Below the pieces are notes generated by a model that ran no database searches, had not been told where the DNA came from, and saw only the letters and a list, made by a program, of their open reading frames with translations. A DNA stretch of 64,000 bases from Candidatus Methylomirabilota bacterium. Its GTDB lineage: Bacteria > Methylomirabilota > Methylomirabilia > Rokubacteriales > CSP1-6. Position numbers and translations under genes: made by a program. Each line of letters starts with the position of its first letter. Positions within the stretch are counted from its first letter, which is position 1. The DNA lies in the NCBI GenBank assembly GCA_035635755.1, contig DASQAK010000052.1, positions 6,236-70,235 on the forward strand, given 5' to 3'. Shown here piece by piece: positions 1 through 64,000 of the stretch.

Positions 1-78
1 TCCGAGGGCGACGTCGGCCGCTTCAAGCAATACTTCGCGAAGGTCCGCGCCTCTACTGAGTTGACCAAGCGCTACTAA
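1..78 (+). CDS. 3' end of an unidentified CDS (partial, runs off left edge)
   Basis: In-frame sense codons ('...SEGDVGRFKQYFAKVRASTELTKRY') ending at TAA 76-78; product not recognisable from 25 aa. Confidence 0.25.
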   Translation, partial: SEGDVGRFKQYFAKVRASTELTKRY

Positions 79-147
79 TGAGTCTCGTACAACTGGGTGA
101 TGGTTTTCACCCTCGTGAGGCCGTGTCACTGTGATTCACGAGGTTCA

Positions 148-1272
148 TTAGAGGCTGCCCCAGACCTCGGTCGCCAGCTCGACGCAGAGCCTCAGCTTGG
201 CCTTCTCCTGCTCCACGGTGACCTCGTTGCCCTCCATGGTCGAGGAGAAGCCGCACTGGGGGCTGACGCAGAGCTGCTCCATGGCCACGTAGCGCGAGGC
301 CTCGTCCAGCCGACGCTTGAGATCGTCCTTCTTCTCGAGGGTGCCCACCTTGGTGGTGACCAGCCCCAGCACGACCCGGACATTCTTCGGCATGTGGCGG
401 AGGGGCGAGAAGTCCCCCGAGCGCGCGTCGTCGAACTCGAGGAAGAAGCCATCGTAGGGAAGCTGGGTGAAGATGGTCTCGGCGATCTTCGCGTAGCCGC
501 CCTGGGCGCGCCAGGACGAGCGGAAGTTGCCCCGGCAGAGATGGGTGCACACGGTCAGATCCGGGGGCTTGTTCCGCAGGGTGGCCCGGATGAGCTTGAC
601 GGACAGCGCGAGCTGCTCGTCGGGATCGTCGTTCCGCGCCTTGCCCTGGGCGCGCATGTCGTCGTCGCACAGATAGGCCAGGCTGACGTCGTCGAGCTGG
701 AGATAGCGGCAGCCCGCGGCGTAGAGGTCGGCGATCTCCGCCCGATAGGCGGCGGCGGTGTCTTCCACGAAGCCGTCGAGATCGGCGTACACCGCCTTGT
801 CGATGTTCTCGCGTCCCACCTGCGTGTAGAGCATGCAGGGCGACGGCATGGTCAGCTTGGCCGTGCGCGAGACCGCCGATTTCAGGAACGAGAACGGCGC
901 GACGAAGATCGGGCGCGGCCGTGTGATCCGGCTCGTGATGGCCAGATCCGGCCGGGTGAAGAAGACCTCACCCGTCGGCCCGCGGAAGGTGACGGGCAGC
1001 GCCTTGCCCGCGCTGGCGAGGCCGCCGAGCTGGGTCAGGAAGTCCATGTGCCAGGACTTCCGCCGGAGCTCGCCATCCGTGATGCCCTGGAGGCCCGCGT
1101 CCTCCTGGAGCTTCACGACGTCGCGGATGCCCGCGTCCTCGGCGACCGCGAGCTCCTCGGCGGTGGCCTGCCCCGATTCCTTCTTGATCCGCAGCGCCTT
1201 GAGGCTCGGCGGGCGGAGCAGGCTTCCCACGTGATCAGCGCGAAACGGGGGGCGCGACGCCACGATAGTCAC
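148..1272 (-). CDS. cobalamin-independent methionine synthase family protein (MetE C-terminal-like, YxjG/YxjH-type)
   Basis: C-terminal 374 aa of ORF 148..2574. N-terminus 'PFRADHVGSLLRPPSLKALR...GITDGELRR' and 'SPQCGF' near the C-terminus are typical of short MetE-like enzymes. The upstream 430 aa of the ORF are Arg/Pro/Gly-rich high-GC artefact. Start GTG/ATG near 1260-1272. Confidence 0.7.
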   Translation of the reverse strand: MTIVASRPPFRADHVGSLLRPPSLKALRIKKESGQATAEELAVAEDAGIRDVVKLQEDAGLQGITDGELRRKSWHMDFLTQLGGLASAGKALPVTFRGPTGEVFFTRPDLAITSRITRPRPIFVAPFSFLKSAVSRTAKLTMPSPCMLYTQVGRENIDKAVYADLDGFVEDTAAAYRAEIADLYAAGCRYLQLDDVSLAYLCDDDMRAQGKARNDDPDEQLALSVKLIRATLRNKPPDLTVCTHLCRGNFRSSWRAQGGYAKIAETIFTQLPYDGFFLEFDDARSGDFSPLRHMPKNVRVVLGLVTTKVGTLEKKDDLKRRLDEASRYVAMEQLCVSPQCGFSSTMEGNEVTVEQEKAKLRLCVELATEVWGSL

Positions 1273-1379
1273 CCTTTCTTCCTCCAGGTCTTCCCCAGGA
1301 TGGGTCAGGGGCGAGACCACGGCGCCGATCCTGCCAGAGCGACGGCGACGCGTCAAACGGAGCGCCGCCTCGACACATC

Positions 1380-2684
1380 TCAGGCCTCTCGCGCGATGGC
1401 CTCCTCGCCTTTCAGGGTCGAGGGCGAGAGATCGCCCGTCTTCCCCGGGACGACGGAGGGAGCGACGGACTCCATCCCGCGCGCCACGACATGGGGCAGG
1501 GCCATCACCGCCCACGCGACCATCACCACCTCGGAGTCGCCGAAGTTGTACTCGGACAGCCCGGCCACGAGGAATCCCGTGACCGCGGCGAGGCTGCCCA
1601 CCACGAGGGCCCGCTCGCGGCGCCGCGCCGGATCGAGGCCCCGCAGGAGGGCGACGGCGCGCGCGTAGAAGACGACCCAGATGGACAGCCACGCCGCCAG
1701 CCCGAAGAGCCCGCGCTCCACGAGGATCTGCAGCGGCGTGTTGTGCACGTGCCCCGTGCGCTTCTTGGAAGCCTCGGGCTGCGCGTATCGCACGTACTCG
1801 CGCTTGACTCCGCCGGGGCCCCAGCCGAGGAGCGGGCGCTCGCGCCACATGGCCGCGCCACTCTCCCACATGAAGCGCCGCTCCTGGATGCCCGCCTCGC
1901 GCGGGTCGACCATGGTCAGGATGCGATGCCGGAGCTCGACGAGGGTGCGGAACTTGATGCGGACCTCGTAGGGCACGACGAGCAGGCCCACCACGATCAG
2001 GGCGAGGACGCCCACCACGATCCACCCGCGCCGGAAGGCAGGCAGGACGGCCGCCACTCCCGCCGCCACGCCGAGCCAGGCGCCCCGCGTGTAGGTCGCG
2101 ATGAGGCCGGCCAGGGACACGAGCCAGAGGAGCGCCGAGCCGGGACGGAATCCGCCCCCTTGCACCACACGCGGGAGCGTGGCGAGAATCACGAGGGTGA
2201 GGACACCCGCGAGGGTCATGTAGATGCTGAAGAAGGCGCGGGCCCTCTCGCAGTGGTGATAGATGAAGCGCGGCCACCAGTCGACGGGCTCGGGTCCCGG
2301 ACACAGGCCGACCTGGACGAGGCCCACGAGGGCGGCGCCGGCCGCGACCACGGCCAGCGCCGAGAGGAACCGGTCGGCGGATGAGCCGTCGGGGAGCGCG
2401 TCGGCGGTGACGTAGAGAGCAGAAGCGAGCAGGAGCCCCTTGCACGCGACGAGACTCTGGGCGGCGTGCCCCGAGGCGAGCGCGGAGACCAGGCTCAGGA
2501 CCGAGAAGGCGAGCACGGGCGCCCACAGCGGCCAGGCCTGAGCGCGGCGCGCCTCGGCATCGCGCAGCCGCCACAGCCAGAGGAGCGTCAGGAGGGCGAG
2601 GGCGGTCTCCGACAGCGTGATCGAGAAACCGAGCCCGACGACGAAGGCGCCGAGGAGGACGCGGCGGAGGGTGGCGGACGTCAA
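1380..2684 (-). CDS. O-antigen ligase family protein (Wzy_C domain; WaaL/PglL-like)
   Basis: Polytopic membrane protein with 'YTRGAWLG' and 'HNTPLQILVERGLFGLAAW' Wzy_C motifs. Proposed TTG start overlaps the stop of the upstream gene (TTGA). Long N-terminal part of ORF 1380..4007 rejected. Confidence 0.75.
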   Translation of the reverse strand: MTSATLRRVLLGAFVVGLGFSITLSETALALLTLLWLWRLRDAEARRAQAWPLWAPVLAFSVLSLVSALASGHAAQSLVACKGLLLASALYVTADALPDGSSADRFLSALAVVAAGAALVGLVQVGLCPGPEPVDWWPRFIYHHCERARAFFSIYMTLAGVLTLVILATLPRVVQGGGFRPGSALLWLVSLAGLIATYTRGAWLGVAAGVAAVLPAFRRGWIVVGVLALIVVGLLVVPYEVRIKFRTLVELRHRILTMVDPREAGIQERRFMWESGAAMWRERPLLGWGPGGVKREYVRYAQPEASKKRTGHVHNTPLQILVERGLFGLAAWLSIWVVFYARAVALLRGLDPARRRERALVVGSLAAVTGFLVAGLSEYNFGDSEVVMVAWAVMALPHVVARGMESVAPSVVPGKTGDLSPSTLKGEEAIAREA

Positions 2685-4075
2685 TACGCGTTCCGGTCGA
2701 AGAGCACGCGCACCACGGTGAGCACGATGATCTTCAGGTCGAGCCAGAGCGACCAGCGCTCGATGTACTCGAGGTCGTACTCGATGCGCTTCTCGAGGGA
2801 GGTGTTGCCGCGCAGCCCGTGCACCTGCGCCCAGCCCGTGACGCCCGACTTGACCTTGTGGCGCAGCATGTAGCCGGGTACGGTCTGGCGGAAGCGCTCC
2901 ACGAAGACCGGCCGCTCGGGTCGCGGCCCCACCACGCTCATCTCGCCCCGCAGGACATTGATGAACTGGGGCATCTCGTCGAGGCTGAAGCGGCGGAGGA
3001 AGGCGCCGATGGGCGTGCGCCGCGGGTCGTCGGGCGGGGCCCACACCGGTCCCGTCTCCGCCTCCGCGTCGAGTCGCATGGTGCGGAACTTGAGCATGCG
3101 GAAGCGCTGGCCGTCGAGCCCCATGCGCTCCTGGCCGAAGAGGATGGGCCCGCGCGAGGTCGCCTTGACCGCAGCGGCGAGCGCGAGAATGAACGGGGCG
3201 AGCGCGGCGAGGACGGTGACGGAGAAGGCGACGTCGAACACGCGCTTGGCGACCTGGTTCCAGCCGTGGAGCGGCGATTCCCGCAGGTAGACGAAGGGGA
3301 GGCCCTCGAACTCCTCCACTCCCCCGCGCAGCGAGGTGAAGCGGCCGAGGTCTGGCACCACGTGAATGGTCACGGGCTCGTCGCCGATGGCCTCGAGCAG
3401 CCCGCCGAGCCGGCCATAGTCCTCGTGGGAGAGTGCGAGAATCACGTGGTCGACCTGGCGGGCGTCGAGCACCGCCCGCAGGTCGGCATACCCGCCCAGC
3501 GAGGGAATACCTCCGTCCGATTCCTTGGTGTCGCCGACCAGGCCCAGCAGCCGCACGCCGATGTCCGGACGCCCGTGCAGTCGCCGGATCACGCCGGCGG
3601 CCAGCTCGCCCCCGCCCACCACTAGGGCATAGCGCTGGTTGTAGCCGTGACGGCGCGCGAATCGCAGCACCTCGCGAAAGACGTAGCGGGCGAAGGACAC
3701 GGAGGCGATCGACAGCACCCAGAAGTACACGATGACCACGCGCGAGTAGTCGTACTCGCGGAAGAAGAAGGTCATGGCGCTGACGAGGACGAGGGCGCCC
3801 ATGGTCGAGGCCTTGGCGATGTCCGTGACCTCGGAGAGTCGCGAGCCGATGCGCCGCGGCCGGTAGAGGTCGAAGGCCCGGAAGGAGATCCCCCAGACGA
3901 TGAGGATGGGCAGGAGCATCAAGAGATAGGGCTCGATGGGCGGGGTGCCGTGTCGCGACGGCGGGCCCGCCACGAAGAAGCGGATGCCGTAAGCGGCGAG
4001 CCAGCACGCGGCCACGAGCAGAAGATCGCCCACGAGCATGAGCTGCTCGAGTGCGCGCGAGTTCGCCTTCAGCAC
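2681..4075 (-). CDS. undecaprenyl-phosphate hexose-1-phosphate transferase (WbaP/WcaJ-type initiating sugar transferase)
   Basis: 464 aa. N-terminal TM segments plus central Rossmann-like region. C-terminal bacterial sugar transferase domain 'LLRRFSLDEMPQFINVLRGEMSVVGPRPE'. Confidence 0.85.
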   Translation of the reverse strand: MLKANSRALEQLMLVGDLLLVAACWLAAYGIRFFVAGPPSRHGTPPIEPYLLMLLPILIVWGISFRAFDLYRPRRIGSRLSEVTDIAKASTMGALVLVSAMTFFFREYDYSRVVIVYFWVLSIASVSFARYVFREVLRFARRHGYNQRYALVVGGGELAAGVIRRLHGRPDIGVRLLGLVGDTKESDGGIPSLGGYADLRAVLDARQVDHVILALSHEDYGRLGGLLEAIGDEPVTIHVVPDLGRFTSLRGGVEEFEGLPFVYLRESPLHGWNQVAKRVFDVAFSVTVLAALAPFILALAAAVKATSRGPILFGQERMGLDGQRFRMLKFRTMRLDAEAETGPVWAPPDDPRRTPIGAFLRRFSLDEMPQFINVLRGEMSVVGPRPERPVFVERFRQTVPGYMLRHKVKSGVTGWAQVHGLRGNTSLEKRIEYDLEYIERWSLWLDLKIIVLTVVRVLFDRNAY

Positions 4076-5202
4076 CGCGCGTGCTCCACGAGACGGGCGG
4101 CCAGGTACTGCTCGATGCGCTCCTTGAACAGCGGCCGATCGAAGGCCTCGGCGCGACGCCGGAGGGCCTTGGGCTCGAAGCGCGGCGAGTCCGACTCGAA
4201 GCGCTGGATGGCCTCGGCCAGGTCCTCGACGCTCTGGCGCTCGAAGAAGATGCCCGTGGCAGGCTCCCCGCCCCCAGGTCCGACGACGGTCTCCAGGGCG
4301 CCTCCCTGCCCCAGGGCGATCACGGGCCGCCCGGAGGCCATGGCCTCGAGCGGCGTGATGCCGAAGTCTTCCACGGTCGGGAAGAGCAGGGCGCGGCAGC
4401 GTGAGTAGAGTAGGGCGATCTCCGCATCGTCACGCCAGCCCAGGAGCTCCACCGTTGGGCCGGCGAGGGAGCGCAGGCGCGCCTCTTCGGGGCCGCTGCC
4501 CACCACCACGAGGCGCCGCCCGAGCTTGCTCGCGGCCGCCACCGCGAGGTCCACCCGCTTGTACGGCGTGAGGGCGGAGACGACGAGATAGAAGTCGCCC
4601 GGCCCCTCCTCGACGCGGAAGCGCGCGACGTCCACCGGCGGGTAGATGACCTCCGCCGGCCGGCCATAGGCGCGGCGGATCCGATCGGCGACGAAGCGGG
4701 AGATGGCGACGAAGTGATGCACGCCCGCCGCCGTCCGGCGGTCCCAGCGGCGAAGCCAGGCGGCGAGCGGCGGCATCACCGCCCGCGTGAGCGGCCCGGC
4801 CCGCGCCCCGAAGTACTCGCCGTAGAGGTCCCAGACATAGCGCATGGGGGTGAAGCAGTAGCACACGTGAAGCGCGCCGGGCGGCACCCGCACGCCCTTG
4901 GCCACCGCGTGACTGGAGGAAAGCACGAGGTCGTACCCTCGCAGGTCGAAGCGACGGACGGCCGCGGGAAAGAGCGGGAGGTAGTGCCGGTAACGCTGCG
5001 CGGCCCCGGGCATGCCCTGGATGAACGACGTCGTGATGCGCCGGCGCTCGATCGTCTCCGACACCGAGCCGGGCACGCGCAGGAGCGTGAAGAGGTCGGC
5101 CTCGGGAAAGAGCTCGCAGAAGACCTCGAGGCAGCGCTCGCCGCCGCGCATGCCGGTGAGCCAGTCGTGCACGAGCGCGACTCTTGGGACCTGGCCAGGC
5201 AC
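4069..5202 (-). CDS. glycosyltransferase family 4
   Basis: C-terminal ~377 aa of ORF 4069..5952. 'VALVHDWL' N-terminus and GT4 EX7E region 'FPTVEDFGITPLEAMASGRPVIA'. GTG start just downstream of the gmd stop. Confidence 0.8.
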   Translation of the reverse strand: MPGQVPRVALVHDWLTGMRGGERCLEVFCELFPEADLFTLLRVPGSVSETIERRRITTSFIQGMPGAAQRYRHYLPLFPAAVRRFDLRGYDLVLSSSHAVAKGVRVPPGALHVCYCFTPMRYVWDLYGEYFGARAGPLTRAVMPPLAAWLRRWDRRTAAGVHHFVAISRFVADRIRRAYGRPAEVIYPPVDVARFRVEEGPGDFYLVVSALTPYKRVDLAVAAASKLGRRLVVVGSGPEEARLRSLAGPTVELLGWRDDAEIALLYSRCRALLFPTVEDFGITPLEAMASGRPVIALGQGGALETVVGPGGGEPATGIFFERQSVEDLAEAIQRFESDSPRFEPKALRRRAEAFDRPLFKERIEQYLAARLVEHARC

Positions 5203-5234
5203 GTGAGGGAGCCTGATGAGGCCTCCGGGGGCGC

Positions 5235-6203
5235 TCAGCGGGTGGAGGCGCGAATCCGCTGTCGCCAGTAGTCGACGAGCTCCGTCAGGGTGCGCTCGAA
5301 GGGAATCTCCACCTTCCATCCCGTCGCCTTGTGGATCTTGGCGGGGCTGCCCTCGAGCACCATGACGTCGGACGGGCGCAGCCGGGCGGGATCCGTCTTG
5401 ACGGTGATCCCCTTGACCGTGGAGAGGCCGAGGAGGAAGTCGAGCACCTGCTGGATCTGCCACGACTTCCCCGAGCAGAGATTGTAGACCTCGCCGGGCT
5501 CCCCCCGCTCGAGAAGGAGCCAGTAGCCGCGCACGATGTCCCGCACGTCCGAGTAGTCGCGGCGCGGGGTCAGATCCCCGACATAGACGATGGGCTCCCG
5601 CAGGCCGGCCTCGATCTCCGCGACCTGCCGGGCGAAGTTCGAGGTGACGAACACGTCGCCGCGGCGCGGTCCCTCGTGGTTGAAGGCACGGGTGCGGATG
5701 ATGGGCAGGCCATAGCTCTTGAAATACTGGAAGGCCATCATATCCTGCGTCACCTTGCTCACCGCGTACGGCGACAGCGGCCGCAGGGGATTGGTCTCCC
5801 GGATGGGCAGCTCCTCGTCGTGGACGAGCCCGTACTCCTCGCTCGAGCCCACCGCGAGAAACCGTGGCGACATCTTGAGGCCGCGAATGGCCTCGAGCAC
5901 GTTGATCTGGGCGAGGATATTGGTGGTGAGCGTCTCCGCGGGCGCGTGCCACGAGACGCCCACGAAGCTCTGGGCGGCGAGGTGAATGACGTAGTCGGGC
6001 TGGGAGGTCTCGAGCAATGCCCGCACCGAGGACAGATCCCGGAGGTCGGACTCGATGAAGGTCACCTTCGACCGCAGGTGGTCGATGTTCTCCGTCTTGC
6101 TCCGCCAGCGGTTGGAGCCGAAGACCTCGGCGCCCTTGGCCAAGGCATACTCGGCCATGTGGCTGCCCACGAAGCCGGTGATGCCGGTGATCAGCACTCG
6201 CAT
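5235..6203 (-). CDS. gmd: GDP-mannose 4,6-dehydratase (short-form GMD; NAD-dependent epimerase/dehydratase)
   Basis: 322 aa. 'ITGITGFVGSH', 'SPYAVSK' (YxxxK), 'FNHEGPRRG' GMD-type motif. Confidence 0.75.
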   Translation of the reverse strand: MRVLITGITGFVGSHMAEYALAKGAEVFGSNRWRSKTENIDHLRSKVTFIESDLRDLSSVRALLETSQPDYVIHLAAQSFVGVSWHAPAETLTTNILAQINVLEAIRGLKMSPRFLAVGSSEEYGLVHDEELPIRETNPLRPLSPYAVSKVTQDMMAFQYFKSYGLPIIRTRAFNHEGPRRGDVFVTSNFARQVAEIEAGLREPIVYVGDLTPRRDYSDVRDIVRGYWLLLERGEPGEVYNLCSGKSWQIQQVLDFLLGLSTVKGITVKTDPARLRPSDVMVLEGSPAKIHKATGWKVEIPFERTLTELVDYWRQRIRASTR

Positions 6204-6248
6204 GCGGTGACGCTCCCCGGGAAGATTCGCTCGCGTGATTCCCGATAA

Positions 6249-7403
6249 TTATACGCCAGAGGTCGAGGACTTCCCTTCCTGAAAACGGGCGACGGCGCGA
6301 TAGAGGGCGGCCGTCTCCGCGGCCATGCGCTCGGCGCCGAACCGCTGCTCCACGCGGCGCCGCCCCGCCTCGCCCAGAGCGCGCCGCGCGGCCGCGGGCT
6401 CGCCGAGGAGGCTCACCAGCGCATCCGCGAGCGCGCGCGGCTCGTCCGTCGCGACGAGCCGACCGGTGACGCCGTCGCTCACCGCGTCGACGTGACCGGC
6501 CACCCGCGTGGCGACCACGGGCAGCCCGAGGGCCATGGCCTCGAGCACGGCCAGGGACAGCCCCTCGCGGCGTGAGGCCGAGACGTAGAGGTCGAGCCCG
6601 CCGAGCAGGCGCGCGGCATCGGGGACGGCGCCCGTGAAGCGCACGCGCGAGTCGATTCCCAGCGAGCGGGTCAGGGCGTGGAGCCGCCCCGCCTCCGGGC
6701 CGTCGCCGATCACGATGAGGCGCGCGCGTGGCAGCGCGCGGGCCACGCGGGCGAAAGCCTCGAGGAGCGTGTCGACGGCCTTGATGGAGTCGAGTCGCGC
6801 GACGATCCCGATGCCGAGCTCGTCGGCGGCGAGACCGAGGGCGGCCCGCGCCGCCTCTCGCGGCTCCGCCTTCGCCGTCAGGCCCGCCACGTCCACGCCG
6901 TTGACGATCACGTGCGTCCGTCCAGCGGGGGCGAGCCGGAGCGCCTCGGCCTCCCGGGCCTGGCTCTCGGAGACATGGATCACGGCCGTGCCGATGGCCG
7001 CGAGGCGACGCTCGAGAGCGAGGTAGAGCCCGCGCAGCCCGACGGGATACCTGGCGTAATGGATGCCGTGGAAGGTGTGGATGCTCGGGATCCCCGCCCG
7101 ACGCGCGGCGAGCCGTCCATAGAGACCGGCGCCCTTGCCGTGAGAATGAACGAGCTCGATCCCGCGCTCGCCGATGAGCCGGCGCACGGCCACGAACGAG
7201 CCGAGCGACAGGCGATCGGCCGCGATGTTCACGAAGGCGCCGCAGGAATCGCGGAGCCGTCCCGCATAGGCGCCCTCCGGCCCCGCCACCGTGAAGTCGA
7301 ACTCGTCACGCGGCAGACGAGTGGCGAGGTCGAGGACGTGAGCGGGCCCTCCGCCGGGCTCCGTGGAGACGAGCAGCTCGAGCACGCGCAGCGGCTCAGC
7401 CAC
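6249..7403 (-). CDS. glycosyltransferase family 4
   Basis: 384 aa; 'RREGLSLAVLEAMALGLPVVATRVAGHVDAV' GT4 C-terminal motif. Confidence 0.8.
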   Translation of the reverse strand: MAEPLRVLELLVSTEPGGGPAHVLDLATRLPRDEFDFTVAGPEGAYAGRLRDSCGAFVNIAADRLSLGSFVAVRRLIGERGIELVHSHGKGAGLYGRLAARRAGIPSIHTFHGIHYARYPVGLRGLYLALERRLAAIGTAVIHVSESQAREAEALRLAPAGRTHVIVNGVDVAGLTAKAEPREAARAALGLAADELGIGIVARLDSIKAVDTLLEAFARVARALPRARLIVIGDGPEAGRLHALTRSLGIDSRVRFTGAVPDAARLLGGLDLYVSASRREGLSLAVLEAMALGLPVVATRVAGHVDAVSDGVTGRLVATDEPRALADALVSLLGEPAAARRALGEAGRRRVEQRFGAERMAAETAALYRAVARFQEGKSSTSGV

Positions 7404-8193
7404 CCAGCCTCCGCCGGAGCATCCGCCTGAAGGACTGCGGCAGGGCGAGGGCGAGCGCGGGCCGGAGCGCGTGGATGGCGCACCAGGCAGGATAGTCGCC
7501 GCGCCTCACGGCCCGCCAGCGTATGCGCGCTTCCGCGCGCAGCCGATCGTCCTCGCGACTCTCCGAGACCCGGCCGGGAAGGAGACGTCGGATGACCAGG
7601 GGCTCGGGCACGTTGGCGAGCCGGGACAGCCGGCTCACCCGCATCCAGAGATCGTAGTCCTGGGCCACGGGAAATCTCGGGTCGTACCCGCCCGCCTGCT
7701 CGACGATGGAGCGGCGCGCCATCACGGAAGAATGCACGAAGGGATTTCGGCGAATGAGGGCGCGGCGGATACCGGCATCGTCGGCGGGTGGGCGCAGGAC
7801 GGCGACAGCGAATCCAGAGGCGTCCACCTCCTGGGCGCCGGTGCCCAGGAGCCCGATGGCGGGCTGGGCATCGAAGACGGCGCGCTGGCGCGCGAAGCGC
7901 TCGGGCAAGGCCATGTCGTCGGCGTCGAGGCGGGCCACGAGCGGCGCCCGGGCCATCCCGAGCGCGCGATTGAGTGAGCGTGTCAGCCCCTCACGGTTGC
8001 GCTGGCGCTCGACGCGGAGACGCAGGTCGCCCACGGCGGCGAGGAGATCGGGCGTCGCGTCATCGGAGGCATCGTCGATCACGATGAGCTCGAGGTCGGG
8101 AGCGGTCTGGGTCAGCACGCTCATCACCGCCTCCCGGACCCAGGGCGCGCCGTTGTGGACGCCCATGAGCACGGACACCGCGGGGGACGTCAC
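7396..8193 (-). CDS. glycosyltransferase family 2
   Basis: C-terminal 265 aa of ORF 7396..9048. 'VSVLMGVHNGAPWVREAVMSVLTQTAPDLELIVIDDASDDAT' GT2 signature. GTG start overlaps upstream stop (GTGA). Confidence 0.75.
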   Translation of the reverse strand: MTSPAVSVLMGVHNGAPWVREAVMSVLTQTAPDLELIVIDDASDDATPDLLAAVGDLRLRVERQRNREGLTRSLNRALGMARAPLVARLDADDMALPERFARQRAVFDAQPAIGLLGTGAQEVDASGFAVAVLRPPADDAGIRRALIRRNPFVHSSVMARRSIVEQAGGYDPRFPVAQDYDLWMRVSRLSRLANVPEPLVIRRLLPGRVSESREDDRLRAEARIRWRAVRRGDYPAWCAIHALRPALALALPQSFRRMLRRRLGG

Positions 8194-9014
8194 CGGGGAG
8201 CCCGAGGGCTGCGCTGGGCCTCGAGGGCGAGAACGCCGGCGAAGTGGCGGAGGAGCGGGATCCGCCCGAGCGTCCGCTCGACACGAAACCGTGCGGCGGG
8301 GTCGCGGACGATTCGGCCCAGTCCCGGGATCCAGTAGCCCGAGACACGGCGAGGCTCGAAGCCCGCCCCGCGGCAGAGCCCGATGATCTCGCGCCGGGTG
8401 AGGAAATCGTGGGTCGCCCAGTTCATGTCGTTGGACCAGAAGGCCCGCGCCCGGTAGTACTTGATCCATTTCCTGATCAGGCGGGCCACGCGCCTCACGT
8501 TGTGATGCGGCTCGACGACGAGAAGCCTTCCTCCCGGGCGGACCACGCGGGCGAGCGCCTCGAAGACCTCGGGGCGACGATGCAGGTGGTGGAGGCTCTG
8601 GACGACGAGCGCGGTGTCGATCGACGCCGCCGGGACGTGACGCGCGAGCTCGGTGGCGGGCGCGCCGAGGATCTCGACGTTGCGCAGGCCGTCGGTCGCG
8701 CAGCCCGCGAGGAGCACGCGCTGCATGTCCGGCACGGGCTCGACCGCGAGCACGGACTGCGCGCGGGGAGCGATGATGCGGGTGAAGTAGCCCGTGCCCG
8801 CGCCGAGCTCGAGGGCGCGTCCGTACCCGCGACCCGGCCAGATGTCCTCCACGAGCGGCTTGGCGGGATACTCGTGGTGCTCCGCCTCGGCGTAGCGATG
8901 GGTCTGGTCGTAGGCGCTGGCCCCGCTCCCCGAGTACATCGCGACATTGACGGCGAGGTTGACGCGGTCGAGGCGCTCCACGAGCTCCGGAGACAGGAGC
9001 CTCATCTTCATTGA
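8190..9014 (-). CDS. class I SAM-dependent methyltransferase
   Basis: 'LELGAGTGYF' motif I and 'VRPGGRLLVVEP' motif III. Start at MKMRLL; upstream part of ORF 8190..9398 rejected. Confidence 0.7.
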   Translation of the reverse strand, partial: SMKMRLLSPELVERLDRVNLAVNVAMYSGSGASAYDQTHRYAEAEHHEYPAKPLVEDIWPGRGYGRALELGAGTGYFTRIIAPRAQSVLAVEPVPDMQRVLLAGCATDGLRNVEILGAPATELARHVPAASIDTALVVQSLHHLHRRPEVFEALARVVRPGGRLLVVEPHHNVRRVARLIRKWIKYYRARAFWSNDMNWATHDFLTRREIIGLCRGAGFEPRRVSGYWIPGLGRIVRDPAARFRVERTLGRIPLLRHFAGVLALEAQRSPRAPR

Positions 9015-9067
9015 ATGCGGGAGCACGAGGTAGACGAGGAAGCTCCACGGCCCGTTCCGCACGGCCC

Positions 9068-10006
9068 TCACCGCTTGCGGAAGAGCAGGTTGAGATACGG
9101 AAGGGCCAGGGAGGGCGGCAGGCGCAGGCGGTGGAGCGCGCCGCAGGCGAGGGCGAAGGCCGGCAGCGCCAGCTTGCGCGTCCGCGTGCGCGCGGTGTCG
9201 CGGAAGAAGCGCCAGCCGTAGCCTGCTTCCTCCGTCACGTCCTCCAGCCCGGCGCGCCCCGACGACGGGAGACAGGCGGCCAGCGAGGCGTTGCGCCAGC
9301 CCGTGCCGTCGGCGACGAACTCTCCGTAGCCGATGCCGCGGAAGCGCCAGGGACGGCCCACCTTGGCGTACGCGAAAGCCAGGGGCGCGGGCATCCACTG
9401 CGCGAGGGGCAGTCCGATCGAGTGCGTCTCCAGCGGGAAGAGCCGGTTCGGCGTGTCGAGGATGGCGATGTGGCCGCCGGGGGCGAGCACCCGGTAGTAC
9501 TCCTCCACGATCTCCCGCCGGCCGCGCACGGGCAGGTGCTCGATGACGCCGACCACGAGGACGAGATCGAATCGGCCGTCAGGATACGGCAGACGTCGGG
9601 TCTCCTCGTTGTCGAGGAGCCGCACGTCCCGCACGCGGGCGAGCCCGAGCTCTTCGACCTTGGCGCGGACGATGGCCACGAAGGAGGGATCGGTGTCGAA
9701 GGTCGAGATCTCCCGCACCTCGGGCTGCTCGGCCAGGTACTCCGTGATGTGGCCGAACGAGCAGCCGACCTCGAGCACCGAGAGACCGTCCCCGCCCCGC
9801 CCGCGCAGGTAGGCGAAGAGCCGGGCGAGGAAGTGCCGGCCCCGCGTCTCCTTGAAGGAGAAGTATTGCGGGGCGCGCAGGGCGCCCTTGCGCTCCACGA
9901 GCATGCGCACCACGCGCGCGCTGTACGCGGTGGGATAGTCCCGCCCGGCGACCGTGAGCACGCGTCGGTCGCCCAGGTCCTCGAGGCGGTAAGAGGGCTC
10001 GGTCAT
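9068..10006 (-). CDS. class I SAM-dependent methyltransferase
   Basis: 312 aa; 'VLEVGCSFGHI', 'LAPGGHIAILDTP'. Confidence 0.75.
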   Translation of the reverse strand: MTEPSYRLEDLGDRRVLTVAGRDYPTAYSARVVRMLVERKGALRAPQYFSFKETRGRHFLARLFAYLRGRGGDGLSVLEVGCSFGHITEYLAEQPEVREISTFDTDPSFVAIVRAKVEELGLARVRDVRLLDNEETRRLPYPDGRFDLVLVVGVIEHLPVRGRREIVEEYYRVLAPGGHIAILDTPNRLFPLETHSIGLPLAQWMPAPLAFAYAKVGRPWRFRGIGYGEFVADGTGWRNASLAACLPSSGRAGLEDVTEEAGYGWRFFRDTARTRTRKLALPAFALACGALHRLRLPPSLALPYLNLLFRKR

Positions 10007-10040
10007 GCCACGCAGAATAGCAGCGGGGATGACCGCTTGC

Positions 10041-10753
10041 CTACGCCGGCTTCTCCAGGACGACGAGCGTCCGCGTGGCGAGCCAGCGGCGCAGCGGACC
10101 GAGGGTGGCTTCGCCCAGACGGGCGAGACGCTGGAGGGCGTGGGGCAGCGGGCGCTCCACCTTGAAGCCGAAGGTGACGAGGTACGGCAGGCCGATGAAG
10201 GGCTCGGCGCTGAGCAGGCGAAGCGGCAGCCTACCCTCGCGGACGCGCGCGAGGATCAGGTAGGGAATCGCCGCGTTGCCATCGAGGGCCGCCTTGTCGT
10301 CGCCGCCGAAGGGTCGGGTCAGGTCCACGCCGAGGCGGCAGTCCTCGTGGTGGAAATAGCGGTACAGCACCCACGAGGGTGGGGTGATCCACGGCTCTAT
10401 CATGGCCACCCGCCCGCGCGGCTGGAGGACGCGCGCGGCCTCGGCGAGAAAATCCAGGGGGCGAGGGAGATGGTGGAGCGTGTCCACGAGGAGAAGACCT
10501 CCCACGCTGGCCGACCGGAAGGGCAGGACATCGGCATCGCAGCGGACGTCCACGCGGAGCCCCGCCACCACGTCCGTGGCGACCAGACGCGGCGCGAACT
10601 CTTTCAAGAAGCCCGGGCCCGCCCCCACCTCGACTACGGGATCCATGCCCTCCACGGCGCCCAGGAGGCGCGCGAACCATTCGCGGTAGACCTGCCGCAG
10701 CTCGGGGCGCGCCTCCCACACGGCCCGGTGCCGGGCCAGGACCTCCGCCTCGG

Positions 10754-10757
<4 letters not shown>
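10041..10757 (-). CDS. SAM-dependent methyltransferase
   Basis: 238 aa from 'MTEAEVLARH'. 'VVEVGAGPGF', 'LQPRGRVAMIEPW'. ATG overlaps upstream stop (ATGA). Confidence 0.7.
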
Positions 10758-14010
<3,253 letters not shown>

Positions 14011-14019
14011 GGCCGGCTC

Positions 14020-15138
14020 TCAGCGCCTCGCCACGCTGCGCACGAGCTCGATCTCGCGCTGCACGAGCGTGCCCAGGTCGTAGCGCTCGGCGACGAGGGC
14101 TCGGCCGGCCTTCCCGAGCCGCGCGGCGAGGGCGGGGTCGTCCAGGACTCGCCGCAGGCAATCCCTGAGCTCATGGGGACTGTAGGGGTCGAAGAGCAGT
14201 CCGGTCTCGCCGTCAGCAACGAGCGATCGATTCCCGGCGCAGTCTGAGGTGATGCACGGCAGTCCACACGCCATGGCCTCAAGGAGAGCCTTCGGATGCC
14301 CTTCCGTGAACGAAGCGAGGACGAAGACGTTCGCGGAACCATAGACTACGGGCAGTTTGGCTTGTTCCACTATCCCGGGCAGGTGGATCTCGACCCCCAG
14401 TTCCCGGGCCAACGCCTCGAGATCGCCTCGGAGCGGGCCCGCACCCACCATGATGTCGAGAGCGCCATCGCCGACGTAGGACGTCGCGGTCACGATAGTC
14501 TTCAGGTTCTTCTCCATCGAGAGGCGACCGACATAGAGTATTCGCGGAGGGCCCGAACGAGGCGCCGGTCCGGCGGGCGTAAAGAGCTGGGTGTCCACGC
14601 CATTCGGGAGCAGCTCGACGCGCGAGGAGAAGCGCGAGGCCACGGAGCGGAGTTCCTCGGTCGTCGCGATAACTGCGGCCGCGTCGCGCAGGCCTTGCTT
14701 CTCGACGCGCGCCTTGAGCGGGCGCTTGAGCCAGCCCATGGGGCCTGATGCGGAGAGCTGGCCGTACCAGAAGCCATAGGTAGTGACGTAAGGAATCCCG
14801 AAGCGCTTCGTGGCTCTCCGGGCCGGGATGGTCCCCGTGATCTGAAAGACGCGCAGGGCCCGGCAGCGGCGGAACTCCCCGGCGTGCGCCGTGGCCATGG
14901 TCAGGGCCCGGCGCCCGCGGCTCATGGGATGCGCGGGGGCGATCACACGCACGCGCCTGAGGAGCGCAGGATCGCTCGTGAACTCCTCGAGGGACTCCGG
15001 CAGGTAGCTGAAGTAGAGGACCTCGCCGAAGGCATCGGCGTACGGCCGCATGTAGCCGTCGAGGAGACGCGAGAGCTGGCCGGTCTCGGCGAGGGCGCGG
15101 ATCCCGCTCCCGAGGGCGGGGAGGAACCCGATGGTCAT
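14020..15138 (-). CDS. glycosyltransferase family 4
   Basis: From 'MTIGFLPALGSG'. 'FTEGHPKALLEAMACGLPCITSD' EX7E region. ATG overlaps upstream stop (ATGA). Confidence 0.75.
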   Translation of the reverse strand: MTIGFLPALGSGIRALAETGQLSRLLDGYMRPYADAFGEVLYFSYLPESLEEFTSDPALLRRVRVIAPAHPMSRGRRALTMATAHAGEFRRCRALRVFQITGTIPARRATKRFGIPYVTTYGFWYGQLSASGPMGWLKRPLKARVEKQGLRDAAAVIATTEELRSVASRFSSRVELLPNGVDTQLFTPAGPAPRSGPPRILYVGRLSMEKNLKTIVTATSYVGDGALDIMVGAGPLRGDLEALARELGVEIHLPGIVEQAKLPVVYGSANVFVLASFTEGHPKALLEAMACGLPCITSDCAGNRSLVADGETGLLFDPYSPHELRDCLRRVLDDPALAARLGKAGRALVAERYDLGTLVQREIELVRSVARR

Positions 15139-15926
15139 GCGCGCCGCTTCCTCGCCACCACCCGGAAGCCCGTGCTCTCTTCGGGACGGCGCACCGCCGC
15201 GTCCCGCTTCCAGCGGCTGAGCCTGTCGTAGAGGCCGAGGGAAAGCCCGCCCAGAGCGTCGATGGCTCCCGCCCACGGCGTGTCGAGGACCACGGGCATG
15301 ACCGGCCCGTCCGGCTCGAACCCGGCCGCGGCCAGCTCGGCCAGGAACTCCTCCCGCGTGTACTCGACCTTGTGGTCCGGATCGGAGTACGAGAAGAGCC
15401 CGGCCTCCCGCAGGGTCTGGCGCCAGCGCGTCTCTCGATTGGGACCCGAGACGAGAAGCCGCCCGTCCTCGGTGAGGACCCGATGAATCTCCCTCAGGAC
15501 GTCCAGGCGCGGAACGAGATGCTCGATCACGTCCAGGAAGAGCGCGGCGTCGAACGAGCAGGAGGGAAACGGAAAGGCGCCCGTGATGTCCCAGGCGAAG
15601 ATGCGCGCGTTGGCGAGCCTCTGCTCGCGGATGGTGCGCGCGGCGATGGGCAGCTGGGCGAGGTCGTAGTCGAACCCGACGATGGCCCGGCACCGAGTGG
15701 CCGCCCGCGACAGGTGCGCGCCGTTGGCGCAGCCGACGTCGAGGACCCGGTCGCTCGACGAGAGATACGGCAGGTACCAGTCGTGCCACGGATGCTCGAC
15801 GAGATGCTTGGGATGGATGGCATAGGGCCGCTTGCCCGTCCAGCGCACGAGGCGGACCCCGAGGGCCTTGCCGCGGCGATTCACCACGTCCACTGCGCGC
15901 ACGGTCAGCCGGCCGAGGGGATTCAT
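15135..15926 (-). CDS. class I SAM-dependent methyltransferase
   Basis: 263 aa; 'VLDVGCANGAH', 'LTEDGRLLVSGP'. ATGA overlap with upstream GT4. Confidence 0.75.
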   Translation of the reverse strand: MNPLGRLTVRAVDVVNRRGKALGVRLVRWTGKRPYAIHPKHLVEHPWHDWYLPYLSSSDRVLDVGCANGAHLSRAATRCRAIVGFDYDLAQLPIAARTIREQRLANARIFAWDITGAFPFPSCSFDAALFLDVIEHLVPRLDVLREIHRVLTEDGRLLVSGPNRETRWRQTLREAGLFSYSDPDHKVEYTREEFLAELAAAGFEPDGPVMPVVLDTPWAGAIDALGGLSLGLYDRLSRWKRDAAVRRPEESTGFRVVARKRRA

Positions 15927-17086
15927 GGCGCCGGCCGCGCGCCGCGGCGCCGCCAGGCGGAGAGCGTCTCTTCGTACACGCGCCGCGTGCCGTCGACGCA
16001 GGCCTCCCAGCGAAAGAGGCGGTCGGCGCGCTCGCGCCCGACGGCGCCGAACTTTTCCCGGAGGGCGACGTCGCCCAGCAAGAGGAGCAGGCGCTCCACG
16101 AAGCGCTCGGGCGCCGAAGGATCGCAGACGAAGCCGCTCTGGCCCTCGGCCACCAGCTCGGGAATGGACCCGCGGTCGGAGGCGACCACGGGCACGCCCG
16201 CGGACATCGCCTCGGCCACGCTGAAGCCGAAGCCCTCCATGGCCGAGGGAAACAGGAACACGTCGGCGAGGCGGAAGTGCGCGGCCTTCTCGGCCTCGGG
16301 GACATAGCCCGTGAAGACCACCCGGGCCTCGAGGCCGAGCCGCCGGGCATGGCGCTCGAGATCGGCGCGCAGGGGGCCGCCGCCCGCGATGACGAGCCGC
16401 GCCTCGGGCACCCGGGCGGCGACCGGCGCCCAGACGTCCAGGAGCAGGAAGAGATTCTTGCGAGGCTTGAGCCCGCCCAAGAAGAGCACGACAGGGTGCC
16501 CGCGGAGGCGGTAGCGGTCGAGCAGGTCAGGCGCGAGCGGCCCGGGGACGAAAGCGGGATCGACGCCGTAGTAGACGACGGAGACGTGATCCGTGCGGAC
16601 CCCGAGCTCGGCCGCGAGCTGGCGGCGGCCGAACTCGCTTCCCACCACCACGCGATCGGAGGCCTCCACCACCCGCTTCTCGATGAGCCGGTTCAGCGGG
16701 CTCGGATCGAGGTGGTGGTGGTGCGACACCACCGGGACGTTCAAGTTGAAGCGGCGGCGGGCGATGAGCGCGCTCGGCCCGATGTAGCGGAGCGAGTGCA
16801 CGCGCAGGAGGTCGAAGGGACGCTCGTCCCACACGCGCTTGATGGCCGAGGGCACGATGAACGGCGCTACCCACCACCGCAGTCCCCGGCGCATGGGAAA
16901 GCGGTGGACGGTCCAGTGGGGCACGCCCTCGGGATGCGGCTTGCCACGGGCCAGGATGAGATCGACGTCCACCCCTGCCCGCCCGAGCCTGGCCAGGAGC
17001 TCCCGCTCATAGGTCTCGCCCCCTGAGGTCGTCTCCGGCGCGACGCCGCAATGAGGCGAGCAGATGCGCATGTCGCCCAGGCTCAT
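15923..17086 (-). CDS. glycosyltransferase family 4
   Basis: From 'MSLGDMRI'. 'FPSAMEGFGFSVAEAMSAGVPVVASD'. ATGA overlap with upstream methyltransferase stop. Confidence 0.75.
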   Translation of the reverse strand: MSLGDMRICSPHCGVAPETTSGGETYERELLARLGRAGVDVDLILARGKPHPEGVPHWTVHRFPMRRGLRWWVAPFIVPSAIKRVWDERPFDLLRVHSLRYIGPSALIARRRFNLNVPVVSHHHHLDPSPLNRLIEKRVVEASDRVVVGSEFGRRQLAAELGVRTDHVSVVYYGVDPAFVPGPLAPDLLDRYRLRGHPVVLFLGGLKPRKNLFLLLDVWAPVAARVPEARLVIAGGGPLRADLERHARRLGLEARVVFTGYVPEAEKAAHFRLADVFLFPSAMEGFGFSVAEAMSAGVPVVASDRGSIPELVAEGQSGFVCDPSAPERFVERLLLLLGDVALREKFGAVGRERADRLFRWEACVDGTRRVYEETLSAWRRRGARPAP

Positions 17087-17745
17087 GGCTTGCGCGCCGT
17101 CACGAGATAGCCGGTGGCATAGCTCGACAGGAATGGCGAGCGGGCGACCCCGGGCAGCCGGTCCATGGCGAGGAGGAGCGCGCCCAAGGGGAGCACGGGA
17201 AGCGCGGCGAGGGCGCGCAGTGGACGCGAGCCGACCTGGGCCGTGGCCTGGCGAAGCATGTGAGCGAGACTGGTGAAGAAGCGGCCCTGCTGGCTGACCG
17301 CCTCGACGCGGAGCCCCGCCCGGTCGAGAAGCTCGCCCAGCCGCGCCGCGGAGAAGCGGTGGCGGTCCAGCGGATGATCCGGCCGATGGAGGAGCGGGGC
17401 AGAGAGCACGATGCGTCCGCCGGGCACGAGCACGCGGGCGAACTCCTCGAGCATGTCCTCGTACCGGTCCACGTACTGGATGACCTCGGTGCACACGATG
17501 CGGTCGACGGACCCGCACCGGAGAGGCAGAGCCTCGGCGTCGGCGATCACATCCGGACGCTCGGCCGCATCCATGTTGAGAAGAATCCAGCGTCGCGCGC
17601 GCTCCTCTTGACGTCGGAAGCTCCCGCGGGGCACGCGCTTGCCGCCGACATCCAGGACGAGGCCCGTGAGATCGGGGGCCAGCCTCGCCAACTCGGCGTC
17701 GAGAAGCGCGCGCCGATAGGAGGTCCCGAGACGCGGTCCCCTCAC
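17083..17745 (-). CDS. SAM-dependent methyltransferase (short, ~220 aa)
   Basis: C-terminal 220 aa of ORF 17083..18969. '[10 protein letters not shown]', '[12 protein letters not shown]'. GTG overlapping upstream GT4 stop. Upstream 400 aa of that ORF are high-GC artefact. Confidence 0.65.
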
Positions 17746-19025
17746 CGGGCCCGCACCTCGTCGTAGAGGGCGAGGAGCCGGTCGAGGCTGGTCTCGGGGT
17801 CGAAGTGCGATTCCACGCGCTTGCGCGCCGCGGCTCCCAGGGCATGGCGCAGCGGTTCGTCCAGGAGCAGCGTCTCCACCGCCCGGGCGAGCTCGGCGGG
17901 ATCGCGCGGCCTGACGAGGAGCCCGGTGACGCCGTCGACCACGAGCTCCGGAGTCCCTCCGACGCGCGTGCCCACCACCGCGCGTCCCGCACTCATGGCC
18001 TCGAGGATGACCCGGCTCAGCGAATCGGGGACGACGGAGGGGACGACGACCACGTCGGCGGCGGCGTAGAGGGCGAGCACCTCGACGTTGGGGAGGGGCC
18101 CGAGCCGGCGCACCCAGGGCGCGTCGGGCAGCGGAGTCACGCCGTCGCCCACGAAGACGAAGACGGCGTCGGGGACCGATTTCAGGATGCGCGGCGCGGC
18201 CTCCGCCAGGTCGCCCGTCCCCTTGCCGGGAGAGAACTTGCCCACGTAGAGCACCACGCGCCGGCCTTCGAGGCCATAGGCGCGCCGGATGTCCGCGGCC
18301 AGCGAAGGGATGGCGGGCACCGTGGGAGGCGGGATCGTGTACACGGTACGCAGGCGCCGGACGCCGTCGAGAAGGCCCGATCGGCTGTAGATCCCGAGAA
18401 TGCCGTCGCTGACCCCGACCACGGCGTCGACGCGACGGAGGAAGCGCTGCTTGACGCAGGCATCGAGCCAGCCCGCGAGGAAGGCGAGCTTGGTCATGAG
18501 CCGGGAGCGCCGGCCCCGCATGTAGAGATCGAAGTACTCGACCGAGCATTCGCCCCACAGCTTCCGAACCCCGCAGTCGTCCGGTCGCCGATCCCCGTGA
18601 TGGAGGCACATGGGCGAGGGGTCGATGAGGCTGCCGTCCCGTATGGTCAGCAAGACCGGCACCCGGGTCAGCCAGCGCGCGATGAGGGACGGGACGAGCA
18701 TGTGCTTGTTCTGGGCGTGAAGGACATCGGCGCCCTCGCGGCGGACGAGGCGCGCGAGCTGGAGCCCGGCCCAGAGCGCGAAGAGGGGGCTCTGCAGCAT
18801 GCGCTGGGGGAGCACGGTGCGGCCCGGCGGGCGCTTGAACGGGAAGGAGAAACGTCGGATGACGAAGCCCGCGCTCTCCTCGACGGGGGCCGCTCCGTAG
18901 TTGGGGGTGGCGACCATCACCTGCGCCCCGCGCCCCGCGAGGGCAGTGGCGAGCGCCTGCGTGCTCCATTCCGTGCCGCCCGGGGCGTGCGGCGGGAAAT
19001 ACTCGTTGGCGAGACAGACCTTCAC
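17742..19025 (-). CDS. glycosyltransferase family 4
   Basis: From '[19 protein letters not shown]' (GT4 N-terminal domain). '[24 protein letters not shown]'. GTGA overlap with upstream stop. Confidence 0.8.
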
Positions 19026-19807
19026 GCCGCGGCCACCTCGCGCACCGTCACGTAGCCCCCGGAGGGCGCGCCGACCTGGAGGCGCTCCAGCCAGCGGATC
19101 CCTCCCCGCACGATGTCGCGGTCGTGGAACGCGCGCACCCGGCGGTCGTCGACGAGCACGAGCCCGTCGGCGGGAGCCCACGCCTGGGCCCCCAGGCAGG
19201 AGACATAGCGCAGGCCCGCCGCCGCCGCGGCCGTCAAGGTCTTGCGCGAGAGCACGTTGCCGGGAGGGACGAGGGTCTCGACCTTGCGGCCGAGAAAGTC
19301 TTGAAGGATCTCCTGGGAGTTCCTGACGTGCTCGCGATGAACGGACTCCGGCAGCCAGTCGTAGAACTCGCGATGGTCGGCGCGATTGCCGGAGAACAGG
19401 CGAGGCCGGAACCGTCCGCGCTCCAGCACGCAGTGGGTGTAGCCATGGTTGGCGACCTCGAGGAGCCCCCGGTCCACGCCTGAGCGGACCACACGACTCG
19501 CCTCGGGGAACTTGCGCGGATACGGAGTGATCGAGCCGTCGTCCTCGACCCAGCCCGCGGTCACGCCGACGGTCAGGCGCGAGCCGTGACGCTCGAGCCA
19601 GTCGAGGACGGCTTCCCAGTCACGCCCGCCGAGCTCGCGATAAGGCCCCCACCGCTTGATGGGCGGCAGGTACTTGAAGAAGAGGAGGTTGCCGGGAAAC
19701 AGCACCCGCAGCCCGCCCAGCTCGAGCCGGGTGATCCCGTACACCTCGTTCCGCTTGGAGGCGGCACCGACGTCGTCCATGCGCAGCGCCATCGCCGGCC
19801 CGGTCAC
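19022..19807 (-). CDS. polysaccharide deacetylase-like (CE4/NodB-homology) protein
   Basis: CE4-like motifs 'RMDDVGA' (Asp-Asp), 'NHGYTH' (His-X3-His), 'LVPPGN'. Assignment tentative. Confidence 0.5.
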
Positions 19808-20640
19808 TTGCGGGCCAGGAGCTCGATGTGGGGCCCGACGCCGAAGAGCCGGTAGTAGGCCCGCACGAGCGGCCATAGCGGGCTGCCCGTCTCGGGCAGT
19901 CGCGCGTCGGCGGGCTCGAGCCTCGTCACCTGCCGGGCGCCCGCTTCCCGCACGAGCGACTCGAGGCGCCGCGGCAGGAGCGGGGTCAGCGTGTCCACGA
20001 AGCCCGTGGGACGCCCGCGCGCCCGGAGATACCAGCGCGCGAGCGCCTTCGGCATGCGCGGCACCCAGAAGAGCTTGTAGTGCCCCTCGTAGCACGCGAG
20101 CGCGCTCGGAGCGTGGACGTACACGGCCCCGCCCGGGCGCGCGACCCGAAGCATCTCGCGCACGGTGGCGGGCACGCTCTCGACGTGCTCGAGCGTCGAG
20201 AAGCAGTACACGACGTCGAAGCACGCGTCGGGGAACGGCAGGGCCTCGGCGGCGCCGAGGAGGCAGATCGGCCCGCCCTTCTCGGCGTCGGCTTTGAGCC
20301 GGCATATCTCGACGGCGGCCGGCTCGGCGTCGATTCCGACGGCGCTCGCGCCGGCGCGCTGGGCGACCATGGTGAAGCCTCCGGTGCCGCAGCCCACGTT
20401 GAGGAGCCGGAGACCCGCCACCCTCCGTCCGATCGCCGATTCCAGCCGGGAGAGATGGCGGGTCTCGAGAGCTTCCTCTCCGAGTCGGACGGCCACGAGA
20501 TCCTGCCAACCGGGCACGCCCAGGGTGTCCCGATAGTAGCGGGTGTAGTACTCGGCGAGCCGCCGTCGCACCGCCTCCGGCCAGGCCTCGACGTCTCCCG
20601 CTCCTCGCGCCACCGTCACGGCGGGCGCTCCCGCCTTCAC
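19804..20640 (-). CDS. class I SAM-dependent methyltransferase
   Basis: 'LLNVGCGTGGF', 'ARPGGAVYVHAP'. GTG start overlapping stop of upstream DegT gene. Confidence 0.75.
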   Translation of the reverse strand: MKAGAPAVTVARGAGDVEAWPEAVRRRLAEYYTRYYRDTLGVPGWQDLVAVRLGEEALETRHLSRLESAIGRRVAGLRLLNVGCGTGGFTMVAQRAGASAVGIDAEPAAVEICRLKADAEKGGPICLLGAAEALPFPDACFDVVYCFSTLEHVESVPATVREMLRVARPGGAVYVHAPSALACYEGHYKLFWVPRMPKALARWYLRARGRPTGFVDTLTPLLPRRLESLVREAGARQVTRLEPADARLPETGSPLWPLVRAYYRLFGVGPHIELLARK

Positions 20641-21803
20641 GGCTCGAGCGCGGAGACGAGCGCTTCGGCGACGAGCCGGCGCTCTTCCGGCGTGATGCCG
20701 ACCGAGCACGGCAGGGACAGTCCCCGGTCGTACAGCCGCGTGGCGACCTCGACCCGGTACGTCAGCGCGGACTTGAACGCCGGCTGCAGATTGAGCGGGC
20801 GCCAGAGCGGGCGCGCCCCGATGCCCTCCGCATTGAGCCGGCGCAGGAGCGCCCGCACGTCGGGGCCGCGTCGCTCGTCGAGAAGGAGCGAGGGCATCCA
20901 GTAGGTCGAGCGCGCCCAGGGCGCTTCCGTGAAGACCGTGAGCCCTGGCACGCCGCCCAGGAGCTCACGATAGTGGGCGGCGGTGGCGCGCTTGGCCTCG
21001 ATGAAGGCGTCGAGCTGCTCGAGCTGGGCGACGCCCAGCGCCGCCTGGATGTTGGTCAGGCGATAGTTGAAGCCGACCTCGTCGTGGACGAACTCGAGGG
21101 CGTCGCCCCGCGCCTGCGTGGTCAGGGACCGGACACGGGCCGCCACCCCGGGATCCCGCGTCAGCACCATGCCGCCCCCACCCGTCGTGATGATCTTGTT
21201 GCCGTTGAAGGACAGGCAGCTCACGAGGCCGTCGCCGCCCACGGCGCGTCCCCGGTAGCGGGCGCCGAGCGCCTCCGCGGCATCCTCGACCACGGCGAGA
21301 GGGTGGCGCCCCGCGATCTCGAGAATCGCGTCGAGGTCGCACGGATGTCCGTACAGATCCACGGGCACGAGCGCGCGCACGACGCGGCCCGTGGCGCGAT
21401 GCACGACGTGGCCCGCCTTGACCAGGCACTCGCGCGAGAGGAAGTCGGCCGTCTTCTCCGGGTCGAGCCCCCACGAGGTCTCCTCCGAGTCGAGGAAGAC
21501 GGGCTCGGCGCCGCAGTAGGCGATGGCATTGCCCGTGGCCATGAAGGTGAGGGCGGGCACGAGCACGAGATCGCCCGGCTTGACCCCCGCGACGAGGAGC
21601 GCCACGTGAAGCGCGGCCGTGCCGTTGACGGTGGCCACGGCGTGGGCCACGCCCACGTGCGCCGCCACCTCGCGCTCGAAGCGGTCCACGAAGGGCCCGG
21701 CCGAGGACACCCAGCTGGTGTCGAGGCATTCCTTGACGTACTTCCACTCGTTGCCGGCGAGGTAGGGAACCGCGTTGGGGATTCCGCGCCCGGGCCCGCT
21801 CAC
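20637..21803 (-). CDS. DegT/DnrJ/EryC1/StrS-family PLP-dependent sugar aminotransferase
   Basis: C-terminal 388 aa of ORF 20637..22574. 'GVAHAVATVNGTAALH', 'SFNGNKIITTGGGG' (PLP lysine), 'GFNYRLTNIQAAL'. Confidence 0.85.
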   Translation of the reverse strand: MSGPGRGIPNAVPYLAGNEWKYVKECLDTSWVSSAGPFVDRFEREVAAHVGVAHAVATVNGTAALHVALLVAGVKPGDLVLVPALTFMATGNAIAYCGAEPVFLDSEETSWGLDPEKTADFLSRECLVKAGHVVHRATGRVVRALVPVDLYGHPCDLDAILEIAGRHPLAVVEDAAEALGARYRGRAVGGDGLVSCLSFNGNKIITTGGGGMVLTRDPGVAARVRSLTTQARGDALEFVHDEVGFNYRLTNIQAALGVAQLEQLDAFIEAKRATAAHYRELLGGVPGLTVFTEAPWARSTYWMPSLLLDERRGPDVRALLRRLNAEGIGARPLWRPLNLQPAFKSALTYRVEVATRLYDRGLSLPCSVGITPEERRLVAEALVSALEP

Positions 21804-22786
21804 CGCGACCCCGCTTCCGATTCGTGGCGCAGGCGATACCAGGCGAAGGTCTCGCGCACGCCCGCCTCGAGGGAGACCTTGGCCACGAAGCCCGTGAGCT
21901 CGCGAAGGCGCCCGATGTCGGGACAGCGCCGGGCGACCGACCCCGCGGGCGCGGCCACCCGCTCGAGCCTCGGCGCGAATCCCGCCTCTCTCAGCACGAG
22001 GCTCGCCAGATCCTCTATCCGCGTCTCCTCCGTGTCGTTGCCGATGTTCACGACCCGGCCCGAGGCCGCCGGTGTGGCCATGAGCCTGACCATGGCCTCC
22101 ACGGCGTCCGAGACGTGGCAGAAGGCGCGGCGCTGATCGGTGCCGTAGACGCGGAAGGGGTCCTCGCGGCGGAGCGCGCGGAGCGACAGCTCCGGGATGA
22201 CATGATCGGCGCCCATGCGCGGCCCGTACACGTTGTGGAAGCGCCCGATGACGGACGGGAGCGCGCGGGCGCGGGCGGTGTGGATCACCGCCGCTTCCCC
22301 CAGGATCTTGCTCGCCGCGTAGGCGAAGCGAGGCGCGGCCACGTCGGGCACGGACAGCGGCACGTCCTCGGGGGTGGGCACCGCCACCGTGCCCGCCGAC
22401 ACGCCGCCCGCATAGGTCTCGCTCGTCGAGGCGAAGAAGAGCATGCCGGCCTCGGGCGTGAGCCAATCGAGCAGGCGCATGAGGGCGAGCGTGTTGGTGC
22501 GGATCACCCGCGCGGGGTCGGTCTCGACGTTGCGCACGCCGACCACGGCCGCCAGCATGTAGACGGAGTCCCACCGCGCGGGCAGCTCCCGGAGCGCGTC
22601 CTCGCGGGTGAGGTCGGCCTGGACCAGGGTCACGCTCGGCCGCCCGCAGAGGGCTTCGATCTCTCCGTCCCGTCGGCCGCGTGAGAAGTCGTCGACCAGG
22701 GTGAGGGCGTGGCCCTCGGCGGCGAGGCGCGCGGCCAGGTGGTAGCCGATGAACCCCGCTCCGCCCAGGATCAGCGTCCTAGCCAT
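21800..22786 (-). CDS. NAD-dependent epimerase/dehydratase (extended SDR)
   Basis: 328 aa; 'LILGGAGFIGYHL', 'YAASKILGE' (YxxxK). Confidence 0.8.
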   Translation of the reverse strand: MARTLILGGAGFIGYHLAARLAAEGHALTLVDDFSRGRRDGEIEALCGRPSVTLVQADLTREDALRELPARWDSVYMLAAVVGVRNVETDPARVIRTNTLALMRLLDWLTPEAGMLFFASTSETYAGGVSAGTVAVPTPEDVPLSVPDVAAPRFAYAASKILGEAAVIHTARARALPSVIGRFHNVYGPRMGADHVIPELSLRALRREDPFRVYGTDQRRAFCHVSDAVEAMVRLMATPAASGRVVNIGNDTEETRIEDLASLVLREAGFAPRLERVAAPAGSVARRCPDIGRLRELTGFVAKVSLEAGVRETFAWYRLRHESEAGSR

Positions 22787-24071
22787 AGCCGATCCCCGCG
22801 TAGCGCACGCCCGCCCCGCGGACGGTCTCCTCGTCGAGGATGCGCCAGGCGTCGTAGAGGACGGCGGACCGGCGCAGGCGCGGCAGGAGCCGGCCTAGGT
22901 CGAGCTTGGCGTACTCGGGATGGTTGGTGACCACGAGCACCGCGTCCGCGCCGTCGAAGGCCGCCTCCGCCGTGACCGGCTCGGCACCGAGGCCGCGGAT
23001 GATGTCCGCTCCCACCAGGTAGTCGTGACCGCGAAGAGAGAGCCCGGCCGCGCGGAAGAGGGGGAGCATGGGCACGATGGGCGCGCCGCGCATGTCGTCC
23101 GTGGGCGGCCAGCCCTTGTAGGCCCAGCCGAGCACGGAGAGCCGCGCGCCCTCCGCGCTTCCGCGCGCGGACCGGATCATGGCCACGAGCCGCTCGGCGA
23201 CGTGGCCCGGCAGGTGCTCGTTGAGCCCGCGCGCCTGCCCGACCAGCCATGGCGTGTAGCCCGTCGCCCGCGAGGCGCTGATCAAGATGTACGGATCCTT
23301 GGACAGGCACGCCCCGCCCACGAAGCCGGGCTTGGCGAGGTCGGGGCGCGGATAGTCGACATTGGAGGCCCGGATGACTTCGAGCGGATCGAGCCCCCAC
23401 CGCTCGGCCACGAGGGCGATCTCGTTGCCGTAGGAGTAGATCAGGTCCGTGTGGCAATTGTTCGCGAGCTTGACCAGCTCCGCCGCCTCGAGCGAGGAGA
23501 CGGAGACCACGCGGCGGGTCACCCGCTCGAAGAGCTTGGCGGCCGCGCGCCCGCTCTCGGGATCGAGGCCGCCCACCACCTGCGGAAGCTCCTCGAGCTC
23601 GCGCAGCGCCTGTCCCTGGATGGTCCGCTCGGGCGCGAAGGCCAGCCTCGCGTGTCCCCAGGCCGAGAGCAGCTCGGGCAGGACCACGGCGCGGCTCCCT
23701 CCCACGGGCACCGTGCTGCGCACGATCACGAGCGTGTCGGGGGCGCAGCGCTCCGCCACGTGGCGCGCGGCGGCCCGCAGATTGCCGAGCTCGGGCCCGC
23801 GCGTCTCCGGATTGACCGGCGTGGAGACGCAGATGATGGCGGCCTCGACCCCGCGGGCGGGCAAGACGGAGGCGACGTGGAGACGATCGCCCAGAAACGT
23901 GCCGAGTCCCTCGTCGAGCCCGGGCTCGTAGAGGTGCGGCCGGCCCTGGGCGAGCGCGTCGAGCACGGCGGGCGAGGTGTCCACGCCGTGCACGATGAAG
24001 CCCTTGCGCGCAAGCGTCACCGCCAGCGTGAGCCCCACGTAGCCCAGCCCCACCACCCCGACCGTAGTCAT
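22779..24071 (-). CDS. nucleotide-sugar dehydrogenase (UDP-glucose/GDP-mannose dehydrogenase family; WbpA/WecC-like)
   Basis: 430 aa; N-terminal 'VGVVGLGYVGL', catalytic-Cys motif 'GFVGGACLSKD'. Confidence 0.85.
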   Translation of the reverse strand: MTTVGVVGLGYVGLTLAVTLARKGFIVHGVDTSPAVLDALAQGRPHLYEPGLDEGLGTFLGDRLHVASVLPARGVEAAIICVSTPVNPETRGPELGNLRAAARHVAERCAPDTLVIVRSTVPVGGSRAVVLPELLSAWGHARLAFAPERTIQGQALRELEELPQVVGGLDPESGRAAAKLFERVTRRVVSVSSLEAAELVKLANNCHTDLIYSYGNEIALVAERWGLDPLEVIRASNVDYPRPDLAKPGFVGGACLSKDPYILISASRATGYTPWLVGQARGLNEHLPGHVAERLVAMIRSARGSAEGARLSVLGWAYKGWPPTDDMRGAPIVPMLPLFRAAGLSLRGHDYLVGADIIRGLGAEPVTAEAAFDGADAVLVVTNHPEYAKLDLGRLLPRLRRSAVLYDAWRILDEETVRGAGVRYAGIGYG

Positions 24072-24074
24072 GGC

Positions 24075-25124
24075 CTAGTCGAGCAGTCCCTCGGCCACGT
24101 CACGATTGGCCTTCTCCAGATCGGGGAGGCGGCCGACGTCCAGCCAGTACTCGCGGATCAGGTACGCCGCCACCACACGCTCCCGATCGAGGAGCGTCCG
24201 GATCATGTCCGTGGCGTCGAAGTACTCGCCCGCCGGGATCACCTCGACGGCCGAGGGATCGAGGAGATAGATGCCGGCATTGACGGGGAACTCCTTGCGC
24301 GGCTTCTCCTCGACGCGGGTCACACGCTCACCGTGGAGCGTGAACTCGCCATACGGGATGTCGACCTGGTGGGTGGAGACACCGACCGTCATGGCCGCTC
24401 GTCCCTGCCGCCGGTGAAACTCCCACATCGCGCGAAAGTCGCACCTGGTCAGGACATCGGCATTGACCACGAAGAAGGGCTGGCGCAGCCGCTCCCGGAG
24501 GAGGAGGAGCGCGCCCATCGTTCCGAGCGGCTTGGGCTCGAGGGCGTAGCCGATGCGAACGCCGAGCCGGGCGCCGTCGCCGAGCCGCTCCCGGATTATC
24601 TCCGACTTGTGGTGGAGCGCGATGGTGATGTCGGTGATCCCCGACTGGCGCAGGCGCTCGATCATGATCTCGACGAGCGGTCGGCCGCCCACGAGAACGA
24701 GCGGCTTGGGCGTGGACTCCGTGAGCGGCCGGAGCCGCTGCCCTTCCCCGCCCGCCATGATCACGGCGGGTGTGGGCAGGGGCGGCGCGGCGATCTGCTC
24801 CTCGAGGAAGAGCACGTCCACGAGCCGCCGGCCCGCCTCCACGAGAGGCAGGTGGCGGATGCCCCGCGCGAGCATGAGCTCCACGGCGGCCGCGCGCCCG
24901 AGGCCGGGCGAGGCGGTCACGGGCACGGGGTTCATGATGTCGGCGACGCCGCCGTCGAGCGGCACGCCTCGCAGGATGGCGCGGCGCAGATCGCCGTCCG
25001 TGACCATGCCGACGAGGACGCCCTCGGCGTCGGCCACGAGAACGGCCTGCCGGCCGTTCTTGGTGATCGCCTCGAGTGCCTCGCGGAGCGAAGCCCTTGG
25101 GCTGGTCACCATATTGGGGTTCAC
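24075..25124 (-). CDS. CBS-domain-containing sugar-phosphate nucleotidyltransferase
   Basis: 349 aa. N-terminal tandem CBS pair. C-terminal 'AVIMAGGEGQRLRPLTESTPKPL' NTP-transferase G-loop. Architecture resembles GlcN-1-P guanylyltransferases of legionaminic-acid pathways (inference). Confidence 0.75.
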   Translation of the reverse strand: MNPNMVTSPRASLREALEAITKNGRQAVLVADAEGVLVGMVTDGDLRRAILRGVPLDGGVADIMNPVPVTASPGLGRAAAVELMLARGIRHLPLVEAGRRLVDVLFLEEQIAAPPLPTPAVIMAGGEGQRLRPLTESTPKPLVLVGGRPLVEIMIERLRQSGITDITIALHHKSEIIRERLGDGARLGVRIGYALEPKPLGTMGALLLLRERLRQPFFVVNADVLTRCDFRAMWEFHRRQGRAAMTVGVSTHQVDIPYGEFTLHGERVTRVEEKPRKEFPVNAGIYLLDPSAVEVIPAGEYFDATDMIRTLLDRERVVAAYLIREYWLDVGRLPDLEKANRDVAEGLLD

Positions 25125-25199
25125 CGAGGCAGCTCCGCCATGTGGAGGTGCTTAATCATACGGACTTTCAGGGACTTGGGCAAATTCGACCCATCTTCC
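25125..25199 (-). promoter_or_regulatory. 75-nt lower-GC gap inside the minus-strand array; possible internal promoter / RBS region for the CBS-nucleotidyltransferase sub-operon
   Basis: Only sizeable non-overlapping gap in this stretch; GGAG 9 nt before GTG at 25124. Confidence 0.2.
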
Positions 25200-25700
25200 C
25201 TAACCCCCTGGGCCGAGCCGCCAGAGCTTCTTGATCGCCCTGAACGGTAAGGAGACGAGCCGGCCCTTGAAGGTCAGCACGAAGCGGCCGTCCACCCCGA
25301 CGATATACCCCGCCCAGGCTAGGGTCTCGAGACGCCCGGCCAGGGTCTCTTGCACCGGATAGCGACGCCGGATCTGCTCCCGGGAGAGGCCGTGAGGCGC
25401 CGCGCGGACCTCGATCACGAGCTGGACGGACTGAGAGGCCGCCAAGGTGTAGTAGAAGGGCATGTAGAGCAAGAAGCTGCACGCGACCACGACCATTCCG
25501 TAGACCGCGCGCCACCGGTCGACGTCGAGGAGCAAGCACGTCCACAGGGTGGCGACGGCGGCAAGCGCGAACAGCAGCGTCACGGTGCGAGCCCTGTGCT
25601 CGACCCGCGCGAAATGAAAGATCGCAAAGTGCACGACCACGGCCGCCGCGGTCCACGCCGCGCCCGCGCCGAACGCCGTGCCGAGCGCGTCGGGATTCAC
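25200..25700 (-). CDS. hypothetical small membrane protein (paralogue A)
   Basis: ~166 aa from GTG overlapping upstream stop. Hydrophobic N-terminal half, soluble C-terminal domain. Confidence 0.4.
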   Translation of the reverse strand: MNPDALGTAFGAGAAWTAAAVVVHFAIFHFARVEHRARTVTLLFALAAVATLWTCLLLDVDRWRAVYGMVVVACSFLLYMPFYYTLAASQSVQLVIEVRAAPHGLSREQIRRRYPVQETLAGRLETLAWAGYIVGVDGRFVLTFKGRLVSLPFRAIKKLWRLGPGG

Positions 25701-26236
25701 TGCGGCGTCTCGATCTGAAGGAAGGCGCGGAGTCCGCCGAACAGGCGCGCGGCGCGCGCGCCCTTGGGGGTGGCCAGGAGGCAGCCGGCGCGCTCCACCA
25801 TCAAGCGGGTGGAGAGGAGCCCGTCGATCCGCTTGTCGAGCATCCACCCCATGCCGAGCCCGCCGCCGTAGGCGGCTTCTTCCTCCTCAGGCGAGAGCGC
25901 GCGTCCGGGAGATTCGTCGATGTCGACCAGAATACGAAGCGAGAACCCTCGCTCGGCCAGGTTGTAGACCTGCAGCCATCCCCCGAAGAAGAGCGTGGCG
26001 TGGACGAAGAGGCCGAAAGCGCCGCACAGGAAGCTGCGTGGCTCGACGAGCCACTCGGGCAGGAGCCAGAGATCGGCCGGCGTCAGGGCGTAGGCCGCGA
26101 CGTAGAGCGGGATCGTGGCCAGGAAGATCCCCAGCATCGCGGCGGCCCGGCGGCGGACATCGACGATGCGGAAGACAACGGTGACGGCGGCCACGCAGAG
26201 CAGCGAGCTGGCGGCGGCGAGGAGAAGACCCTTCAC
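25697..26236 (-). CDS. hypothetical small membrane protein (paralogue B)
   Basis: 179 aa; four predicted TM helices plus a C-terminal soluble domain. Confidence 0.45.
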   Translation of the reverse strand: MKGLLLAAASSLLCVAAVTVVFRIVDVRRRAAAMLGIFLATIPLYVAAYALTPADLWLLPEWLVEPRSFLCGAFGLFVHATLFFGGWLQVYNLAERGFSLRILVDIDESPGRALSPEEEEAAYGGGLGMGWMLDKRIDGLLSTRLMVERAGCLLATPKGARAARLFGGLRAFLQIETPQ

Positions 26237-26248
26237 CCCCGGCGCGTC

Positions 26249-26923
26249 CTACGCCTGCTCGCTCCACTTGCGGAAGTCCCCGAGGAACTGGTCCACCGCC
26301 TCCGTCGTCTTCGGGTGCTGGGTGAGCGCCGGAAAGAACTTCGGCGGCACCGTGACGATATGGGCGCCGGCGCCGAGCGCCTCGTTGACGTCGGCGATGT
26401 GACGGATGCTGCCCACGATGATCTCCGACCGGATGCCGCCCTCGCGGAAAGCCCGCGCCGTCTGCTCCACGACGGACCGGGCGTCGTAACCGATGTCCTT
26501 GATGCGACCGTAGAAGAGGCTCACGAAGTTGGCCCCCGCCAGCGCCGCCATGTACGCCTGATTGAAGGACATGCAGCAGGTGCAGTTGACCATGATGTCG
26601 CGCTTGCGGAGCTCGGCCACGACCTTGAGCTCCCCCCAGCCTATGGGCACCTTGACGCTGAGCATGGGATAGCGGAAAGCCGAGACGAACTTGAGCGCCT
26701 GATCGAGCATCTCCGCGGGATCGTCCACGAACACCTCGACGGACAGCGGCACCTCGCGCCCGTGGCGGCGGATCAGCCCGATGATCTTGTGGATGTGCTC
26801 CGTGAAGTCGGTCCGCTCCTCCTTCGCCAGGATCGAAGGGTTGGTGGTGATGCCCGCCACGAAGCCGCGCGCGAGCGACTCCTCGATCTCCGCCAGGTTC
26901 GCCGAGTCCACGAAGAGCTTCAT
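26249..26923 (-). CDS. transaldolase / fructose-6-phosphate aldolase family protein (Tal/FsaA-type)
   Basis: 'MKLFVDSANLAEI...GITTNPSIL' signature. Strong RBS GGAGAG. ATGA overlap with gmhB stop. Confidence 0.8.
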   Translation of the reverse strand: MKLFVDSANLAEIEESLARGFVAGITTNPSILAKEERTDFTEHIHKIIGLIRRHGREVPLSVEVFVDDPAEMLDQALKFVSAFRYPMLSVKVPIGWGELKVVAELRKRDIMVNCTCCMSFNQAYMAALAGANFVSLFYGRIKDIGYDARSVVEQTARAFREGGIRSEIIVGSIRHIADVNEALGAGAHIVTVPPKFFPALTQHPKTTEAVDQFLGDFRKWSEQA

Positions 26924-27453
26924 GACTCTCCTCTCGTGAGGGTCAGGATGGTCGCGACGGCCTCGCGCAGGTCGGCCGCGCGGTGGTCCGGCCGCGCCGG
27001 ACCTTCCTCGCGCCCCGCCACCAGGATGGTCACGCACTCCGCCGCTCGTCCGGCGTCCACGTCCCGGTACCGGTCCCCTATCATGAAGGAGCGCGCGACG
27101 TCCACTCCCCATTCGCGCGCGGCCTGGAGGAGGAGCCCCGGCTTCGGCTTGCGGCAGCTGCAGCGATCCGCATCCCGATGGGGACAGACGTAGACCGCGT
27201 CCACGCCGGTCTCGCGACGCAGTCGCTCGTGCATGGCTTCGAGGATGGGCACCGACAGCTCACCCGTCGCCAGCTCGGGCTGGTTCGTGACCACGAGCGA
27301 GAGCAGGCCGATCGCGCGCAGACGGGCCACGCTGTCGGCTGCCCACGGATAGATCTCGAAGGTCTCGAGCCCGAGCGGCGCTCCCCAGCGACCGCCGCGC
27401 TCGACCATGGGATTGAGCACTCCGTCACGGTCGAGAAACACGGCGCGTTTCAT
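26920..27453 (-). CDS. gmhB: D,D-heptose 1,7-bisphosphate phosphatase (HAD-IIIA)
   Basis: From 'MKRAVFLDRDGVLN'. 'VVTNQ' and 'GDRYRD' HAD motifs. Confidence 0.75.
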   Translation of the reverse strand: MKRAVFLDRDGVLNPMVERGGRWGAPLGLETFEIYPWAADSVARLRAIGLLSLVVTNQPELATGELSVPILEAMHERLRRETGVDAVYVCPHRDADRCSCRKPKPGLLLQAAREWGVDVARSFMIGDRYRDVDAGRAAECVTILVAGREEGPARPDHRAADLREAVATILTLTRGES

Positions 27454-28067
27454 CGCCGCGCGAGACCCTCGCCGCCCGCGATGCGCTCGGCCAGGCAGAA
27501 CGCGATCAGGTGATGCAGCACGACGTGGAAACCCTCCACGTGGGGGGTCGTCTCGTACGGCACCACCACGCAGACGTCGCACACCTCACGCATGGCGCCC
27601 CCGTCGAAGCCGGCAAGCCCTATGGTGGTGCCTCCGCGCTCTTTCACGTACGCGATGGCCTTCATGAGGTTCTGGGACCATGCGCCGGCCTTGTCGCGAC
27701 CCGTGCCGCCGTGCACGCTGATGGTCACCAGGACATCCCCCGGCCGATAAAAGGTCGCGAGCTGCTCCGTATAGACATTGTCCCAGCCATCGTCGTTCAC
27801 GAGCGCGCTCACGAGCGGGATATTGTCGACGAGACTCATGGCGCGCAGCCGTGCTCGTCCCGGAATGGACGTCATCTTGTTCAGATCGGCGGCCAAATGC
27901 GTGGCCGTGCCGGCGGAGCCGCCATTGCCCGCCGTGAAGACCGTGCGCCCGTCCCTCCAGGCCTGGTACAGCGCCTCGATCGCCCGGTCGATGTCCTCGC
28001 GGGAGACCTTCCGGGCGATCTCCTCCACACCCTGAAGGAACCGATCGATATAGGCGCCGTTCTTCAC
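27450..28067 (-). CDS. gmhA: phosphoheptose isomerase (SIS domain)
   Basis: ~205 aa from GTG overlapping upstream stop; 'TAGNGGSAGTATHLAADL' SIS motif. Confidence 0.75.
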   Translation of the reverse strand: MKNGAYIDRFLQGVEEIARKVSREDIDRAIEALYQAWRDGRTVFTAGNGGSAGTATHLAADLNKMTSIPGRARLRAMSLVDNIPLVSALVNDDGWDNVYTEQLATFYRPGDVLVTISVHGGTGRDKAGAWSQNLMKAIAYVKERGGTTIGLAGFDGGAMREVCDVCVVVPYETTPHVEGFHVVLHHLIAFCLAERIAGGEGLARR

Positions 28068-28930
28068 GAGAGCCGCTCCTTCAGGCTCCCGTCCGGCAGA
28101 TGGACCGGATTGATTCGCCGCATGGTATAGACCTCCGAGCCGGTGATCTCGTCGAGGTGCGCGCGGAAACGCTCGCTCCGCCACGGATCGAACCCCGCCG
28201 CTATGGTCTTGCCCGTCAGCCCGTCAGCCTCGGGCGAGAGCAGGAACTCGACGCAGGCCACCGGCACCTCCATGGGCACGCCCCCTCGGGCCATGGCCGC
28301 CTCGGTGCGCTCGAAATGCTCGCGCCCCGCCCGGTCAGGTCCGGCGCGCAGCGTCGCCTCATGGATCTCGGTGGCGACCATGCCGGGCGCGACCGCATTG
28401 ACCGCTATGCCCCGGCTCTTGAGCTCTTCGGCCAGGCATTCCGTCAGGCGCACGAGGGCGGCCTTGGACGTAGCATACGCGCTGTAGCGCGGAAACGTGC
28501 CGAATGCGCCGCCCCCCGAGAAGGTGATGATGCGCGAGCGCTCGCCTCGCTCGAGAAGCGGGAGGGCGTGCTTGATCAGGAGATAGGCGCCGAAGACATT
28601 GTCCCGCAGGGTGGACCACCAGGCGTCGCTGTCTGTCTTCTCCACGGGTCCGATGGCCCCGAAGGCGCCGGCGCAGAAGACGACGGCGTCGAGAGCTGGG
28701 ACCTCGGCGGCCACCCACCCGACCAGCGCGCGCACTTGGCTCTCGTCGCCGACGTCGCAGGCGCGGGAGCGCGCCAATGTGTCGCCCTCCGTGACGGCGC
28801 TGAGCGCGGCGACGCGGCGCGCGCAGGCGAAGACCGTGTCTCCACGCGCGGCAAGCGCCCGCACCAGAGCCGCGCCGATTCCGGCGCTGGCCCCCGCGAT
28901 GAGGATCCGGCGGCCCGTCACTACGTCCAT
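28064..28930 (-). CDS. SDR-family oxidoreductase
   Basis: 'ILIAGASAGIGAAL', 'YATSKAAL' (YxxxK). Confidence 0.75.
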   Translation of the reverse strand: MDVVTGRRILIAGASAGIGAALVRALAARGDTVFACARRVAALSAVTEGDTLARSRACDVGDESQVRALVGWVAAEVPALDAVVFCAGAFGAIGPVEKTDSDAWWSTLRDNVFGAYLLIKHALPLLERGERSRIITFSGGGAFGTFPRYSAYATSKAALVRLTECLAEELKSRGIAVNAVAPGMVATEIHEATLRAGPDRAGREHFERTEAAMARGGVPMEVPVACVEFLLSPEADGLTGKTIAAGFDPWRSERFRAHLDEITGSEVYTMRRINPVHLPDGSLKERLS

Positions 28931-30225
28931 GGCGACTCGCCGATGGTTACTCGCGTGAGACCCGCCCGTCGGCAGCGCGCGCCGTCCAGCACTCCGGCCG
29001 CGTCCACCACCACGAATGATCGCAGCCGCTCCTTGAGAGCGGACGGGTCCACCGTGGCGAACTCGTCCCAGTCGGTGAGAATGACGAGGGCATCGGCGCC
29101 CTCGGTCGCCTGGAGGGCGCTCGACGCCATCAGGACGTCCGCGGTGGGCGGGAGCGTCACCTGCGGGTCATATGCGGTGACGACGGCGCGGCCGGCCAGA
29201 TCTCGCAGGAGCCTCAGGCTGATGGCGTTCTTGGTCGACCGGCTGTTCTTCTTGTACGCGAGCCCCCACAGGGCGATGCGCGGCCGCATCCCGGCGCGGA
29301 GGACGTGGCGATCGACGGCCCGCGTGAGCCACGCGTAGCGCGCGGCGCTCCGCTCGAGGATGAGAGCCGGAAGCCCTGCGTCTGTGCCATGGCTCGCCGC
29401 AAGCTCGCGCAGTTGGACGAGGTCACGCTCGAGATTGCCGCCCGCCAGCCCCAGTCCCGGACGGATATAGGCGTGGGGACCGATCCGTCGATCGCTCCGG
29501 AGCGCAGGCAGCATGGCCGTCATGCTCGCCCCCGTCACCTCGCAGAGATCCGCCAGGGCATTGGCATAGGTCACGGAGGCGGCGAGGTAGAAGTTGATGG
29601 CCGCCTTGCAGAGCTCCGCGCTCTCGTAGTTCATGCGGATGGCGGGGCAGCCGAATCGGGCCACGAGGGCGTCGAGGGTGGGCTCGGGCGCATGGTCGGT
29701 CTCGGGCCCGCCCAGCCAATCGGGCCCGCCCAGAATGATGCGCTCGGGCCTGAGATAGCGCGCGACGGCCTCACCGATGACGAGCGTCTCGACCCAGTAG
29801 TAGAGGCGCGACCGCAGATCGGGCCGCTTCTCGCGGAGACGCCCGGCGAGCGTCCGCGTATAGCCAACGGGTACCTGGCTCATGAGGGCGACCACCCCAT
29901 CGGCGGGCAGCCATGGCAGGGCCTGGTCGACATGGCGCTCGAGCTCCGACAGGTCGGCCCGGTTCTCGTCGTCGGTGACGGTGTCCAGCGCGACAATGAT
30001 CGTCTCTGCTCCCTCGAGGGCGCCGAAATCACCGCTGAACGTGGGTGGCGTGCGAGCCAGAAGGTCCGTGAGACCGGGTTCATCGACGGGCAGCGTCCCA
30101 CTGGCGAGCGCCGTGGCCCGCGCGGTGTCGCCGACCGCCATCACCTCGAAGCCCATGGACGAAAGACAGGCGCTCGTCACGAGGCCAAGGTGAGAGAGAC
30201 CGACGACACCGATCCGCTCCGTCAC
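28921..30225 (-). CDS. UDP-glucose/GDP-mannose dehydrogenase-family protein lacking the catalytic cysteine
   Basis: N-terminus 'IGVVGLSHLGL...EPGLTDLL' matches the family. The position of the canonical 'GGxCxxKD' motif reads 'GLAGGNLERD' (no Cys, Lys to Arg). GTGA overlap with upstream stop. Confidence 0.7.
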   Translation of the reverse strand: MTERIGVVGLSHLGLVTSACLSSMGFEVMAVGDTARATALASGTLPVDEPGLTDLLARTPPTFSGDFGALEGAETIIVALDTVTDDENRADLSELERHVDQALPWLPADGVVALMSQVPVGYTRTLAGRLREKRPDLRSRLYYWVETLVIGEAVARYLRPERIILGGPDWLGGPETDHAPEPTLDALVARFGCPAIRMNYESAELCKAAINFYLAASVTYANALADLCEVTGASMTAMLPALRSDRRIGPHAYIRPGLGLAGGNLERDLVQLRELAASHGTDAGLPALILERSAARYAWLTRAVDRHVLRAGMRPRIALWGLAYKKNSRSTKNAISLRLLRDLAGRAVVTAYDPQVTLPPTADVLMASSALQATEGADALVILTDWDEFATVDPSALKERLRSFVVVDAAGVLDGARCRRAGLTRVTIGESPWT

Positions 30226-31148
30226 GGCCCGCTCTTCGCCGAGGCCTGAGCGAGGAGGGAGCGGATCGCCTCCGCGATGCGCCAGTCGTTCTCGAGCGAG
30301 CTCTCTCCCGCTCGCGCGCGCCGCTCGAACTCGTCGAGGTCCGCCTCCCAGGTGACATCGCCCGCCGGCTGTTCCTCGCGCCGCTCCTCCGGAACACCGC
30401 TCGGCAGCACCCGCGTGCGACGCAGCAGGGTAACCCCGCCCCACTTGCCCAGGCCATCCAGGTGCAGCGAGCCCGCGCTCCCGAACACCTCCACCCGGAA
30501 CGTGTTCTTCCAGAAGACATTGCCGACCTCGAGGAAGACCCGGCGATCGACGGAGGTGAAGACCCCGTAGTCGAAGGTGCCCGACTCGACCGGCCGCAGG
30601 TCCAGGAGGGCGTAGCGCTCGCGCTCGTGGCCCAGGAGATAGCCGCAGAGGTCGAGGAGGTGGCAGCCGAGGTCCTCCAGGACCCCGCCGCCGGATTCGC
30701 GCCAGGTGCCGAGCCACTCGCGCACGGTGCCATTGCCGTAGAGCATGCGCACGCGGTCGAGCTTGCCCACGGCGCCCGCGTCGAGCAGCTGCTTGAGCCG
30801 CATGATCGAAGGCTCGAAGCGGTGATTGTACGAGGTATACCAGACGGCGCCGCTGCGCGCGCGGGCCGCGAGTGCCTCCGCTTGGTCGCGGCTCGAGAAG
30901 AGGAGCGGCTTTTCCACCAGGACCGGCTTGCCTTCCGCGAGGAAGCGGCCGACATAGTCGACCTTGGTGGGATTCGGGGTGGCCACGATCACCGCGTCGT
31001 ACGCGTCGGGGTCGACCTCGTCCACCGCCCGCACGGTGGCCCCGGGCGCCACTGGATCCACCGTGGCGGCGCAGCGCGCCCCCAGAAGACGCGCGCGGCG
31101 CCTGCCGATGTTGCCGAGGCCGACGACGAGATAGCGGAGAACGCCCAC
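30222..31148 (-). CDS. Gfo/Idh/MocA-family oxidoreductase
   Basis: 308 aa; 'LRYLVVGLGNIGRR', 'EKPLL' motif. Confidence 0.8.
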   Translation of the reverse strand: MGVLRYLVVGLGNIGRRRARLLGARCAATVDPVAPGATVRAVDEVDPDAYDAVIVATPNPTKVDYVGRFLAEGKPVLVEKPLLFSSRDQAEALAARARSGAVWYTSYNHRFEPSIMRLKQLLDAGAVGKLDRVRMLYGNGTVREWLGTWRESGGGVLEDLGCHLLDLCGYLLGHERERYALLDLRPVESGTFDYGVFTSVDRRVFLEVGNVFWKNTFRVEVFGSAGSLHLDGLGKWGGVTLLRRTRVLPSGVPEERREEQPAGDVTWEADLDEFERRARAGESSLENDWRIAEAIRSLLAQASAKSGP

Positions 31149-31155
31149 CGTCGGC

Positions 31156-32691
31156 TCAGGCCCCGGCCGCGGCCCGCTTGAGGGCGTCGAGCTTGTCCTC
31201 GACCTCGGCGATGACGACCGGCACGTTGCCCGGGCGCTCGCAGGCCACGGCGGCGGCGAGACTGCCGAGGATGCTGGCGATGACGATGCTGCCCGACTGC
31301 GCCAGGGCCAGGGTGGCCATGGCCAGCAGCGCGTCGCCGGCGCCGATAGGGTCGACGAGATTGCCGACGAAGCTGTCCACGATGAAGAACTCGCGGGGCA
31401 TCCGGCCCGGGCTGCGATAGGTCAGAATGCCGCGCTCACCAAGCTTCAAGATCAGGTAGCGGCAGCCTGCGCGCTGGAAGAGGGTCTGCGCCATCGGGCG
31501 CACGCCCGAGTCCTGGTCTCCGAGGCCGAAGCGCGCCTCGCGCTCGTTCGGCGTGATGAGATCGAATCCCTGAAAGTCCAGGATATTGCCCCAGCGGTTC
31601 GACACCTGACTGTCGGCCGCGCGGAGCACGCCCGGTCGCACCGCCGCCGCGTATTCCTCGATCGTCGAGCGATGGAAGATCCCGTGCCGGAAGTCGCTGA
31701 AGATGACGACGTCCGCCGGGTTTCCCTGAATGGCGTCGACGATCTCGCGCCGCAGCCGGTCGGACACGATGTGGTTGTCGACCCGGTCGACCTGGAGCAT
31801 CCGATGATGATCGGCGATGAACCGCTCCTTGAGGGTCGTGGGCCGGCTGGCGTCGACGAGGGCCCGCGTCGCCACCCCGGTGGCGGCCAAGTCGTCGACC
31901 ACGAAGGCCCGCAGCTCGTCGTCGCCCAGGACGGTCGTAAACGACACCTGGGCTCCCACGCTGTGGACGTGCTTGGCCACCACGGCGGCGCCGCCCACGA
32001 AGGTGTCGGCGTGCTCGAACCTGAGGCTGAAGCTCGGGGACTTGGCGCTCTGGCCGAGGAGCGAGCAGTACGAGTAGCGGTCCACGATGGTGTCGCCCAC
32101 GACGTGCGCGCGGACGCGGCCGAGATCGTGAAGGGTCGCCCGGAGCTGATCGAAGGTGACGCCCTCCGACTGCAGCAGCGTGATGAGCTTGTCGACGGTG
32201 AGCCGGGGCTCGTGCTGGGTGATGATCGTGCTCGACGAGTAGACGACGTCGCCGGGCGTGAACACCATCTCGCCGCCGTACGCCTCGAGCGCGCCGACCT
32301 CCTCCTGCGTCTTGGGCGGCAGCGGACTCGTCTGATACTCGAAGCCCTTGGCGAAGAAGTCGGGCTGGACGATCCGGATGCTCTCGATCGGAGTCTCGTT
32401 GGGGTCGATGACAACATAGTCCACGAACTCGAGCGCGGCCAGGTTGGCCGCGCGGAGCTCCTGCGGCACGTAAGGGCGGTAGGCGCCCTTGGAGATGTGG
32501 GCATCGGCCGTCACGCTGGCGATGAGGACGTCCGCCTTCTCCTTGGCGTACATGAGATGGCGCAGGTGACCGGGATGGACGATGTCGAAGGTGCCGTGAC
32601 ACATGATGGCCGTGCGCTTCCGAGGACGAGGGCCCAGGAGGGTCGCCAGCTCCTCGCGGGTCTTGATCTTGTGGGCGAACTTTTCGTACAT
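31156..32691 (-). CDS. bifunctional sugar-1-phosphate nucleotidyltransferase / PfkB-family sugar kinase (HldE/RfaE-like with reversed domain order)
   Basis: Start at 'MYEKFAHK' (GGAG RBS). N-terminal cytidylyltransferase domain 'IMCHGTFDIVHPGHLRHL' (HxGH). C-terminal PfkB kinase with 'DPIGAGDALLA'. Confidence 0.75.
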   Translation of the reverse strand: MYEKFAHKIKTREELATLLGPRPRKRTAIMCHGTFDIVHPGHLRHLMYAKEKADVLIASVTADAHISKGAYRPYVPQELRAANLAALEFVDYVVIDPNETPIESIRIVQPDFFAKGFEYQTSPLPPKTQEEVGALEAYGGEMVFTPGDVVYSSSTIITQHEPRLTVDKLITLLQSEGVTFDQLRATLHDLGRVRAHVVGDTIVDRYSYCSLLGQSAKSPSFSLRFEHADTFVGGAAVVAKHVHSVGAQVSFTTVLGDDELRAFVVDDLAATGVATRALVDASRPTTLKERFIADHHRMLQVDRVDNHIVSDRLRREIVDAIQGNPADVVIFSDFRHGIFHRSTIEEYAAAVRPGVLRAADSQVSNRWGNILDFQGFDLITPNEREARFGLGDQDSGVRPMAQTLFQRAGCRYLILKLGERGILTYRSPGRMPREFFIVDSFVGNLVDPIGAGDALLAMATLALAQSGSIVIASILGSLAAAVACERPGNVPVVIAEVEDKLDALKRAAAGA

Positions 32692-32701
32692 GACGCTCCG
32701 G

Positions 32702-33694
32702 CTAGCCCAGGTACTTGAACCAGTCCCGCGTGGCCTGGGCAATGGTGTCCACCGTCCACACGGGCGCCGCGCGCCAGTCGTCGATATGGTCGAGCATGAT
32801 CTTGACGCCCTCCTCGAAGCTCACCGTGGGCTCCCAGCCCGTCGCGCGTCGGATCTTCGAGATGTCGGCATGCGTGCGGTCGGGCTCCCCTGGCCGCTTC
32901 GGAACATGCACCGTGGGCCCGCCCAGGAGCTCTACCAGGCGATTGACGCTCTGGGGTGCGCCCGCGCCCACGTTGAACACCTCGCCGGCCGAGCGCGATT
33001 GCGCCGCGAGGAGATTGGCCCGCGCCACGTCGGTGACGAAGACGAAGTCGCGGGTCTGCGTGCCGTCACCCACTATCGTGAAGGGATGACCATTGAGCTT
33101 CTGAGCAAGAAAAACACCGAACACCGCCCCGTAGGTGCCTGACGTTCGCGAGCGGGGACCATAGGCATTGAAATACCGGAGCGACACGACGGGGAGGCGG
33201 TAGACCTGCCCCCAGTGGAGGGCCATGGTCTCGCCCAGATACTTGCTGAGGGCATACGGATATTCAGTACGGATCGGCGCCGTCTCCGGCGTGGGATGGA
33301 CATCCGAGATGCCATAGCATGACGACGAGGCGGAATAGATGAACCGCTCCACGCCGGCCGTCCTCGCCGCCTCGAGCGCCCCCAGCGTGCCCATGACGTT
33401 GGCGCGCAGGTAGCGCTCGGGGTGTTCGATCGACGGCACGATATCCGCAAGAGCCGCGAAGTGGAAGACCCAGGCCGCCCCCGCGAACTCCGAGGCCATG
33501 CGCGCGCCGTCGCAGACGTCTGCCGCGACCACCTTGAGCTGGGGGGAGCCGCGATGGTGGGCGAGGTTGTCGGGACGGCCCGTGCTGAAATCATCCACCG
33601 CCACCACGTCGTGGCCTTCCGCGAGCAGGAGGTCGACCATGTGGCTCCCGATGAAGCCGCCCCCGCCCGTGACCACGCTCCGGCGACGCGCCAA
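32702..33694 (-). CDS. NAD-dependent epimerase/dehydratase (extended SDR)
   Basis: '[12 protein letters not shown]', 'YALSKYLGE', 'RYFNAYGPR'. Confidence 0.8.
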
Positions 33695-33747
33695 CGCTAG
33701 CTGGCTCGGAGGGCTCGTGGGGGACAGGAAATCACCTGGACAAGCTC

Positions 33748-34746
33748 CTAGCGCAACCCGGCCGCCTGGATGGCCTTGACGTTGTAGTACTCGATGGCGC
33801 CGACGGGATCGGGCACCTTCCCCGCGGCGAAGGCCCGGCAGAGATCGCGGACGGCGTCCTCGATGGTGCGCTTGGGAACAAAGCCGAGCTCTCGCCGGAT
33901 CTTCTCCGAGGAGATGTGATACGAGCGCAGGTCATCGGACGGCGTGGTGACGATCTCCACCTCCTCGCGGCCCGGCACTTCCCGGCTGACCACGTCGCGT
34001 ACGATGGCGGCGATCTCGGCCACGGTGTGATTCTGGTAGCCGGCATTGAAGGTCTTGCCCGCGATGAGGCCATCGGGCACCTCGAGCAGCATGGCGTAGA
34101 GGTCGCACACATCGTCGATGTGGATGTTCGGCCGGCGCTGGCTCCCGCCGAAGACCGTGATCTTCCCGTTCACCAGGGCCGACATGGTCAGGATATTGAC
34201 GGTCAGATCGAGCCGCAGCCGCGGCGAATAGCCGCAGACGGTCGCGGGCCGGATCGTCACCGTCGTGAACCCGGGCGCTTGGTGCTTGAAGAGCAGCGGC
34301 TCGCACAGGCCCTTGTACTTGTTGTAGTCGGTGAGCGGCACCAGCGGGTGCTCTTCGGTGACGTTCTCCGCGTCGCTCACGCCGTACACGCTCGATGTCG
34401 AGGCGTAGATGAAGCGCCGCACTCCGGCCTCCAGGGCCGCCGTCACCATGGGCTCGAAGCACTCGAAGTTGATGGTGCGGCTCAGCCGGGGATCGAGCGC
34501 GAAGCTCGGATCGTTGGAGATGCAGGCGAGATGGATGACCGCCTCGTGCCCTGGAAGCACGCGCCGCAGGAGGGCTTCGTCGCGGATGTCGCCGGTGATC
34601 CGCCGGAGCCGGTCGGAGTCCGCAGGCAGATGATCGCCGAAGAGAAACAGGTCGAGCGCGGTCACGTCGTGCCCCGCCTCGAGAAGGCGCGGCACCAGCA
34701 CCGTGCCCACGTATCCCGCGCCGCCCGTGACGAAGACGCGGCTCAC
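33748..34746 (-). CDS. NAD-dependent epimerase/dehydratase (extended SDR)
   Basis: '[11 protein letters not shown]', 'YNKYKGLCE'. Confidence 0.8.
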
Positions 34747-35471
34747 AGCTGACCGACCGATGTGAGCATGCGACGTCTCGCCACCCGGAGCGCCCAGAAC
34801 GTGGTGATAACGGTCTTGGCCACACTCAAGAAGTTGCGCAGGCTCAGCGCCCGCGACCGCCGAGCGGCGGCCTCATCGATGGGGACACCCACCTCGACCA
34901 CCGACAGTCCCGCATCGATGGCCTTGAGCAGCGTCTCCGCCTGAAATCCAAACCCCCAGGTCGTGACGGGGCGGGTCAGCAAGAACTGACGCGGGTAAAC
35001 CGACAGGCCGTTGAAGTATCGCATCCGGAGGCCGAAGAGGGCGTTCAGGGTCGTGGTGTAGGCCGTCGATATGACACGCCTGAATCCCACCCGCACCTCG
35101 GGGTTCGTGGCGTACGAGGTGACCACATCGGCCTTCCCCATATGGCGCAGGATCTCGCCGATCGAGTCCTCCGGCCATGTGTTGTCTCCGGGAACGTAGA
35201 CAAAGTGAGACTTTCTCGCCTCGCGCACCCCGCGCGCATAGCTGTAACCGAGCCCCATGTTGCGCAGGTTCTCGACGACGCGAACCCGCGGCTGCGTCCT
35301 CGCGAGCCGCGTGGCCACGGCCCCCGTCCCGTCCGTGCTTCCGTCGTTCACGATGATGATCTCGAAGTCCTCGCACACGCCGGCCACGACGCGAATCAGC
35401 TGCCGTACCGTGGCCTCGAGATCCCGCTCCTCGTTCAGGGCCGGCACCAGGACCGAGAGCGAGTGGGCCAT
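34743..35471 (-). CDS. glycosyltransferase family 2 (polyprenyl-phosphate glycosyltransferase-like)
   Basis: 242 aa; 'LSVLVPALNEERDL...EIIIVNDGSTDGT'. Confidence 0.75.
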   Translation of the reverse strand: MAHSLSVLVPALNEERDLEATVRQLIRVVAGVCEDFEIIIVNDGSTDGTGAVATRLARTQPRVRVVENLRNMGLGYSYARGVREARKSHFVYVPGDNTWPEDSIGEILRHMGKADVVTSYATNPEVRVGFRRVISTAYTTTLNALFGLRMRYFNGLSVYPRQFLLTRPVTTWGFGFQAETLLKAIDAGLSVVEVGVPIDEAAARRSRALSLRNFLSVAKTVITTFWALRVARRRMLTSVGQL

Positions 35472-36505
35472 CAGTAGGGCCCCTGGAAAGCGGATACTTC
35501 CGGAGCGAATTCCGGAAGGATCGACACGTCGCGATCGAGGCTACGGAGACACTCCGCGGCAATGGTGTGGCGATCCGGGTAGAAGGCTCTCTCCAGCGGC
35601 ACCGAGACGGGAGCCGGACAGTCCGCGAGCCCTATGCGCCGGACGGGCGACTTGAGATGTCCCAGAGCGCTCTCGGCGCAGATCGCGGCCACCTCCGCCG
35701 ATAGGCCAAAGGCGAGCCAGCTCGTATCGGCGACAACGACGCGGCCCGTCTTTCTCACCGATCCGAGAATCGTCTCCGCATCGAGGGGACGGATGCTGCG
35801 GCAGTCCACGATCTCGAGACTGATGCCCAGTGGAGCGAGCAGATCGGCGGCGCGCATCGCTTCCACGAGCATCAGCGACACTGCGACCACTGTGAGGTCG
35901 CGGCCTTCCCTGACGATGGACGCCGTGCCGAGGGGCGTCGGCTCGGGAGCTTCCGGCACGGGCCCGCGCGTCTCGTAGAGCGCGCGGTGCTCCAGTATGA
36001 CGACGGGCGCCCGCGCCTGGAGAGCGGCCAGGGTCAGGCCTTTGGCGTCCCGGGGTAGAGCGGGCATGACAACGTGGAGCCCGGGGAAATGCCCGAAGAG
36101 CGCCTGGAGGCTCTGGGAATGTGTCGCGCCCTGCCCCCATCCTTTCCCGACGATGGAACGGACGACTATCGGCACGCTCGACGCCCCACCGTACATGTAG
36201 CGCCACTTCGCCGCCAGGTTGATCATCTGGTCCGTCGCGAGAAACATGAAATCATTGCGCGCGTGCACGACGACGGGACGCTTGCCCATGGCCGCGGCCC
36301 CTATCGCGACCCCCGTGAGGGCCTGTTCGGCTATGGGCACGTCGAAGACTCTGGCCCGGCCGAATTTTTCGTAGGCGGGGCGGGTCGTTCCAAAGATCCC
36401 CTTGTGATCATCGACGCCGATTCCCATGATGAACACATCCGGATCCTGCGCCATTCCCTGAACGAGGGCCTCGGCGATTGCCTCCGCGTATGTGCGCGTG
36501 CGCAT
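35471..36505 (-). CDS. ThDP-dependent 2-oxoacid dehydrogenase E1 component, beta subunit (transketolase-like)
   Basis: 344 aa; 'FIMGIGV', 'RVFDVPIAEQALTGVAIGAA', C-terminal TK_C-like domain. Confidence 0.85.
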   Translation of the reverse strand: MRTRTYAEAIAEALVQGMAQDPDVFIMGIGVDDHKGIFGTTRPAYEKFGRARVFDVPIAEQALTGVAIGAAAMGKRPVVVHARNDFMFLATDQMINLAAKWRYMYGGASSVPIVVRSIVGKGWGQGATHSQSLQALFGHFPGLHVVMPALPRDAKGLTLAALQARAPVVILEHRALYETRGPVPEAPEPTPLGTASIVREGRDLTVVAVSLMLVEAMRAADLLAPLGISLEIVDCRSIRPLDAETILGSVRKTGRVVVADTSWLAFGLSAEVAAICAESALGHLKSPVRRIGLADCPAPVSVPLERAFYPDRHTIAAECLRSLDRDVSILPEFAPEVSAFQGPY

Positions 36506-36516
36506 GATCGCTTCCG

Positions 36517-37557
36517 CTAGTATACGTTCTTGAGGAGATCGCGCGGATCGGGCCAGGGCGCCTGCTTGGCCTCCGCCACCGCCTTGGCGATCTCCTCGGC
36601 GATCTGCGACTCGAACTGTTGGAAGGTCGCGCTGCTCGCGAGCCCGCGTGCTTTCAGCGCCTTGGCGCTCCGCTTGACGGGATCCCTGCGCTTCCAGGAT
36701 TCGATCTCACGCGCGGTCCGATAGCCGCGCTCAGAGTCATCCAGGGGGCCGACGTGCTCGAGCCAACGATACGTCGCGCACTCGAGGAAGACCGGCCCCC
36801 GGCCCCCCCGGCACTGCGTCACCGCCCGCCGGGCGCTGCGGTACACCGCGTACACATCATTGCCGTCGAGCTCCTCCGCGGACATCTCGTACATCTGGGC
36901 GCGTCGGTAGATCTCGGTGCCTCGAGGGAGCCGGACAGACAGCGGCGAGTGCGTGGCATACAGGTTGTTCTCGCACACGAACACCACGGGCAGGCGCTTG
37001 ACAGCCGCCCAGTTCAAGCTCTCGTGAAAGACGCCTTCGTCAACCGCGCCATCGCCGAAGAACGTCACGGCGACCCGCGAGGATCCGTCCATCTGGAACG
37101 CGAGCGCGGATCCCACGGCGACGGGGATTGTCTGAGCGAGGATGGCGGAGGCCGCCACCATTCCCACGGACATGTCGCTCAAGTGAACGGAGCCGCCTCG
37201 GCCGCGAGCCGCCCCACTCTCCCGCCCATAGAGCTCGGCCACGAGCGCCGCCAGATTGCCCCCCTTGGCCAGATAGTGCGCATGGCAGCGGTGTCCGCTG
37301 AAGACGACGTCGTCGGACCGGAGGGCGGCACACATTCCGACCGCCACCGCCTCTTGTCCGACGGAGAAGTGCGTCGGAGTACGCATTTCCTGCTCTTTGT
37401 AGAGCTCCGCCAGCTTCTCCTCCACGCGCCGCGCGCGCAGGAGCTCGAAGTGCAGGCGCAGGCTCGACTCAGCAGACAGCCCTCGAAGAGACGACCCGTC
37501 GACCCGGCGTGCAGCCCGGGCGGAGCGCCTGGCCCTCGGCCGCTTCTTCCCCGTCAT
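36517..37557 (-). CDS. ThDP-dependent 2-oxoacid dehydrogenase E1 component, alpha subunit
   Basis: 'RRVEEKLAELYKEQEMRTPTHFSVGQEAVAVG', 'GDGAVDEGVFHESLNWAA' (ThDP GDG motif). 30-aa basic N-terminal extension may not be translated. Confidence 0.8.
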   Translation of the reverse strand: MTGKKRPRARRSARAARRVDGSSLRGLSAESSLRLHFELLRARRVEEKLAELYKEQEMRTPTHFSVGQEAVAVGMCAALRSDDVVFSGHRCHAHYLAKGGNLAALVAELYGRESGAARGRGGSVHLSDMSVGMVAASAILAQTIPVAVGSALAFQMDGSSRVAVTFFGDGAVDEGVFHESLNWAAVKRLPVVFVCENNLYATHSPLSVRLPRGTEIYRRAQMYEMSAEELDGNDVYAVYRSARRAVTQCRGGRGPVFLECATYRWLEHVGPLDDSERGYRTAREIESWKRRDPVKRSAKALKARGLASSATFQQFESQIAEEIAKAVAEAKQAPWPDPRDLLKNVY

Positions 37558-37663
37558 TGAGCTCTCAAACTCTCAAGGACCTGTACCGGATAGGTACCCC
37601 GCATGCGATACACCGTGGCTCCACGATAGCTGTCGAACGATACCACACACGTGTGGCCCATAC
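37558..37663 (-). promoter_or_regulatory. 106-nt lower-GC intergenic gap with a near-perfect palindrome CCACACACGTGTGG (37633-37646) and a CTCTCAA direct repeat; possible internal promoter/operator
   Basis: Read directly. One of only three >50-nt gaps in the 50-kb minus-strand array. Confidence 0.25.
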
Positions 37664-38584
37664 CTATTGTCCGGAGCCCGTGGCCGCCGGCTTACGAGCG
37701 ACGATGCCGATATTGCCCAGGGGCAAGCTCAGGGGAAGCGTGTCGGCCCCCAGGGTCCGGAGGACACCGTGTCCGAGGCGGCGGAGAATCGGAGGCAGCA
37801 GCGGCGCCTTGTCGAGAAGAAATCCGGTCGAGTAGCGATTGTACGTCGTTCGCACCACCGCGACGTCGAACCCCGCCCGCTCGAAGAGAAGCCTCAGGGT
37901 CCGCTTGGAGAGGAAATAGTGGTGATACACGTTGTAGGGGGGGAAACGCTCTCCCAGGAGCCGCTCCAGGAGCGATTCGACGTTGTGGACGACCGCCAGG
38001 ACCGCCCCGCCTCGCCGAAGGTGACCGCGCACCCGAACCAGGAAATCGTTCACGTCGACCAGGTGATCGACCACATGAATGAGGGTGATCAGATCGAAGT
38101 GCTCCGGGGGATACACGGTAGCCTCGTAGAACGCGCGGGAGATCGAGCTTCCGGGAACAGCCGCCGCCTGCGCAGCCGCTACCGGGTTGGGCTCGATCCC
38201 GAAGACCTCTCGGAAGCCATCTCGCCGGGCCACGTCGAGCAGCATGCCCGTGTCACAACCGATATCGAGCATGCGATCGCGACGGGCCAGGTGCGGGCGG
38301 ATGAGCTCGTAGTAGAGCTCGAACGTCCGTTTGACATTTCCCTCCTCTCCCGAGCGCACGTTGGTGTGGGCAGCCTGGGCGTACAGGTCGCGCACCCCAG
38401 CCTCGTCGAAGATCGGGCTCGAGTACCGAAGGCGGCAGCCGGAGCATTCCCTGATCCGATAATGTACGTGCTCGGGGTCGTGCATCGGCCCGGCCGCCGT
38501 CGGCATCGCATCGGGCGTCAGCGTCTGCCGATAGATGGTGCGCCCTTCGTCCTTGCGGCAGATGGGGCACCCGATGTTCCTCAT
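37664..38584 (-). CDS. class I SAM-dependent methyltransferase with N-terminal Zn-ribbon (CPxC...CxxC)
   Basis: C-terminal 306 aa of ORF 37664..39724 from 'MRNIGCPICRK...CSGCRLRYSSP'. 'MLDIGCDTGML', 'LRRGGAVLAVVHN'. Confidence 0.7.
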   Translation of the reverse strand: MRNIGCPICRKDEGRTIYRQTLTPDAMPTAAGPMHDPEHVHYRIRECSGCRLRYSSPIFDEAGVRDLYAQAAHTNVRSGEEGNVKRTFELYYELIRPHLARRDRMLDIGCDTGMLLDVARRDGFREVFGIEPNPVAAAQAAAVPGSSISRAFYEATVYPPEHFDLITLIHVVDHLVDVNDFLVRVRGHLRRGGAVLAVVHNVESLLERLLGERFPPYNVYHHYFLSKRTLRLLFERAGFDVAVVRTTYNRYSTGFLLDKAPLLPPILRRLGHGVLRTLGADTLPLSLPLGNIGIVARKPAATGSGQ

Positions 38585-38592
38585 GGGGTGGC

Positions 38593-40188
38593 TCACATCG
38601 ACCGCCGGCGGAACACGCCGTATTCCATCCCCAGCGCGCCCTGAACCACGCTGACCTGCTCGAACCGCTCGCTCAGCAGCTTCCGGATGAGTCGGGCCAC
38701 CTCTGGTCGGTACCCGTCCAGGGCATCGAGGGAAGCGGGCGACACGATGGCGTACTGGACGTCCCGACCAAGCCAGCGCTCCACGTCCGCCGCCGACCAG
38801 GCACCGCTCCGGTGCAGAATCGCCTCGTCGGCGCCAGGGGGCGCCACGGTGCCGCCGGGCGACATCAGTTGCTGGACATAGGCCTGGAGCCCGGCAAGGT
38901 AGATCGGCATCGGCTGCGCGAAGAGGAATACCTTCGTTCCCGCAGGCACCAGTGCTCGAAGATCCGAGGCCGCCCGGTCGGTCATCTCGATCGGGTCCTG
39001 TTTGAACGGTGTCGGGATCGGCCGGGGCATGAGCGGGTGGCGGACGGCCACCACGGAGAGCACGAGACCGGCAGCGAGAGAAGCCGCGACGATTCCACGC
39101 GTGAGCCGATCCATATCGGCGCGGGCGAGGCAAGTCGCGCTTACGACCCCCAGCACCACGGCGAAGAGGGGGGCGAACGAGGGAAAGTATGCCGGCACGA
39201 TCTTGAAGTTCATGCGGAGCATGACGAAGTGCCAGGCCAGGATCCAGAGCCAGAGGCCGCCTATCACGCCCAGTCCGCGGCGCCACGGCATCCATGCCGG
39301 TCCTCTTCCGCGAAGCGCCAGCAGGCCACTTGCAACGAGAAGGCCCCCCGCCGTCAGCGTCCAGGACTCGTACCGTCGCGCGAAGATCACGAACGACCAG
39401 ATCTGCTCCTGCCGCCCCGCCTCCCGCACGGGGGAGAATTCGAGAATGGAGCGGTAGCCCAGAGGCTCCACGAAGCCGCGCAGCACGGGCACGTGCGCCA
39501 GGAGCTTCAGATGCGTGGTATCGGCGGCGAGAAACAGCGCGGGAGGAACCACGGCGATGAGCGCGACGGCGAGACGCTCGGCGCGGCCTCGGGCCACGCT
39601 GAAGGCCCACACGAGAAAGAACGGCAGGGACGGGAAAAGATTCGTTCGAGTAAAGAAGAGGAGCGACGCGATGGTCATCCCGATCGCTCCTCGCCACCGC
39701 ATCTCCTCTTTCAGCAACACCCACACGGCCGTCATCAGGACGAGGGCCGTCATGGAATGGTACGTGGCCGTCGCGAAGTAGCCGACCAGGGTGCCTTGCG
39801 TCGCGAGGAGCAGTCCTGCGAGCACCCCCGCCGTGTCGCCGCCAACTCTGCGCGCCACGGCCACCGTGGCCAGCAGCGCGACGAGTCCTATCCCCAGCGA
39901 GACGAGGCGCGCCGCCCAGAGACTCCGCCCGAAGATCTCCTGTGACGCTCCGAGCACGTAGAAGGGCAACGGCATACGCTGCCCCGTCATCTCGTCCTGG
40001 AACAGAGCGATCTGCCCGGTGAGGGCCATCTGGCCGAGAGCGAGAAAGGACGACTCGTCATCCCACGTGATGAGGCTGCGAGAGTAGAAGACGCCGATCG
40101 CCAGATACACGACAACCATCACGGCCACGGCCCCCCGGAACGTCATCGAGGACATCCCGGGCGGTGGCGGAGTCGCGGCCTCGGTCAT
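38593..40188 (-). CDS. GT-C-fold membrane glycosyltransferase (PMT/ArnT-like, GT39/GT83-type)
   Basis: 531 aa, >10 predicted TM helices. N-terminal loop motif 'LFQDEMTGQRMPLPFY' is shared with the paralogue at 56644..58269. Confidence 0.6.
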   Translation of the reverse strand: MTEAATPPPPGMSSMTFRGAVAVMVVVYLAIGVFYSRSLITWDDESSFLALGQMALTGQIALFQDEMTGQRMPLPFYVLGASQEIFGRSLWAARLVSLGIGLVALLATVAVARRVGGDTAGVLAGLLLATQGTLVGYFATATYHSMTALVLMTAVWVLLKEEMRWRGAIGMTIASLLFFTRTNLFPSLPFFLVWAFSVARGRAERLAVALIAVVPPALFLAADTTHLKLLAHVPVLRGFVEPLGYRSILEFSPVREAGRQEQIWSFVIFARRYESWTLTAGGLLVASGLLALRGRGPAWMPWRRGLGVIGGLWLWILAWHFVMLRMNFKIVPAYFPSFAPLFAVVLGVVSATCLARADMDRLTRGIVAASLAAGLVLSVVAVRHPLMPRPIPTPFKQDPIEMTDRAASDLRALVPAGTKVFLFAQPMPIYLAGLQAYVQQLMSPGGTVAPPGADEAILHRSGAWSAADVERWLGRDVQYAIVSPASLDALDGYRPEVARLIRKLLSERFEQVSVVQGALGMEYGVFRRRSM

Positions 40189-41351
40189 TCGGTGAAACGC
40201 TTCTGCACCAGCCGCGCGTCGATGGGAACCGAGCGAAGCACGTCGACGATGCGCGGCGCGGCGTGGCCGTCACCGTAGGGATTGGCGGCCGCGCGGGCCC
40301 GGGCGCGGAAGGCCGGCGCCTGGGCCGCCTCGATGCCCCGCAAGATGTCCTCGCGCGAGGGCTCGACGTCGATGACGTTGGCCCCCCGGAGCCGTCCGCG
40401 CTGGCGCGAGCCCACGTTGACCACGGGCAGCCCGAAGGAAGGCGCCTCGATGAGACCGCTCGAGGAATTGCCGATCATGAGATCGGCGTGGCGCAGCAGC
40501 GAGAGGTAGGGCCGCTCGCCCAGGCTCTTGGCGAGCCGGCAGCGCCGGGAATGGCGCCCCGCGAACTCCTCGATCCGCTCGATGATGAGCCGCCCCGACG
40601 TGTCGGCATTGGGATACGTGATGACGATGAAGCCGTCCGTCTTCTCGATCGCGGCCAGGAGCTCGTCGATGTGGGCGGCGGTGTCCCGGTACTCGAGGGT
40701 GACGGGATGAAAGGTGACGAGGAGCCAGGGCCCCGCCTCGGGCAACCTGAGCTCGCGGGCCAGCGCCGCGCGGGACAGCGGCTCCGTGGTGGCGAGGCGG
40801 TCGAGGCCGGGTGCGCCGACGGAGTGGATGCGCCACGGCTCCTCCCCCATGGCGGCGATGCGCCTCGCATGGGGCTCCGCCGAGGCGAAATGCAGATGCG
40901 CGAGCTTGGTGATCGCATGGCGGATCTGATTGTCCATCGCCCCTTCGGAGAGCTCGCCGCCGTGGATGTGCGCCACGGGGAGGGCAAAGGGAAGCGCGGC
41001 CACCGCCGCCGCGAGCATCTCGAAGCGGTCGCCCAGGACCACGACCACATCCGGGCGTATGCGCGCGAACACCTCTCCGAAGCCCGCCACTCCTCGCCCC
41101 GTGGCGGCCGCCACCGCCTCCGGCGTGTCGTCGCCCCCGAGCATCTCGACGCGGGCGGAGATGGGAAAGCCGTCCGCCTCGATGTCGCGTACCGTCAGGC
41201 CAAACTCGCTTGCCAAATGCATGCCCGCCACCAGGAGAAGCAGCTCGAGGTCGGGCGCGCGCCGCAGCGCCTCGAGCACCGGCCGCAGGTGGCCGTAGTC
41301 CGAGCGGCTGACCGTGACCACGCCGATGCGCCTCGCGGCCCCCTCCGTCAT
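40185..41351 (-). CDS. UDP-N-acetylglucosamine 2-epimerase family (NeuC-like, hydrolysing type)
   Basis: 388 aa; 'VAHIHGGELSEGAMDNQIRHAITKLAHLHF'. ATGA overlaps on both sides. Confidence 0.8.
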   Translation of the reverse strand: MTEGAARRIGVVTVSRSDYGHLRPVLEALRRAPDLELLLLVAGMHLASEFGLTVRDIEADGFPISARVEMLGGDDTPEAVAAATGRGVAGFGEVFARIRPDVVVVLGDRFEMLAAAVAALPFALPVAHIHGGELSEGAMDNQIRHAITKLAHLHFASAEPHARRIAAMGEEPWRIHSVGAPGLDRLATTEPLSRAALARELRLPEAGPWLLVTFHPVTLEYRDTAAHIDELLAAIEKTDGFIVITYPNADTSGRLIIERIEEFAGRHSRRCRLAKSLGERPYLSLLRHADLMIGNSSSGLIEAPSFGLPVVNVGSRQRGRLRGANVIDVEPSREDILRGIEAAQAPAFRARARAAANPYGDGHAAPRIVDVLRSVPIDARLVQKRFTE

Positions 41352-42397
41352 GGCTCCGCCAGCGCCTCCCAGCCGATCACTTCGTCGGCGGCGATATCGC
41401 GAGCGAGCGGGCGCCCGATCGCCTTGTCCAGATCGGCGGGGGAGATGCCCGTGCCGGGCCGCTTGATCAGGACGTCTTCCGCCCCGAGCCGCGCGCCCGC
41501 CCTGAGTGCCCGCGCCGCCACCAGGCTCTTCCGCGCCACCCGGCGGGTGTCGAGCTCCGACGGCATGGGGCGCTTGGTCCCGTCACCGAGCGCGGACTCC
41601 ACGGCCCGGATGGCCCGGACCATGGCCGCGAACTCGACGGGATCGAGGGAGGCGCGATGATCGGGACCGGGCAGGGTCTTGTCGAGCGTCAGGTGCTTCT
41701 CGATGATGGCGGCGCCGCGCGCGGCTGCCGCCACCGCGATCTCGATGCCCAGCGTGTGATCGGAGAAGCCCACGGGACAGCCGCATCGCGCGGCGAGGGC
41801 ATCCATGGCGCGCAGGTTGACCTCGGCGGCGGGAGCGGGATACGCGGAGAGACAGTGGAGCACGGCCAGGGGCGGATTGCCGGCGGCCCGGATGGCCGCC
41901 ACCGCTTGCTCGACTTCGTCCAGGCTCGACATGCCGGTGGACAGGATGATGGGACGGCCCTTGGATGCGAGGTGGCGCAGCAGCGGGAGATTGGTGATCT
42001 CCCCCGACGGCACCTTGAAGAGGGCGACCCCGAGCCTGTCCAGTACATCTGCGCTCTCCTCGTCGAAGGGCGCCGAGAAGAACGTGAGCCCGCGCTTCGC
42101 GGCCCGGTCCTTGAGCTCCGCCAGCACCGCCGTGGCGAGCTCGAGTCGCGCGAGCATGTCGCGCTGGCTCTCGTCCGCCCCCGTGGTCTCGACCTGGTAT
42201 CCCGCCTTGGGCGCGCCGCGGGTCAGCAAGGCGTCGACGCGAAACGTCTGGAACTTGACGGCGTCCGCCCCGCTCTCGGCCGCGGCGTCCACCAGGCGGC
42301 GGGCGAGCGCCGGATCGCCATTGTGATTCACGCCGGCCTCGGCCACGATGTAGATACGCCCGCCCGCGCCGAAGCAGGGCAGGCCCGGCGCGGTCAC
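41348..42397 (-). CDS. N-acylneuraminate-9-phosphate / nonulosonic acid synthase family (NeuB/LegI/PseI-like) with C-terminal SAF domain
   Basis: 'IYIVAEAGVNHNGDPALARRLVDAAAESGADAVKFQTF'; C-terminal SAF/AFP-like domain. GTGA overlap with upstream stop. Confidence 0.85.
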   Translation of the reverse strand: MTAPGLPCFGAGGRIYIVAEAGVNHNGDPALARRLVDAAAESGADAVKFQTFRVDALLTRGAPKAGYQVETTGADESQRDMLARLELATAVLAELKDRAAKRGLTFFSAPFDEESADVLDRLGVALFKVPSGEITNLPLLRHLASKGRPIILSTGMSSLDEVEQAVAAIRAAGNPPLAVLHCLSAYPAPAAEVNLRAMDALAARCGCPVGFSDHTLGIEIAVAAAARGAAIIEKHLTLDKTLPGPDHRASLDPVEFAAMVRAIRAVESALGDGTKRPMPSELDTRRVARKSLVAARALRAGARLGAEDVLIKRPGTGISPADLDKAIGRPLARDIAADEVIGWEALAEP

Positions 42398-44340
42398 GAT
42401 CCGCTCCGCGCCGCGCTGATCTCCTCGGCCAATGCCAGCACCCGCTCCCCCAGGCGGCCGTCGACGGGATGAACGTAGCGCGCGGAGAAGGCGCGCCCCC
42501 GCTCGATCATGACCGCCCGCTCCGCGGGATTCCAGAGCACGACGCGGAGCGTGTCCGCGAGGGCCGCGGCCTTGCCCAGGTCCACCCGCCGGACCGCGCC
42601 CGCGCTGACATAGGGCGGCATGTACTCGCCCTCGAAGTCCTTGCCGGCCGTCTGCACGGCCACCACCGGGCAGCCCAGGGCCATGGCCTCGAGGCCGGCC
42701 ATGGACGTGACCATGACGGCGGCGTCCGCGGCCCCGAAGAGGCGATGGATGTCGTAGTCCTTGGTCAGGAGGGCCTCCGGCCATCCCCACTCGCCCACCT
42801 GCTCGCGCAGACGCTCGAGATCCTCGTTCGGATGGACCTTGACGATGAAGTCCACGTCGCCCAGCTGACGCGCAGCCGCCACCATGGTCCGGTAGAAGCC
42901 TTCTCTCTCCTGCGCCGAGAAGAGCAGCGAGACGTACTTGGACACGAAGACCACGAGGGGGCGGCCGGGGGCGAGGCTGAAGTCGTGGCGGACCTCCTCG
43001 CGCAGCCGCCCCGTGGGCACCAATCGCGCGGCGTTGGAGCGGGGGTCGCCGACCACCGACACCCGTCCCGCCTCGATGCCGAGCTCCCTGACCAGGCTCT
43101 CCCGGAGATGCTCGCCGATGACGACGAGGCGGTCGCCGATATCGAAGCGGCTGGTCAGATCGCGAGGAAGGACGAGAGTTCCCGAGAAGAGCAACGAGGG
43201 AATGCCATTCGCGCGGGCGACGAAGGCCATGGCCCGCTCGCCGAGGCGCCGGTCACTCGTGACGACGAGGGCGTCCGGACGTGTGGCCCTGACGGCACGG
43301 TACGCGGCTTCCTGGCACAGGAGGGCAGCCAGGAGGCTCGCCTCGGAGCCGGCCAGGAATGGCCGGAGGACAGGCCAGAGCGAGACGCCTCGCCACGACA
43401 CTCGCTCCGCGAGCTCCGGATCGCGCTCGGCACGTCGGAGCGCGCGGCGGAACAGCGGCCGGAACCGTCGGACGAGCCGCGCCGCCGTGGCCTGGGGAAG
43501 ATAGTCCATGAGATAAGCCGTAGGCACACCCGCTGCGCTGAGGTCGCTGACACGGGCCGAGAGCTCCGGGTCCTCGTTCGACTGCGCGACGAGACGGGGC
43601 GACGCGCCGGCCGAGCGCACGGCCTCGATCAGAGGGTCCACGAGCAGATGATGGCGGCTCCGGCACGTCACGAAGAGGATGCGCCGGCCCTCGGCGCGCT
43701 GAGAGACGGGGGCATGCCGCTCCTGACGGAGCAGCTGCTGGAGATTGATCCGATCCTCTCGCGGAAAGAGCGCCGCGTAGGCCCGCGCCGCGAGCTGCGG
43801 CAGGGGCGAGCGCGAGACGCCGCGCACCCCCAGGCCGCGGGCCCGCGCCACGAGGCGGGCCACCTGCTCCGTCATCGAGGCGCCGCTCAGCAGCCGCAGC
43901 TGATCGGGCTTCACCTCGTCGAGCACCCGGTTGATGATACCGAGCCGCTCCACCACCTCGAGCCGGACCCGAAGTCTCTTGCCCACCGTGAGCAGATCAG
44001 GCAGCCAGACGCCGCGGTACGAGAGATCGAGCTCGTCCGACGTCGCCTGCCACCAGCCGGTGACGAGGCGTTGCGTCAGCGATTCGAGCTCTCGCGAGTC
44101 GACGGCGTAGGCTTCCTCGTCGTAGTAGTGCACGGCGACCGTGGGGGGAATGGCCGAGGCGTCCACGAGCTGGCGGGCGCCCAGCACGGTCACCTCATGG
44201 TCCTCGATCAGGCGCTTGACCGCGCGGGTCACGGCCCGCCGGTACCAGTGGGCATAGGCGAGAAAGGATCGACGCACCATGGGCCGGCGAAACTCGCCGA
44301 TGCTCCGGGTCGCCTCGGTGACGAGGAGGAGCCGGATCAC
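42394..44340 (-). CDS. large two-domain GT-B-like transferase with HP motif (TagF/KpsC/sialyltransferase-like); candidate ulosonic-acid or glycerophosphate transferase
   Basis: C-terminal ~649 aa of ORF 42394..45036. 'FIVKVHPNED' HP motif typical of CDP-/CMP-dependent GT-B transferases. N-terminal 230 aa of the ORF rejected as artefact. Confidence 0.45.
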   Translation of the reverse strand: MIRLLLVTEATRSIGEFRRPMVRRSFLAYAHWYRRAVTRAVKRLIEDHEVTVLGARQLVDASAIPPTVAVHYYDEEAYAVDSRELESLTQRLVTGWWQATSDELDLSYRGVWLPDLLTVGKRLRVRLEVVERLGIINRVLDEVKPDQLRLLSGASMTEQVARLVARARGLGVRGVSRSPLPQLAARAYAALFPREDRINLQQLLRQERHAPVSQRAEGRRILFVTCRSRHHLLVDPLIEAVRSAGASPRLVAQSNEDPELSARVSDLSAAGVPTAYLMDYLPQATAARLVRRFRPLFRRALRRAERDPELAERVSWRGVSLWPVLRPFLAGSEASLLAALLCQEAAYRAVRATRPDALVVTSDRRLGERAMAFVARANGIPSLLFSGTLVLPRDLTSRFDIGDRLVVIGEHLRESLVRELGIEAGRVSVVGDPRSNAARLVPTGRLREEVRHDFSLAPGRPLVVFVSKYVSLLFSAQEREGFYRTMVAAARQLGDVDFIVKVHPNEDLERLREQVGEWGWPEALLTKDYDIHRLFGAADAAVMVTSMAGLEAMALGCPVVAVQTAGKDFEGEYMPPYVSAGAVRRVDLGKAAALADTLRVVLWNPAERAVMIERGRAFSARYVHPVDGRLGERVLALAEEISAARSGS

Positions 44341-44960
44341 GGACGGCCTCCGCGGGGACGCGCGGGAACGCCCATCACCGTTTCGCCCGCCGGCACATCC
44401 GAGATCACCACGGCGCCGGCGGCGACTTCGGCTTCCTTCCCCACCGTCAGGTTCGGCAGCACGGTTGCCCGGGCGCCGAGGAAGCCGCCCGCCTCGATGG
44501 TGACGCCGCCGCAGAGGACGACGCCGGGCGAGAGGTAGGCGTGCGCTCCGATGCGGCAGTCGTGCTCGACGATGACTCCGCTGTAGATGACGGCATTGTC
44601 CCCGACCTCGACCGACGCGCCGAGCACGCCGCCCGCGAACACCACGACGCCTTCGCCGAGGTGGCAGGTGCGTGACAGCACGGCGCGCGGGTGCACCAGG
44701 GTGGCGACCACGATACCCGAGGCCTTGAGAAGCTGGAAGAGCGCGGCGCGACGGTCGAGGGCGGCGTTGCCGATGCCGACCACGGCGGCATCCATGGCGC
44801 GGGCCGCCGCCAGCGCGGTCAGGTTCTCGTCCCGGCCCAGAACCGACGGGCCGGGCGAGCGATCGGTGAAGCCGGCGACGGTCCAGCCGCACTCGACCGC
44901 GAGATCGGCTACGGCCCGGCCGTGGCCTCCAGCGCCCAGGATCAAGAGTCGCTTGGCCAC
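44337..44960 (-). CDS. sugar N-acetyltransferase, NeuD/PglD/LegH family (hexapeptide repeat)
   Basis: 207 aa; 'LLILGAGGHGRAV' N-terminal Rossmann-like and C-terminal left-handed beta-helix repeats. Confidence 0.8.
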   Translation of the reverse strand: MAKRLLILGAGGHGRAVADLAVECGWTVAGFTDRSPGPSVLGRDENLTALAAARAMDAAVVGIGNAALDRRAALFQLLKASGIVVATLVHPRAVLSRTCHLGEGVVVFAGGVLGASVEVGDNAVIYSGVIVEHDCRIGAHAYLSPGVVLCGGVTIEAGGFLGARATVLPNLTVGKEAEVAAGAVVISDVPAGETVMGVPARPRGGRP

Positions 44961-44966
44961 GGCTCG

Positions 44967-45692
44967 CTAGCTCCGGCCCGGCGCGAGGGCCGCGCGACCT
45001 TCTCGCAAGAGCAGCTCGGCGAGGAGGAAATCCCACTCCGTGTCGATGTTCACGGAGGCCTCGAAATCCATCACGATGCCGCGGTTGTCCTCACCGAGGA
45101 TGTGCCCGTGGCGCATCAGGGTCTCGTAGCGCGTCACGTACACCGCGCCGGAGGGCTGATAGACGGGCGGCGCGTCCTGGCGACGCACATAGGTGTGCCC
45201 CTCGGGGAAGAGCGCCACCGTGCGGTCCCCGTCGAGCGTCTTCATGAAGTATGGATGATACGAGGCCTCCGAGAGCGTCTGGGCCGAGTCGGCGCCCGTC
45301 TCGGCGACCTTCCGGATCGTCGCGTCGATCTCGGCGCCCCGGCGGAACGGCGAGGTCGGCTGAAGGGTCACGATCACGTCGGGCTTCACGCCCGCCGACG
45401 ACTCGAGCCAGCGCACCGCGTGCTGGAGGACGCCGAGCATCCCCGCCTCGTCGGTGGCGAGCCCCGCCGGCCGCAGGAACGGGACGGGGAGACCCTGACG
45501 CTCGGCCTCGGCGGCGATCTCCTCGCTATCCGTGGAGACGATGAAGCGCGTGAGCAGCGCGGACTCGCGGGCGGAGGCGATGGCCTGCCCCAGGAGCGAG
45601 AGCGCGCCGAGCTTGCGCAGGTTCTTGCCCGGCAGGCCCTTGGAGCCGCCGCGCGCGGGAATGACCCCGAAGGCGTACGGCGTCGCCGTCAT
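44967..45692 (-). CDS. acylneuraminate cytidylyltransferase family (CMP-nonulosonic acid synthetase, NeuA-like)
   Basis: 241 aa; 'FGVIPARGGSKGLPGKNL' signature. Confidence 0.85.
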   Translation of the reverse strand: MTATPYAFGVIPARGGSKGLPGKNLRKLGALSLLGQAIASARESALLTRFIVSTDSEEIAAEAERQGLPVPFLRPAGLATDEAGMLGVLQHAVRWLESSAGVKPDVIVTLQPTSPFRRGAEIDATIRKVAETGADSAQTLSEASYHPYFMKTLDGDRTVALFPEGHTYVRRQDAPPVYQPSGAVYVTRYETLMRHGHILGEDNRGIVMDFEASVNIDTEWDFLLAELLLREGRAALAPGRS

Positions 45693-45695
45693 CCG

Positions 45696-46679
45696 CTAGA
45701 CCCGGACCCAGCGCCGCTCCGCCGAGGCCTTCACGGCGGCGTCGATCACGCGCATGGTCTTGAGCCCGTCCCAGCCGTCGCAGGCGGGGGAGGCCTCGCC
45801 GCGGATGCAGGCCAGGAAGTGGCGGGCCTCCTCGACGTACATGTCGTTGAGCTGGCAGGCGAACGGATAGATCTCCCACCGGTTCGCCCTGGGATCGAAG
45901 ACCCGGATCTCGTTCTCGAATCGCCGCCACTGGATCACGCCCTCTTCGCCCATCAGCTCGAAGTGGCTGTGCACGTTCCAGGCAAAGAGGTTCATATGGA
46001 TGTTGCCCACCGTGCCCGAGGCGAAGCGTACGGTCAGGTCGGCGATGTCGTCGGTGGTGATCTCGAGGCTCGAGACGCGGTCGACCACCGCGCTGACCTC
46101 GGTGATCTCGCCGCAGAGCCACCGCATAAAGTCGATGGCATGGCTCTCGTCGAGCACGCAGCCACCGCCCTGCTTGGCGTCGGCCATGTAGAACGTGCGG
46201 TAGTCCTTGCCGGGATAGCGCGTGGTCAGGTGGTAGGCGTACTCGGTCCGCGCCGCGCGCACGGCCCCGATGCGCCCTTCCTTGAGCAGCTTCTCGGCGA
46301 GCAGCATGGGCGGCCAGTAGCGCCAGTTGTAGGCGGTGAGTACCTTGAGGCCCTTGGCGTCGCAGAGCTTGAGGAGGTCTTCCACGCCGTCCACGGACTG
46401 GGCGAAGGGCTTTTCGACCATGAGGTGCGCGCCGCGCTCGGCGGCCTGGCGGCCCAGGGCGAGGTGCGAGTCGGGCGGAGTGCAGATCACGGCGCCGTCG
46501 GCGCCCGCGAGGGCGGCTTCCGCCGTGGGCGCGATGGCCGCCCAGGGAAAATCCTTGGCCGCGGCCTCGCGCTGCGCGGGGGCGGCATCGTAGGCGGCGA
46601 GGCTCTCGACGCCGACCGTCCGGAAATTTCCGAGATGCCGGCGGCCGATCGAGCCCAGTCCGAGGACGGCGAGCTTCAT
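45696..46679 (-). CDS. Gfo/Idh/MocA-family oxidoreductase
   Basis: From 'MKLAVLGLGSIGRRH'; 'EKPFA'. ATGA overlap with upstream stop. Confidence 0.8.
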   Translation of the reverse strand: MKLAVLGLGSIGRRHLGNFRTVGVESLAAYDAAPAQREAAAKDFPWAAIAPTAEAALAGADGAVICTPPDSHLALGRQAAERGAHLMVEKPFAQSVDGVEDLLKLCDAKGLKVLTAYNWRYWPPMLLAEKLLKEGRIGAVRAARTEYAYHLTTRYPGKDYRTFYMADAKQGGGCVLDESHAIDFMRWLCGEITEVSAVVDRVSSLEITTDDIADLTVRFASGTVGNIHMNLFAWNVHSHFELMGEEGVIQWRRFENEIRVFDPRANRWEIYPFACQLNDMYVEEARHFLACIRGEASPACDGWDGLKTMRVIDAAVKASAERRWVRV

Positions 46680-48220
46680 CTCTTGGTCTCCAGGACGAGC
46701 CGCGGGGCGGGGGGGGGCGGCGGGTCCGCGGCGTGCAGGCGGTTCCATTCCTTCTCGTAGCGCTCGATGCGGGCGATGTCCCGCCGGACCATCAGCTCAC
46801 GCAGCCCGTAGAGCTCGACGGCGTTGAACTTCTTGGAGATGACGGCGGTGACCCGCGTGGCATCGCCCAGGTCCAGCAGAAATGCTTCGAGGTCTCCGTC
46901 GTACTGGTCGAGGATGCGCTGCTTGTTCGCGTAGTACCACTCCGTTCCCGGATACGGGGTGGCGAAGAAGGGCTTGACGTTGAGGCCGAGGCGATTCCAG
47001 GCGCGGATGTTGTCCTTGAGGCTGTCGAAGTCCTCGTCGGGGAAGCCCATCATCTGGTTGGGGATGGGCCGGATACCCGCCTCGAGCGTCCACTTGAGCG
47101 AGCGCTCGTTGGTCTCGGGAGTGGCGCCCTTGCCGATGGTTTTCATCACGCGCGCGGAGAAGCTCTCGTAGCCGTAGACGAGATGCGAGCACCCCGCCTG
47201 CTTGATGGCTCTCAACACCTCGGGCGAGCAGAGGGTGGCGTGGCTGGTGCCGCCCCAGTGGACGCCACTGCACTTCTCGGGGTCGTGGGGGACGCCGTCA
47301 CGCACACACTGGGGCTGCAGGCCCTCCTCGATCCAGAGCTTTGCGATATCCGTCAGCCACTTCTTGCCCGAGAACTGGTGCATGGTCATGAGGTTCTCGT
47401 CGAGGAAGCCGATGAAGTCCACCCCGAAGCGCTCGCGAGCGTACTTGACGAGGTTGACGACGTAGCGCGGGCTGTGGAAGCGGATCTTGCGGTCGTAGGT
47501 GAAGGCGACGTCGTTCTCGCCCTCCGCGTTCTCCTGGTGCTGCATGTCGCCCGCGATGCCCAGGTGGAAGCAGAAGCGGCAGATGAGCGAGCAGCCGTAG
47601 CTGGCGTTGATGTCGAGGCGCCGCTGGGCGAGCATGCCCTCCTCGGAGTAGAGCGCCATGCTGTTCTTGAAGTAGACCTCGAGCGGGAAGAGCTCCCAGG
47701 CCGGATAGGGCAGGCTGTCGAGATCCATGAGGAGGGGCTGCTCCGGGTTCAGCCTGGTCTTGCCCGAGGCGTCGCGCCAGATCAGCCCGGGAACGGCCGC
47801 CCAGTCGCGATTCCCCCCGTCCACCCGGCGAAGCAGCTCGGGAAAGGACACGAAGGCCTCGCCCACCACGCCCACGTCTATCCGAGGCAGGAAGCGCATG
47901 ATGTCGTGAGGCATGCTCGTGAGGAAGCCGCCCCCCGCCACCACCAGCGCCTGCGGGCAAAGCTCCCTGGCCATCTCGACGATCTGCTTGATCGAGCGGT
48001 ACGCCGTGGTGATGCCGCCGAGCGCGACCACGTCCCAGTGGTCCGCCTGCAGCACCTGGGCGATGACGGCATCCGAGGGGCGCCAGGCATTGTGGTCGTA
48101 CACCTGCACCTTGTGTCCCTGGCCCACCACGATGGCGGCGAGGAGGGCCATGCCGTAGGGCACATGACGCGGATCGTCCTCCTCGCGCATCAGCGGATTG
48201 ACGAACAGCACTTTAGCCAT
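46676..48220 (-). CDS. B12-binding domain radical SAM protein (class B radical SAM; putative methyltransferase)
   Basis: From 'MAKVLFVNP' (AAGGA RBS). N-terminal cobalamin-binding domain. 'YGCSLICRFCFH' CxxxCxxC radical SAM cluster motif. Confidence 0.8.
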   Translation of the reverse strand: MAKVLFVNPLMREEDDPRHVPYGMALLAAIVVGQGHKVQVYDHNAWRPSDAVIAQVLQADHWDVVALGGITTAYRSIKQIVEMARELCPQALVVAGGGFLTSMPHDIMRFLPRIDVGVVGEAFVSFPELLRRVDGGNRDWAAVPGLIWRDASGKTRLNPEQPLLMDLDSLPYPAWELFPLEVYFKNSMALYSEEGMLAQRRLDINASYGCSLICRFCFHLGIAGDMQHQENAEGENDVAFTYDRKIRFHSPRYVVNLVKYARERFGVDFIGFLDENLMTMHQFSGKKWLTDIAKLWIEEGLQPQCVRDGVPHDPEKCSGVHWGGTSHATLCSPEVLRAIKQAGCSHLVYGYESFSARVMKTIGKGATPETNERSLKWTLEAGIRPIPNQMMGFPDEDFDSLKDNIRAWNRLGLNVKPFFATPYPGTEWYYANKQRILDQYDGDLEAFLLDLGDATRVTAVISKKFNAVELYGLRELMVRRDIARIERYEKEWNRLHAADPPPPPAPRLVLETKR

Positions 48221-49226
48221 GATGGTCCTTCGCGGCGGTCTCGAGGAATGCGTCCAGAGTGGACGTGATGACGCCATCGCCGAAGAGCAGGCCGCCCTCG
48301 GTGCAGTTGAAGGTCTGGCAATCGGCATCGCGGGCCATCTCGAGAAAGACCTCGCGAAACCAATGATAGGTCGGGTCGCTGAACCACACTTCGCGCGTCA
48401 CTGGATTCTCGGTGTGGATGAAGGCCTCGCGGTGCCGGGCCTTCAGGAGGTCGACGAGTTCCCGGAAGTATTGCGTCTTCTCGTACGGCGTGTCCGGAGC
48501 ATATCCCAAATCGATGCCCACGAGTCCGATGCGCCGCTTCCCCAGCACGGCATGCGTGAGCACCCATGCCGAGGTGCCGACGTTGCCGCCGCCATTGAGA
48601 CAGGGCAGGCCGTTCATCTCCCAGAGACGACGCGAATGGCTACCGGGCTTGTCATAGTCGTCGTACATCGGGTTCCACCAGTAGAGTTCCATGCGCGTCT
48701 GCTGGCAACGCCGCACCACCGCTGGCGCCGCGGAGGTCGCCGCGGCCACCTTGATCTTCGGCCCGTACGTATCGACGAGGTCGACCAGCGTGCTGTTGGC
48801 GCCAAGCTCATCCTCGCCATGGACGGAATCCATCTCCTGGCGGCGGAAGTAATCGTCAGCGGGGACCTCTGTCAGCCTCGGGTCGCCGAACCAGCGGACG
48901 ATACGGTCCGGATGCGGGTCCACGCTCACCACAACATGAGGCACGACGCCCGCCCGCAAGCAAGCTCCGAGCGCCCCGTCAGCGGCAACGATGGTGCCGG
49001 GGAAGTTTGAGTCGCGCAGCCGCTCGATGCTTTGGCGTCGCCGAAGGCTTGGCCCAGCGCCCACGACGACGGCGGTATCCCCCGTGCCGAGCTGCGCGTC
49101 ACGAAGCTCGAGAACAGAGCGTCCGATGTATGGCCGATTGTCCTCGGCGTTCTTGAGGCCTTCGCTCGCCACATGCTCGAACGTGGCCGCCTCAAGCTCG
49201 CGGGCGATCTTTCTTCCCAGCTCCAT
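48213..49226 (-). CDS. DUF115 / MptE-like (motility-accessory-factor Maf-like) protein; putative nonulosonic-acid transferase
   Basis: 337 aa; 'TAVVVGAGPSLRR...TIVAADGA...VVVSVDPHP' matches the DUF115 Rossmann-like core. Confidence 0.55.
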   Translation of the reverse strand: MELGRKIARELEAATFEHVASEGLKNAEDNRPYIGRSVLELRDAQLGTGDTAVVVGAGPSLRRRQSIERLRDSNFPGTIVAADGALGACLRAGVVPHVVVSVDPHPDRIVRWFGDPRLTEVPADDYFRRQEMDSVHGEDELGANSTLVDLVDTYGPKIKVAAATSAAPAVVRRCQQTRMELYWWNPMYDDYDKPGSHSRRLWEMNGLPCLNGGGNVGTSAWVLTHAVLGKRRIGLVGIDLGYAPDTPYEKTQYFRELVDLLKARHREAFIHTENPVTREVWFSDPTYHWFREVFLEMARDADCQTFNCTEGGLLFGDGVITSTLDAFLETAAKDHHG

Positions 49227-49563
49227 CCTGACGCCCTTTCGCTGTTCTATCTTCCGTATCCGCTCGGCTCGCTGTCCTGCTGGTCGCCTCGCTTGCGGCT
49301 GCGGCTCCTCCGGCGGGACGCGCTTTCGCTGGTCCGTCTTCCGTATCCGCTCGGCTCGCTGTCCTGCTGGTCGCCTCGCCTGCGGCTGCGGCTCCTCCGG
49401 CGGGCTGCGCCTCGCCCTGCCACATCAAACTCTTCTTGCTCACGAAGCAGATGCTGCCTCCGAGACGCGAGAGGGCCTTCTTCTCGAATTCATCGGTCGA
49501 GTTCGCGGCATCCCCCTTGTCCTCGATCTTCGCGTCAACCTTGTAGTTGCCCTTGAGGAACTC
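49192..49563 (-). CDS. small protein (123 aa) with N-terminal charged domain and 2x 29-aa Ala/Gly/Ser/Thr-rich tandem repeats
   Basis: Perfect RBS AAGGAG 7 nt before ATG. Very high GC3 in the N-terminal half. 'MPEFLKGNYKVDAKIEDKGDAANSTDEFEKK...' then repeats 'PAGGAAAAGEATSRTASRADTED'. 3' end overlaps DUF115 start by 35 nt. Missing from the obvious track reading because it lies inside a longer artefactual ORF. Confidence 0.5.
   Translation of the reverse strand, partial: EFLKGNYKVDAKIEDKGDAANSTDEFEKKALSRLGGSICFVSKKSLMWQGEAQPAGGAAAAGEATSRTASRADTEDGPAKARPAGGAAAASEATSRTASRADTEDRTAKGRQDGAGKKDRPRA
49247..49420. repeat. tandem direct repeat, 2 x 87 nt (~95% identical) inside the small ORF
   Basis: 'ccgtatccgctcggctcgctgtcctgctggtcgcctcgc' recurs with 87-nt period. 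In frame (29 aa). Confidence 0.85.
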
Positions 49564-49571
49564 CGGCATGC

Positions 49572-50240
49572 TCAGCTCCTTTTCGCGATCCGCCCGCCCG
49601 TGCTGTCGCCGTTGCCCGCGGGCGAGGCCAGGCGCCTCAGCGTGAGGAACTTCTCGGGCGGCAGACCCAGGCGAACCAGGCCCGCCACGTGCCGTTCGGG
49701 CCTTTCGAAGGTGGCGACGACGATGCCGTCGACATCGGCCATGGGCAGCTCGGAGACCGGCCGCACAGGCAGGCCCAGGAAATGGCCGCCTCCCTCCCCC
49801 GCGAAGATCCCCACCGGCTCCAGCCCGAATTCCTTGAGGGTGAGGTAGGCCAGCTCGGCCGCCTCCCCGGTTCCGCAGAGCGCGATGCGCTTCATCCCGT
49901 TCCGCCCCAGCTGCCCCATGGCCTCCCGGAGATTGTCGCGGGTCCGCCGGTAGAGCTGCAGTGAATGTCCCATGTACTCGTAGGTCAGGCGGGCCTTCTC
50001 CGTAGCGCCCTTGGCCGTGAGCATGTAGCGGAGGCGCTTGCGGGCGGAGGGCTTGCTGGAGAACTCCCGTATCTTGATGAAGCCCTTCCCGGCCAGCCGC
50101 TTCAGATACAGGTTGGTCAGCCCGAGGGCCACGCCCATTCGCGCGGCGAGGGCGCGCTGGGTCAGGGGCGCCCCCTCCTCGATGGCGGTCAGGATCTCGA
50201 GCTCGCGCTCGATGTGACGCTCGATGGCCATGGCGTTCAA
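49572..50240 (-). CDS. winged-helix transcriptional regulator with C-terminal Rossmann-like (Rex-C-like) domain
   Basis: 222 aa; 'LTQRALAARMGVALGLTNLYLKRL' wHTH; C-terminal 'KRIALCGTGEAAELA...GIVVATFERPE'. Confidence 0.55.
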   Translation of the reverse strand: MNAMAIERHIERELEILTAIEEGAPLTQRALAARMGVALGLTNLYLKRLAGKGFIKIREFSSKPSARKRLRYMLTAKGATEKARLTYEYMGHSLQLYRRTRDNLREAMGQLGRNGMKRIALCGTGEAAELAYLTLKEFGLEPVGIFAGEGGGHFLGLPVRPVSELPMADVDGIVVATFERPERHVAGLVRLGLPPEKFLTLRRLASPAGNGDSTGGRIAKRS

Positions 50241-50251
50241 TATATGAACAC
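50232..50251. promoter_or_regulatory. palindromic operator-like motif GGCGTTCAATATATGAACAC overlapping the regulator start codon
   Basis: Inverted repeat GTTCA-N5-TGAAC. Near-identical copy at 51776-51795 at the flippase start. Confidence 0.5.
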
Positions 50252-50275
50252 AGGCAGCGCGCCCGAGTCAAATTG

Positions 50276-51784
50276 CTAGGAGCTCGCTCTCAGGAAGGCC
50301 ACGAACCTCCGCGGGTCCACGAGCTCCCTGGCGTAGCGGAGATTGTCCGTCCCGGTGTGAGTCAGCCAGAGAAACCCCGTGTAGACGCCGAGGGCAAGCA
50401 CGAATCCCCCGGCCAGGGCTGCCGGCTCGGGCGCGCCGGCGGCGGCGAGGCCTTCCCGGGTCGCCTCGTTGACGGCCACGAGCACGGCGAAGCCCGTCAG
50501 GTACGCCACGGTCACCCGCTGGAAGCCGATGCCGGCCAGCTCGCGCGTCCATCGGATGAACACCCAGCAGGGGAAGATCACCATGAGCAGACGCACGGCC
50601 GCCGCCCCCGTGCCACCGAGGGTCGGAACCAGTACCACCATGGCGACAAGATAGACGGCCAGGCGCAGGAGAACGACGCGCACGAACCGTCCGTGCTGAT
50701 CCATGGCGTAGAGGATGAACTGATACGGATTGAAAGCCGTCTGGGCCAGGGCCGCCAGCACCAGGACCATGAGCGGCGCGACTGCGAGAAGGAAGCGCCG
50801 GCCATAGAGCAGGGTGAGGATGGGCTCACGCAGCGCCCAGAGGCAGAAGGCGGCCGGCACCGCGATGAAGAGTAGCCGGTCCATGGCCGCGGCGAAGACC
50901 CGCCGGCTCTCGGCCGCGGCCTCGAGCCCCGGTGTGGCGAAGAGCCGAGAGAGCCGCGACAGGAGAAGCTGGAAGGGATACTGGTTGAGCCGGCCGAGCA
51001 CTTCCCAGAGTGCCCGCGCGACCTGGTAGTACCCGGCGGCGGTCAAGCCCGCCCAGCGCGCGACGAGAACACGATCGAGAGAGTCCTGGAGCATGCCGAT
51101 GGGACTCGTGATGAAGAGCGGGCGCGCGTAGCTCCAGTAGGCCTGAAGCGTCGCGCGATCGGGACGACGCAGCGCGATGCCTCTGCGGAAGACGAGGATG
51201 TACCCGCCCACGAGGATCTCCGTGGCGCCCTCGACCACCAGGGCCGCCGCCACCCAGCGGATGTCGGGTGCCCAGATCAGCACGGTCATCGTCACCGCGA
51301 AGCGGAGCCCCTTGCCGGCCACCTCCGTGATCGCGTGGGCGCTCGCCCACTCCCGTCCCACGAAGGCGACGCTGAGGGTCGCCGCGAGATTCATCAGGAG
51401 CTGGGCGACGAGGACGAAGAGAACGACCTCGAGGGGCACGCTCGTCGGGATCACCAGGGATCCCCAGCGGGCCGCTGCGAGCACGAGGAGGAGGGCCGCG
51501 ACCTGGATCACCAGCTGGAGCGCGGCCATGGTCCCCACGCAGCGGCCGAGGTCGCCGCCTTCCGCCACCCGCTTCTGGTGCGCCTGATTCAAGCCGGGGA
51601 GCAGGAACGCGGTCAGCATCCCCACCAGGCCCATGCTGAAACCCAGGATGCCGAGGGCGTCGGGTCCGAGCCAGCGGGCGATGAGGATCGTGGTGACGAA
51701 GCCGAAGGCGCTGGCGAGACCGGTGCCGAAGAAGAGGACGACAGACTTCCTGCCGAGATTCCCCTCGTGGCTCACGGCGTTCAA
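50276..51784 (-). CDS. polysaccharide biosynthesis protein / oligosaccharide flippase (Wzx-like, MOP superfamily)
   Basis: 502 aa, ~12-14 TM helices. 'RWLGPDALGILGF' typical of PST-family flippases. Confidence 0.75.
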   Translation of the reverse strand: MNAVSHEGNLGRKSVVLFFGTGLASAFGFVTTILIARWLGPDALGILGFSMGLVGMLTAFLLPGLNQAHQKRVAEGGDLGRCVGTMAALQLVIQVAALLLVLAAARWGSLVIPTSVPLEVVLFVLVAQLLMNLAATLSVAFVGREWASAHAITEVAGKGLRFAVTMTVLIWAPDIRWVAAALVVEGATEILVGGYILVFRRGIALRRPDRATLQAYWSYARPLFITSPIGMLQDSLDRVLVARWAGLTAAGYYQVARALWEVLGRLNQYPFQLLLSRLSRLFATPGLEAAAESRRVFAAAMDRLLFIAVPAAFCLWALREPILTLLYGRRFLLAVAPLMVLVLAALAQTAFNPYQFILYAMDQHGRFVRVVLLRLAVYLVAMVVLVPTLGGTGAAAVRLLMVIFPCWVFIRWTRELAGIGFQRVTVAYLTGFAVLVAVNEATREGLAAAGAPEPAALAGGFVLALGVYTGFLWLTHTGTDNLRYARELVDPRRFVAFLRASS

Positions 51785-51795
51785 TAGGTGAACAC
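51776..51795. promoter_or_regulatory. palindromic operator-like motif GGCGTTCAATAGGTGAACAC overlapping the flippase start codon
   Basis: Second copy of the GTTCA-N5-TGAAC palindrome; first 12 nt of both genes identical (TTGAACGCC.TG). Confidence 0.5.
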
Positions 51796-51853
51796 ACCCG
51801 TCGCCGGCCGGTCAAGGTCATTCGGCGCCGGTACTGGGTCAAGTTGCGAGCCA

Positions 51854-51895
51854 GATCAACTCAGCCCTCGCCTCGGGCTGCGCCCTCAGCTCGAA
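51854..51895 (-). repeat. conserved intergenic element, copy A (reverse orientation)
   Basis: Reverse complement 'TTCGAGCTGAGGGCGCAGCCCGAGGCGAGGGCTGAGTTGATC' matches the family consensus. Confidence 0.6.
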
Positions 51896-51975
51896 CCGCC
51901 ACGCCCGAGGGAGCCAGCTTTGCCCAGCGTACGTGGGTGTACGTTGAGCGTTGCTAGCGACCGAGAACGTGGCAT

Positions 51976-52018
51976 TTCGAGCTGAGCGGCCCCGCCGCGA
52001 GGCGAGAGCTGAGTAGAA
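51976..52018 (+). repeat. conserved intergenic element, copy B
   Basis: 'TTCGAGCTGAGCGGCCCCGCCGCGAGGCGAGAGCTGAGTAGAA'. Conserved arms flank a GCGGC-CCC-GCCGC hairpin. Confidence 0.6.
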
Positions 52019-52090
52019 CTGGCGAAGCAAATTGGCCCAGTACCCGGGCTCCTTGGGCCCCACCCGTCCTCGTGATAGGCTTCATGGCCG

Positions 52091-52858
52091 ATGGGCCTGA
52101 GAAAGCTCGCGAAAAGGGTCCTCGGCGTCCAGCGTCAGCCGACGTACTACCTGCCGTGGCTGACGCGCCCTCATCTCCAGTGCGCCCTCGTGCTCAGCAA
52201 CGTCGAGTCGCGCTTCAAGGTCGGCTACAACCGCGGGAGCTTCCCGGTCTCCGTGGTCCAGTACGATGCCGACGGCGCAGTGGCGGGTCGGCACGAGGTG
52301 ACGCTGCCCGACGCGGTGGAGGCCGTCGAGCTGCCCCTGCCGTCCGCTCCGGGCGGATGCGGCTTCGCCACGGTGAGCGGCGAGCGCATCAACTCCGATC
52401 TCTACGTCACCCTCTCCGACGGCCTCGCCTATACCGCGACCCACGGTCGCGGCGAATTCATCGAGCGCTATGCGCTCCCGGGCCGCTTGCTCCTGGCCAT
52501 GATCGGCGGGCTCCTGGGACTGGCGGGCCGAGCCATTCCCGCCTTCGTTCGCCACCAGTACGCGTACGTCGGCCCCGACAGCCGCTCGCACCTGCTCGTG
52601 ATGAACCTGTCCAACGTGACGAACCGCGTCCGCGTCGTGGCCAGCTGGGAGGGGCGCGTCCTTGGCGCCCGGCTTCTGCGGCTCCCTCCCATGGGCTCGA
52701 CGCTCCTGGACATCGGGACGTTTGGCTCAGCCTCGGGCGGCACCGCCACGGAGGTGTGGAGGCTCCGGCTCGAGGGCGCGGCGTGGTTCAACCTGTACGT
52801 CGTCGGCGCGGGTGCCCGGAACCTCGAGGGGCCGCTGTCGCTGATGCATGTCAAATAG
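52091..52858 (+). CDS. hypothetical protein (255 aa), no recognisable family
   Basis: Diverse composition and high GC3; first gene of plus-strand operon. Stop overlaps the next gene's ATG by 11 nt. Confidence 0.5.
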   Translation: MGLRKLAKRVLGVQRQPTYYLPWLTRPHLQCALVLSNVESRFKVGYNRGSFPVSVVQYDADGAVAGRHEVTLPDAVEAVELPLPSAPGGCGFATVSGERINSDLYVTLSDGLAYTATHGRGEFIERYALPGRLLLAMIGGLLGLAGRAIPAFVRHQYAYVGPDSRSHLLVMNLSNVTNRVRVVASWEGRVLGARLLRLPPMGSTLLDIGTFGSASGGTATEVWRLRLEGAAWFNLYVVGAGARNLEGPLSLMHVK

Positions 52859-53561
52859 CGTCTCGGCCCTGCTCTCGGCCACGTTCTACGAGCCGGGCTA
52901 CGACCACCTCGTCGAGCTGGTGCACCAGCGCGATCCGGAGGCGCGCCGCCGGCTCGCCTCCCTCGATCTCTCCGCCTACGGCCCCGACGGCAAGCTGCTC
53001 CTCGAGCATGGCCTGGACACGCGGGAGGAGACGCTGGACCTGGGCGCCCTCCTCGCCCCCACCGCGCGCGAGCACGGGCGCGTCATGGCCGTGTTCGACG
53101 CGCGCTACGAGGAAGACGCGTTTCCCTACCGCCCCCACCACTACGCCTACGTCCATCGCGCGGGCTCCGCCACCCCGGCGCTCTACTATGCCGTCAGCGC
53201 GGCCCTCGGGGGCGTGCCCGACCGGATCGGGGACATGTCCCGCATCAACAACTTCGACACCTATGTCTTCCGTCGCGGGCCCCACGCCGCGCGGTACTCG
53301 GTCATGCTCGGCAACGTCGGCCGCTTCGCTCCCACAGAGGCGCAGGTCTTCGCCTACTACGGTGCCGAGCGCGTGGAGGAGACGGTCCCCCTCGGACCCC
53401 GAGCCCATGCCGAGGTCGCCCTCGCGCCCGAGCGCGGCGGGCAGCCCCTCACCCGCGTCGAGACCAAGTCGCTCTTCCGTCTGGCCGGATACGTGGCCGG
53501 CCGTCGGGACCCCTCGGGCGACCTCGTGCTCTTCGACCACCTCTTCACGTTTTTCAAGTGA
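52848..53561 (+). CDS. hypothetical protein (237 aa), no recognisable family
   Basis: Coding-like composition; His/Tyr-rich segment 'YRPHHYAYVHRAG'. Confidence 0.5.
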   Translation: MSNSVSALLSATFYEPGYDHLVELVHQRDPEARRRLASLDLSAYGPDGKLLLEHGLDTREETLDLGALLAPTAREHGRVMAVFDARYEEDAFPYRPHHYAYVHRAGSATPALYYAVSAALGGVPDRIGDMSRINNFDTYVFRRGPHAARYSVMLGNVGRFAPTEAQVFAYYGAERVEETVPLGPRAHAEVALAPERGGQPLTRVETKSLFRLAGYVAGRRDPSGDLVLFDHLFTFFK

Positions 53562-53588
53562 TTTTCGAGCTGAGACGTGGCCACGCAC

Positions 53589-53633
53589 TTCGAGTTGAGC
53601 AGCGAAGCTGCGAGACGAGAGCTGAATTGATTC
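53589..53633 (+). repeat. conserved intergenic element, copy C2 (partial copy C1 at 53564-53588)
   Basis: 'TTCGAGTTGAGCAGCGAAGCTGCGAGACGAGAGCTGAATTGATTC'; central CAGC-gaa-GCTG hairpin. Confidence 0.6.
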
Positions 53634-53647
53634 CGCAGGCGTGGCAA

Positions 53648-53692
53648 TTCGAGTTGAGCGGTGAAGCCGCGAGACGAGAGCTGAGTGGATTC
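53648..53692 (+). repeat. conserved intergenic element, copy C3 (partial copy C4 at 53693-53717)
   Basis: 'TTCGAGTTGAGCGGTGAAGCCGCGAGACGAGAGCTGAGTGGATTC'; central GCGG-tgaa-GCCGC hairpin. Confidence 0.6.
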
Positions 53693-53712
53693 ACGGCGAG
53701 GCGAGTGCTGAT

Positions 53713-53928
53713 TTGACCCACGGTCCCGAGCCCGAGGACGCGCTCATCCTCTGCTACTGCACCATGTTGACCGTCGGCGAGCTGCGCCGGGCCTGCGCGG
53801 CGGGCGGCTGGCCGCTGCCCGGCAAGGAGAACACCGGCCGGCTGTGCACCGGGTGCCTCGGAGACCTCCTCTACTGTCAGTCGCGATTCGAGAGGCCGCC
53901 GCGAGAGGCCCGGAGCGTCGGCCCGTGA
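53713..53928 (+). CDS. BFD-like [2Fe-2S]-binding mini-protein (71 aa)
   Basis: Cys pattern 'CYC...(35)...CTGC' resembling BFD/[2Fe-2S]-binding domains. TTG start lies inside repeat copy C4. Stop overlaps GTG of next gene (GTGA). Confidence 0.4.
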   Translation: MTHGPEPEDALILCYCTMLTVGELRRACAAGGWPLPGKENTGRLCTGCLGDLLYCQSRFERPPREARSVGP

Positions 53929-54851
53929 CGACGCGCGACGAGCTGCGCCTGCACGATGTCCCCTGTCCGCTGTGCGGGGGGAGCCGCGTCTCGCCCGTGA
54001 TGCGTGACGAGGGGTTCCATCGGATCAGCGGTCCCGGCCTCGTGGCGTGCACGAGCCTGGACCACGGCGCCTTCGGGCAGATCGTGGCCTGCGATCAGTG
54101 CGGCCTCCGCTTCCGGAGCCCGCGCGAGGACGACGCCACCATCCTCTCCCTCTACGCCGACGTGGAGGACCACGTCTACCTCGAGAACGAAACGGCGCGG
54201 GTGGCGACCTTCTCGCGCGCCCTCTCGCGCCTGGAGAGACATGTCCCCGTGCGCGGACCGCTGCTGGACGTCGGCTGCTATACCGGCGTCTTCCTCGACG
54301 TCGCCGCGCGGGCGGGCTGGCCGGTGGTGGGGCTCGAGCCCAGCCGCTGGGCCGCCAAGGCCGCCTCCGCCAAGGGGCACCGCGTGCACACGGGCACGCT
54401 CGACACGGCGCCCTTTCCCCGGGGATCCTTCGCCGTCGCCACCATGTGGGATGCCCTCGAGCACTATGCCGATCCCGTGGGCGAGCTGAGGCGCGCGAGG
54501 GATTTCGTCCGGGACGGCGGCTATCTCGTGCTGACCACGATGAACATCGACACGCTGGCCGTGCGGATGCTCAGGAAGCGCTGGCCCTGGTACATGCGCA
54601 TGCACCTGACCTACTTCACGCCCGAGACGGTGGAGGCGGCCCTCGGCCGGGCGGGCTGGCGCCTGGCCCACCGCCATGGCTACGGTCACGTGGTCACCTG
54701 GGACTATCTCCTGCTCAAGCTCGCCCCTTACTGGCACGGAGGGAGCGCGGCCGGCCGCGCGGGCCTGCGTCGGCTCGGCCTCTCCCACCGGACGCTCACC
54801 GTCGACCTCGGCGATTTCATGACCGTCTACGCGGAGAAACTGCCCGGATGA
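53925..54851 (+). CDS. class I SAM-dependent methyltransferase with N-terminal Zn-ribbon
   Basis: 'CPLCGG...CDQCGLRFRSP' Zn-ribbon. 'LLDVGCYTGVF', 'VRDGGYLVLTTMN'. Paralogous architecture to 37664..38584. Confidence 0.75.
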   Translation: MTTRDELRLHDVPCPLCGGSRVSPVMRDEGFHRISGPGLVACTSLDHGAFGQIVACDQCGLRFRSPREDDATILSLYADVEDHVYLENETARVATFSRALSRLERHVPVRGPLLDVGCYTGVFLDVAARAGWPVVGLEPSRWAAKAASAKGHRVHTGTLDTAPFPRGSFAVATMWDALEHYADPVGELRRARDFVRDGGYLVLTTMNIDTLAVRMLRKRWPWYMRMHLTYFTPETVEAALGRAGWRLAHRHGYGHVVTWDYLLLKLAPYWHGGSAAGRAGLRRLGLSHRTLTVDLGDFMTVYAEKLPG

Positions 54852-55594
54852 CCACTCGCCTCGTCGTCCTCGCCTACAACGAGGAAGCGGGCATCGGCCA
54901 GAGCCTCGCGGCCATCCACGGCCTCGGCCTTCCCGACCTCGACGTCATCGTGGTGGACGACGGCAGCACGGACCGCACGGAGGCGATCGTGCGCCAGATG
55001 AAGGCGACCGTTCCCCTCGAGCTCCTCTCCCACGAGGTCAACCGCGGCGTCGCCGCCGCCTTCGACACCGGCCTCCGCCACGCCGCCGCCATCTCCAAGC
55101 CCGGGGACTTCGTGATCACCATCGAGGGCGACGGCACCAACAGCCTCCAGGCCCTCGGCCCCATCATCTCCCTCCTCGGTCAGGGCTACGACGTCGTGTG
55201 CGGGTCGCGCTACGTCCCCGGGGGCGGCTATCATGGCTTCCCGCTCGGGCGGCGGATCTGGAGCGTAGGCGCCAACCTCGTGATGCGCTGGTACTGCGGC
55301 CTCGTGCCCGTCAAGGACTACACGCTCTTCTATCGGGGCTATCGGGCGGAGCTCCTGCAGGAGGCCTTCCGGCGCTACGGGCGGCGCTTCATCGAGGCGC
55401 AAGGATTCTTCGCCAACATCGAGATACTGGTGAAGCTCTCGCGGCTCCGGCCGCTGCGGGCGGCCGAGACTCCCGTGGTCTACGCCTACGGCGCGAAGCG
55501 CTCGGGGAGCAAGATGCGCGTGTGGCGCAACCTCAGCGAGTACCTGCGCTTCTTCGTCCGCGACTCGCGGCGGCCCTCGCGGCCCGGCTCCTGA
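54848..55594 (+). CDS. glycosyltransferase family 2 (polyprenyl-phosphate glycosyltransferase-like)
   Basis: 248 aa; 'RLVVLAYNEEAGI...DVIVVDDGSTDRT'. ATGA overlap with the methyltransferase stop. Confidence 0.8.
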   Translation: MTTRLVVLAYNEEAGIGQSLAAIHGLGLPDLDVIVVDDGSTDRTEAIVRQMKATVPLELLSHEVNRGVAAAFDTGLRHAAAISKPGDFVITIEGDGTNSLQALGPIISLLGQGYDVVCGSRYVPGGGYHGFPLGRRIWSVGANLVMRWYCGLVPVKDYTLFYRGYRAELLQEAFRRYGRRFIEAQGFFANIEILVKLSRLRPLRAAETPVVYAYGAKRSGSKMRVWRNLSEYLRFFVRDSRRPSRPGS

Positions 55595-56630
55595 GCGTTC
55601 CCGGGTCGCGGAAGAGCCGCGGATTGGTACGTATCCACTCGTAGAGCCGGCGCACGCCCGCCTCCGGCGAGGTCCTCGGCCGCCAGCCGAGCACGCGGGC
55701 CGCCTTGCGAATGTCGCTGACGTACACCTTCTGGTCTCCGGGCCGCCAGTCGTCGTAGCCGACGGGCACGCGACGGCCCAGCAGCTCCCCGAGCATGTCG
55801 AGCAGCTCGAGGAGGGACATCGTGCTCGCGGGCCCGCCGCCGATGTTGAAGATCTCTCCGGCCGCGGCGTCGATGCGCCGGTAGGCCGCGCGGTAGGCGC
55901 GCACGAGGTCGTCGACGTACAGCACGTCACGGACCTGGCGGCCGTCGCCGAAGATGGTGATGGGACGGCCGTAGACGGCGGCCAGGGTGAACCAGGCGAC
56001 CCACCCCTGGTCCTCCATGCCGAACTGGCGCGGCCCGTAGATGCAGGACTTGCGGAAGACCACGGTCCGGAGCCCGTAAATGCGGCTGTAGTCCCGCACG
56101 TACTGATCGCCCGCCCCCTTCGAGCAGCCGTACGGCGAGTGGAAGTCCAGGGGAAACGACTCGGGGATACCTCGAGGCCAGCCCTTGAAGACGTGGCGCG
56201 TCCCCGCCCGCCGCGTCCGCACGCCTTCGAGCCCGCCATACACCTTGTTCGTGGACGAGAACACGAGGGCGGGCCGACGGCGCGAGGTCCGGATGGCTTC
56301 GAGGACCTCGAGGGTGCCGCCCGCGTTGACGGCGAAGTCGTCCCGGGGATTTGTCACGGAGGTGGTGACGGCGGTTTGGCCGGCATTGTGGATGACGAGG
56401 TCCGCCTCGCTCACCAGCTCGGAGAGGCGCCGGCGTGGCCATCGGATGTCTCCCCGCACGATGCGCACGCGACGACCGTGGGAGGCGGCGAGCCAGCGGG
56501 CATTGGCCTGGGCGCCCGGACGCGAGAAGTTGTCGAAGACGGTGACCCGGGCGCCCGAGCGCAGGAAGCCGTCGGAGACGTTGGAGCCGATGAAGCCTGC
56601 GCCGCCGGTCACGAGCACGCGTGTGGGCAC
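55533..56630 (-). CDS. NAD-dependent epimerase/dehydratase (extended SDR; CDP/dTDP-sugar epimerase-like)
   Basis: From GTG with GGAGGA RBS. '[13 protein letters not shown]', 'YGCSKGAGD', 'SCIYGPRQFG'. Convergent ~60-nt overlap with the plus-strand GT2 3' end. Confidence 0.8.
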   Translation of the reverse strand: MPTRVLVTGGAGFIGSNVSDGFLRSGARVTVFDNFSRPGAQANARWLAASHGRRVRIVRGDIRWPRRRLSELVSEADLVIHNAGQTAVTTSVTNPRDDFAVNAGGTLEVLEAIRTSRRRPALVFSSTNKVYGGLEGVRTRRAGTRHVFKGWPRGIPESFPLDFHSPYGCSKGAGDQYVRDYSRIYGLRTVVFRKSCIYGPRQFGMEDQGWVAWFTLAAVYGRPITIFGDGRQVRDVLYVDDLVRAYRAAYRRIDAAAGEIFNIGGGPASTMSLLELLDMLGELLGRRVPVGYDDWRPGDQKVYVSDIRKAARVLGWRPRTSPEAGVRRLYEWIRTNPRLFRDPGTLRSRAARAAASRGRRSAGTR

Positions 56631-56643
56631 CGGGATCCTCCGT

Positions 56644-58269
56644 TCAGACGGTGTTTCGGCGATACAGGCGGAAGACGTGATCGCCACCTGCCCGCACCGT
56701 CTCGACAAGCGTGAAGTGCCGGGCCAGGAGCGTGTCGATCCGGGCCACCAGCTCGACGTAGGGGCGGCGCCCGCCGTAGAACTGGAGGACGTTCGGCTCG
56801 ATCACGGCAAACCGCGCGTCGCTCCCCAGCCACCCCTCGAGCTCGTCCGCGCCCCACATGCCAGCCCGATGGTAGCGCTGCTTGTCGCGTGAGCTCGTGA
56901 ACACCATCAGGTGCTGGTGGAATTGCCGGAGGTAGCTCTGCCGGCCCGCGAGATGGAGGGGCAGCGGGTCGCCCAGCAGAAACACCCGTCGTTCGCCGCT
57001 TGGGATGACGGCGGCGATCCGGGCGGCCACCGCGCGCAGCGCGGGGATCTCGGCCTCCGCGGGCACGATGCGCCGCGGCAGGTACGGCGAGCGATGGACC
57101 CACGGCGAGACGATGAGGGCGAGAAGGAAGGCGGCCGCGACGAGACGACGAGGCGTCGCGGACAGCTCGAGTCGCCCCCACGCCTCCGCGAAGAGGCAGC
57201 CGATGACGATGACGAGAAGGGGGGCAATGGCCCCCACGTACGCGTAGCTCTGCTTGACGTACGGCCCCACGATGACGAACTGCCAGGCCACGAGGTACCA
57301 GAAAAGCCAGAAGGTGAACCACAGGCCCGTGGGTCGCCACGGCGCCGTCGAGATCCGCCCCTTCCACGTCCGCAGTGCCTCGAGGGCGCTCAGTCCGACG
57401 AGGGCGACCATCCAGATCGCATAGCGGCGCAGGAAGAAGGCGAAGGACTTTGCCATGCCGGCGAGCCGCCCGAGCGGGCTCGGATCCCATGGGATGTCCG
57501 TGTAGTCGGAGACCCACACCGCGGCGGGATCTTCCATCAGGTTATGCCAGGAGTAGTAGCCCATGGGCTCGACCCACGCGCGCACGATCGGCATGTACGC
57601 GAGCATCTTCCAGTGCTGCCGGTCCCACACGAAGAAGAGGAGGGGGATGGAGGCGGCCACGGCTACCAGGCCGGCCCGTCGCGCCAGGGAGCCCGCGCGA
57701 AACACCGTGTACGCGAGGGCGAACGGAATGGCCGGCCAGTAGTGGGGCTTCACGAGGAAGAGGGCGGAGAAGACGGCCATGGCGAGGAGATCGCGCCCGG
57801 GCCACGCTGTACAGAACAGGATGTAGATGGCGAGGAGCGTAAGCGCGGCCACGAGGGGCGAGAAGTGCGCGGTGGCGAAGTAGCCCATGACGAGGCCGTG
57901 GGTGCAGAACAGACCGCACGCCGCCACCCCCGCCAGCCTCCCGCCCCAGCGCGCCGCCAGCGCGAAGATCAGGACGACCACGAGCGCCCCTACGAGGACG
58001 GCGAGGAGCCGGGCCACGAGCAGGCTGGGTCCGAAGATCGCCTGGGAGAGGCCGAAGAAATAGAAGGGCAGGGGCACCCACTGCCCGGTCATCTCGTCCT
58101 GGTAGAGCGTGATGTCGCCCCGGACGAGCAGGGTGCCCAGGGCCAGATACTCGGCCTCGTAGTCATGATCCACGAGCACCCAGGCGAGCAGGACGGCCAC
58201 GATCAGGAAGGCGATCACACAGCAGGCGAGCAGCATCGGGCCGCCTGACGCCGGCGCGCGGCCGGTCAT
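56644..58269 (-). CDS. GT-C-fold membrane glycosyltransferase (PMT/ArnT-like), paralogue of 38593..40188
   Basis: ~541 aa, many TM helices; shared motif 'LYQDEMTGQWVPLPFYFFG'. Start ATG 58269 or 58236. Confidence 0.6.
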   Translation of the reverse strand: MTGRAPASGGPMLLACCVIAFLIVAVLLAWVLVDHDYEAEYLALGTLLVRGDITLYQDEMTGQWVPLPFYFFGLSQAIFGPSLLVARLLAVLVGALVVVLIFALAARWGGRLAGVAACGLFCTHGLVMGYFATAHFSPLVAALTLLAIYILFCTAWPGRDLLAMAVFSALFLVKPHYWPAIPFALAYTVFRAGSLARRAGLVAVAASIPLLFFVWDRQHWKMLAYMPIVRAWVEPMGYYSWHNLMEDPAAVWVSDYTDIPWDPSPLGRLAGMAKSFAFFLRRYAIWMVALVGLSALEALRTWKGRISTAPWRPTGLWFTFWLFWYLVAWQFVIVGPYVKQSYAYVGAIAPLLVIVIGCLFAEAWGRLELSATPRRLVAAAFLLALIVSPWVHRSPYLPRRIVPAEAEIPALRAVAARIAAVIPSGERRVFLLGDPLPLHLAGRQSYLRQFHQHLMVFTSSRDKQRYHRAGMWGADELEGWLGSDARFAVIEPNVLQFYGGRRPYVELVARIDTLLARHFTLVETVRAGGDHVFRLYRRNTV

Positions 58270-58273
58270 GCCC

Positions 58274-59005
58274 TCAGGCCTTGCGGGCAACGAACACGTT
58301 GAGGGTGAAGGTTCGCGCGAGAGGCCGCCAGTGACCGAGCCAGCCCTCCAACTTCCGCGTGGCGGGAAAGACATTGTGCACGAATGGCGGGAAGCAGCCC
58401 ACGGTAGTGACGCGGCACGCGCGGAATCCCGCCGCCTCGAACCCGCGGCACACGCGGCCCGGCCATACCCGCACGATGCCGCGCTCGACCCGCCAGCTCC
58501 GTCGGGGGTGCATGGCCAGATGGACGTACCACTGGGGGTTCCAGGGATTGGGCTCGAGGAAGACGGCCCGGCCGGCCGCTCTCAGACGCTCGAAGGCGCG
58601 CGTCGCCACCGCGCGGACGTCGGGCACGTGGTGGAGGATGTGGCCGCCCACCACCGCGTCGAACTCCCGCCCTCTCACGCGAGAGAGCGTGGTGGCGTCG
58701 TCCTCGACCAGGGTGAGGCTCCCCCGCTCCGGATGCTCGGCGGTGAGTCGCTCGAGATACTCGATCGATCGTCGCGAGATGTCCACCGCGGTGACGCGGC
58801 AGCCCCGGTCGAGCAGGGGCAGCGTGAAGCGGCCCCCGGAGGCGCCCAGCTCCAGGATCCGCTCGCCCCGCCGCGGGTCCACGGCCTCCAGGAAGCGATC
58901 GAGCACGAACGCGAAGTACGGATTCGCCTGCTGGAAGTTCTCGTCGTACTCGTCCGCGGTGGCGTCGTAGAACCGACGCTGCACGTCCTGCCAGTCAGAA
59001 GGCAT
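58274..59005 (-). CDS. class I SAM-dependent methyltransferase
   Basis: 243 aa; 'ILELGASGGRF', 'GRAVFLEPN'. Confidence 0.75.
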   Translation of the reverse strand: MPSDWQDVQRRFYDATADEYDENFQQANPYFAFVLDRFLEAVDPRRGERILELGASGGRFTLPLLDRGCRVTAVDISRRSIEYLERLTAEHPERGSLTLVEDDATTLSRVRGREFDAVVGGHILHHVPDVRAVATRAFERLRAAGRAVFLEPNPWNPQWYVHLAMHPRRSWRVERGIVRVWPGRVCRGFEAAGFRACRVTTVGCFPPFVHNVFPATRKLEGWLGHWRPLARTFTLNVFVARKA

Positions 59006-59214
59006 CGGCCGTTATGGTAGGCTATTCGGCGTCGTCATTCCAGAATTTTGAGGACCACGCTCCGACACGAGGTGCCACGAAACCTTGGAATCGCCGGACG
59101 ATGCCGCGCGGGTGATCGCCGTGGCCACCGTCGTGATCGCGCTGGTCTTCGTCGCATACGCGTGGAGCGGAGCCGACCTCTGCCTCTGGTGCGCGGTCCT
59201 CGGCCGGTAGCCGC
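59006..59214. promoter_or_regulatory. divergent intergenic region (lower GC) between minus-strand methyltransferase and plus-strand methyltransferase operon; contains a possible 41-codon small TM ORF (59084-59209, TTG start, 'CLWC')
   Basis: AT-richer stretch 'cattccagaattttgagga'. Small ORF 'LESPDDAARVIAVATVVIALVFVAYAWSGADLCLWCAVLGR' is hydrophobic. Speculative. Confidence 0.2.
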
Positions 59215-60159
59215 GTGAACCTCTACGACGATTTCCGCCCCGATGTCGTCGCTCTCCTCAAAGACCAAGAGGCGAAGCTCCCCGCCCCCGACGGGCAGGC
59301 GCGGAGCGGTGACAGGCTGGGCCCGCTCGGCCGCCTGCGGAGCCTCGCCGCCCTCTACGCGCTGGGGGCGCAGGTCAAGACGGGTCTGCACCGGCGTCTG
59401 GTCCACGCCGATCTCCGGCTCGGGTGGTTCGAGGAGTTCCAGAGGTACTGGATGGGCGAGCTGGGCTGTCGTCCCATCCACCCTCACGACTTCTACTTCC
59501 TCTCCGGCGTCTATCGCCAGCGCGCCCAGACCCTCTACTTCGAGCACCTCGAGCGCCCCGACCTCGCCTCCGACGACAAGCACCTGGATGCCTGGCGCGA
59601 TTCGCGCATGGTCTCGTACCTGTTCCTGCACGCCTATCGCCTCGCCCTTTCCCCCCTCCGCGTGCATCCCTTCGCCCGCTTCATCCCGCGCGGCGGCCGC
59701 GTGGCCGAGTACGGGTGCGGCGCCGCCCCCATCGTGACCGCCCTCGCCCGTCACTACCGCCACCTCGATCTCCAGCTGGTGGGCGCCGACATCCCGCACC
59801 TGCTCTTCCACTACGCGCGCTGGAAGTTCCGCGGGGACCGCTTCGTGAGCATGGTGCCGATTGTCCCGAACGACGACACGCCCCTGGCGGGGGAGTACGA
59901 CACGATCTTCTGCCTCGAGACCTTCGAGCACCTGCCCCGCCCGGTCGCCGTGGTCGAGCATCTCTACCGCGTGTTGAAGCCCGGCGGCTGCCTCGTCTTC
60001 GACTATGTCCGCTCCGACGGCACCGGGCTCGACACGGCCGCCGCGCTCCGCGATCGCGTCCCCGCCCTCGAGCTCATCCTGAGGCGCTTCGACATCGTCC
60101 AGGGCCGCGTGACGACGGAGGGCGTCCACGTCGACGCCACCGTGGCGCGGAAGCGCTGA
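59215..60159 (+). CDS. class I SAM-dependent methyltransferase with ~130-aa N-terminal extension
   Basis: 'VAEYGCGAAP' motif I, 'IFCLETFEHL', 'LKPGGCLVF'. Confidence 0.65.
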   Translation: MNLYDDFRPDVVALLKDQEAKLPAPDGQARSGDRLGPLGRLRSLAALYALGAQVKTGLHRRLVHADLRLGWFEEFQRYWMGELGCRPIHPHDFYFLSGVYRQRAQTLYFEHLERPDLASDDKHLDAWRDSRMVSYLFLHAYRLALSPLRVHPFARFIPRGGRVAEYGCGAAPIVTALARHYRHLDLQLVGADIPHLLFHYARWKFRGDRFVSMVPIVPNDDTPLAGEYDTIFCLETFEHLPRPVAVVEHLYRVLKPGGCLVFDYVRSDGTGLDTAAALRDRVPALELILRRFDIVQGRVTTEGVHVDATVARKR

Positions 60160-60177
60160 CCGGGGCCACAGGACGGC

Positions 60178-62352
60178 ATGACCCGCCGTCCCCTCTTGGC
60201 TCTCGCCGGGCTGTGGCTGGCCATCTGCGTCGCGGCCGCGGCCTGGGTCACCGTCGATAGACGCCCGCCCGAGTGGGACCACGCCAATCACCTGGAGCGC
60301 GCGGTGGACTGCTACCGCAATCTCCGCATCGTCACCGACTCGGGAGCGCGCGAGATCCTGGAGGCCTCGTCCTTCTATCCGCCGCTCGCCACCTGCGCCG
60401 CGGGCGCCCTCTACCTCGTCTTCCCCATCACGCCCCTGACTGCGCAGGTCGTCATGATGGCCTTTCTCGCCCTCGCCCTCGCCTGCGTCTACGGGCTCGG
60501 CCGCCGCCTTGCCGACGTCGAGACGGGACTCTGGGCCGCCTTCCTCCTCGCCACCGCGCCCTTCGTCGTCTTCTCGCTGACCAACTTCCAGCTCGATCTG
60601 CCCCTGGCCGCCATGGTGGCGCTGACGCTCTACGCCGTCATCCGAGCGGAGGATTTCGGGAGGCCCGGCTGGTCGCTCGCCCTGGGGGCGGCCCTCGGCC
60701 TCGGCATGCTGACCAAGCCGCCCTTCGCCGCCTATGTCGTCCCGTCCCTCCTCTGGAGCCTCGGGCGCGCCCTCGCCTCCCCCGAGCGCCGCCGGCGGCT
60801 CCTCTGGGCGGCCGGCGCGCTCGTGATGGGCGCGGCCCTGGCCCTTCCCTGGTATGGCCCCCGGCTCTTCGGACTCCCCGCCCAGATGCTCAATCGCTCC
60901 TTCAAGCAGGCCGCCGAGCAACAGAATCCCGACCCCCTGACGGCGGCGGCGCTCTCGTTCTACCCGCGGACCCTGCCGACCCAGCTCGGCCTCGTCGCCG
61001 CCTTCCTGCTCCTCTGGGGGCTGTGGACCCTCGGCAAGGAGGGGCGGACGGCCCGCGGCTTTCTCTGGCTCGCCACCCTGGGGCCCTTCGTGCTCTTCTC
61101 GCTGATCCAGAACAAGAACCTGCGCTACACGCTTCCCATCTTGCCGGCGGCCGTGCTCGTCGCGGCCAGGGGCTTGCGCGCGCTCCCGTCCGCGTGGCGC
61201 CGCGCCGCCGGCGCGGGCGCGCTGGCCGCGGGCGTTCTCCAGGTCTCGATGACGCTCTGGGCCCTGCCGCCACCACCCACCTTGCCCGGCATGATCTTGC
61301 CCCTGGCCATCGGCAGGCCGCCCAGCGGCGCCGACTGGCAGCACGATCGAATCCTGGCCGACCTCGGTCGCGCCAGCCGCGGCCACGCCGTCACCGTGGC
61401 CATCGTGCCGAACGACAACTTCTTCTCCGTGTCGAACTTTCGCTACGAGGTCGTGCGCCGCGGCCTGCCGTACCGGATGACGCGATCCTGGACCGACGCG
61501 CCCCTCGGCGTGGAGTTCGTGGTGCTCAAGACGGGCGCCCAGGGTCCATCCTATGCGGCGGCGCGGCCGGAGAGGATCAGCCGCGCCTTCACGGGCGGCG
61601 ATCCCTACTGGATGTCGGCCTTCCCCGTGATCGCGGAGTATCCATTGCCCGATGGGAGCACCGCCTCGCTCCGCGCGCGCCGCATCCCACCCCTCGTCGG
61701 AGTGACGCCCGGCGCCGTCGCCGAGCGCCTCGAGCGCGATCCCGCTGCCTTGCTCGCCGACAACGTCGACGACGCGCAGGGCTTGAAGGTCCGCCTCGAG
61801 TACCGGCCGCAAGGCATCCTGCGCGGCGAGATCGACCGGGCCGTGCTCACGGCGGAATCCGCCTTCGTGGGCGAGTTCGGCCGGCGCCGGCCCGCCCCCC
61901 TGCGGATGCGCGACATCTGGATCGAGGGGAAGGGTCTCGTCTTCAACCCGCAGCGCCTCATGCGCGAGGGGCGGCTCGAGATCCTGGACCTGAACGCCCT
62001 TGTGATCCGCAGCGTGACCGTCACCCAGGAGGATCTGAGCGAGTTCCTCCTGGATCAGCCCATCGGGAGCGGCATGAGCATCGCCCTCGAGGACGGCGCG
62101 GCCAAGGTGCGGGTGACACGCTTCGGGCCGACACTCAAGGCCCGCGTGCGCTTCGGCCCCGGCGACAGCGAGCGGCCCTTCACGCTGTCGGTGAGCCGGG
62201 TCAGCCTGGGAGGGATGACCGTGCCCGGCCCCTTCGTGAACTGGCTCATCCGCCATCTCGACCCGACCACGGCCTTGCGTCGCCTGCCCGTGCCCATCGT
62301 GCTCGAGCCGCCGCGCATCGTCGAGGGCAAGATCACTCTCGGCACAAACTGA
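60178..62352 (+). CDS. GT-C-fold membrane glycosyltransferase (PMT_2/ArnT-like) with ~300-aa C-terminal extracytoplasmic domain
   Basis: 724 aa. N-terminal ~400 aa polytopic with 'PPEWDHANHL...FYPPL'. C-terminal soluble domain of unknown function. Confidence 0.65.
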   Translation: MTRRPLLALAGLWLAICVAAAAWVTVDRRPPEWDHANHLERAVDCYRNLRIVTDSGAREILEASSFYPPLATCAAGALYLVFPITPLTAQVVMMAFLALALACVYGLGRRLADVETGLWAAFLLATAPFVVFSLTNFQLDLPLAAMVALTLYAVIRAEDFGRPGWSLALGAALGLGMLTKPPFAAYVVPSLLWSLGRALASPERRRRLLWAAGALVMGAALALPWYGPRLFGLPAQMLNRSFKQAAEQQNPDPLTAAALSFYPRTLPTQLGLVAAFLLLWGLWTLGKEGRTARGFLWLATLGPFVLFSLIQNKNLRYTLPILPAAVLVAARGLRALPSAWRRAAGAGALAAGVLQVSMTLWALPPPPTLPGMILPLAIGRPPSGADWQHDRILADLGRASRGHAVTVAIVPNDNFFSVSNFRYEVVRRGLPYRMTRSWTDAPLGVEFVVLKTGAQGPSYAAARPERISRAFTGGDPYWMSAFPVIAEYPLPDGSTASLRARRIPPLVGVTPGAVAERLERDPAALLADNVDDAQGLKVRLEYRPQGILRGEIDRAVLTAESAFVGEFGRRRPAPLRMRDIWIEGKGLVFNPQRLMREGRLEILDLNALVIRSVTVTQEDLSEFLLDQPIGSGMSIALEDGAAKVRVTRFGPTLKARVRFGPGDSERPFTLSVSRVSLGGMTVPGPFVNWLIRHLDPTTALRRLPVPIVLEPPRIVEGKITLGTN

Positions 62353-62434
62353 AAAGGCCGGCTATCTCGGCGCTGCTATGAGGGACCCCGCAGGCGGCTC
62401 AAAAAGGTCCCGATGCGAGGCGGCGCCCCGCGGT

Positions 62435-62486
62435 TCGAGGTGAGCGGCGGCCCCCGGCCGTCGCGAGACGAGAGCTGAGTTGATTC
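62435..62486 (+). repeat. conserved intergenic element, copy D
   Basis: 'TTCGAGGTGAGCGGCGGCCCCCGGCCGTCGCGAGACGAGAGCTGAGTTGATTC'. Followed by an AACGTAC-tttctg-GTACGTT hairpin (62495-62514) that echoes 'CGTACgtgggtgTACG' at 51927-51948. Confidence 0.6.
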
Positions 62487-62566
62487 GCAGGTGAAACGTA
62501 CTTTCTGTACGTTGAACCCGCGGCCGAGGGCGCCAACGAAGCAGATGGGCCTTTCTCAGCCGCCTG

Positions 62567-63298
62567 CTAGCTCAGCTTTACTTTGTCTCCGACCAGCGTC
62601 GCCAGGCGGACCATGGCCAGGATCTTGATGACCACCCACGATGGGTCGAACTCCGAGCGCCGGACGCTGAACTTGGGGCTCGACGGGTAGGCGTGGTGGT
62701 TGTTGTGCAGGCTCTCCCCGCCCGTGAGCCAGGCGAGGAGTCGGATGTTCGTGCCGGAGTTGTTCATGAAGTTCTTGCGTCCCCACCAGTGGCCGAGACC
62801 GTTGATGGAGGGGGCGAGGACGAAGACGTACAGGACGAGGTGCACGGCGACCACGAAGATTCCCCACGCGGGTCCGAGCACGAGCATGGCGAGGGCGAGA
62901 CCGATGATGCCCCCGAGGGTGCCCTTGGAGAAGATCCGCCGGTCCCACCAGTCTTCCTTGATGTCCTTGGCCCAGCGGGTCAGGGTCTCCGGGTTCCGGG
63001 CCTCGCGCACGTAGTAGTAAACGTTCCAGAGCTGGATGCGCCAGAAGCCGTGCACGAGAGGGCTGTGGGGATCCTTCTCGGTGTCCGTGAAGGCGTGGTG
63101 CTTGCGATGCACGGCCACCCACTGACGACGGTCCTGCCCCGTGGTGATCCACAGGATGATGCGGAAGAAGAAATCCGCGATGGGGTGCAGCGTGAGGGCG
63201 CGATGCGCGAGACCTCGATGCAGGTACACGGAGGTCGCAACCACCGCGCCTTGCGTGACCAGGACCGTGACGGCGACAGCCAGCAACGCTTTCAGCAC
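62567..63298 (-). CDS. fatty acid desaturase-family membrane protein (di-iron, three His boxes)
   Basis: 243 aa; His boxes 'HRGLAH', 'HRKHH', 'HNNHH'; hydrophobic N-terminus. Confidence 0.7.
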   Translation of the reverse strand: MLKALLAVAVTVLVTQGAVVATSVYLHRGLAHRALTLHPIADFFFRIILWITTGQDRRQWVAVHRKHHAFTDTEKDPHSPLVHGFWRIQLWNVYYYVREARNPETLTRWAKDIKEDWWDRRIFSKGTLGGIIGLALAMLVLGPAWGIFVVAVHLVLYVFVLAPSINGLGHWWGRKNFMNNSGTNIRLLAWLTGGESLHNNHHAYPSSPKFSVRRSEFDPSWVVIKILAMVRLATLVGDKVKLS

Positions 63299-63353
63299 GT
63301 AGGGGTCTCCTTTTTTTTCTCTGTCGTGAGCGCTCGTCGCCGGCCCGTCTTCG

Positions 63354-64000
63354 CTATCCCGCCAGTTTCGGGTCGAGGAGATCCCTCAGGCCGTCGCCAA
63401 GCAGGTTTAACCCTAGCACAGTCGAGGCGATCGCGGTGCCCGGAAAGATGGCAAACCAGGGAGACATGCTCAAAAAGGCTTGGGCCTCCCGGAGCATCAG
63501 GCCCCACGACGGATGCGGCGGCTGGGTGCCCAGGCCGAGATAGGACAGCGCTGCCTCGGCCAGGATGGCCACGGGGAAGCTGATGGTCGCCTGGACGATG
63601 AGCGGTGGCACCGTGTTGGGAAAGATGTGCCGGCCGACCAGGGTGGCGTCCCCCGCGCCGAGCGCCCGGGCCGCCAGCACGAACTCGCGGTCGCGCAGCT
63701 CCAGAAAGCTGGCGCGGGTGAGCCGCGCGAAGACGGGCAGGAAGCTCACGCCGATGGCGACCATGGTCATGGCGACACTTGGCCGGAACACCGCGGTGAT
63801 GAGGAGGGCGGAAAGGATGGCGGGAAAGCCCTGGACGGCGTCCATGAGACGCATGAACACCTCGTCGAGCCAGCCGCCGAAGTAGCCGGAAAGCATGCCG
63901 AGCAGGACGCCCAGGCCCATGCCGATGCCGACGGCGATGACCCCGACCAGGATCGACGTGACGGAGCCGATCATGACGCGCGAGAGCAGATCGCGGCCGA
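63354..64000 (-). CDS. ABC transporter permease (Dpp/Opp-type inner-membrane component), 5'-partial at window edge
   Basis: 'VIAVGIGMGLGVLLGMLSGYFGGWLDEVFMRLMDAVQGFPAILSALLI' binding-protein-dependent transport signature. ORF continues beyond 64000. Confidence 0.8.
   Translation of the reverse strand, partial: GRDLLSRVMIGSVTSILVGVIAVGIGMGLGVLLGMLSGYFGGWLDEVFMRLMDAVQGFPAILSALLITAVFRPSVAMTMVAIGVSFLPVFARLTRASFLELRDREFVLAARALGAGDATLVGRHIFPNTVPPLIVQATISFPVAILAEAALSYLGLGTQPPHPSWGLMLREAQAFLSMSPWFAIFPGTAIASTVLGLNLLGDGLRDLLDPKLAG

Follow-up and report, generated by a model that had tools for sequence, protein, structure and literature searches.

A predicted CMP-legionaminic-acid-type pathway joined to a conserved radical SAM, DUF115 and small-protein cassette in a Rokubacteria surface-glycan locus

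To characterize a putative nonulosonic acid module in the genome of a soil Candidatus Rokubacteria (Methylomirabilota), a window of 64,000 nucleotides, the whole stretch of DNA considered here, was analyzed. Its base composition is ~70% G+C and many of its open reading frames are therefore spurious; GC3 frame analysis, which was used to sort genes from open reading frames, left ten minus-strand genes at 40185-50240 (Table 1). In 5' to 3' direction these encode a regulator, a small protein, a DUF115 protein, a radical SAM enzyme, a Gfo/Idh/MocA oxidoreductase, a CMP-synthetase, an acetyltransferase, a 648-aa protein, a NeuB-type synthase and a NeuC-type 2-epimerase. Between adjoining genes there are either overlaps of 4-35 nt or gaps of 1-6 nt, a spacing that agrees with translational coupling. 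The module does not stand alone: it is enclosed by a run of ~50 co-directional surface-glycan genes and is part of a Wzx/Wzy-type surface-glycan locus of >50 kb. This locus contains genes for Wzx, a Wzy_C protein and a Bac_transf initiating transferase, along with numerous GT4 and GT2 transferases and numerous methyltransferases. A scan for promoters and terminators gave no signal above shuffled-sequence expectation.

Table 1. Features of the nonulosonate locus, with window coordinates and supporting family matches.
Feature	Length	Coordinates	Strand	Evidence
Wzx-type flippase		50276-51784	-	Pfam Polysacc_synt 60.5 bits, Polysacc_synt_3
Winged-HTH (MarR-like) regulator	222 aa	49572-50240	-	HTH_24, E=1.6e-7
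Small protein	125 aa	49192-49569	-	
Tandem duplication, 87 bp x2		49230-49404		Tandem Repeats Finder: period 87, 2.0 copies, 94% matches
DUF115/MptE-like protein	337 aa	48213-49226	-	MptE-like/DUF115 66 bits, cut-off 34.6
Cobalamin-dependent (class B) radical SAM enzyme	514 aa	46676-48220	-	B12-binding 53 bits, Radical_SAM 58 bits, both above cut-off
Gfo/Idh/MocA oxidoreductase	327 aa	45696-46679	-	three Pfam GFO_IDH_MocA domains
CMP-nonulosonate synthetase (LegF/NeuA-like)	241 aa	44967-45692	-	CTP_transf_3 65.8 bits
NeuD/PglB-family N-acetyltransferase (LegH-like)	207 aa	44337-44960	-	PglD_N, hexapeptide repeats
GT-B fold protein	648 aa	42394-44340	-	weak GT-B signals, invariant His503-Pro504
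Nonulosonate synthase (LegI/NeuB-type)	349 aa	41348-42397	-	NeuB 313 bits, SAF
Hydrolysing NDP-sugar 2-epimerase (LegG/NeuC-type)	388 aa	40185-41351	-	Epimerase_2
CBS-domain sugar-1-phosphate nucleotidyltransferase (PtmE-like)		24075-25124	-	CBS, NTP_transferase
NDP-sugar dehydrogenase		22779-24071	-	TIGR03026 283.5, cut-off 189.8
SDR epimerase/dehydratase, candidate 4,6-dehydratase		21800-22786	-	Pfam Epimerase 156 bits
LegC-family aminotransferase (DegT)		20637-21803	-	TIGR04181 461.7, cut-off 420

The regulator, which has a C-terminal domain of ~110 aa, scored 66 bits against the MarR_EPS model TIGR04176 and thus stays below its cut-off of 88. Homologues precede the small-protein, DUF115 and radical SAM genes in Rokubacteria and in the marine loci L007 and L008, as do low-scoring ones in several Nitrospira loci; the homologue in L007 bears the PF22674 C2185-like_N domain. 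The first-pass annotation had placed the module behind its own regulator. A winged-HTH regulator is indeed present, but it does not head the gene run, as it is preceded on its strand by the wzx gene, which ends 35 nt before the regulator gene. This flippase, which has a homologue at the corresponding place in several Rokubacteria loci, is context and stands outside the sugar pathway.

All enzyme classes that had been listed for the module were recovered by family and structure matches. The synthase passed the NeuB_NnaB equivalog model (444.5 bits, cut-off 399.65) and reached only ~20 bits on DAHP-synthase models, by which a KdsA/DAHP-type identity was rejected; the question raised earlier, whether it groups with KdsA/AroG-type aldolases, was thus settled in favor of NeuB. 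Its top relative in the PDB is SpsE of Bacillus subtilis (194 bits), which is needed for legionaminic acid (Leg) synthesis in that organism (PMC7439481). The 2-epimerase passed TIGR03568 (NeuC_NnaA; 451.7, cut-off 235.9), and its top PDB relative is 5zlr (280 bits), a hydrolysing GDP/UDP-N,N'-diacetylbacillosamine 2-epimerase, i.e. LegG. The acetyltransferase passed TIGR03570 (194.4, cut-off 160.8). By position and size the Gfo/Idh/MocA oxidoreductase appears PtmF-like: in the Leg cluster of Plesiomonas a 326-aa oxidoreductase, PtmF, adjoins LegF (PMC4481668).

The CBS-domain nucleotidyltransferase and DegT aminotransferase that had been assigned to the same pathway were found 15-20 kb downstream, in a second block together with an NDP-sugar dehydrogenase and a candidate dehydratase. 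In Leg clusters PtmE is a 352-aa nucleotidyltransferase (PMC4481668; PMC5378307). The candidate dehydratase gene and legC share 4 nt, and the dehydratase product scored 91.7 against the LegB model TIGR04180 (cut-off 475); no SDR protein of the window reached this cut-off, the top score being 161.8. The module had been called complete, which is only partly supported, since the named enzyme classes are present but a dehydratase candidate at the LegB cut-off is not. In related Rokubacteria loci NeuC is directly followed by the CBS-nucleotidyltransferase, the NDP-sugar dehydrogenase, the SDR protein and the DegT aminotransferase, with the dehydrogenase kept between the PtmE-like and dehydratase genes. 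This arrangement argues that both halves in the window belong to one pathway, which is split by an insertion of ~15 kb holding genes for heptose, a ThDP-dependent E1 enzyme and a GT-C transferase.

It was described earlier that a hydrolysing 2-epimerase and PtmE distinguish Leg from pseudaminic acid (Pse) pathways (PMC5378307). The models for PseI (synthase, 283, cut-off 340), PseF (CMP-synthetase, 136.5, cut-off 205.7) and PseC (DegT aminotransferase, 249.8, cut-off 423.5) all failed, and a Pse-type pathway was rejected. Since the LegC model was passed, the 2-epimerase is nearest to solved LegG and the Pse models failed, the sugar is predicted to be of the Leg type. The first-pass reading of a 5,7-diamino nonulosonate is strengthened by the LegC and LegG results and by the Rokubacteria synteny, and beyond its statement that the exact sugar cannot be deduced from the sequence, the type can be narrowed to Leg. 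Ordinary sialic acid (Neu5Ac) as the product would agree with the names of the passed models, N-acetylneuraminate synthase (NeuB_NnaB) and NeuC_NnaA, and with CMP-Neu5Ac synthetases being the closest solved relatives of the CMP-synthetase (106 bits); NeuB and NeuC models alone, however, cannot tell Neu from Leg. We consider this product most improbable, given that a LegC-family aminotransferase passes its cut-off, that related loci show synteny of NeuB and NeuC with a PglD/NeuD-type N-acetyltransferase, a PtmE-like nucleotidyltransferase and an SDR candidate, that the 2-epimerase is nearer to LegG than to human GNE (196 bits), and that the synthase is closest to an enzyme of the B. subtilis Leg pathway.

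Taken together, family and structure matches indicate that the locus encodes a CMP-legionaminic-acid-type pathway, which comprises the PtmE-like nucleotidyltransferase, the SDR dehydratase candidate, LegC, the LegH-like acetyltransferase, the LegG-, LegI- and LegF-type enzymes and the PtmF-like oxidoreductase. When compared to the known gene set (LegB, C, H, G, I, F with PtmE, PtmF, PtmA), it shares enzyme classes and protein sizes with the pathways of Campylobacter jejuni, Plesiomonas shigelloides and Tannerella forsythia 92A2/UB4, the common classes being the hydrolysing 2-epimerase, the NeuB synthase with SAF domain, the PglD/NeuD-type acetyltransferase, the CMP-synthetase, LegC, the CBS-nucleotidyltransferase and the Gfo/Idh/MocA protein. 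Gene sizes and gene set also agree with published Leg clusters having PtmE and PtmF (PMC4481668). In contrast to these pathways, the Rokubacteria locus lacks a clear LegB equivalog, keeps an NDP-sugar dehydrogenase inside the block, is interrupted by the ~15 kb insertion, belongs to a Wzx/Wzy polysaccharide locus instead of a flagellin or S-layer glycosylation island, and carries the radical SAM, DUF115 and small-protein genes.

The 648-aa protein is specific to the Rokubacteria lineage. Its invariant His-Pro marks the beginning of the C-terminal Rossmann domain, and weak matches to the BFO_1060-family and Capsule_synth models were found. The annotation as an HP-motif GT-B transferase held for the GT-B fold and the motif, features shared with the bacterial HP-motif CMP-sugar transferases (PmST1, NmB-polyST, the T. 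forsythia NulO transferases and the beta-Kdo transferases KpsC and WbbB), but the closest structures are 2-epimerases and not sialyltransferases, and its gene context makes it a candidate CMP-sugar transferase. As such it could be a further candidate, confined to this lineage, for attaching the sugar to the repeat unit of the glycan prior to export by Wzx. A lack of CMP-sugar-transferase relatives for the DUF115 and HP-motif proteins had been named as evidence against the module; the outcome for these proteins favors the module reading.

The small protein matched no model in Pfam or NCBIfam. A conserved N-terminal core of ~60 aa (M..FLKGN...FE..AL..LGGSI[AC]FV..K...W.G) is alignable across 75 loci and is followed by a variable, acidic or Gly-rich tail. 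The repeat noted in this protein is real, as it stems from the 87-bp tandem duplication, which lengthens the tail; the Rokubacteria AR4 contig L010, 92-94% identical, lacks it. A full-library search returned 73 cluster representatives, nearly all stand-alone proteins of 54-96 aa, and none of the matches was a fusion of the kind that would demonstrate physical association. The DUF115 protein is a stand-alone Maf-type catalytic core and may be a cut-down Maf-like transferase: it has 337 aa compared to ~630 in Maf of Magnetospirillum magneticum (PDB 5mu5) and lacks the flanking Maf domains. Unlike the genes of Maf flagellin transferases and Maf-2, its gene is always paired with a B12-radical-SAM gene, and a scan of 60 window proteins found no flagellar protein. 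The radical SAM enzyme carries the motif CSLICRFC with invariant C210-x3-C214-x2-C217, and its homologues, 54-98% identical, occur in >10 phyla. It falls into no named subfamily, as all NCBIfam subfamily models scored far under cut-off (best 88.6 versus 750).

To analyze the distribution of these three genes, 80 genome loci in >10 phyla, all from metagenome-assembled genomes, were collected with a radical SAM profile. The order small protein, DUF115, radical SAM recurs in >10 phyla, almost always amid NeuB, NeuC and CMP-synthetase genes. DUF115 adjoins radical SAM in almost all loci (65 of 75 testable loci under a strict distance filter; in the inspected misses one or two genes are inserted between them), and in at least 56 loci the small gene is found in front of DUF115. 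Among the 40 loci whose flanks extend 8 kb or more in both directions, NeuB was found in 36, NeuC in 33 and the CMP-synthetase in 36, and NeuB or the CMP-synthetase lies near the trio in 39. In distant phyla the ratio of bit score to self-match score is 0.62 for radical SAM, 0.45 for DUF115, 0.40 for NeuB, 0.38 for NeuC and 0.26 for the CMP-synthetase; radical SAM and DUF115 are thus better conserved than the flanking pathway enzymes. As judged from the comparison of loci, the three genes form a widely conserved cassette joined to the pathway, which the first-pass annotation had not recognized, and since it recurs in many phyla without a studied member, it probably represents a new way of tailoring the sugar.

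Characterized class B radical SAM enzymes are mostly methyltransferases; GenK and Fom3 act on sugars or cytidylylated substrates, and TokK, TsrM and CysS have been solved. The enzyme described here shares with them the B12-binding domain at the N-terminus and the CxxxCxxC motif of the radical SAM core, but the similarity is remote (at most 29 bits to any solved enzyme; TokK 28.6 bits), so that no function can be carried over from the nearest solved or named relatives. We propose that CMP-Leg is tailored by the cassette, be it through C-methylation or in another way, and that the cassette also aids its transfer. The radical SAM enzyme would perform a radical C-methylation of the nonulosonate, most likely methylcobalamin-dependent, with the CMP-activated sugar as likely substrate. 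A parallel would be Fom3 of fosfomycin biosynthesis, which methylates a cytidylylated substrate. In 47 of the 80 loci a cytidylyltransferase gene, here the CMP-synthetase, is found no more than ~1.5 kb away from the trio, a further feature in common with class B enzymes on such substrates. The Maf-core DUF115 protein would bind the CMP-sugar and, with the small protein as partner, present it to the radical enzyme or transfer it to a conserved acceptor. It was recently reported that Leg-type sugars are tailored at the CMP-sugar level and that +14.01 Da CMP-NulO species exist without an assigned gene (bioRxiv 10.64898/2026.04.20.719630). Maf-2 enzymes depend on the small factor GlfM encoded adjacent to them (bioRxiv 10.1101/2023.12.03.569772); compared to Shewanella Maf-2/GlfM the small partner is encoded upstream, and no homology to the GlfM four-helix bundle was detected as far as tested. 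A Leg-type pathway with a cassette that tailors the CMP-activated nonulosonate is probably the best explanation of the locus as a whole. If true, the cassette could explain the so far unexplained 'C10' ulosonic acids detected by mass spectrometry.

B12-binding radical SAM enzymes that do not methylate exist, and OxsB, the AprD4 family and BchE are among the remote matches. The enzyme could accordingly catalyze an epimerization, dehydration, rearrangement or ring contraction that yields another stereoisomer or a deoxy variant, with DUF115 simply transferring the nonulosonate to the glycan; a transferase is required in any nonulosonate locus, and DUF115 is the only transferase-like gene recurring in all loci. 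We regard this as fairly unlikely, given the prevalence of methyltransferases in class B and a conservation of DUF115 higher than expected of a transferase whose glycan acceptors differ between phyla. That same conservation, exceeding NeuB and NeuC, would fit a conserved acceptor, and Maf enzymes glycosylate Ser/Thr of proteins. The small protein could then itself be the substrate, O-glycosylated by DUF115 with nonulosonate at the invariant Ser of its LGGSI[AC]FV segment, after which the radical SAM enzyme would modify the tethered sugar or peptide, in a scaffold or RiPP-like system. The top NCBIfam matches of the radical SAM enzyme are RiPP enzymes (ApyD 88.6 bits, TIGR03975 74 bits), but these lie far under their cut-offs, the conserved N-terminus and variable tail of the small protein reverse the usual leader/core layout, no RiPP-type protease or exporter homologue appeared in the listed loci, in which only homologues of window genes were tracked, and the loci, which have Wzx or Wzm/Wzt transporters, are of the polysaccharide type. 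A substrate role therefore seems quite unlikely compared to the proposed tailoring of CMP-Leg.

The window holds many other sugar pathways (HldE-like protein, SIS, HAD, E1 alpha/beta, two NDP-sugar dehydrogenases), and HldE and E1 genes lie near the trio in some distant loci too, so that the cassette might act on another part of the glycan, such as heptose-derived or uronic sugars or the lipid carrier, and merely neighbor the nonulosonate genes. This is very improbable, as heptose and E1 genes occur in few loci only, while NeuB, NeuC and the CMP-synthetase are the constant neighbors across phyla.

The G+C content of the window is about 70%, mechanical ORF lists were rich in false frames, and genes were resolved by frame analysis of third-position GC (GC3). 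This revealed about 50 consecutive minus-strand genes, running from 51784 down to 148. All genes that the first-pass annotation had listed between 40185 and 50275 were recovered, tightly packed on the minus strand with overlaps of 4-35 nt or gaps of 1-6 nt, but not in the order given: the true 5'->3' order starts with the regulator, followed by the small protein, the DUF115/MptE-like protein and the B12-binding radical SAM enzyme (rSAM), and ends with NeuB and NeuC. The idea of a separate module had to be abandoned. A Wzx-type flippase gene lies upstream on the same strand, and downstream follow genes for a PMT_2 GT-C, a methyltransferase, ThDP-dependent E1 alpha and beta, a GT2 and two SDRs, then a HldE-like kinase/nucleotidyltransferase, SIS and HAD proteins, a transaldolase and two NDP-sugar dehydrogenases. 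The CBS-domain nucleotidyltransferase (CBS-NTase) and DegT aminotransferase that the first-pass annotation had placed further downstream were found there, together with an NDP-sugar dehydrogenase and an SDR, and the run ends with many GT4/GT2 transferases and methyltransferases, a Bac_transf initiating transferase and a Wzy_C protein. The whole region is a Wzx/Wzy-type locus for a surface glycan, spans more than 50 kb and includes the ten genes from regulator to NeuC.

Features of the surface-glycan locus and its surroundings in window coordinates
Feature	Position	Strand	Remark
PMT_2-type GT-C	60178-62352		724 aa; LmeA-like phospholipid-binding domain at C-terminus
Class I SAM-methyltransferase genes	58274-60159
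PMT_2-type GT-C	56644-58269
Small GT2	54848-55594
Class I SAM-methyltransferase genes	53925-54851
Coding genes without Pfam match	52091-53561	plus
Wzx-type flippase	50276-51784	minus	end 35 nt upstream of regulator
Winged-HTH regulator	49572-50240	minus
Small protein	49192-49569	minus	125 aa
Tandem duplication, 87 bp x2	49230-49404		94% matches
DUF115/MptE-like protein	48213-49226	minus	337 aa
B12-binding radical SAM enzyme	46676-48220	minus
Gfo/Idh/MocA oxidoreductase	45696-46679	minus
CTP_transf_3 cytidylyltransferase	44967-45692	minus	CMP-synthetase
PglD_N/hexapeptide acetyltransferase	44337-44960	minus
648-aa protein	42394-44340	minus	weak GT-B signals
NeuB+SAF synthase	41348-42397	minus
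Epimerase_2 protein	40185-41351	minus	NeuC-like
Block between NeuC and CBS-NTase	25200-40188		~15 kb
PMT_2-type GT-C	38593-40188
Class I SAM-methyltransferase genes	37664-38596
Small GT2	34743-35471
SDR	33748-34746		LegB model 78.5
SDR	32702-33694		LegB model 161.8
Pair of coding genes without Pfam match	25200-26236	minus
CBS-NTase	24075-25124		349 aa
NDP-sugar dehydrogenase	22779-24071		TIGR03026 passed
SDR	21800-22786		LegB model 91.7; overlaps LegC gene by 4 nt
DegT aminotransferase	20637-21803		LegC family
Class I SAM-methyltransferase genes	8190-20640
Class I methyltransferase fused to GT2	10754-12247

The module had further been described as standing behind its own regulator. This is plausible, but the flippase gene precedes the regulator on the same strand, and a promoter and terminator scan of 38000-52500 gave one promoter-like and eight terminator-like sites versus 0.7 and 4.5 expected from shuffles, nothing above chance, and thus does not inform on operon limits or a promoter of its own. 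The regulator scored 66.2 bits on the MarR_EPS model TIGR04176 (cut-off 88), with a match confined to the N-terminal winged-HTH (residues 12-106), and showed no significant match in the PDB. One ENA metagenome contig matches the window at 99.95% identity, and QHSC01000196, a contig from 'Candidatus Rokuibacteriota bacterium AR4' (L010 among the compared contig loci carrying cassette homologues) has a DNA identity of 92-94% across 40185-53979.

The first-pass annotation had read the gene set as complete for a 5,7-diamino nonulosonic acid (NulO) and had considered the exact sugar not deducible. Comparison with subfamily profiles upheld the 5,7-diamino reading and narrowed it to the legionaminic (Leg) type, while stereochemistry stays beyond sequence. 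The DegT aminotransferase scored 461.7 bits on the LegC-family model TIGR04181 (cut-off 420) and 249.8 on PseC (cut-off 423.5). For the NeuC-like 2-epimerase 451.7 was obtained on TIGR03568 (NeuC_NnaA; cut-off 235.9); its best solved relative is 5zlr, a hydrolysing GDP/UDP-N,N'-diacetylbacillosamine 2-epimerase (280 bits; human GNE 196). The acetyltransferase exceeded the cut-off of the NeuD/PglB family model (194.4 versus 160.8), as did the NeuB-like synthase that of NeuB_NnaB (444.5 versus 399.65). The synthase stayed below the cut-off of PseI (283 versus 340.25) and the CMP-synthetase below that of PseF (136.5 versus 205.7), so that all three equivalogs of the pseudaminic (Pse) pathway, PseI, PseF and PseC, failed. 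Among solved relatives of the synthase B. subtilis SpsE was best (194 bits; NmNeuB 174, PseI 172), which is required for legionaminic acid synthesis (PMC7439481).

The CBS-NTase combines a CBS with an NTP_transferase domain and is PtmE-like. In published Leg clusters, encoding PtmF (326-aa oxidoreductase), PtmE (352-aa nucleotidyltransferase), LegH, LegI, LegG and LegF (PMC4481668), protein classes and sizes match those in the window. A hydrolysing 2-epimerase together with PtmE has been used to tell Leg from Pse pathways, the latter lacking a hydrolysing 2-epimerase step (PMC5378307). In related Rokubacteria loci NeuC is directly followed by the CBS-NTase, the NDP-sugar dehydrogenase, the SDR and DegT. 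Since NeuC and CBS-NTase adjoin in these relatives, the two blocks in the window belong to one pathway, interrupted by roughly 15 kb of inserted DNA. A PtmE-type CBS-domain nucleotidyltransferase is presumably a mark of the GDP-linked Leg route. As judged from these profile matches and gene neighbourhoods, the pathway is of Leg type; a Pse-type pathway is excluded by the same profiles and Neu5Ac is an unlikely product. The stereoisomer may be Leg (D-glycero-D-galacto), 4eLeg, 8eLeg or Aci. The claim of completeness was only partly supported, as no SDR candidate reached the cut-off of the LegB model TIGR04180 (475); synteny of the SDR overlapping the LegC gene with LegC is kept in the related loci. 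The NDP-sugar dehydrogenase, for which the canonical Leg pathway has no need, is retained between the PtmE-like and the SDR/LegC genes in Rokubacteria loci.

The inserted block encodes the PMT_2 GT-C, the methyltransferase, E1 alpha/beta, GT2, two SDRs and the HldE-like protein, in which the domain order is reversed, as well as a Gfo oxidoreductase, an NDP-sugar dehydrogenase, a further SDR, SIS and HAD proteins, a transaldolase and two unknowns. The block appears to encode the synthesis of a modified heptose, possibly one with a two-carbon branch. In the loci L020, L044, L079 and L082, comparable HldE/SIS/SDR/E1 sets are found close to the cassette.

Within the module the small protein, the DUF115 protein and the rSAM enzyme form a cassette. 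The latter carries an N-terminal B12-binding domain (PF02310, 53.3 versus a threshold of 32.1) and a Radical_SAM core (PF04055, 58.4 versus 29.5) with a CxxxCxxC motif, the architecture of class B cobalamin-dependent radical SAM enzymes; in an alignment of ten sequences (74% mean column identity) C210-x3-C214-x2-C217 is invariant. More than 1400 relatives were found, with 66-98% identity among the 120 matches listed. All 15 NCBIfam matches to named subfamilies (HpnR, KedN5, PhpK, BchE, HpnJ and others) were far below cut-off, the best being ApyD (88.6 versus 750), and TokK was the best solved relative with only 28.6 bits. By these comparisons the enzyme is assigned to a distinct, uncharacterised class B family.

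The DUF115 protein has a DUF115/MptE-like catalytic domain with a Maf-like fold. It compared best with the M. magneticum Maf glycosyltransferase (5mu5; 22.0 over 239 aligned residues), followed by archaeal MptE pyrophosphokinase (14.6), SteA (11.5) and the sialyltransferases ST8SiaIII, ST6Gal1 and CstII (7.3-7.7). Whereas Maf proteins have a three-domain architecture of about 600 aa and a flagellar or flagellin context, the DUF115 protein has neither; at about half the length of Maf it represents a bare catalytic core. It scored 29.3 bits on the PseD flagellin-modification model (cut-off 670), and no flagellar families were detected among the 60 window proteins scanned.

The small protein has the core M..FLKGN, a variable linker, FE..AL..LGGSI[AC]FV..K...W.G and a variable acidic or Gly-rich tail. 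A search of 1.84 billion proteins returned 73 cluster representatives, nearly all of them stand-alone proteins of 54-96 aa, and no informative fusion to DUF115 or rSAM was present among them. The repeat noticed earlier in the window protein is an 87-bp tandem duplication, which lengthens the protein by a 29-aa repeat in its tail, just upstream of the DUF115 start codon. The AR4 contig, despite its 92-94% identity, lacks the duplication, which therefore arose recently and at strain level. A carrier-protein function was considered, since LGGS resembles the LGG[DH]S of peptidyl carrier proteins, and rejected: the spacing differs, and the roughly 15 conserved residues past the Ser are too few for a carrier-protein fold.

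Named relatives of the rSAM and DUF115 proteins were mostly from Rokubacteria/Methylomirabilota. The distribution of the cassette was followed by an rSAM profile search of one genome per GTDB species, which yielded 111 relatives. The best 80 loci were kept, all from metagenome-assembled genomes (rSAM identity 54-98%), and all window proteins were searched against the six-frame ORFs of each locus. The loci are labelled as Rokubacteria, Acidobacteria, Nitrospirota, Chloroflexota, Planctomycetota, Alpha- and Gammaproteobacteria, Myxococcota, Omnitrophota, Elusimicrobia, candidate phylum Yanofskybacteria and others. In almost all of them the small gene, DUF115 and rSAM follow each other on one strand; a strict distance filter recognised DUF115 ahead of rSAM in 65 of the 75 loci where this could be tested, and all three genes in 56. 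Filter failures in the loci inspected were due to two intervening genes, for a class I methyltransferase and a polysaccharide deacetylase, which separate DUF115 from rSAM, as seen in the Rokubacteria-like loci L025, L026, L028 and L031, where the deacetylase is of NodB type, and probably also in L027, L029, L032 and L062. L078 (Elusimicrobia) differs in having at this place an ORF of about 420 aa on the opposite strand, which resembles FAD-dependent oxidoreductases.

When only loci flanked by 8 kb or more on each side were counted (n=40), NeuB was found in 36, NeuC in 33 and the CMP-synthetase in 36, and 39 contained NeuB or CMP-synthetase; of all 80 loci, 47 had a CMP-synthetase gene no further than about 1.5 kb from the trio. 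The trio is thus physically linked to Leg-type/nonulosonate pathways in many phyla. In distant-phylum loci the ratio of bit score to self-match score was 0.62 for rSAM and 0.45 for DUF115, compared with 0.40 for NeuB, 0.38 for NeuC, 0.26 for the CMP-synthetase and 0.24 for the acetyltransferase, demonstrating that the cassette is more constrained than the surrounding core pathway. The arrangement was also found on a marine metagenome contig of 49% G+C (L007/L008), with Wzm/Wzt in place of Wzx. There Wzm/Wzt (with a Wzt_C domain) precede the cassette, and the Leg genes, which include a formyltransferase and a PIG-L deacetylase, resemble the set of Ca. Kuenenia proposed for formylated, free-amine nonulosonates (bioRxiv 10.64898/2026.04.20.719630). 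Two loci labelled Nitrosotalea sp. (L030, DATIWG010000051) and Limnocylindria (L021) share a gene order and carry cassette genes about 81-82% identical to the Rokubacteria versions; their labels may reflect mis-binning rather than a true archaeal or Chloroflexi origin. A tblastn search of the rSAM against 72,556 plasmids returned only paralogues of 25-27% identity. A literature search on legionaminic and nonulosonic acids in connection with radical SAM enzymes or DUF115 yielded no description of the cassette. While the nonulosonate locus itself is of a known sort, the trio is conserved across phyla and uncharacterised.

The 648-aa protein belongs to a family of 181 members, all Rokubacteria-like. 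In its confident structural model (pLDDT 89.3) about 330 residues adopt a GT-B fold, with an additional region at the N-terminus. His503-Pro504 is invariant. In bacterial sialyltransferases the HP motif is accompanied by a D/E-D/E-G motif (PMC6388019); [DE][DE]G does not occur along the full length of the 648-aa protein. From its context it is a candidate transferase of the Leg-type sugar, and it may have a second, epimerase- or hydrolase-like activity.

Fom3 methylates a cytidylylated substrate, and the frequent closeness of the rSAM gene to the cytidylyltransferase gene recalls this enzyme. We infer that rSAM would act on the nonulosonate; a methylcobalamin-dependent C-methylation of the sugar in its CMP-activated form is the most likely reaction. 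The Maf-core DUF115 protein would bind the CMP-sugar and then either pass it to rSAM or transfer it to a conserved acceptor; its high conservation argues against a transferase facing a different glycan acceptor in each phylum. The small protein might serve as adaptor, a role for which there is precedent in Maf-2 enzymes, which need the small factor GlfM encoded adjacently (bioRxiv 10.1101/2023.12.03.569772). Tailoring of nonulosonates is known to occur at the CMP-sugar level (bioRxiv 10.64898/2026.04.20.719630). We propose, tentatively and with more doubt than confidence, that the trio is a previously unrecognised NulO tailoring machine, which C-methylates CMP-Leg-type sugars to give branched or chain-extended ('C10') ulosonic acids.

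Mass-spectrometric surveys reported 'higher-carbon' (putative C10) Pse/Leg-type ulosonic acids in M. gryphiswaldense (PMC8157484), and CMP-activated forms of such acids were described (bioRxiv 10.64898/2026.04.20.719630). In Ca. Kuenenia +14.01 Da CMP-nonulosonates were read as O-methylation, with no gene assigned (bioRxiv 10.64898/2026.04.20.719630). Our hypothesis is that the cassette is the source of both the C10 and the +14 Da species, for which a C-methylating rSAM would account. M. gryphiswaldense was not among the best 80 of the 111 genome matches to the rSAM profile. If the hypothesis is true, it would provide a genetic basis for higher-carbon ulosonic acids and +14 Da CMP-NulO, both without an assigned gene, and such sugars would occur widely among uncultured phyla from soil, groundwater and marine settings; the cassette is a concrete, testable candidate for both mass-spectrometry observations (PMC8157484; bioRxiv 10.64898/2026.04.20.719630).

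With a radical enzyme that depends on cobalamin and is tied to a free-standing Maf core, NulO tailoring would gain a new sort of step. Nonulosonic acids shape the recognition of bacterial surfaces by phages, hosts and other cells, and their chemical synthesis is hard. For enzymology, the rSAM would offer a class B radical SAM family that is well conserved, occurs widely and has CMP-Leg as obvious candidate substrate. The locus further shows that Rokubacteria, an abundant uncultured soil phylum, devote over 50 kb to a nonulosonate-containing and probably heavily methylated surface glycan. Heavy methylation is suggested by the number of methyltransferase genes, as at least 12 of class I are present in the window, one of them fused to a GT2. 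The three PMT_2-type membrane glycosyltransferases and the small GT2 genes suggest periplasmic sugar addition from polyprenyl-phosphate carriers. Four well-supported coding genes (255, 237, 179 and 166 aa) gave no Pfam match; homologues of the minus-strand pair among them adjoin the heptose block in the locus L016.

Follow-up and report, generated by a model that had tools for sequence, protein, structure and literature searches.

Results

Genes of the locus

The window, i.e., the whole stretch of DNA analyzed here (64,000 nt), carries on its minus strand, as do all the features described below, a gene for a 514-aa radical SAM enzyme with a B12-binding domain (hereafter rSAM; 46676..48220). 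Its ATG at 48220 overlaps the stop codon of the upstream DUF115 gene, in ATGGCTAA, and its TGA (46678-46676) shares an ATGA with the ATG of the next gene. A longer ORF of 550 aa, starting at 48328, is also listed for this gene; we retained the start at 48220 because the homologues begin at MAKVLF. The third-position GC content (0.90) corresponds to a coding signature.

Pfam searches recovered the two domains announced in a preliminary description of the locus. The N-terminal one, Rossmann-type and B12-binding-like (PF02310, E 3e-14, 53 bits for a cut-off of 32), spans residues 19-129 (47834..48166) and may bind cobalamin, and the Radical_SAM domain (PF04055, E 1e-15, 58 bits for a cut-off of 29.5) covers residues 204-403. 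The latter contains the CxxxCxxC [4Fe-4S]/SAM motif (C210/C214/C217; 47570..47593), located in YGCSLICRFCFH (residues 208-219), which that description had also pointed out. The three cysteines, whose loss (like that of the B12-binding residues) it had named as fatal to its reading, were unvarying in an alignment of 74 relatives with identities as low as 27%, and in another alignment as well, so that this check did not refute it. Three other conserved cysteines (C305, C317, and C344) raised the possibility of an auxiliary Fe-S cluster, which we ruled out because C305 and C317 are located within a family-specific insertion and give way to T/K and W, respectively, in members from Alphaproteobacteria and SAR11.

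Upstream of rSAM lies the gene for a 337-aa MptE-like/DUF115 protein, a putative nonulosonic acid (NulO) transferase that we call mini-Maf (48213..49226; PF01973, E 5e-18). Just ahead of it is the gene for a small protein that bears no annotation and consists of a conserved core of about 55 aa (49405..49569) and a variable tail (49192..49404). Further upstream are a MarR/EPS-type winged-helix regulator (49572..50240; HTH_24/MarR, with TIGR04176 MarR_EPS at E 2e-18, under cut-off), which is kept at this position in Rokubacteria loci, and a Wzx-type flippase heading the operon segment (50276..51784; Polysacc_synt). Downstream, a Gfo/Idh/MocA oxidoreductase identified with Pfam (45696..46679, start taken at M24) is ATGA-coupled to the rSAM stop and also comes after rSAM in the other Rokubacteria loci; translational coupling runs along the small protein, mini-Maf, rSAM, and Gfo genes. 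It is followed by a CMP-NulO synthetase (cytidylyltransferase; 44967..45692; PF02348, PseF-like at E 1e-39, under cut-off), a NeuD/PglB-family sugar N/O-acetyltransferase (44337..44960; TIGR03570, 194 bits for a cut-off of 161), a GT-B-like "surface carbohydrate" transferase with an approximate start (42394..44394; weak Capsule_synth, Glyco_trans_1_4, and BFO_1060 matches) that has a 666-aa homologue in locus L001, a NeuB-type NulO synthase, also with an approximate start (41348..42403; TIGR03569, 444 bits for a cut-off of 400), and a NeuC-type hydrolyzing 2-epimerase (40185..41351; TIGR03568, 452 bits for a cut-off of 236). A NeuB-type synthase and a NeuC-type epimerase, both above cut-off, are therefore present together with a CTP_transf_3 protein, as in CMP-NulO clusters, and the placement of rSAM inside a nonulosonic acid module, proposed earlier, was confirmed. 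The glycan context of the window is of the Wzx/initiating-transferase type; in other loci, the position of Wzx is taken by an ABC exporter or by Wzm/Wzt.

Placement of rSAM among class B enzymes

More than 1500 homologues of rSAM exist, the best 120 being 66-98% identical to it over the full length. The AF2 model of rSAM (pLDDT 86) matched class B structures in Foldseek at E 1e-17 to 1e-19. For the solved class B enzymes TsrM, TokK, CysS, OxsB, and MgmA, the alignments extended over some 450-500 columns, with E values between 1e-13 and 2e-19 and 13-18% identity, TokK being also the best PDB sequence match (E 5e-7), with its cobalamin domain region aligned to the N-terminal domain of rSAM. The best TM-scores (0.63/0.70) were obtained with AprD4 (PDB 6fd2; 19-20% identity). 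The motif, the PF04055 match, and the fold matches all place rSAM in the radical SAM superfamily, and it exhibits the class B order, a B12-binding-type domain followed by the radical SAM core, with structural matches covering both domains. Judging from these comparisons, rSAM is a genuine class-B-type radical SAM enzyme; it may use cobalamin through its B12-binding-type domain. To our knowledge, class B enzymes share no conserved cobalamin ligand motif by which the binding residues could be recognized. We also considered that SAR11, having no use for B12, would harbor an rSAM that needs no cobalamin. The SAR11 loci do consist of native low-GC SAR11 DNA; however, the literature describes SAR11 as B12 auxotrophs rather than as B12-independent, which is uninformative on cobalamin use by rSAM, and we dropped this argument.

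No curated NCBIfam equivalog cut-off was reached by rSAM (BchE, HpnJ, HpnR, ApyD, KedN5, PhpK, BzaD, AprD4, and MCR Gln methylase). The best equivalog score was that of ApyD (89 bits vs. a cut-off of 750), which was also, with rSAM_ocin_1, the top match of the N-terminal region; both are RiPP enzymes and both matches were far under their cut-offs. The homologues bear automatic source names such as "BchE-like cyclase" and "YgiQ." A tblastn search against plasmids and phages recovered matches of 25-27% in two plasmids only and none in phages. Cultured carriers were sought among the cluster members of distant relatives; none was found, all of them being metagenomic.

A three-gene unit conserved across phyla

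The small protein, mini-Maf, and rSAM were found together in essentially all the related loci that we fetched, in at least eight lineages including Rokubacteria, Nitrospira, Alphaproteobacteria (SAR11 among them), Polyangia, CPR, Elusimicrobia, and Acidobacteria. One of the Nitrospira loci, L039, is labeled Nitrospira lenta. These loci were nearly always inside CMP-NulO operons, and in almost every case NeuB, NeuC, and the CMP-synthetase were encoded no more than 10 kb away; in Nitrospira, the triad was flanked by the CMP-synthetase and NeuB, and in alphaproteobacterial loci it came immediately behind the CMP-synthetase. The mini-Maf gene was directly upstream of rSAM in about 47 of 59 loci and downstream in one, and in about seven others the two were separated only by genes for sugar tailoring (a class I methyltransferase, a polysaccharide deacetylase). 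The association with an MptE-like gene was still visible at 47, 43, 39, 36, and 35% rSAM identity. The preliminary description had correctly placed rSAM next to a DUF115 gene and a repeat protein, which lie directly upstream (48213-49226 and 49192-49569, respectively), but had treated them as incidental neighbors, whereas our comparison indicates that the three genes form a conserved unit across phyla. Between phyla, no other protein of the cluster was as conserved as rSAM (52-66% identity, vs. 38-53% for NeuB and 26-42% for the CMP-synthetase), which fits a small and invariant substrate feature. We found no description of the module in the literature that could be searched, where we recovered no work pairing radical SAM with nonulosonic acids and nothing relevant with pseudaminic acid, flagellin glycosylation, or DUF115.

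The model of mini-Maf had as top PDB match the Maf glycosyltransferase 5mu5 (Foldseek, E 4e-8), and its sequence matched the central domain of the Maf of a flagellar island (locus L072) with a probability of 83% (hhalign, E 1e-5). Mini-Maf thus contains the MptE-like central catalytic domain; Pfam searches detected PF01973 only and not the Maf N-terminal domain PF20157, and the PseD model NF050051 scored 29 bits vs. a cut-off of 670. No flagellar genes were found in the 64,000-nt window. The mini-Maf of the window and that of locus L004 appeared only 67% identical by tblastn; we rejected this divergence as an artifact, probably due to frameshifts in the MAG, because the DNA of the two loci is 92% identical throughout.

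The small-protein gene is preceded by an RBS (aaaggag). Its core reads MxEFLKGNY, then a charged linker, then EFEKKALSRLGGSICFVSKKxxxW, with G7, N8, F28, G37, G38, S39, and V43 invariant. HMM matches were obtained in 57 sources in one search and as 61 ORFs in another, always adjoining the mini-Maf gene, and the family comprises at least 2660 database clusters, all "hypothetical." Searches of Pfam, PDB sequences, and PHROGs with the small protein retrieved nothing. The tail, which overlaps the mini-Maf start by 35 nt, harbors a tandem repeat (49230-49404; TRF, period 87, 2.0 copies, 94% matches), and positions 49229-49414 have no counterpart in the otherwise 92%-identical L004. A resemblance of RLGGSI to the flagellin motif LSSGLRINSAK led us to consider a flagellin mimic, which we rejected (hhalign probability 1.6%); the likeness of RLGGSIAFV to a glycyl-radical motif, seen by eye only, is probably due to chance.

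Relatives with 31-36% identity to rSAM were fused to other domains, in the combinations rSAM-NeuB-SAF (P0242), rSAM-GT9, rSAM-GT-B, and Maf_N-rSAM. These fusions link the rSAM clade to sugar metabolism. The Maf_N-rSAM fusion is encoded by L072, in an island of flagellin, Maf, and Leg-type genes, and suggests that the enzyme works on the protein acceptor and not on a free nucleotide sugar, a point against the reading favored below.

Discussion

Comparison with known systems

Among characterized enzymes, a close precedent is Fom3, a class B cobalamin radical SAM C-methyltransferase of the fosfomycin pathway, which methylates an unactivated sp3 carbon of the CMP-linked 2-HEP-CMP (PMC8158854). Fom3 resembles rSAM by its architecture (B12-binding domain and radical SAM core), and its CMP-activated substrate corresponds to the chemistry that we propose for CMP-NulO. 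However, Fom3 showed no specific sequence relationship to rSAM, being absent from its profile and PDB sequence matches, its substrate is a phosphonate and not a sugar, and it has neither a Maf-like nor a small-protein partner. AprD4, the apramycin 1,2-diol dehydratase, gives the best superposition and has a carbohydrate substrate; it differs from rSAM by its low identity, by the lack of a Maf or NulO context and, as far as is known, by its functioning without cobalamin and without methylation. TsrM, TokK, CysS, OxsB, and MgmA act on Trp, a carbapenem, cystobactamid precursors, a dAMP-type nucleotide, and the MCR glutamine, respectively, and none is tied to NulO or Maf genes, unlike rSAM. The Maf flagellin transferases (5mu5; PseD/PseE/Maf1) share with mini-Maf the MptE-like central domain and NulO gene contexts, but mini-Maf, at 337 aa, lacks the N- and C-terminal domains of Maf and flagellin is not nearby. 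Finally, the methylating tailoring enzyme of legionaminic acid clusters, PtmH (Cj1325/6), which makes Leg5AmNMe7Ac (PMC3766260; PMC13317340), is annotated as a "putative methyltransferase" and described as an N-methyltransferase of the acetimidoyl group, which sets it apart from rSAM. We therefore rejected PtmH as the known counterpart of rSAM, the literature that we retrieved giving no sign of radical SAM or B12 for this enzyme.

A proposed radical tailoring enzyme coupled to NulO transfer

The reading that we favor, tentatively and with somewhat less than even confidence, is that rSAM carries out a radical tailoring step tied to NulO transfer of the Maf type, in operons for CMP-NulO of the legionaminic/neuraminic type. 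In this reading, the domain anatomy, the invariant cluster motif, the conserved triad, and its association with NulO genes and Maf proteins are observed, and the sugar substrate, the methylation, the use of cobalamin, and the role of the small protein are inferred. By likeness to Fom3 acting on a CMP-linked substrate, rSAM probably C-methylates the NulO. The reduced cluster of rSAM would cleave SAM to produce a 5'-deoxyadenosyl radical, which would pull a hydrogen off an unactivated NulO carbon, the substrate being either CMP-NulO or the sugar that mini-Maf has just transferred. The substrate radical would then be quenched, most likely via methyl transfer from methylcobalamin, yielding a C-methylated NulO, and the small protein may be an accessory subunit or an acceptor joining mini-Maf and rSAM. 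Precedents within the fold class for action on a sugar (AprD4 with paromamine) and on a CMP-linked substrate (Fom3) count in favor of the sugar reading, whereas methylation is assumed from the behavior of the majority of class B enzymes. We know of no C-methylated NulO.

The comparative data nevertheless lend support to both substrates that the preliminary description had put forward for C-methylation, the sugar and the small protein, and it is conceivable, if rather unlikely in our estimate, that the small protein is itself what rSAM modifies, in a system that resembles RiPP pathways or otherwise modifies proteins. In that case, rSAM would take a hydrogen from a residue of the invariant LGGS-I-x-F-V region and methylate or cross-link it, and mini-Maf would O-glycosylate the same peptide (e.g., at the invariant Ser39) with the NulO supplied by the genes around the triad. 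The adjacent conserved small protein is a candidate precursor only; it accompanies mini-Maf in virtually all loci, also where rSAM identity falls to 36-43%, and keeps its invariant residues. It is kept even in L063, where no NulO genes were seen within 14 kb, and this constant company of rSAM, also away from NulO genes, fits a peptide substrate equally well. The pattern is moreover complementary, the flagellar locus L072 having a flagellin and a Maf_N-fused rSAM without the small protein, and protein- or peptide-acting enzymes recur among the matches of rSAM (the methylases MgmA and TsrM among the top structural ones, ApyD and rSAM_ocin_1 among the N-terminal HMM ones). Against this, Pfam searches of rSAM, mini-Maf, and their neighbors detected no RRE domain, leader protease, dedicated peptide exporter, or multiple precursor genes, the triad lies within sugar operons where the genes between mini-Maf and rSAM encode sugar-tailoring enzymes, and the fused relatives carry NeuB and glycosyltransferases rather than peptide-processing domains. 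In several loci, the gene for an ABC_membrane-type exporter immediately precedes the small gene and could serve to export a peptide, but other loci have Wzx or Wzm/Wzt instead, a pattern usual for the export of lipid-linked glycans.

The assumption of methylation can also be questioned. Most characterized class B enzymes are methyltransferases, but OxsB, BchE, and AprD4 are class B-type enzymes that do not methylate; AprD4 dehydrates sugar diols together with a partner reductase, and its B12-like domain is not known to bind cobalamin. We thus regard as unlikely, yet worth considering, that rSAM acts on the NulO or a hexose precursor by AprD4-like 1,2-diol dehydration, with the Gfo/Idh/MocA reductase finishing the deoxygenation, or by epimerization or rearrangement, possibly without cobalamin. 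AprD4 combines the best TM-scores with a sugar substrate, a partner reductase, and no known use of cobalamin, and a gene of the appropriate kind is ATGA-coupled directly downstream of rSAM in Rokubacteria; OxsB, a cobalamin enzyme that does not methylate, is also among the top matches. However, the identity with AprD4 is only 19-20%, the NCBIfam AprD4 model (NF033070) scores 27 bits vs. a cut-off of 500, Nitrospira and alphaproteobacterial loci have no Gfo gene next to rSAM, and the general tendency of class B enzymes to methylate argues for the methylating alternative.

More speculatively, and in our opinion improbably, the triad may be a self-contained protein-templated system, in which mini-Maf would put a NulO on the invariant Ser39 of the small protein and rSAM would then methylate or cross-link the conjugate. 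This would yield a new class of ribosomal glycopeptides bearing a NulO; alternatively, the small protein would be a primer or carrier for assembling the modified NulO, which would afterwards pass to the surface glycan. Such a system would parallel flagellin glycosylation outside the flagellum.

We consider it very improbable that rSAM is merely located in the cluster, with a function in lipid, hopanoid, or pigment chemistry as in HpnJ/BchE or as a PtmH-like acetimidoyl N-methylase: the source names recall BchE and YgiQ, the BchE and HpnJ models match at E ~1e-22, and PtmH is a known NulO methyltransferase (PMC3766260; PMC13317340), but the scores for BchE (81 bits vs. 481) and HpnJ (77 vs. 578) are far below cut-off, PtmH is described as an N-methyltransferase with no mention of radical SAM in the literature that we retrieved, and chance co-location is disfavored by adjacency across at least eight lineages and by the NeuB and Maf_N fusions. 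N-methylation, for its part, requires no radical chemistry.

Implications

Bacteria display nonulosonic acids (sialic, legionaminic, and pseudaminic) on their surfaces and flagella, where these sugars influence how hosts and phages recognize them. All NulO tailoring steps known to us proceed by polar chemistry. A radical SAM enzyme genetically tied to Maf-type transferases would therefore mean a previously unrecognized radical modification of NulOs or of their acceptor. The triad is carried by lineages that abound in the environment (Nitrospira, Rokubacteria, SAR11, and CPR) and brings with it a new family of small proteins with thousands of members. It would also supply a function for a large and tightly conserved orphan clade of class B radical SAM enzymes, now named "BchE-like cyclase" or "YgiQ."

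Domain architecture and family placement of the radical SAM protein

The ORF at 46676-48220 (minus strand) proved to be a real gene. It starts with an ATG at 48220 that overlaps the stop codon of DUF115, its upstream neighbour, in ATGGCTAA, and ends with a TGA that forms an ATGA overlap with the start codon of the Gfo/Idh/MocA gene downstream. An alternative 550-aa reading from 48328 was set aside because homologues start at MAKVLF. In the 514-aa protein (hereafter rSAM), a B12-binding domain (residues 19-129, E 3e-14) is followed by a Radical_SAM core (residues 204-403, E 1e-15), both above the Pfam gathering score. The cluster motif YGCSLICRFCFH occupies residues 208-219, and its three cysteines, whose possible loss had been raised in the preliminary description, were invariant among 74 aligned relatives with identities down to 27%. 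The AlphaFold2 model (pLDDT 86, pTM 0.86) matched solved structures of class B enzymes (TsrM, OxsB, AprD4, MgmA, TokK and CysS) in Foldseek (E 5e-14 to 2e-19 for the best entry of each), the best TM-scores being those of AprD4 (0.63/0.70). The domains, the motif and the fold matches place the protein in the radical SAM superfamily with a class B architecture, and its description as a B12-binding domain plus CxxxCxxC was thus correct. The cobalamin dependence that figured in its original name is an assumption based on the B12-binding-type domain seen in the sequence.

None of the named class B equivalogs tested in NCBIfam reached its curated cut-off, the top scores being far under it (ApyD 89 vs 750; BchE 81 vs 481; HpnJ 77 vs 578; AprD4 27 vs 500). 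The top sequence match in the PDB was TokK (E 5e-7), confined to the N-terminal domain. We recovered more than 1500 homologues. Among the best 120, full-length identity was 66-98%, and all names were automatic ones ('YgiQ' and 'BchE-like cyclase', for example). At the 50% identity level of a clustered library, essentially one cluster represented the family, followed by only a handful of full-length relatives at 42-47% and 35-39% identity and then by the general class B background. The rSAM family is a tight, orphan clade. Four relatives at about 30-40% identity (P0142, P0144, P0147 and P0196) are interrupted by one or two inteins each, with LAGLIDADG homing endonuclease domains.

Genomic surroundings in the window

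The minus-strand array that includes the rSAM gene, from about 2.6 to 51.8 kb, is a surface-glycan locus. Besides a Wzx flippase and an initiating sugar-phosphate transferase, it encodes glycosyltransferases of families GT2 and GT4, many class I methyltransferases, dehydratases and epimerases of nucleotide sugars, and a PtmE-like CBS/nucleotidyltransferase. Along the direction of transcription, the order is Wzx, a MarR/EPS-type regulator, a small ORF, DUF115, rSAM, Gfo/Idh/MocA, CMP-nonulosonic acid (NulO) synthetase, a NeuD-type acetyltransferase, a GT-B-like protein, NeuB and NeuC; no terminator-like signal above background was found between genes from Wzx to NeuC. This order, with NeuB and NeuC above the TIGR03569 and TIGR03568 cut-offs, respectively, bears out the proposed position of rSAM within a NulO module, adjoining DUF115 and a repeat-bearing small protein.

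Three PMT_2/GT-C (ArnT/PMT-like) membrane glycosyltransferases are present, one at 38593-40188 (minus strand) and two just outside the array, at 56644-58374 (minus strand) and at 60178-62352 (plus strand), the last being fused to an LmeA-like lipid-binding domain. Their occurrence in one locus suggests periplasmic transfer from polyprenyl-linked sugars. A transaldolase-family protein (26249-27112), an HldE-like kinase/cytidylyltransferase (31156-32742) and a thiamine-dependent E1 dehydrogenase component (36517-37557) are all encoded on the minus strand within the glycan locus; as a set, they hint at a pathway for a heptose or a branched-chain sugar. Two adjacent plus-strand ORFs (52091-52858 and 52848-53561), with coding GC3 of 0.89-0.91 and without Pfam match, are divergent from the glycan operon.

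A conserved triad

The DUF115 protein (337 aa, 48213-49226, minus strand) has an MptE-like/Maf core. Its model (pLDDT 81) had as top PDB match the Maf glycosyltransferase 5mu5 (E 4e-8), followed by the archaeal MptE kinase, and its profile aligned with 83% probability to the central domain of a full-length Maf from a flagellar island (L072), with the common motifs AGPSL, DxAL, GGxVxTAA and TEGG. We call it mini-Maf because it combines this Maf-like core with the absence of the Maf N- and C-terminal domains, hence of the full Maf architecture, and with failure against the NCBIfam PseD model. We infer that it is a putative NulO transferase.

The small ORF upstream (49192-49569, minus strand) has an RBS and encodes 125 aa. 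An HMM built from three copies found this protein in 57 sources, always adjoining a DUF115 gene. Its conserved core of about 55 aa comprises an N-terminal [LI]-[KR]-G-N-[YF], a variable charged linker and FE..A...LGGS[IM].[FY]V.K...W, with G7, N8, F28, G37, G38, S39 and V43 invariant. At 90% identity, the family forms no fewer than 2660 clusters, each of them named 'hypothetical', and searches of Pfam and the PDB found no domain and no relative. The repeat noticed earlier is an 87-nt tandem duplication (two copies, 49230-49404) in the non-conserved tail, and this stretch is absent from a 92%-identical Rokubacteria locus (L004).

Scanning a single genome for each species, we obtained 56 loci with rSAM relatives at 52-98% identity, from Rokubacteria/Methylomirabilota (the isolate AR4 being 98% identical to the window), Nitrospira/Nitrospirota, Rhodospirillaceae, Xanthobacteraceae, Stellaceae, Pelagibacteraceae (two single-cell genomes), Polyangia, Yanofskybacteria (two, CPR), Elusimicrobia and Solibacteraceae. 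In tblastn searches of 59 loci with the window proteins, DUF115 lay directly upstream of rSAM in about 47, was parted from it only by inserted genes in about 7 more and lay downstream in one; the remaining loci were truncated or frameshift-split. NeuB, NeuC and the CMP-synthetase were nearly always within 10 kb. In L022, a class I methyltransferase gene and a polysaccharide deacetylase gene are inserted. Some loci, among them ones from Rokubacteria and Acidobacteria (L012, L022, L024), have a second B12-rSAM paralogue, distantly related (22-25% identity), within 3-9 kb of the triad.

Distant relatives and fusions

The MptE-like neighbour was kept at every identity level tested, from 47% to 35% (L060, 47%; L063/L064, 43%; L065, 39%; L073, 36%; L066, 35%). 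L063/L064 contain three MptE-like genes, and their copy of the small protein has 50 aa. L073, with the order rSAM, small ORF, MptE-like and without a NeuC-type epimerase, is possibly pseudaminic-type. The third MptE-like protein of L063 (9575-10510, plus strand) weakly matched phrog_4603 'alpha-2,3-sialyltransferase' (E 4.7e-4), a sequence match that would fit a role of MptE-like proteins akin to that of sialyltransferases. Many ORFs of L063 have no Pfam or PHROG match; one of 423 aa just upstream of the small-protein gene (5668-6939, plus strand), B12-domain/rSAM-like by eye and without CxxxCxxC, is possibly a degenerate paralogue.

Longer relatives (31-36% identity) are gene fusions, in which the B12-rSAM is joined to NeuB and SAF (P0242), a GT9 heptosyltransferase, a GT-B-like domain or a class I methyltransferase, or is preceded by a Maf N-terminal domain (P0145). 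The latter is encoded in the flagellar glycosylation island L072, where flagellin, FlaG, FliD, an MptE-like protein, a full-length Maf and the Maf_N-rSAM fusion are followed by a 4,6-dehydratase-type gene, CMP-synthetase, NeuB, NeuC, NeuD, an aminotransferase, FliB and FliS. We found no copy of the small protein in this island.

Discussion

Across all contexts, three elements were constant, namely this rSAM clade, a NulO pathway and a protein of Maf type. The acceptor side differs between contexts (flagellin in one, the small protein in the others), and so does the export machinery (Wzx, Wzm/Wzt or an ABC exporter resembling PglK/MsbA). In several loci, an ABC_membrane plus ABC_tran half-transporter lies directly upstream of the small-protein gene (L022, 4979-6905; L067, 8169-9950), a place taken by Wzx in the window and by Wzm/Wzt with a Wzt_C domain in L002.

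In the simplest model, rSAM would carry out a radical-based tailoring reaction coupled with NulO transfer of the Maf type. Its substrate would be the NulO itself, as CMP-NulO or just after transfer, and the leading guess for the product is a C-methylated NulO, since methylation is the majority chemistry of class B enzymes. We put this composite forward tentatively, as the best candidate. NulO is favoured as substrate because the triad lies inside sugar operons, the genes inserted in it code for sugar-tailoring enzymes, fusions join relatives to NeuB and to glycosyltransferases, rSAM is more conserved across phyla than the neighbouring sugar-forming enzymes, and its fold class offers both a sugar precedent (AprD4 with paromamine) and a CMP-substrate precedent (Fom3, which acts on 2-HEP-CMP; PMC8158854).

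That rSAM modifies the small protein instead is rather unlikely: this protein is universally present with the triad, has an invariant GGS/FV core, persists in L063 where NulO genes were not seen nearby and gives way to flagellin in the flagellar island, but no RiPP hallmark was detected and the fusions of relatives are sugar-directed. Still less likely, rSAM would act on the sugar without methylating it, like AprD4 and perhaps without cobalamin, the ATGA-coupled Gfo/Idh/MocA reductase possibly being used for deoxygenation. A function unrelated to NulO, or a PtmH-like N-methylation, is very improbable given the conserved context and the chemistry.

We found no paper combining 'nonulosonic' and 'radical SAM', and nothing relevant on radical SAM with pseudaminic acid, flagellin glycosylation or DUF115, in a literature search whose incomplete coverage makes either absence suggestive only. 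The finding is more interesting than the preliminary description had it: rather than standing alone as a class B enzyme among sugar genes, the B12-type rSAM belongs with the small protein and mini-Maf to a widespread three-part unit, undescribed in the literature searched and tied to NulO glycoconjugates.

The two Pelagibacteraceae single-cell genomes (L050 and L054, GC 25-28%) carry the full triad in native low-GC SAR11 DNA. The rSAM of the triad would be another potential cobalamin-requiring enzyme in this lineage, which is described as B12-auxotrophic.

Follow-up and report, generated by a model that had tools for sequence, protein, structure and literature searches.

A short gene on the minus strand of the window, the whole stretch of 64,000 nucleotides that was analysed, opens a three-gene cassette in which it is followed by genes for a short MptE-like/DUF115 protein with a Maf-like fold and for a B12-binding radical SAM enzyme. 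The three genes are set at short gaps or overlaps inside NeuB/NeuC/NeuA-type loci, both in Rokubacteria and in unrelated lineages, and the small protein represents a large family that is covered by neither Pfam nor NCBIfam. As the best explanation of its role we put forward, tentatively, that it serves the two enzymes, which would act as a sugar-tailoring pair, as a small partner of their own, either an adaptor or a subunit.

The small gene and its family

On the comparative evidence set out below, the small ORF is shown to be a genuine gene that is translated. The initial annotation had placed it at 49192-49563, with 123 residues and an AAGGAG Shine-Dalgarno sequence 7 nt upstream of the start. 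Both the ORF and the Shine-Dalgarno sequence were confirmed, while the start codon was moved from 49563 to 49569, which makes the gene 6 nt longer and gives a protein of 125 residues and a spacer of 6 nt (Table 1). Only 2 nt separate the ATG from the TGA of the preceding MarR-like gene, and translational coupling of the small ORF is likely. As had been remarked, the ORF is hidden in a longer artefactual one: the mechanical ORF at 49192..50271 (359 aa) crosses the regulator gene in another frame, and the small ORF is its 3' part. The description of the gene as overlooked was half right, since public gene callers already call it, and 5 public contigs carry the identical 125-aa protein, annotated only as hypothetical.

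The coding signals agree with this. GGAG-type sites precede most of the homologous ORFs (24 GTDB loci), and GC3 is 0.87 in codons 1-52 as compared with 0.79-0.93 in the neighbouring genes, bearing out the genome-typical value ascribed to the N-terminal half; in the repeat region it is 0.57. The 35-nt overlap of the small ORF with the start of the DUF115 gene, whose ATG lies at 49226, was also described correctly and recurs in loci L005-L010. The tail of the small protein would be semi-conserved owing to the N-terminus of the MptE-like protein (MELGRKIARE) that overlaps it. A start of the DUF115 gene further upstream, which the initial annotation had named as a sign that the small frame is spurious, was not found; there is no start codon in frame above 49226, and homologues of 333-349 aa align over 97-100% of the DUF115 protein.

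Table 1. Features of the small gene and its neighbourhood in window coordinates; locus L001 is the reverse of window positions 39192-59569.
Feature	Position	Strand	Remarks
Small protein gene	49192..49569	minus	ATG 49569, stop ends 49192, 125 aa + stop (translation)
Shine-Dalgarno sequence AAGGAG	49577..49582	minus	6-nt spacer to ATG; within last codons of MarR-like gene
Conserved core, residues 1-52: L5-K-G-N-Y9, variable acidic linker, F28...W50	49414..49569	minus	alignments A1-A3
Invariant Gly38-Ser39 codons GGC AGC	49453..49458	minus	
Tandem repeat copy 1, 87 nt / 29 aa, PAGGAAAAGEATSRTASRADTEDGPAKAR	49318..49404	minus	
Tandem repeat copy 2, 87 nt / 29 aa, PAGGAAAASEATSRTASRADTEDRTAKGR	49231..49317	minus	
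C-terminal tail of small ORF (...DGAGKKDRPRA*) / start of MptE-like gene, 35-nt overlap in different frames	49192..49226	minus	
MarR/EPS-type winged-helix regulator, 219 aa	49572..50231	minus	immediately upstream in window lineage only
Short MptE-like/DUF115 protein, 337 aa, Maf-like fold	48213..49226	minus	Pfam PF01973
B12-binding radical SAM enzyme, 514 aa (public-contig call)	46676..48220	minus	Pfam PF02310 + PF04055
Downstream genes: GFO/IDH/MocA oxidoreductase, CTP_transf_3 (NeuA-like), PglD-like acetyltransferase, 648-aa unknown, NeuB, Epimerase_2 (NeuC-like)	40185..46679	minus	gene calls + Pfam on L001

Nor was the reading frame lost in related genomes, the other sign that had been named. 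Where the initial annotation had recognised no homologue, 320 close homologues were found in Rokubacteria/Methylomirabilota, nearly all of them starting MPEFLKGNY and hardly varying over the N-terminal 52 aa, and the wider family has more than 1,600 members across diverse metagenomes (clustering gave 1,664 groups at 90% identity and 145 representatives at 50%). A typical member has 55-70 residues and consists of a first motif, a variable linker, a second motif and a free, mostly acidic tail. Motif 1 (residues 1-9) reads M-x-x-hydrophobic-L-[KR]-G-N-[YF], and motif 2 reads FExxALxxLGGS[IM][ACV]FV.K...W; the window protein fits both, with MPEFLKGNY in the first and FEKKALSRLGGSICFVSKKSLMW at residues 28-50 in the second. 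G7, G38 and S39 are 100% conserved in the column statistics of 457 unique sequences, and L5, N8, A32 and W50 at least 98%; within motif 1 the individual values are 99% for L, 93% for K and 98% for N. The codon for Ser39 was of the AGY family in 78 of 107 loci and of the TCN family in the other 29. Differences from the window in the conserved blocks were distributed over codon positions 1, 2 and 3 as 933/711/1731, position 3 carrying the most, and the codons that differ comprise 1042 synonymous and 1066 nonsynonymous cases.

The family profile matched the window at E 1e-24, once only in 64 kb. No family was found in Pfam or NCBIfam for the window protein or for 64 diverse members, and a search of the PDB sequences with the family profile returned no match even at E <= 10.

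The cassette in nonulosonic-acid loci

In the window the small ORF is followed, in this order, by the genes for the MptE-like protein, the B12 radical SAM enzyme, the GFO-type oxidoreductase, the NeuA-like protein, the PglD-like acetyltransferase, the 648-aa unknown, NeuB and the NeuC-like protein, the genes of the first two overlapping by 8 nt. In the synteny check in related genomes proposed by the initial annotation, the small gene lay directly before the MptE-like gene in 22 of the 24 GTDB loci. A second subfamily behaves in the same way: a metagenome scan with the subfamily alignment A4 found the MptE-like gene directly downstream in 66 of 67 loci, with the B12 radical-SAM gene next in 35 of 35. 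The same gene order occurs in four distant contexts, and the three that are long enough show NeuB, Epimerase_2 and CTP_transf_3 alongside. Two MAGs with two copies of the small gene turned out to hold two loci, in which each small gene has MptE-like and radical-SAM genes of its own. The link to the MptE-like/DUF115 and B12 radical-SAM genes, first suggested by the position of the ORF, is thus far stronger than could have been known from one sequence, and holds across distant lineages. No terminator, promoter or Rfam element was detected between the cassette genes (Rfam scan of 45000-53000).

Some loci depart from this order, which was counted against a role as an adaptor. In the Rokubacteria loci L017 and L022 the small gene has no adjacent MptE-like or radical-SAM gene, and on the metagenome contig L060 the radical-SAM gene follows the small gene immediately and the MptE-like gene is missing. 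In loci L036 and L037 the cassette adjoins a separate, full-length Maf+TPR protein of 833 aa.

The MptE-like partner was modelled with AF2 at a pLDDT of 87 and a pTM of 0.90, and its structural matches were, in order of rank, the Maf glycosyltransferase 5MU5 (E 6.8e-9), the archaeal HPPK/MptE 8SD5 and the sialyltransferase ST8SiaIII. The first of these is a protein Ser/Thr O-glycosyltransferase, an observation that was likewise set against the small protein being an adaptor.

The radical SAM enzyme is ~62% identical to its copies in distant lineages and falls below every NCBIfam curated cut-off (74-88 bits vs cut-offs of 282-750). It is weakly similar to the RiPP C-methyltransferases ApyD and rSAM_ocin_1 and equally weakly to BchE and HpnJ; by sequence, its closest relative with a solved structure is TokK (7KDX, E 5e-7). 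No relevant paper emerged when the literature was searched for radical SAM or B12 enzymes in connection with nonulosonic, legionaminic or pseudaminic acid or with DUF115.

Two other identities of the small protein were tried and rejected. One was a detached piece of Maf: the family HMM gave no match in the six-frame translations of L036 and L037, which carry the 833-aa Maf+TPR protein, and no second copy was seen in the window. The other was a carrier of the ACP or LysW type. ACP is a four-helix bundle with a DSL phosphopantetheine site, and LysW has a Zn-ribbon Cys4 and carries EDWGE at its C-terminus. Neither a PP-binding nor any other Pfam domain was matched by the small protein, which has one Cys at most and whose W-x-G-[DE] is internal, with tails of variable length after it.

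Adaptor, substrate and other readings

The role as a dedicated partner of the enzyme pair is the one that we prefer, and we rate it as somewhat short of probable. The small protein would dock with its two conserved motifs to the Maf-like protein, to the radical SAM enzyme or to both, and together the three would make up a module for tailoring (for example by C-methylation) or delivering a CMP-activated nonulosonic acid. GlfM, a small cis-encoded Maf-2 adaptor, may be the nearest parallel in function. Maf-2, a flagellin nonulosonic-acid transferase, lacks an acceptor-binding domain and depends on GlfM as its specificity factor (Shewanella oneidensis SO_3260); GlfM has 89 residues, is predicted to be a four-helix bundle, resembles FliS/FliT and is mostly encoded downstream of maf-2, and it binds Maf-2 and bridges it to flagellin, its conserved Asp77 being essential (bioRxiv 10.1101/2023.12.03.569772). 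The new family resembles GlfM in being a small soluble protein encoded beside a short Maf-type enzyme without an acceptor-binding TPR domain in Pse/Leg-type loci, and both are proposed to act by binding the neighbouring Maf-type enzyme. Compared with GlfM by description, however, it differs in size (~60 aa), in having one predicted helix and no confident fold, and in gene order, as the small gene lies upstream of the Maf-like gene, a B12 radical SAM gene follows, and the loci also include non-flagellar polysaccharide loci. Its profile has no PDB match, so there is none to FliS/FliT if these are represented there.

For the enzymes themselves a mechanistic analogy, and only that, may be drawn with OxsB/OxsA and Fom3, in that a B12 radical SAM enzyme and a nucleotide-binding partner would act on a CMP- or nucleotide-activated substrate. 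OxsB/OxsA and Fom3 are B12 radical SAM systems that work on nucleotide-linked substrates, OxsB with a partner protein, and neither system is known to include a ~60-aa third component.

An AF2 model of the 60-aa core, built from a 98-sequence alignment, reached a pLDDT of 62 and a pTM of 0.26 and contains one main helix (residues 24-35), besides which there is just a 4-residue one. We take this model to mean that the small protein does not fold confidently by itself, and such a low-confidence monomer would fit a peptide substrate as well as an adaptor.

It is unlikely, although still a live alternative, that the small protein is instead a substrate or carrier, whose Ser39 the short Maf-type enzyme would O-glycosylate with a nonulosonic acid, and/or whose peptide or tethered sugar the radical SAM enzyme would methylate, giving a RiPP-like glycopeptide or a peptide-templated intermediate. 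The Gly38-Ser39 pair is 100% conserved in 457 sequences, with its serine encoded by AGY as well as TCN codons, which suggests that the hydroxyl is chemically essential and fits a site of modification better than one of docking. The peptide lacks a confident fold, its conserved motif and variable remainder resemble a precursor peptide, and the best structural match of the partner, Maf, is a Ser/Thr O-nonulosonic-acid protein transferase. The similarity of the radical SAM enzyme to the RiPP C-methyltransferases points the same way; it lies far under the cut-offs, however, and is no greater than that to BchE and HpnJ. Also against a substrate, no protease, exporter or RRE (PqqD-like) was among the Pfam hits in the 10 kb flanking each side of the small gene in loci L001-L010 and L035-L037, and the cassette always lies among sugar-nucleotide biosynthesis genes. 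The small gene is joined to the next by short gaps or overlaps with no terminator after it, and in the two-copy MAGs each copy has its own MptE-like/radical-SAM locus, unlike multi-copy precursors. In L036 and L037, moreover, the separate 833-aa Maf+TPR protein is the more obvious protein transferase.

The more specific course of events, in which a minimal Maf-type transferase puts a nonulosonic acid on Ser39 of the ~60-aa protein as peptide acceptor or carrier, before the tethered sugar or the peptide is C-methylated or rearranged by the B12 radical SAM enzyme, appears to us more doubtful again. Known systems match it in part. Like the RiPP precursors of the proteusin/PoyC type and those of rSAM_ocin_1 and ApyD, the small protein is a short peptide made on the ribosome from a gene next to that of a B12 radical SAM enzyme, and it has a recognition-like conserved motif, a variable region and no autonomous fold. 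Its loci, however, have sugar-nucleotide biosynthesis genes in place of the protease, exporter and RRE, it is most conserved in mid-peptide, at the internal Gly-Ser block, and its variable tail can be nearly absent. With Maf and its flagellin acceptors it shares a partner whose best structural match is 5MU5, a nonulosonic-acid locus and an invariant Ser in a hydrophobic context. Here the differences are that the partner is about half as long (337 vs ~630-830 aa) and without flanking domains, that the small protein has no Pfam flagellin domain, that only the single Ser39 is conserved, the Ser/Thr-rich repeats being lineage-specific, and that L036 and L037 have a separate full-length Maf+TPR for flagellin. 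The suggestion of an acceptor protein or RiPP-like precursor made in the initial annotation has to be divided: centred on the repeats it is not supported, and centred on Ser39 it is a possible rival to the adaptor.

A role in regulation is highly improbable, whether together with the MarR-type regulator (as co-regulator or anti-repressor) or as a leader ORF that controls expression of the MptE-like gene. What suggests it is the position of the ATG, 2 nt past the stop codon of the regulator gene, and the 35-nt overlap with the next gene. The regulator is not adjacent to the small gene, however, in the Rokubacteria loci L013-L016, L020, L023 and L029, and in distant loci a CTP_transf_3 or acetyltransferase gene takes its place upstream. 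A mere leader would not be expected to be so strongly conserved as a protein, with its invariant residues maintained through synonymous change, and the mRNA of the repeat segment folded no better than shuffled sequence (z = +0.88), showing no unusual structure.

The two tandem repeats of 29 residues rich in Ser, Thr, Ala and Gly, to which the initial annotation had drawn attention, are certainly present. Tandem Repeats Finder reported an 87-nt unit in 2.0 copies at 49230-49404 (94% identical, score 315), by far the strongest tandem repeat of the 64-kb window, where all others score at most 70. The frame stays open from the conserved core down to 49192, with no intervening stop codon, so that translation of the core always takes in the repeats. 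It is very improbable, however, that they form an acceptor region or a hypervariable RiPP core for the neighbouring enzymes, the Ser/Thr-rich composition and the retention of the frame in ~94% of 120 close homologues, despite tails of 16-73 aa, being the points in favour. The repeats are absent from most members of the family, including the 59-70-aa proteins of most other Rokubacteria species and, without exception, the distant members, which have tails rich in Asp, Glu and Lys. Their copy number differs even among near-identical strains: alleles of 125, 112 and 96 aa differ by in-frame indels of 39 and 87 nt in DNA that is otherwise 97-100% identical, copy 1 being deleted exactly in the 96-aa allele (L118) and in part (39 nt) in L119. 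The two copies differ at 5 nt, and the resulting pattern of 4 nonsynonymous to 1 synonymous changes, with the low GC3 of 0.57, looks relaxed. The normal function of natural alleles of 68-70 aa already speaks against an acceptor role of residues 56-113. The repeats are thus a lineage-specific C-terminal appendix, probably disordered, that grows and shrinks by in-frame slippage and is tolerated, not required, and the conserved part of the protein is its N-terminal 52 aa.

That the ORF is spurious, a non-coding tandem repeat between real genes, has in its favour the atypical GC3 of the repeat part and has already been refuted for the core, given more than 1,600 homologues, differences that fall mostly at third codon positions in the conserved blocks, in-frame indels, a ribosome-binding site and a frame open from the core to 49192; we regard it as next to impossible.

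What the cassette may add to nonulosonic-acid biology

The repeat tail matters less than the core, and is an example of an in-frame coding VNTR (variable-number tandem repeat) that varies between near-identical environmental strains. Nonulosonic acids, which are sialic-acid-like sugars, influence motility, the evasion of immunity and phage or host recognition. What emerges here is a conserved cassette that joins the small protein to a short Maf-like protein and a B12 radical SAM enzyme, on which no literature was found and which in some cases lies inside flagellar glycosylation islands. If the cassette were characterised, nonulosonic-acid biochemistry would gain a radical-SAM step and a peptide partner, and the small protein would provide annotators with a marker of the module. 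Should the small protein prove to be a peptide acceptor, the cassette would represent a new peptide-templated route of nonulosonic-acid tailoring, or a new class of nonulosonic-acid-glycosylated, RiPP-like products, in several bacterial lineages.

Reading frame and repeat tail of the small ORF

The ATG of the small ORF lies 2 nt past the TGA of the MarR-type gene upstream. Its stop falls inside the MptE-like/DUF115 gene, whose start is at 49226, with the 35-nt overlap that the initial annotation had described. That annotation placed the ORF at 49192-49563 with 123 residues; the ORF proved real, but its end had been set 6 nt, or two codons, too short, and the AAGGAG Shine-Dalgarno sequence, although present, precedes the ATG by 6 nt and not by 7. 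The longer artefactual ORF said to hide it was likewise found: a mechanical ORF at 49192..50271 contains the small ORF as its 3' end and crosses the regulator gene out of frame. It had been considered that the DUF115 gene might begin further upstream, leaving the small frame spurious. This gene does not begin further upstream, since no in-frame start codon was found upstream of 49226 and MptE-like homologues (333-349 aa) align over 97-100% of the protein. Nor had the ORF been wholly overlooked, as the gene calls of 5 public contigs include the identical 125-aa sequence as a hypothetical protein.

Codons 1-52 had a GC3 of 0.87, in line with the neighbouring genes (0.79-0.93) and with the genome-typical value first reported for the N-terminal half. 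Across the repeat region (49231-49404, minus strand) GC3 was 0.57 in the small-ORF frame against 0.82 in the +2 frame, which forms a 58-aa GTG ORF (49247..49423). The +1 frame is open into the MptE-like gene, so that a frameshift would fuse the small and MptE-like proteins; fused or frameshifted database entries (P0126, P0198, P0220) are rare.

Features of the locus and of the homologous loci compared with it
Feature	Position	Strand	Description
Gene 1, Wzx-like flippase		minus	
Shine-Dalgarno AAGGAG	49582-49577	minus	
Gene 2, MarR/EPS-type regulator	49572-50231	minus	
Gene 3, small ORF	49192 (stop end)..49569 (ATG)	minus	125 aa, from translation
Tandem repeat of the small ORF	49230-49404		87-nt unit, 2.0 copies
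Gene 4, MptE-like protein	48213..49226	minus	337 aa
Gene 5, B12-binding radical SAM enzyme	46676..48220	minus	514 aa
Gene 6, GFO/IDH/MocA oxidoreductase		minus	
Gene 7, CTP_transf_3 (NeuA-like)		minus	
Gene 8, PglD-like acetyltransferase		minus	
Gene 9, unknown protein	42394-44340	minus	648 aa
Gene 10, NeuB		minus	
Gene 11, Epimerase_2 (NeuC-like)		minus	
Adjacent ORF pair	52091-53561	plus	255 aa and 237 aa
Weak short tandem repeats	10915-10949, 36802-36849, 53669-53723		periods 18, 22, 27; about 2 copies each; scores 61-70
1.9-kb insert, locus L015	7075-9095		about 1.9 kb; equivalent positions in L025, L027, L030, L032
Small gene without adjacent partners, L017/L022	6001-8425		
Small gene and radical-SAM gene, L060	413-1254		
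Separate MptE-like + TPR protein	L036 17537-20038; L037 873-3374		833 aa, Maf-1 type

Tandem Repeats Finder recovered the two 29-aa tandem repeats of the initial annotation (94% identical, score 315), and no further tandem repeat in the 64-kb window scored above 70. The two copies differ at 5 nt, 4 of them nonsynonymous and 1 synonymous. Aligned at the DNA level, the window and two near-identical strains form an allelic series: against the 125-aa reference with two copies, one strain (L119) encodes 112 aa through a 39-nt deletion within copy 1, in identical flanking DNA, and the other (L118) 96 aa through an 87-nt deletion of exactly one unit, in flanking DNA about 97-98% identical. The series thus marks the repeat as a translated, in-frame coding repeat of variable copy number. 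This tail is lineage-specific, under relaxed constraint and varies in frame. No unusual structure was found in the repeat mRNA, and the junctions joining the regulator, small ORF and MptE-like gene showed no promoter-like, terminator-like or Rfam element.

A conserved core defines a small-protein family

While no homologue had been recognised initially, a protein search returned 320 at E <= 0.01, and profile searches returned 1,664 proteins from a 90%-identity database and 145 at E <= 0.001 (mostly 55-80 aa) among 1.84 billion cluster representatives. All 320 were metagenomic or from Rokubacteria/Methylomirabilota, ranged from 68 to 123 aa, nearly always began MPEFLKGNY and were almost invariant over residues 1-52. 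Past W50-x-G52 lies a patchwork of modules (QPQASRATPE, AGGAAAAGEATSRTASRADTED, GTAKAR...) whose overall length varies widely, and most of the proteins end in a DGAGKKDRPRA-like tail that overlaps the MptE-like gene start. The frame was kept through this region, with tails of 16 to 73 aa, in about 94% of the 120 homologues listed; the remainder seem to be frameshifted or chimeric assemblies. When each GTDB species was scanned through a single genome, 24 loci emerged, nearly all labelled Rokubacteria/Methylomirabilota. In most of these species the protein measured just 59-70 aa, its tail being short and acidic and free of long repeats. The few loci under other labels were Rokubacteria-like, which makes binning errors likely. 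Contigs with such Rokubacteria-like loci (L018, L019, L022, L024/L030; about 60-67% identity in the small core) belong to MAGs assigned to Nitrosotalea, Limnocylindria, Binatia and Acidobacteria, probably through binning contamination or mislabelling.

Family members consist of M-x-x-hydrophobic-L-K-G-N-[YF] at the extreme N-terminus, a variable, charged linker of 10-25 residues, the motif FExxALxxLGGS[IM][ACV]FV.K...W and a free, mostly acidic tail. Over 457 unique sequences, in window numbering, G7, G38 and S39 were conserved in 100%, L5 in 99%, and N8, A32 and W50 in 98%. The invariant serine is encoded by AGY in 78 and TCN in 29 of 107 loci, indicating selection for serine itself, and differences from the window within the conserved blocks were most frequent at third codon positions (933, 711 and 1731 at positions 1, 2 and 3). 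These patterns indicate that the protein is translated and that strong purifying selection acts on its two short motifs. Neither the window protein nor 64 diverse family members matched any Pfam-A or NCBIfam model, and no PDB sequence matched the family profile. The small gene adds a new, repeat-expanded member to a widespread family of small proteins without a Pfam or NCBIfam model; its repeats are the least important part, and the interest lies in the 52-aa core with its invariant serine.

Partner enzymes and gene neighbourhood

The MptE-like protein was modelled confidently (pLDDT 87, pTM 0.90), and its best solved match was the Magnetospirillum Maf glycosyltransferase 5MU5 (E 6.8e-9, 341 aligned columns), followed by archaeal HPPK/MptE (8SD5) and the sialyltransferase ST8SiaIII. 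Its sequence match to MptE is limited to the GxGPS region. These findings mark it as a minimal Maf-like protein, probably CMP-nonulosonic-acid-binding, without the flanking acceptor-binding domains of Maf. The radical SAM enzyme has B12-binding and radical SAM domains and matched no curated NCBIfam model above cut-off (below it, ApyD 88, BchE 80, HpnJ 77 and rSAM_ocin_1 74 bits); its closest solved relative by sequence was TokK (E 5e-7). The small protein modelled alone from a 98-sequence alignment reached only pLDDT 62 and pTM 0.26, its main helix spanning residues 24-35, which we take to mean that it has no autonomous fold and would fold on a partner.

Among the 24 Rokubacteria species loci, 22 have the MptE-like gene directly 3' of the small ORF. 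The radical-SAM gene is the next one along, but some loci place before it a 1.9-kb insert whose translated ORFs look like a class-I methyltransferase (about 313-344 aa) and a polysaccharide-deacetylase-like protein. The same order was found in distant loci of 40-57% GC, whose small proteins are of LGGSIAFVSKKK or SIGGSMVFVER types, with MptE-like proteins of 334-358 aa and radical SAM enzymes of 523-528 aa. Three long distant contexts place the cassette among NeuB, Epimerase_2, CTP_transf_3, DegT and acetyltransferase genes; the fourth, a short contig, covers no more than the small ORF and its MptE-like neighbour. In two distant lineages, L036 and L037, the cassette lies in a flagellar region with flagellin, FlgK and FlgI genes, which encodes a separate 833-aa Maf+TPR protein as well. 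A second subfamily comprised 80 metagenome loci. For 67 of these the sequence continues for at least 400 nt past the small ORF, and in 66 of them the MptE-like gene comes directly after it; the radical-SAM gene followed in 35 of 35 with at least 2 kb. The single departure (L060) has about 130 nt between the small and radical-SAM genes and no MptE-like gene between them. In L017 and L022 the small gene directly follows the flippase gene without either partner adjacent, and the next ORFs, read from their translations, look like two DegT-type aminotransferases, a putative glycosyltransferase and methyltransferase-like proteins. With such exceptions, co-encoding of the small gene with short Maf-like and B12 radical-SAM genes appears obligate in nonulosonic-acid loci of diverse bacteria. 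We found no description of this cassette in the searchable literature.

Two MAGs carry two loci (L027 and L032 in CAVTGC01; L024 and L030 in QHVJ01), and in every one of these the small gene has MptE-like and radical-SAM genes of its own close by, the L032 MptE-like match being only partial. Compared with distant lineages, the window showed an identity of about 43% for the small core, about 45% for the MptE-like protein and about 62% (median) for the radical SAM enzyme, which across L035-L117 is unusually conserved compared with the other two.

Other genes of the locus also escaped family assignment. The 648-aa protein had no Pfam match or only a faint Epimerase_2 match; it is 40-46% identical across several Rokubacteria loci, whereas L005, L008 and L009 have other small genes in its place. 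The ORF pair, divergent from the flippase gene, lacks Pfam and NCBIfam matches and keeps its position in L001, L005-L011, L017 and L022 (about 60% identity in the last two). Known models match the regulator over residues 12-106 only, its C-terminal 110 or so residues having no family match.

Proposed roles: accessory subunit or substrate

The reading we favour, tentatively and at somewhat less than even confidence, is that the small protein would act as a dedicated small subunit or adaptor, using both motifs to dock onto the Maf-like protein, the radical SAM enzyme or the two together, and that the trio may form one module tailoring or delivering a CMP-activated nonulosonic acid. It is less likely, though still a serious alternative, that the small protein itself serves as substrate or carrier and undergoes modification at the invariant Ser39, by the radical SAM enzyme, or both. 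Its peptide-like character, the predicted Maf-like fold of its partner and a Gly-Ser pair absolutely conserved through both serine codon families are consistent with such a role. However, protease, exporter and RRE genes are absent from the neighbourhoods inspected, which are those of sugar biosynthesis; gene spacing is tight, every duplicate copy has a locus to itself that includes the two enzyme genes, and the flagellar loci have a separate full-length Maf. A regulatory role, MarR-linked or as a leader ORF, seems improbable: the MarR gene is often non-adjacent to the small ORF among Rokubacteria loci. More doubtful again is the original proposal that the Ser/Thr repeats serve as acceptor or core, given that most species of the GTDB scan make the short form without them. 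That the small ORF is spurious can be dismissed for practical purposes.

For the subunit or adaptor role that we prefer, the nearest functional precedent is GlfM, an 89-aa cis-encoded four-helix-bundle protein that a TPR-less Maf-2 requires to bind flagellin (bioRxiv 10.1101/2023.12.03.569772). The family does not look like GlfM itself: it departs from it in size, in predicted structure and in gene order, and a radical-SAM gene consistently follows in its cassette. On this reading the small protein would belong with the small accessory proteins of Maf-type or radical-SAM enzymes.
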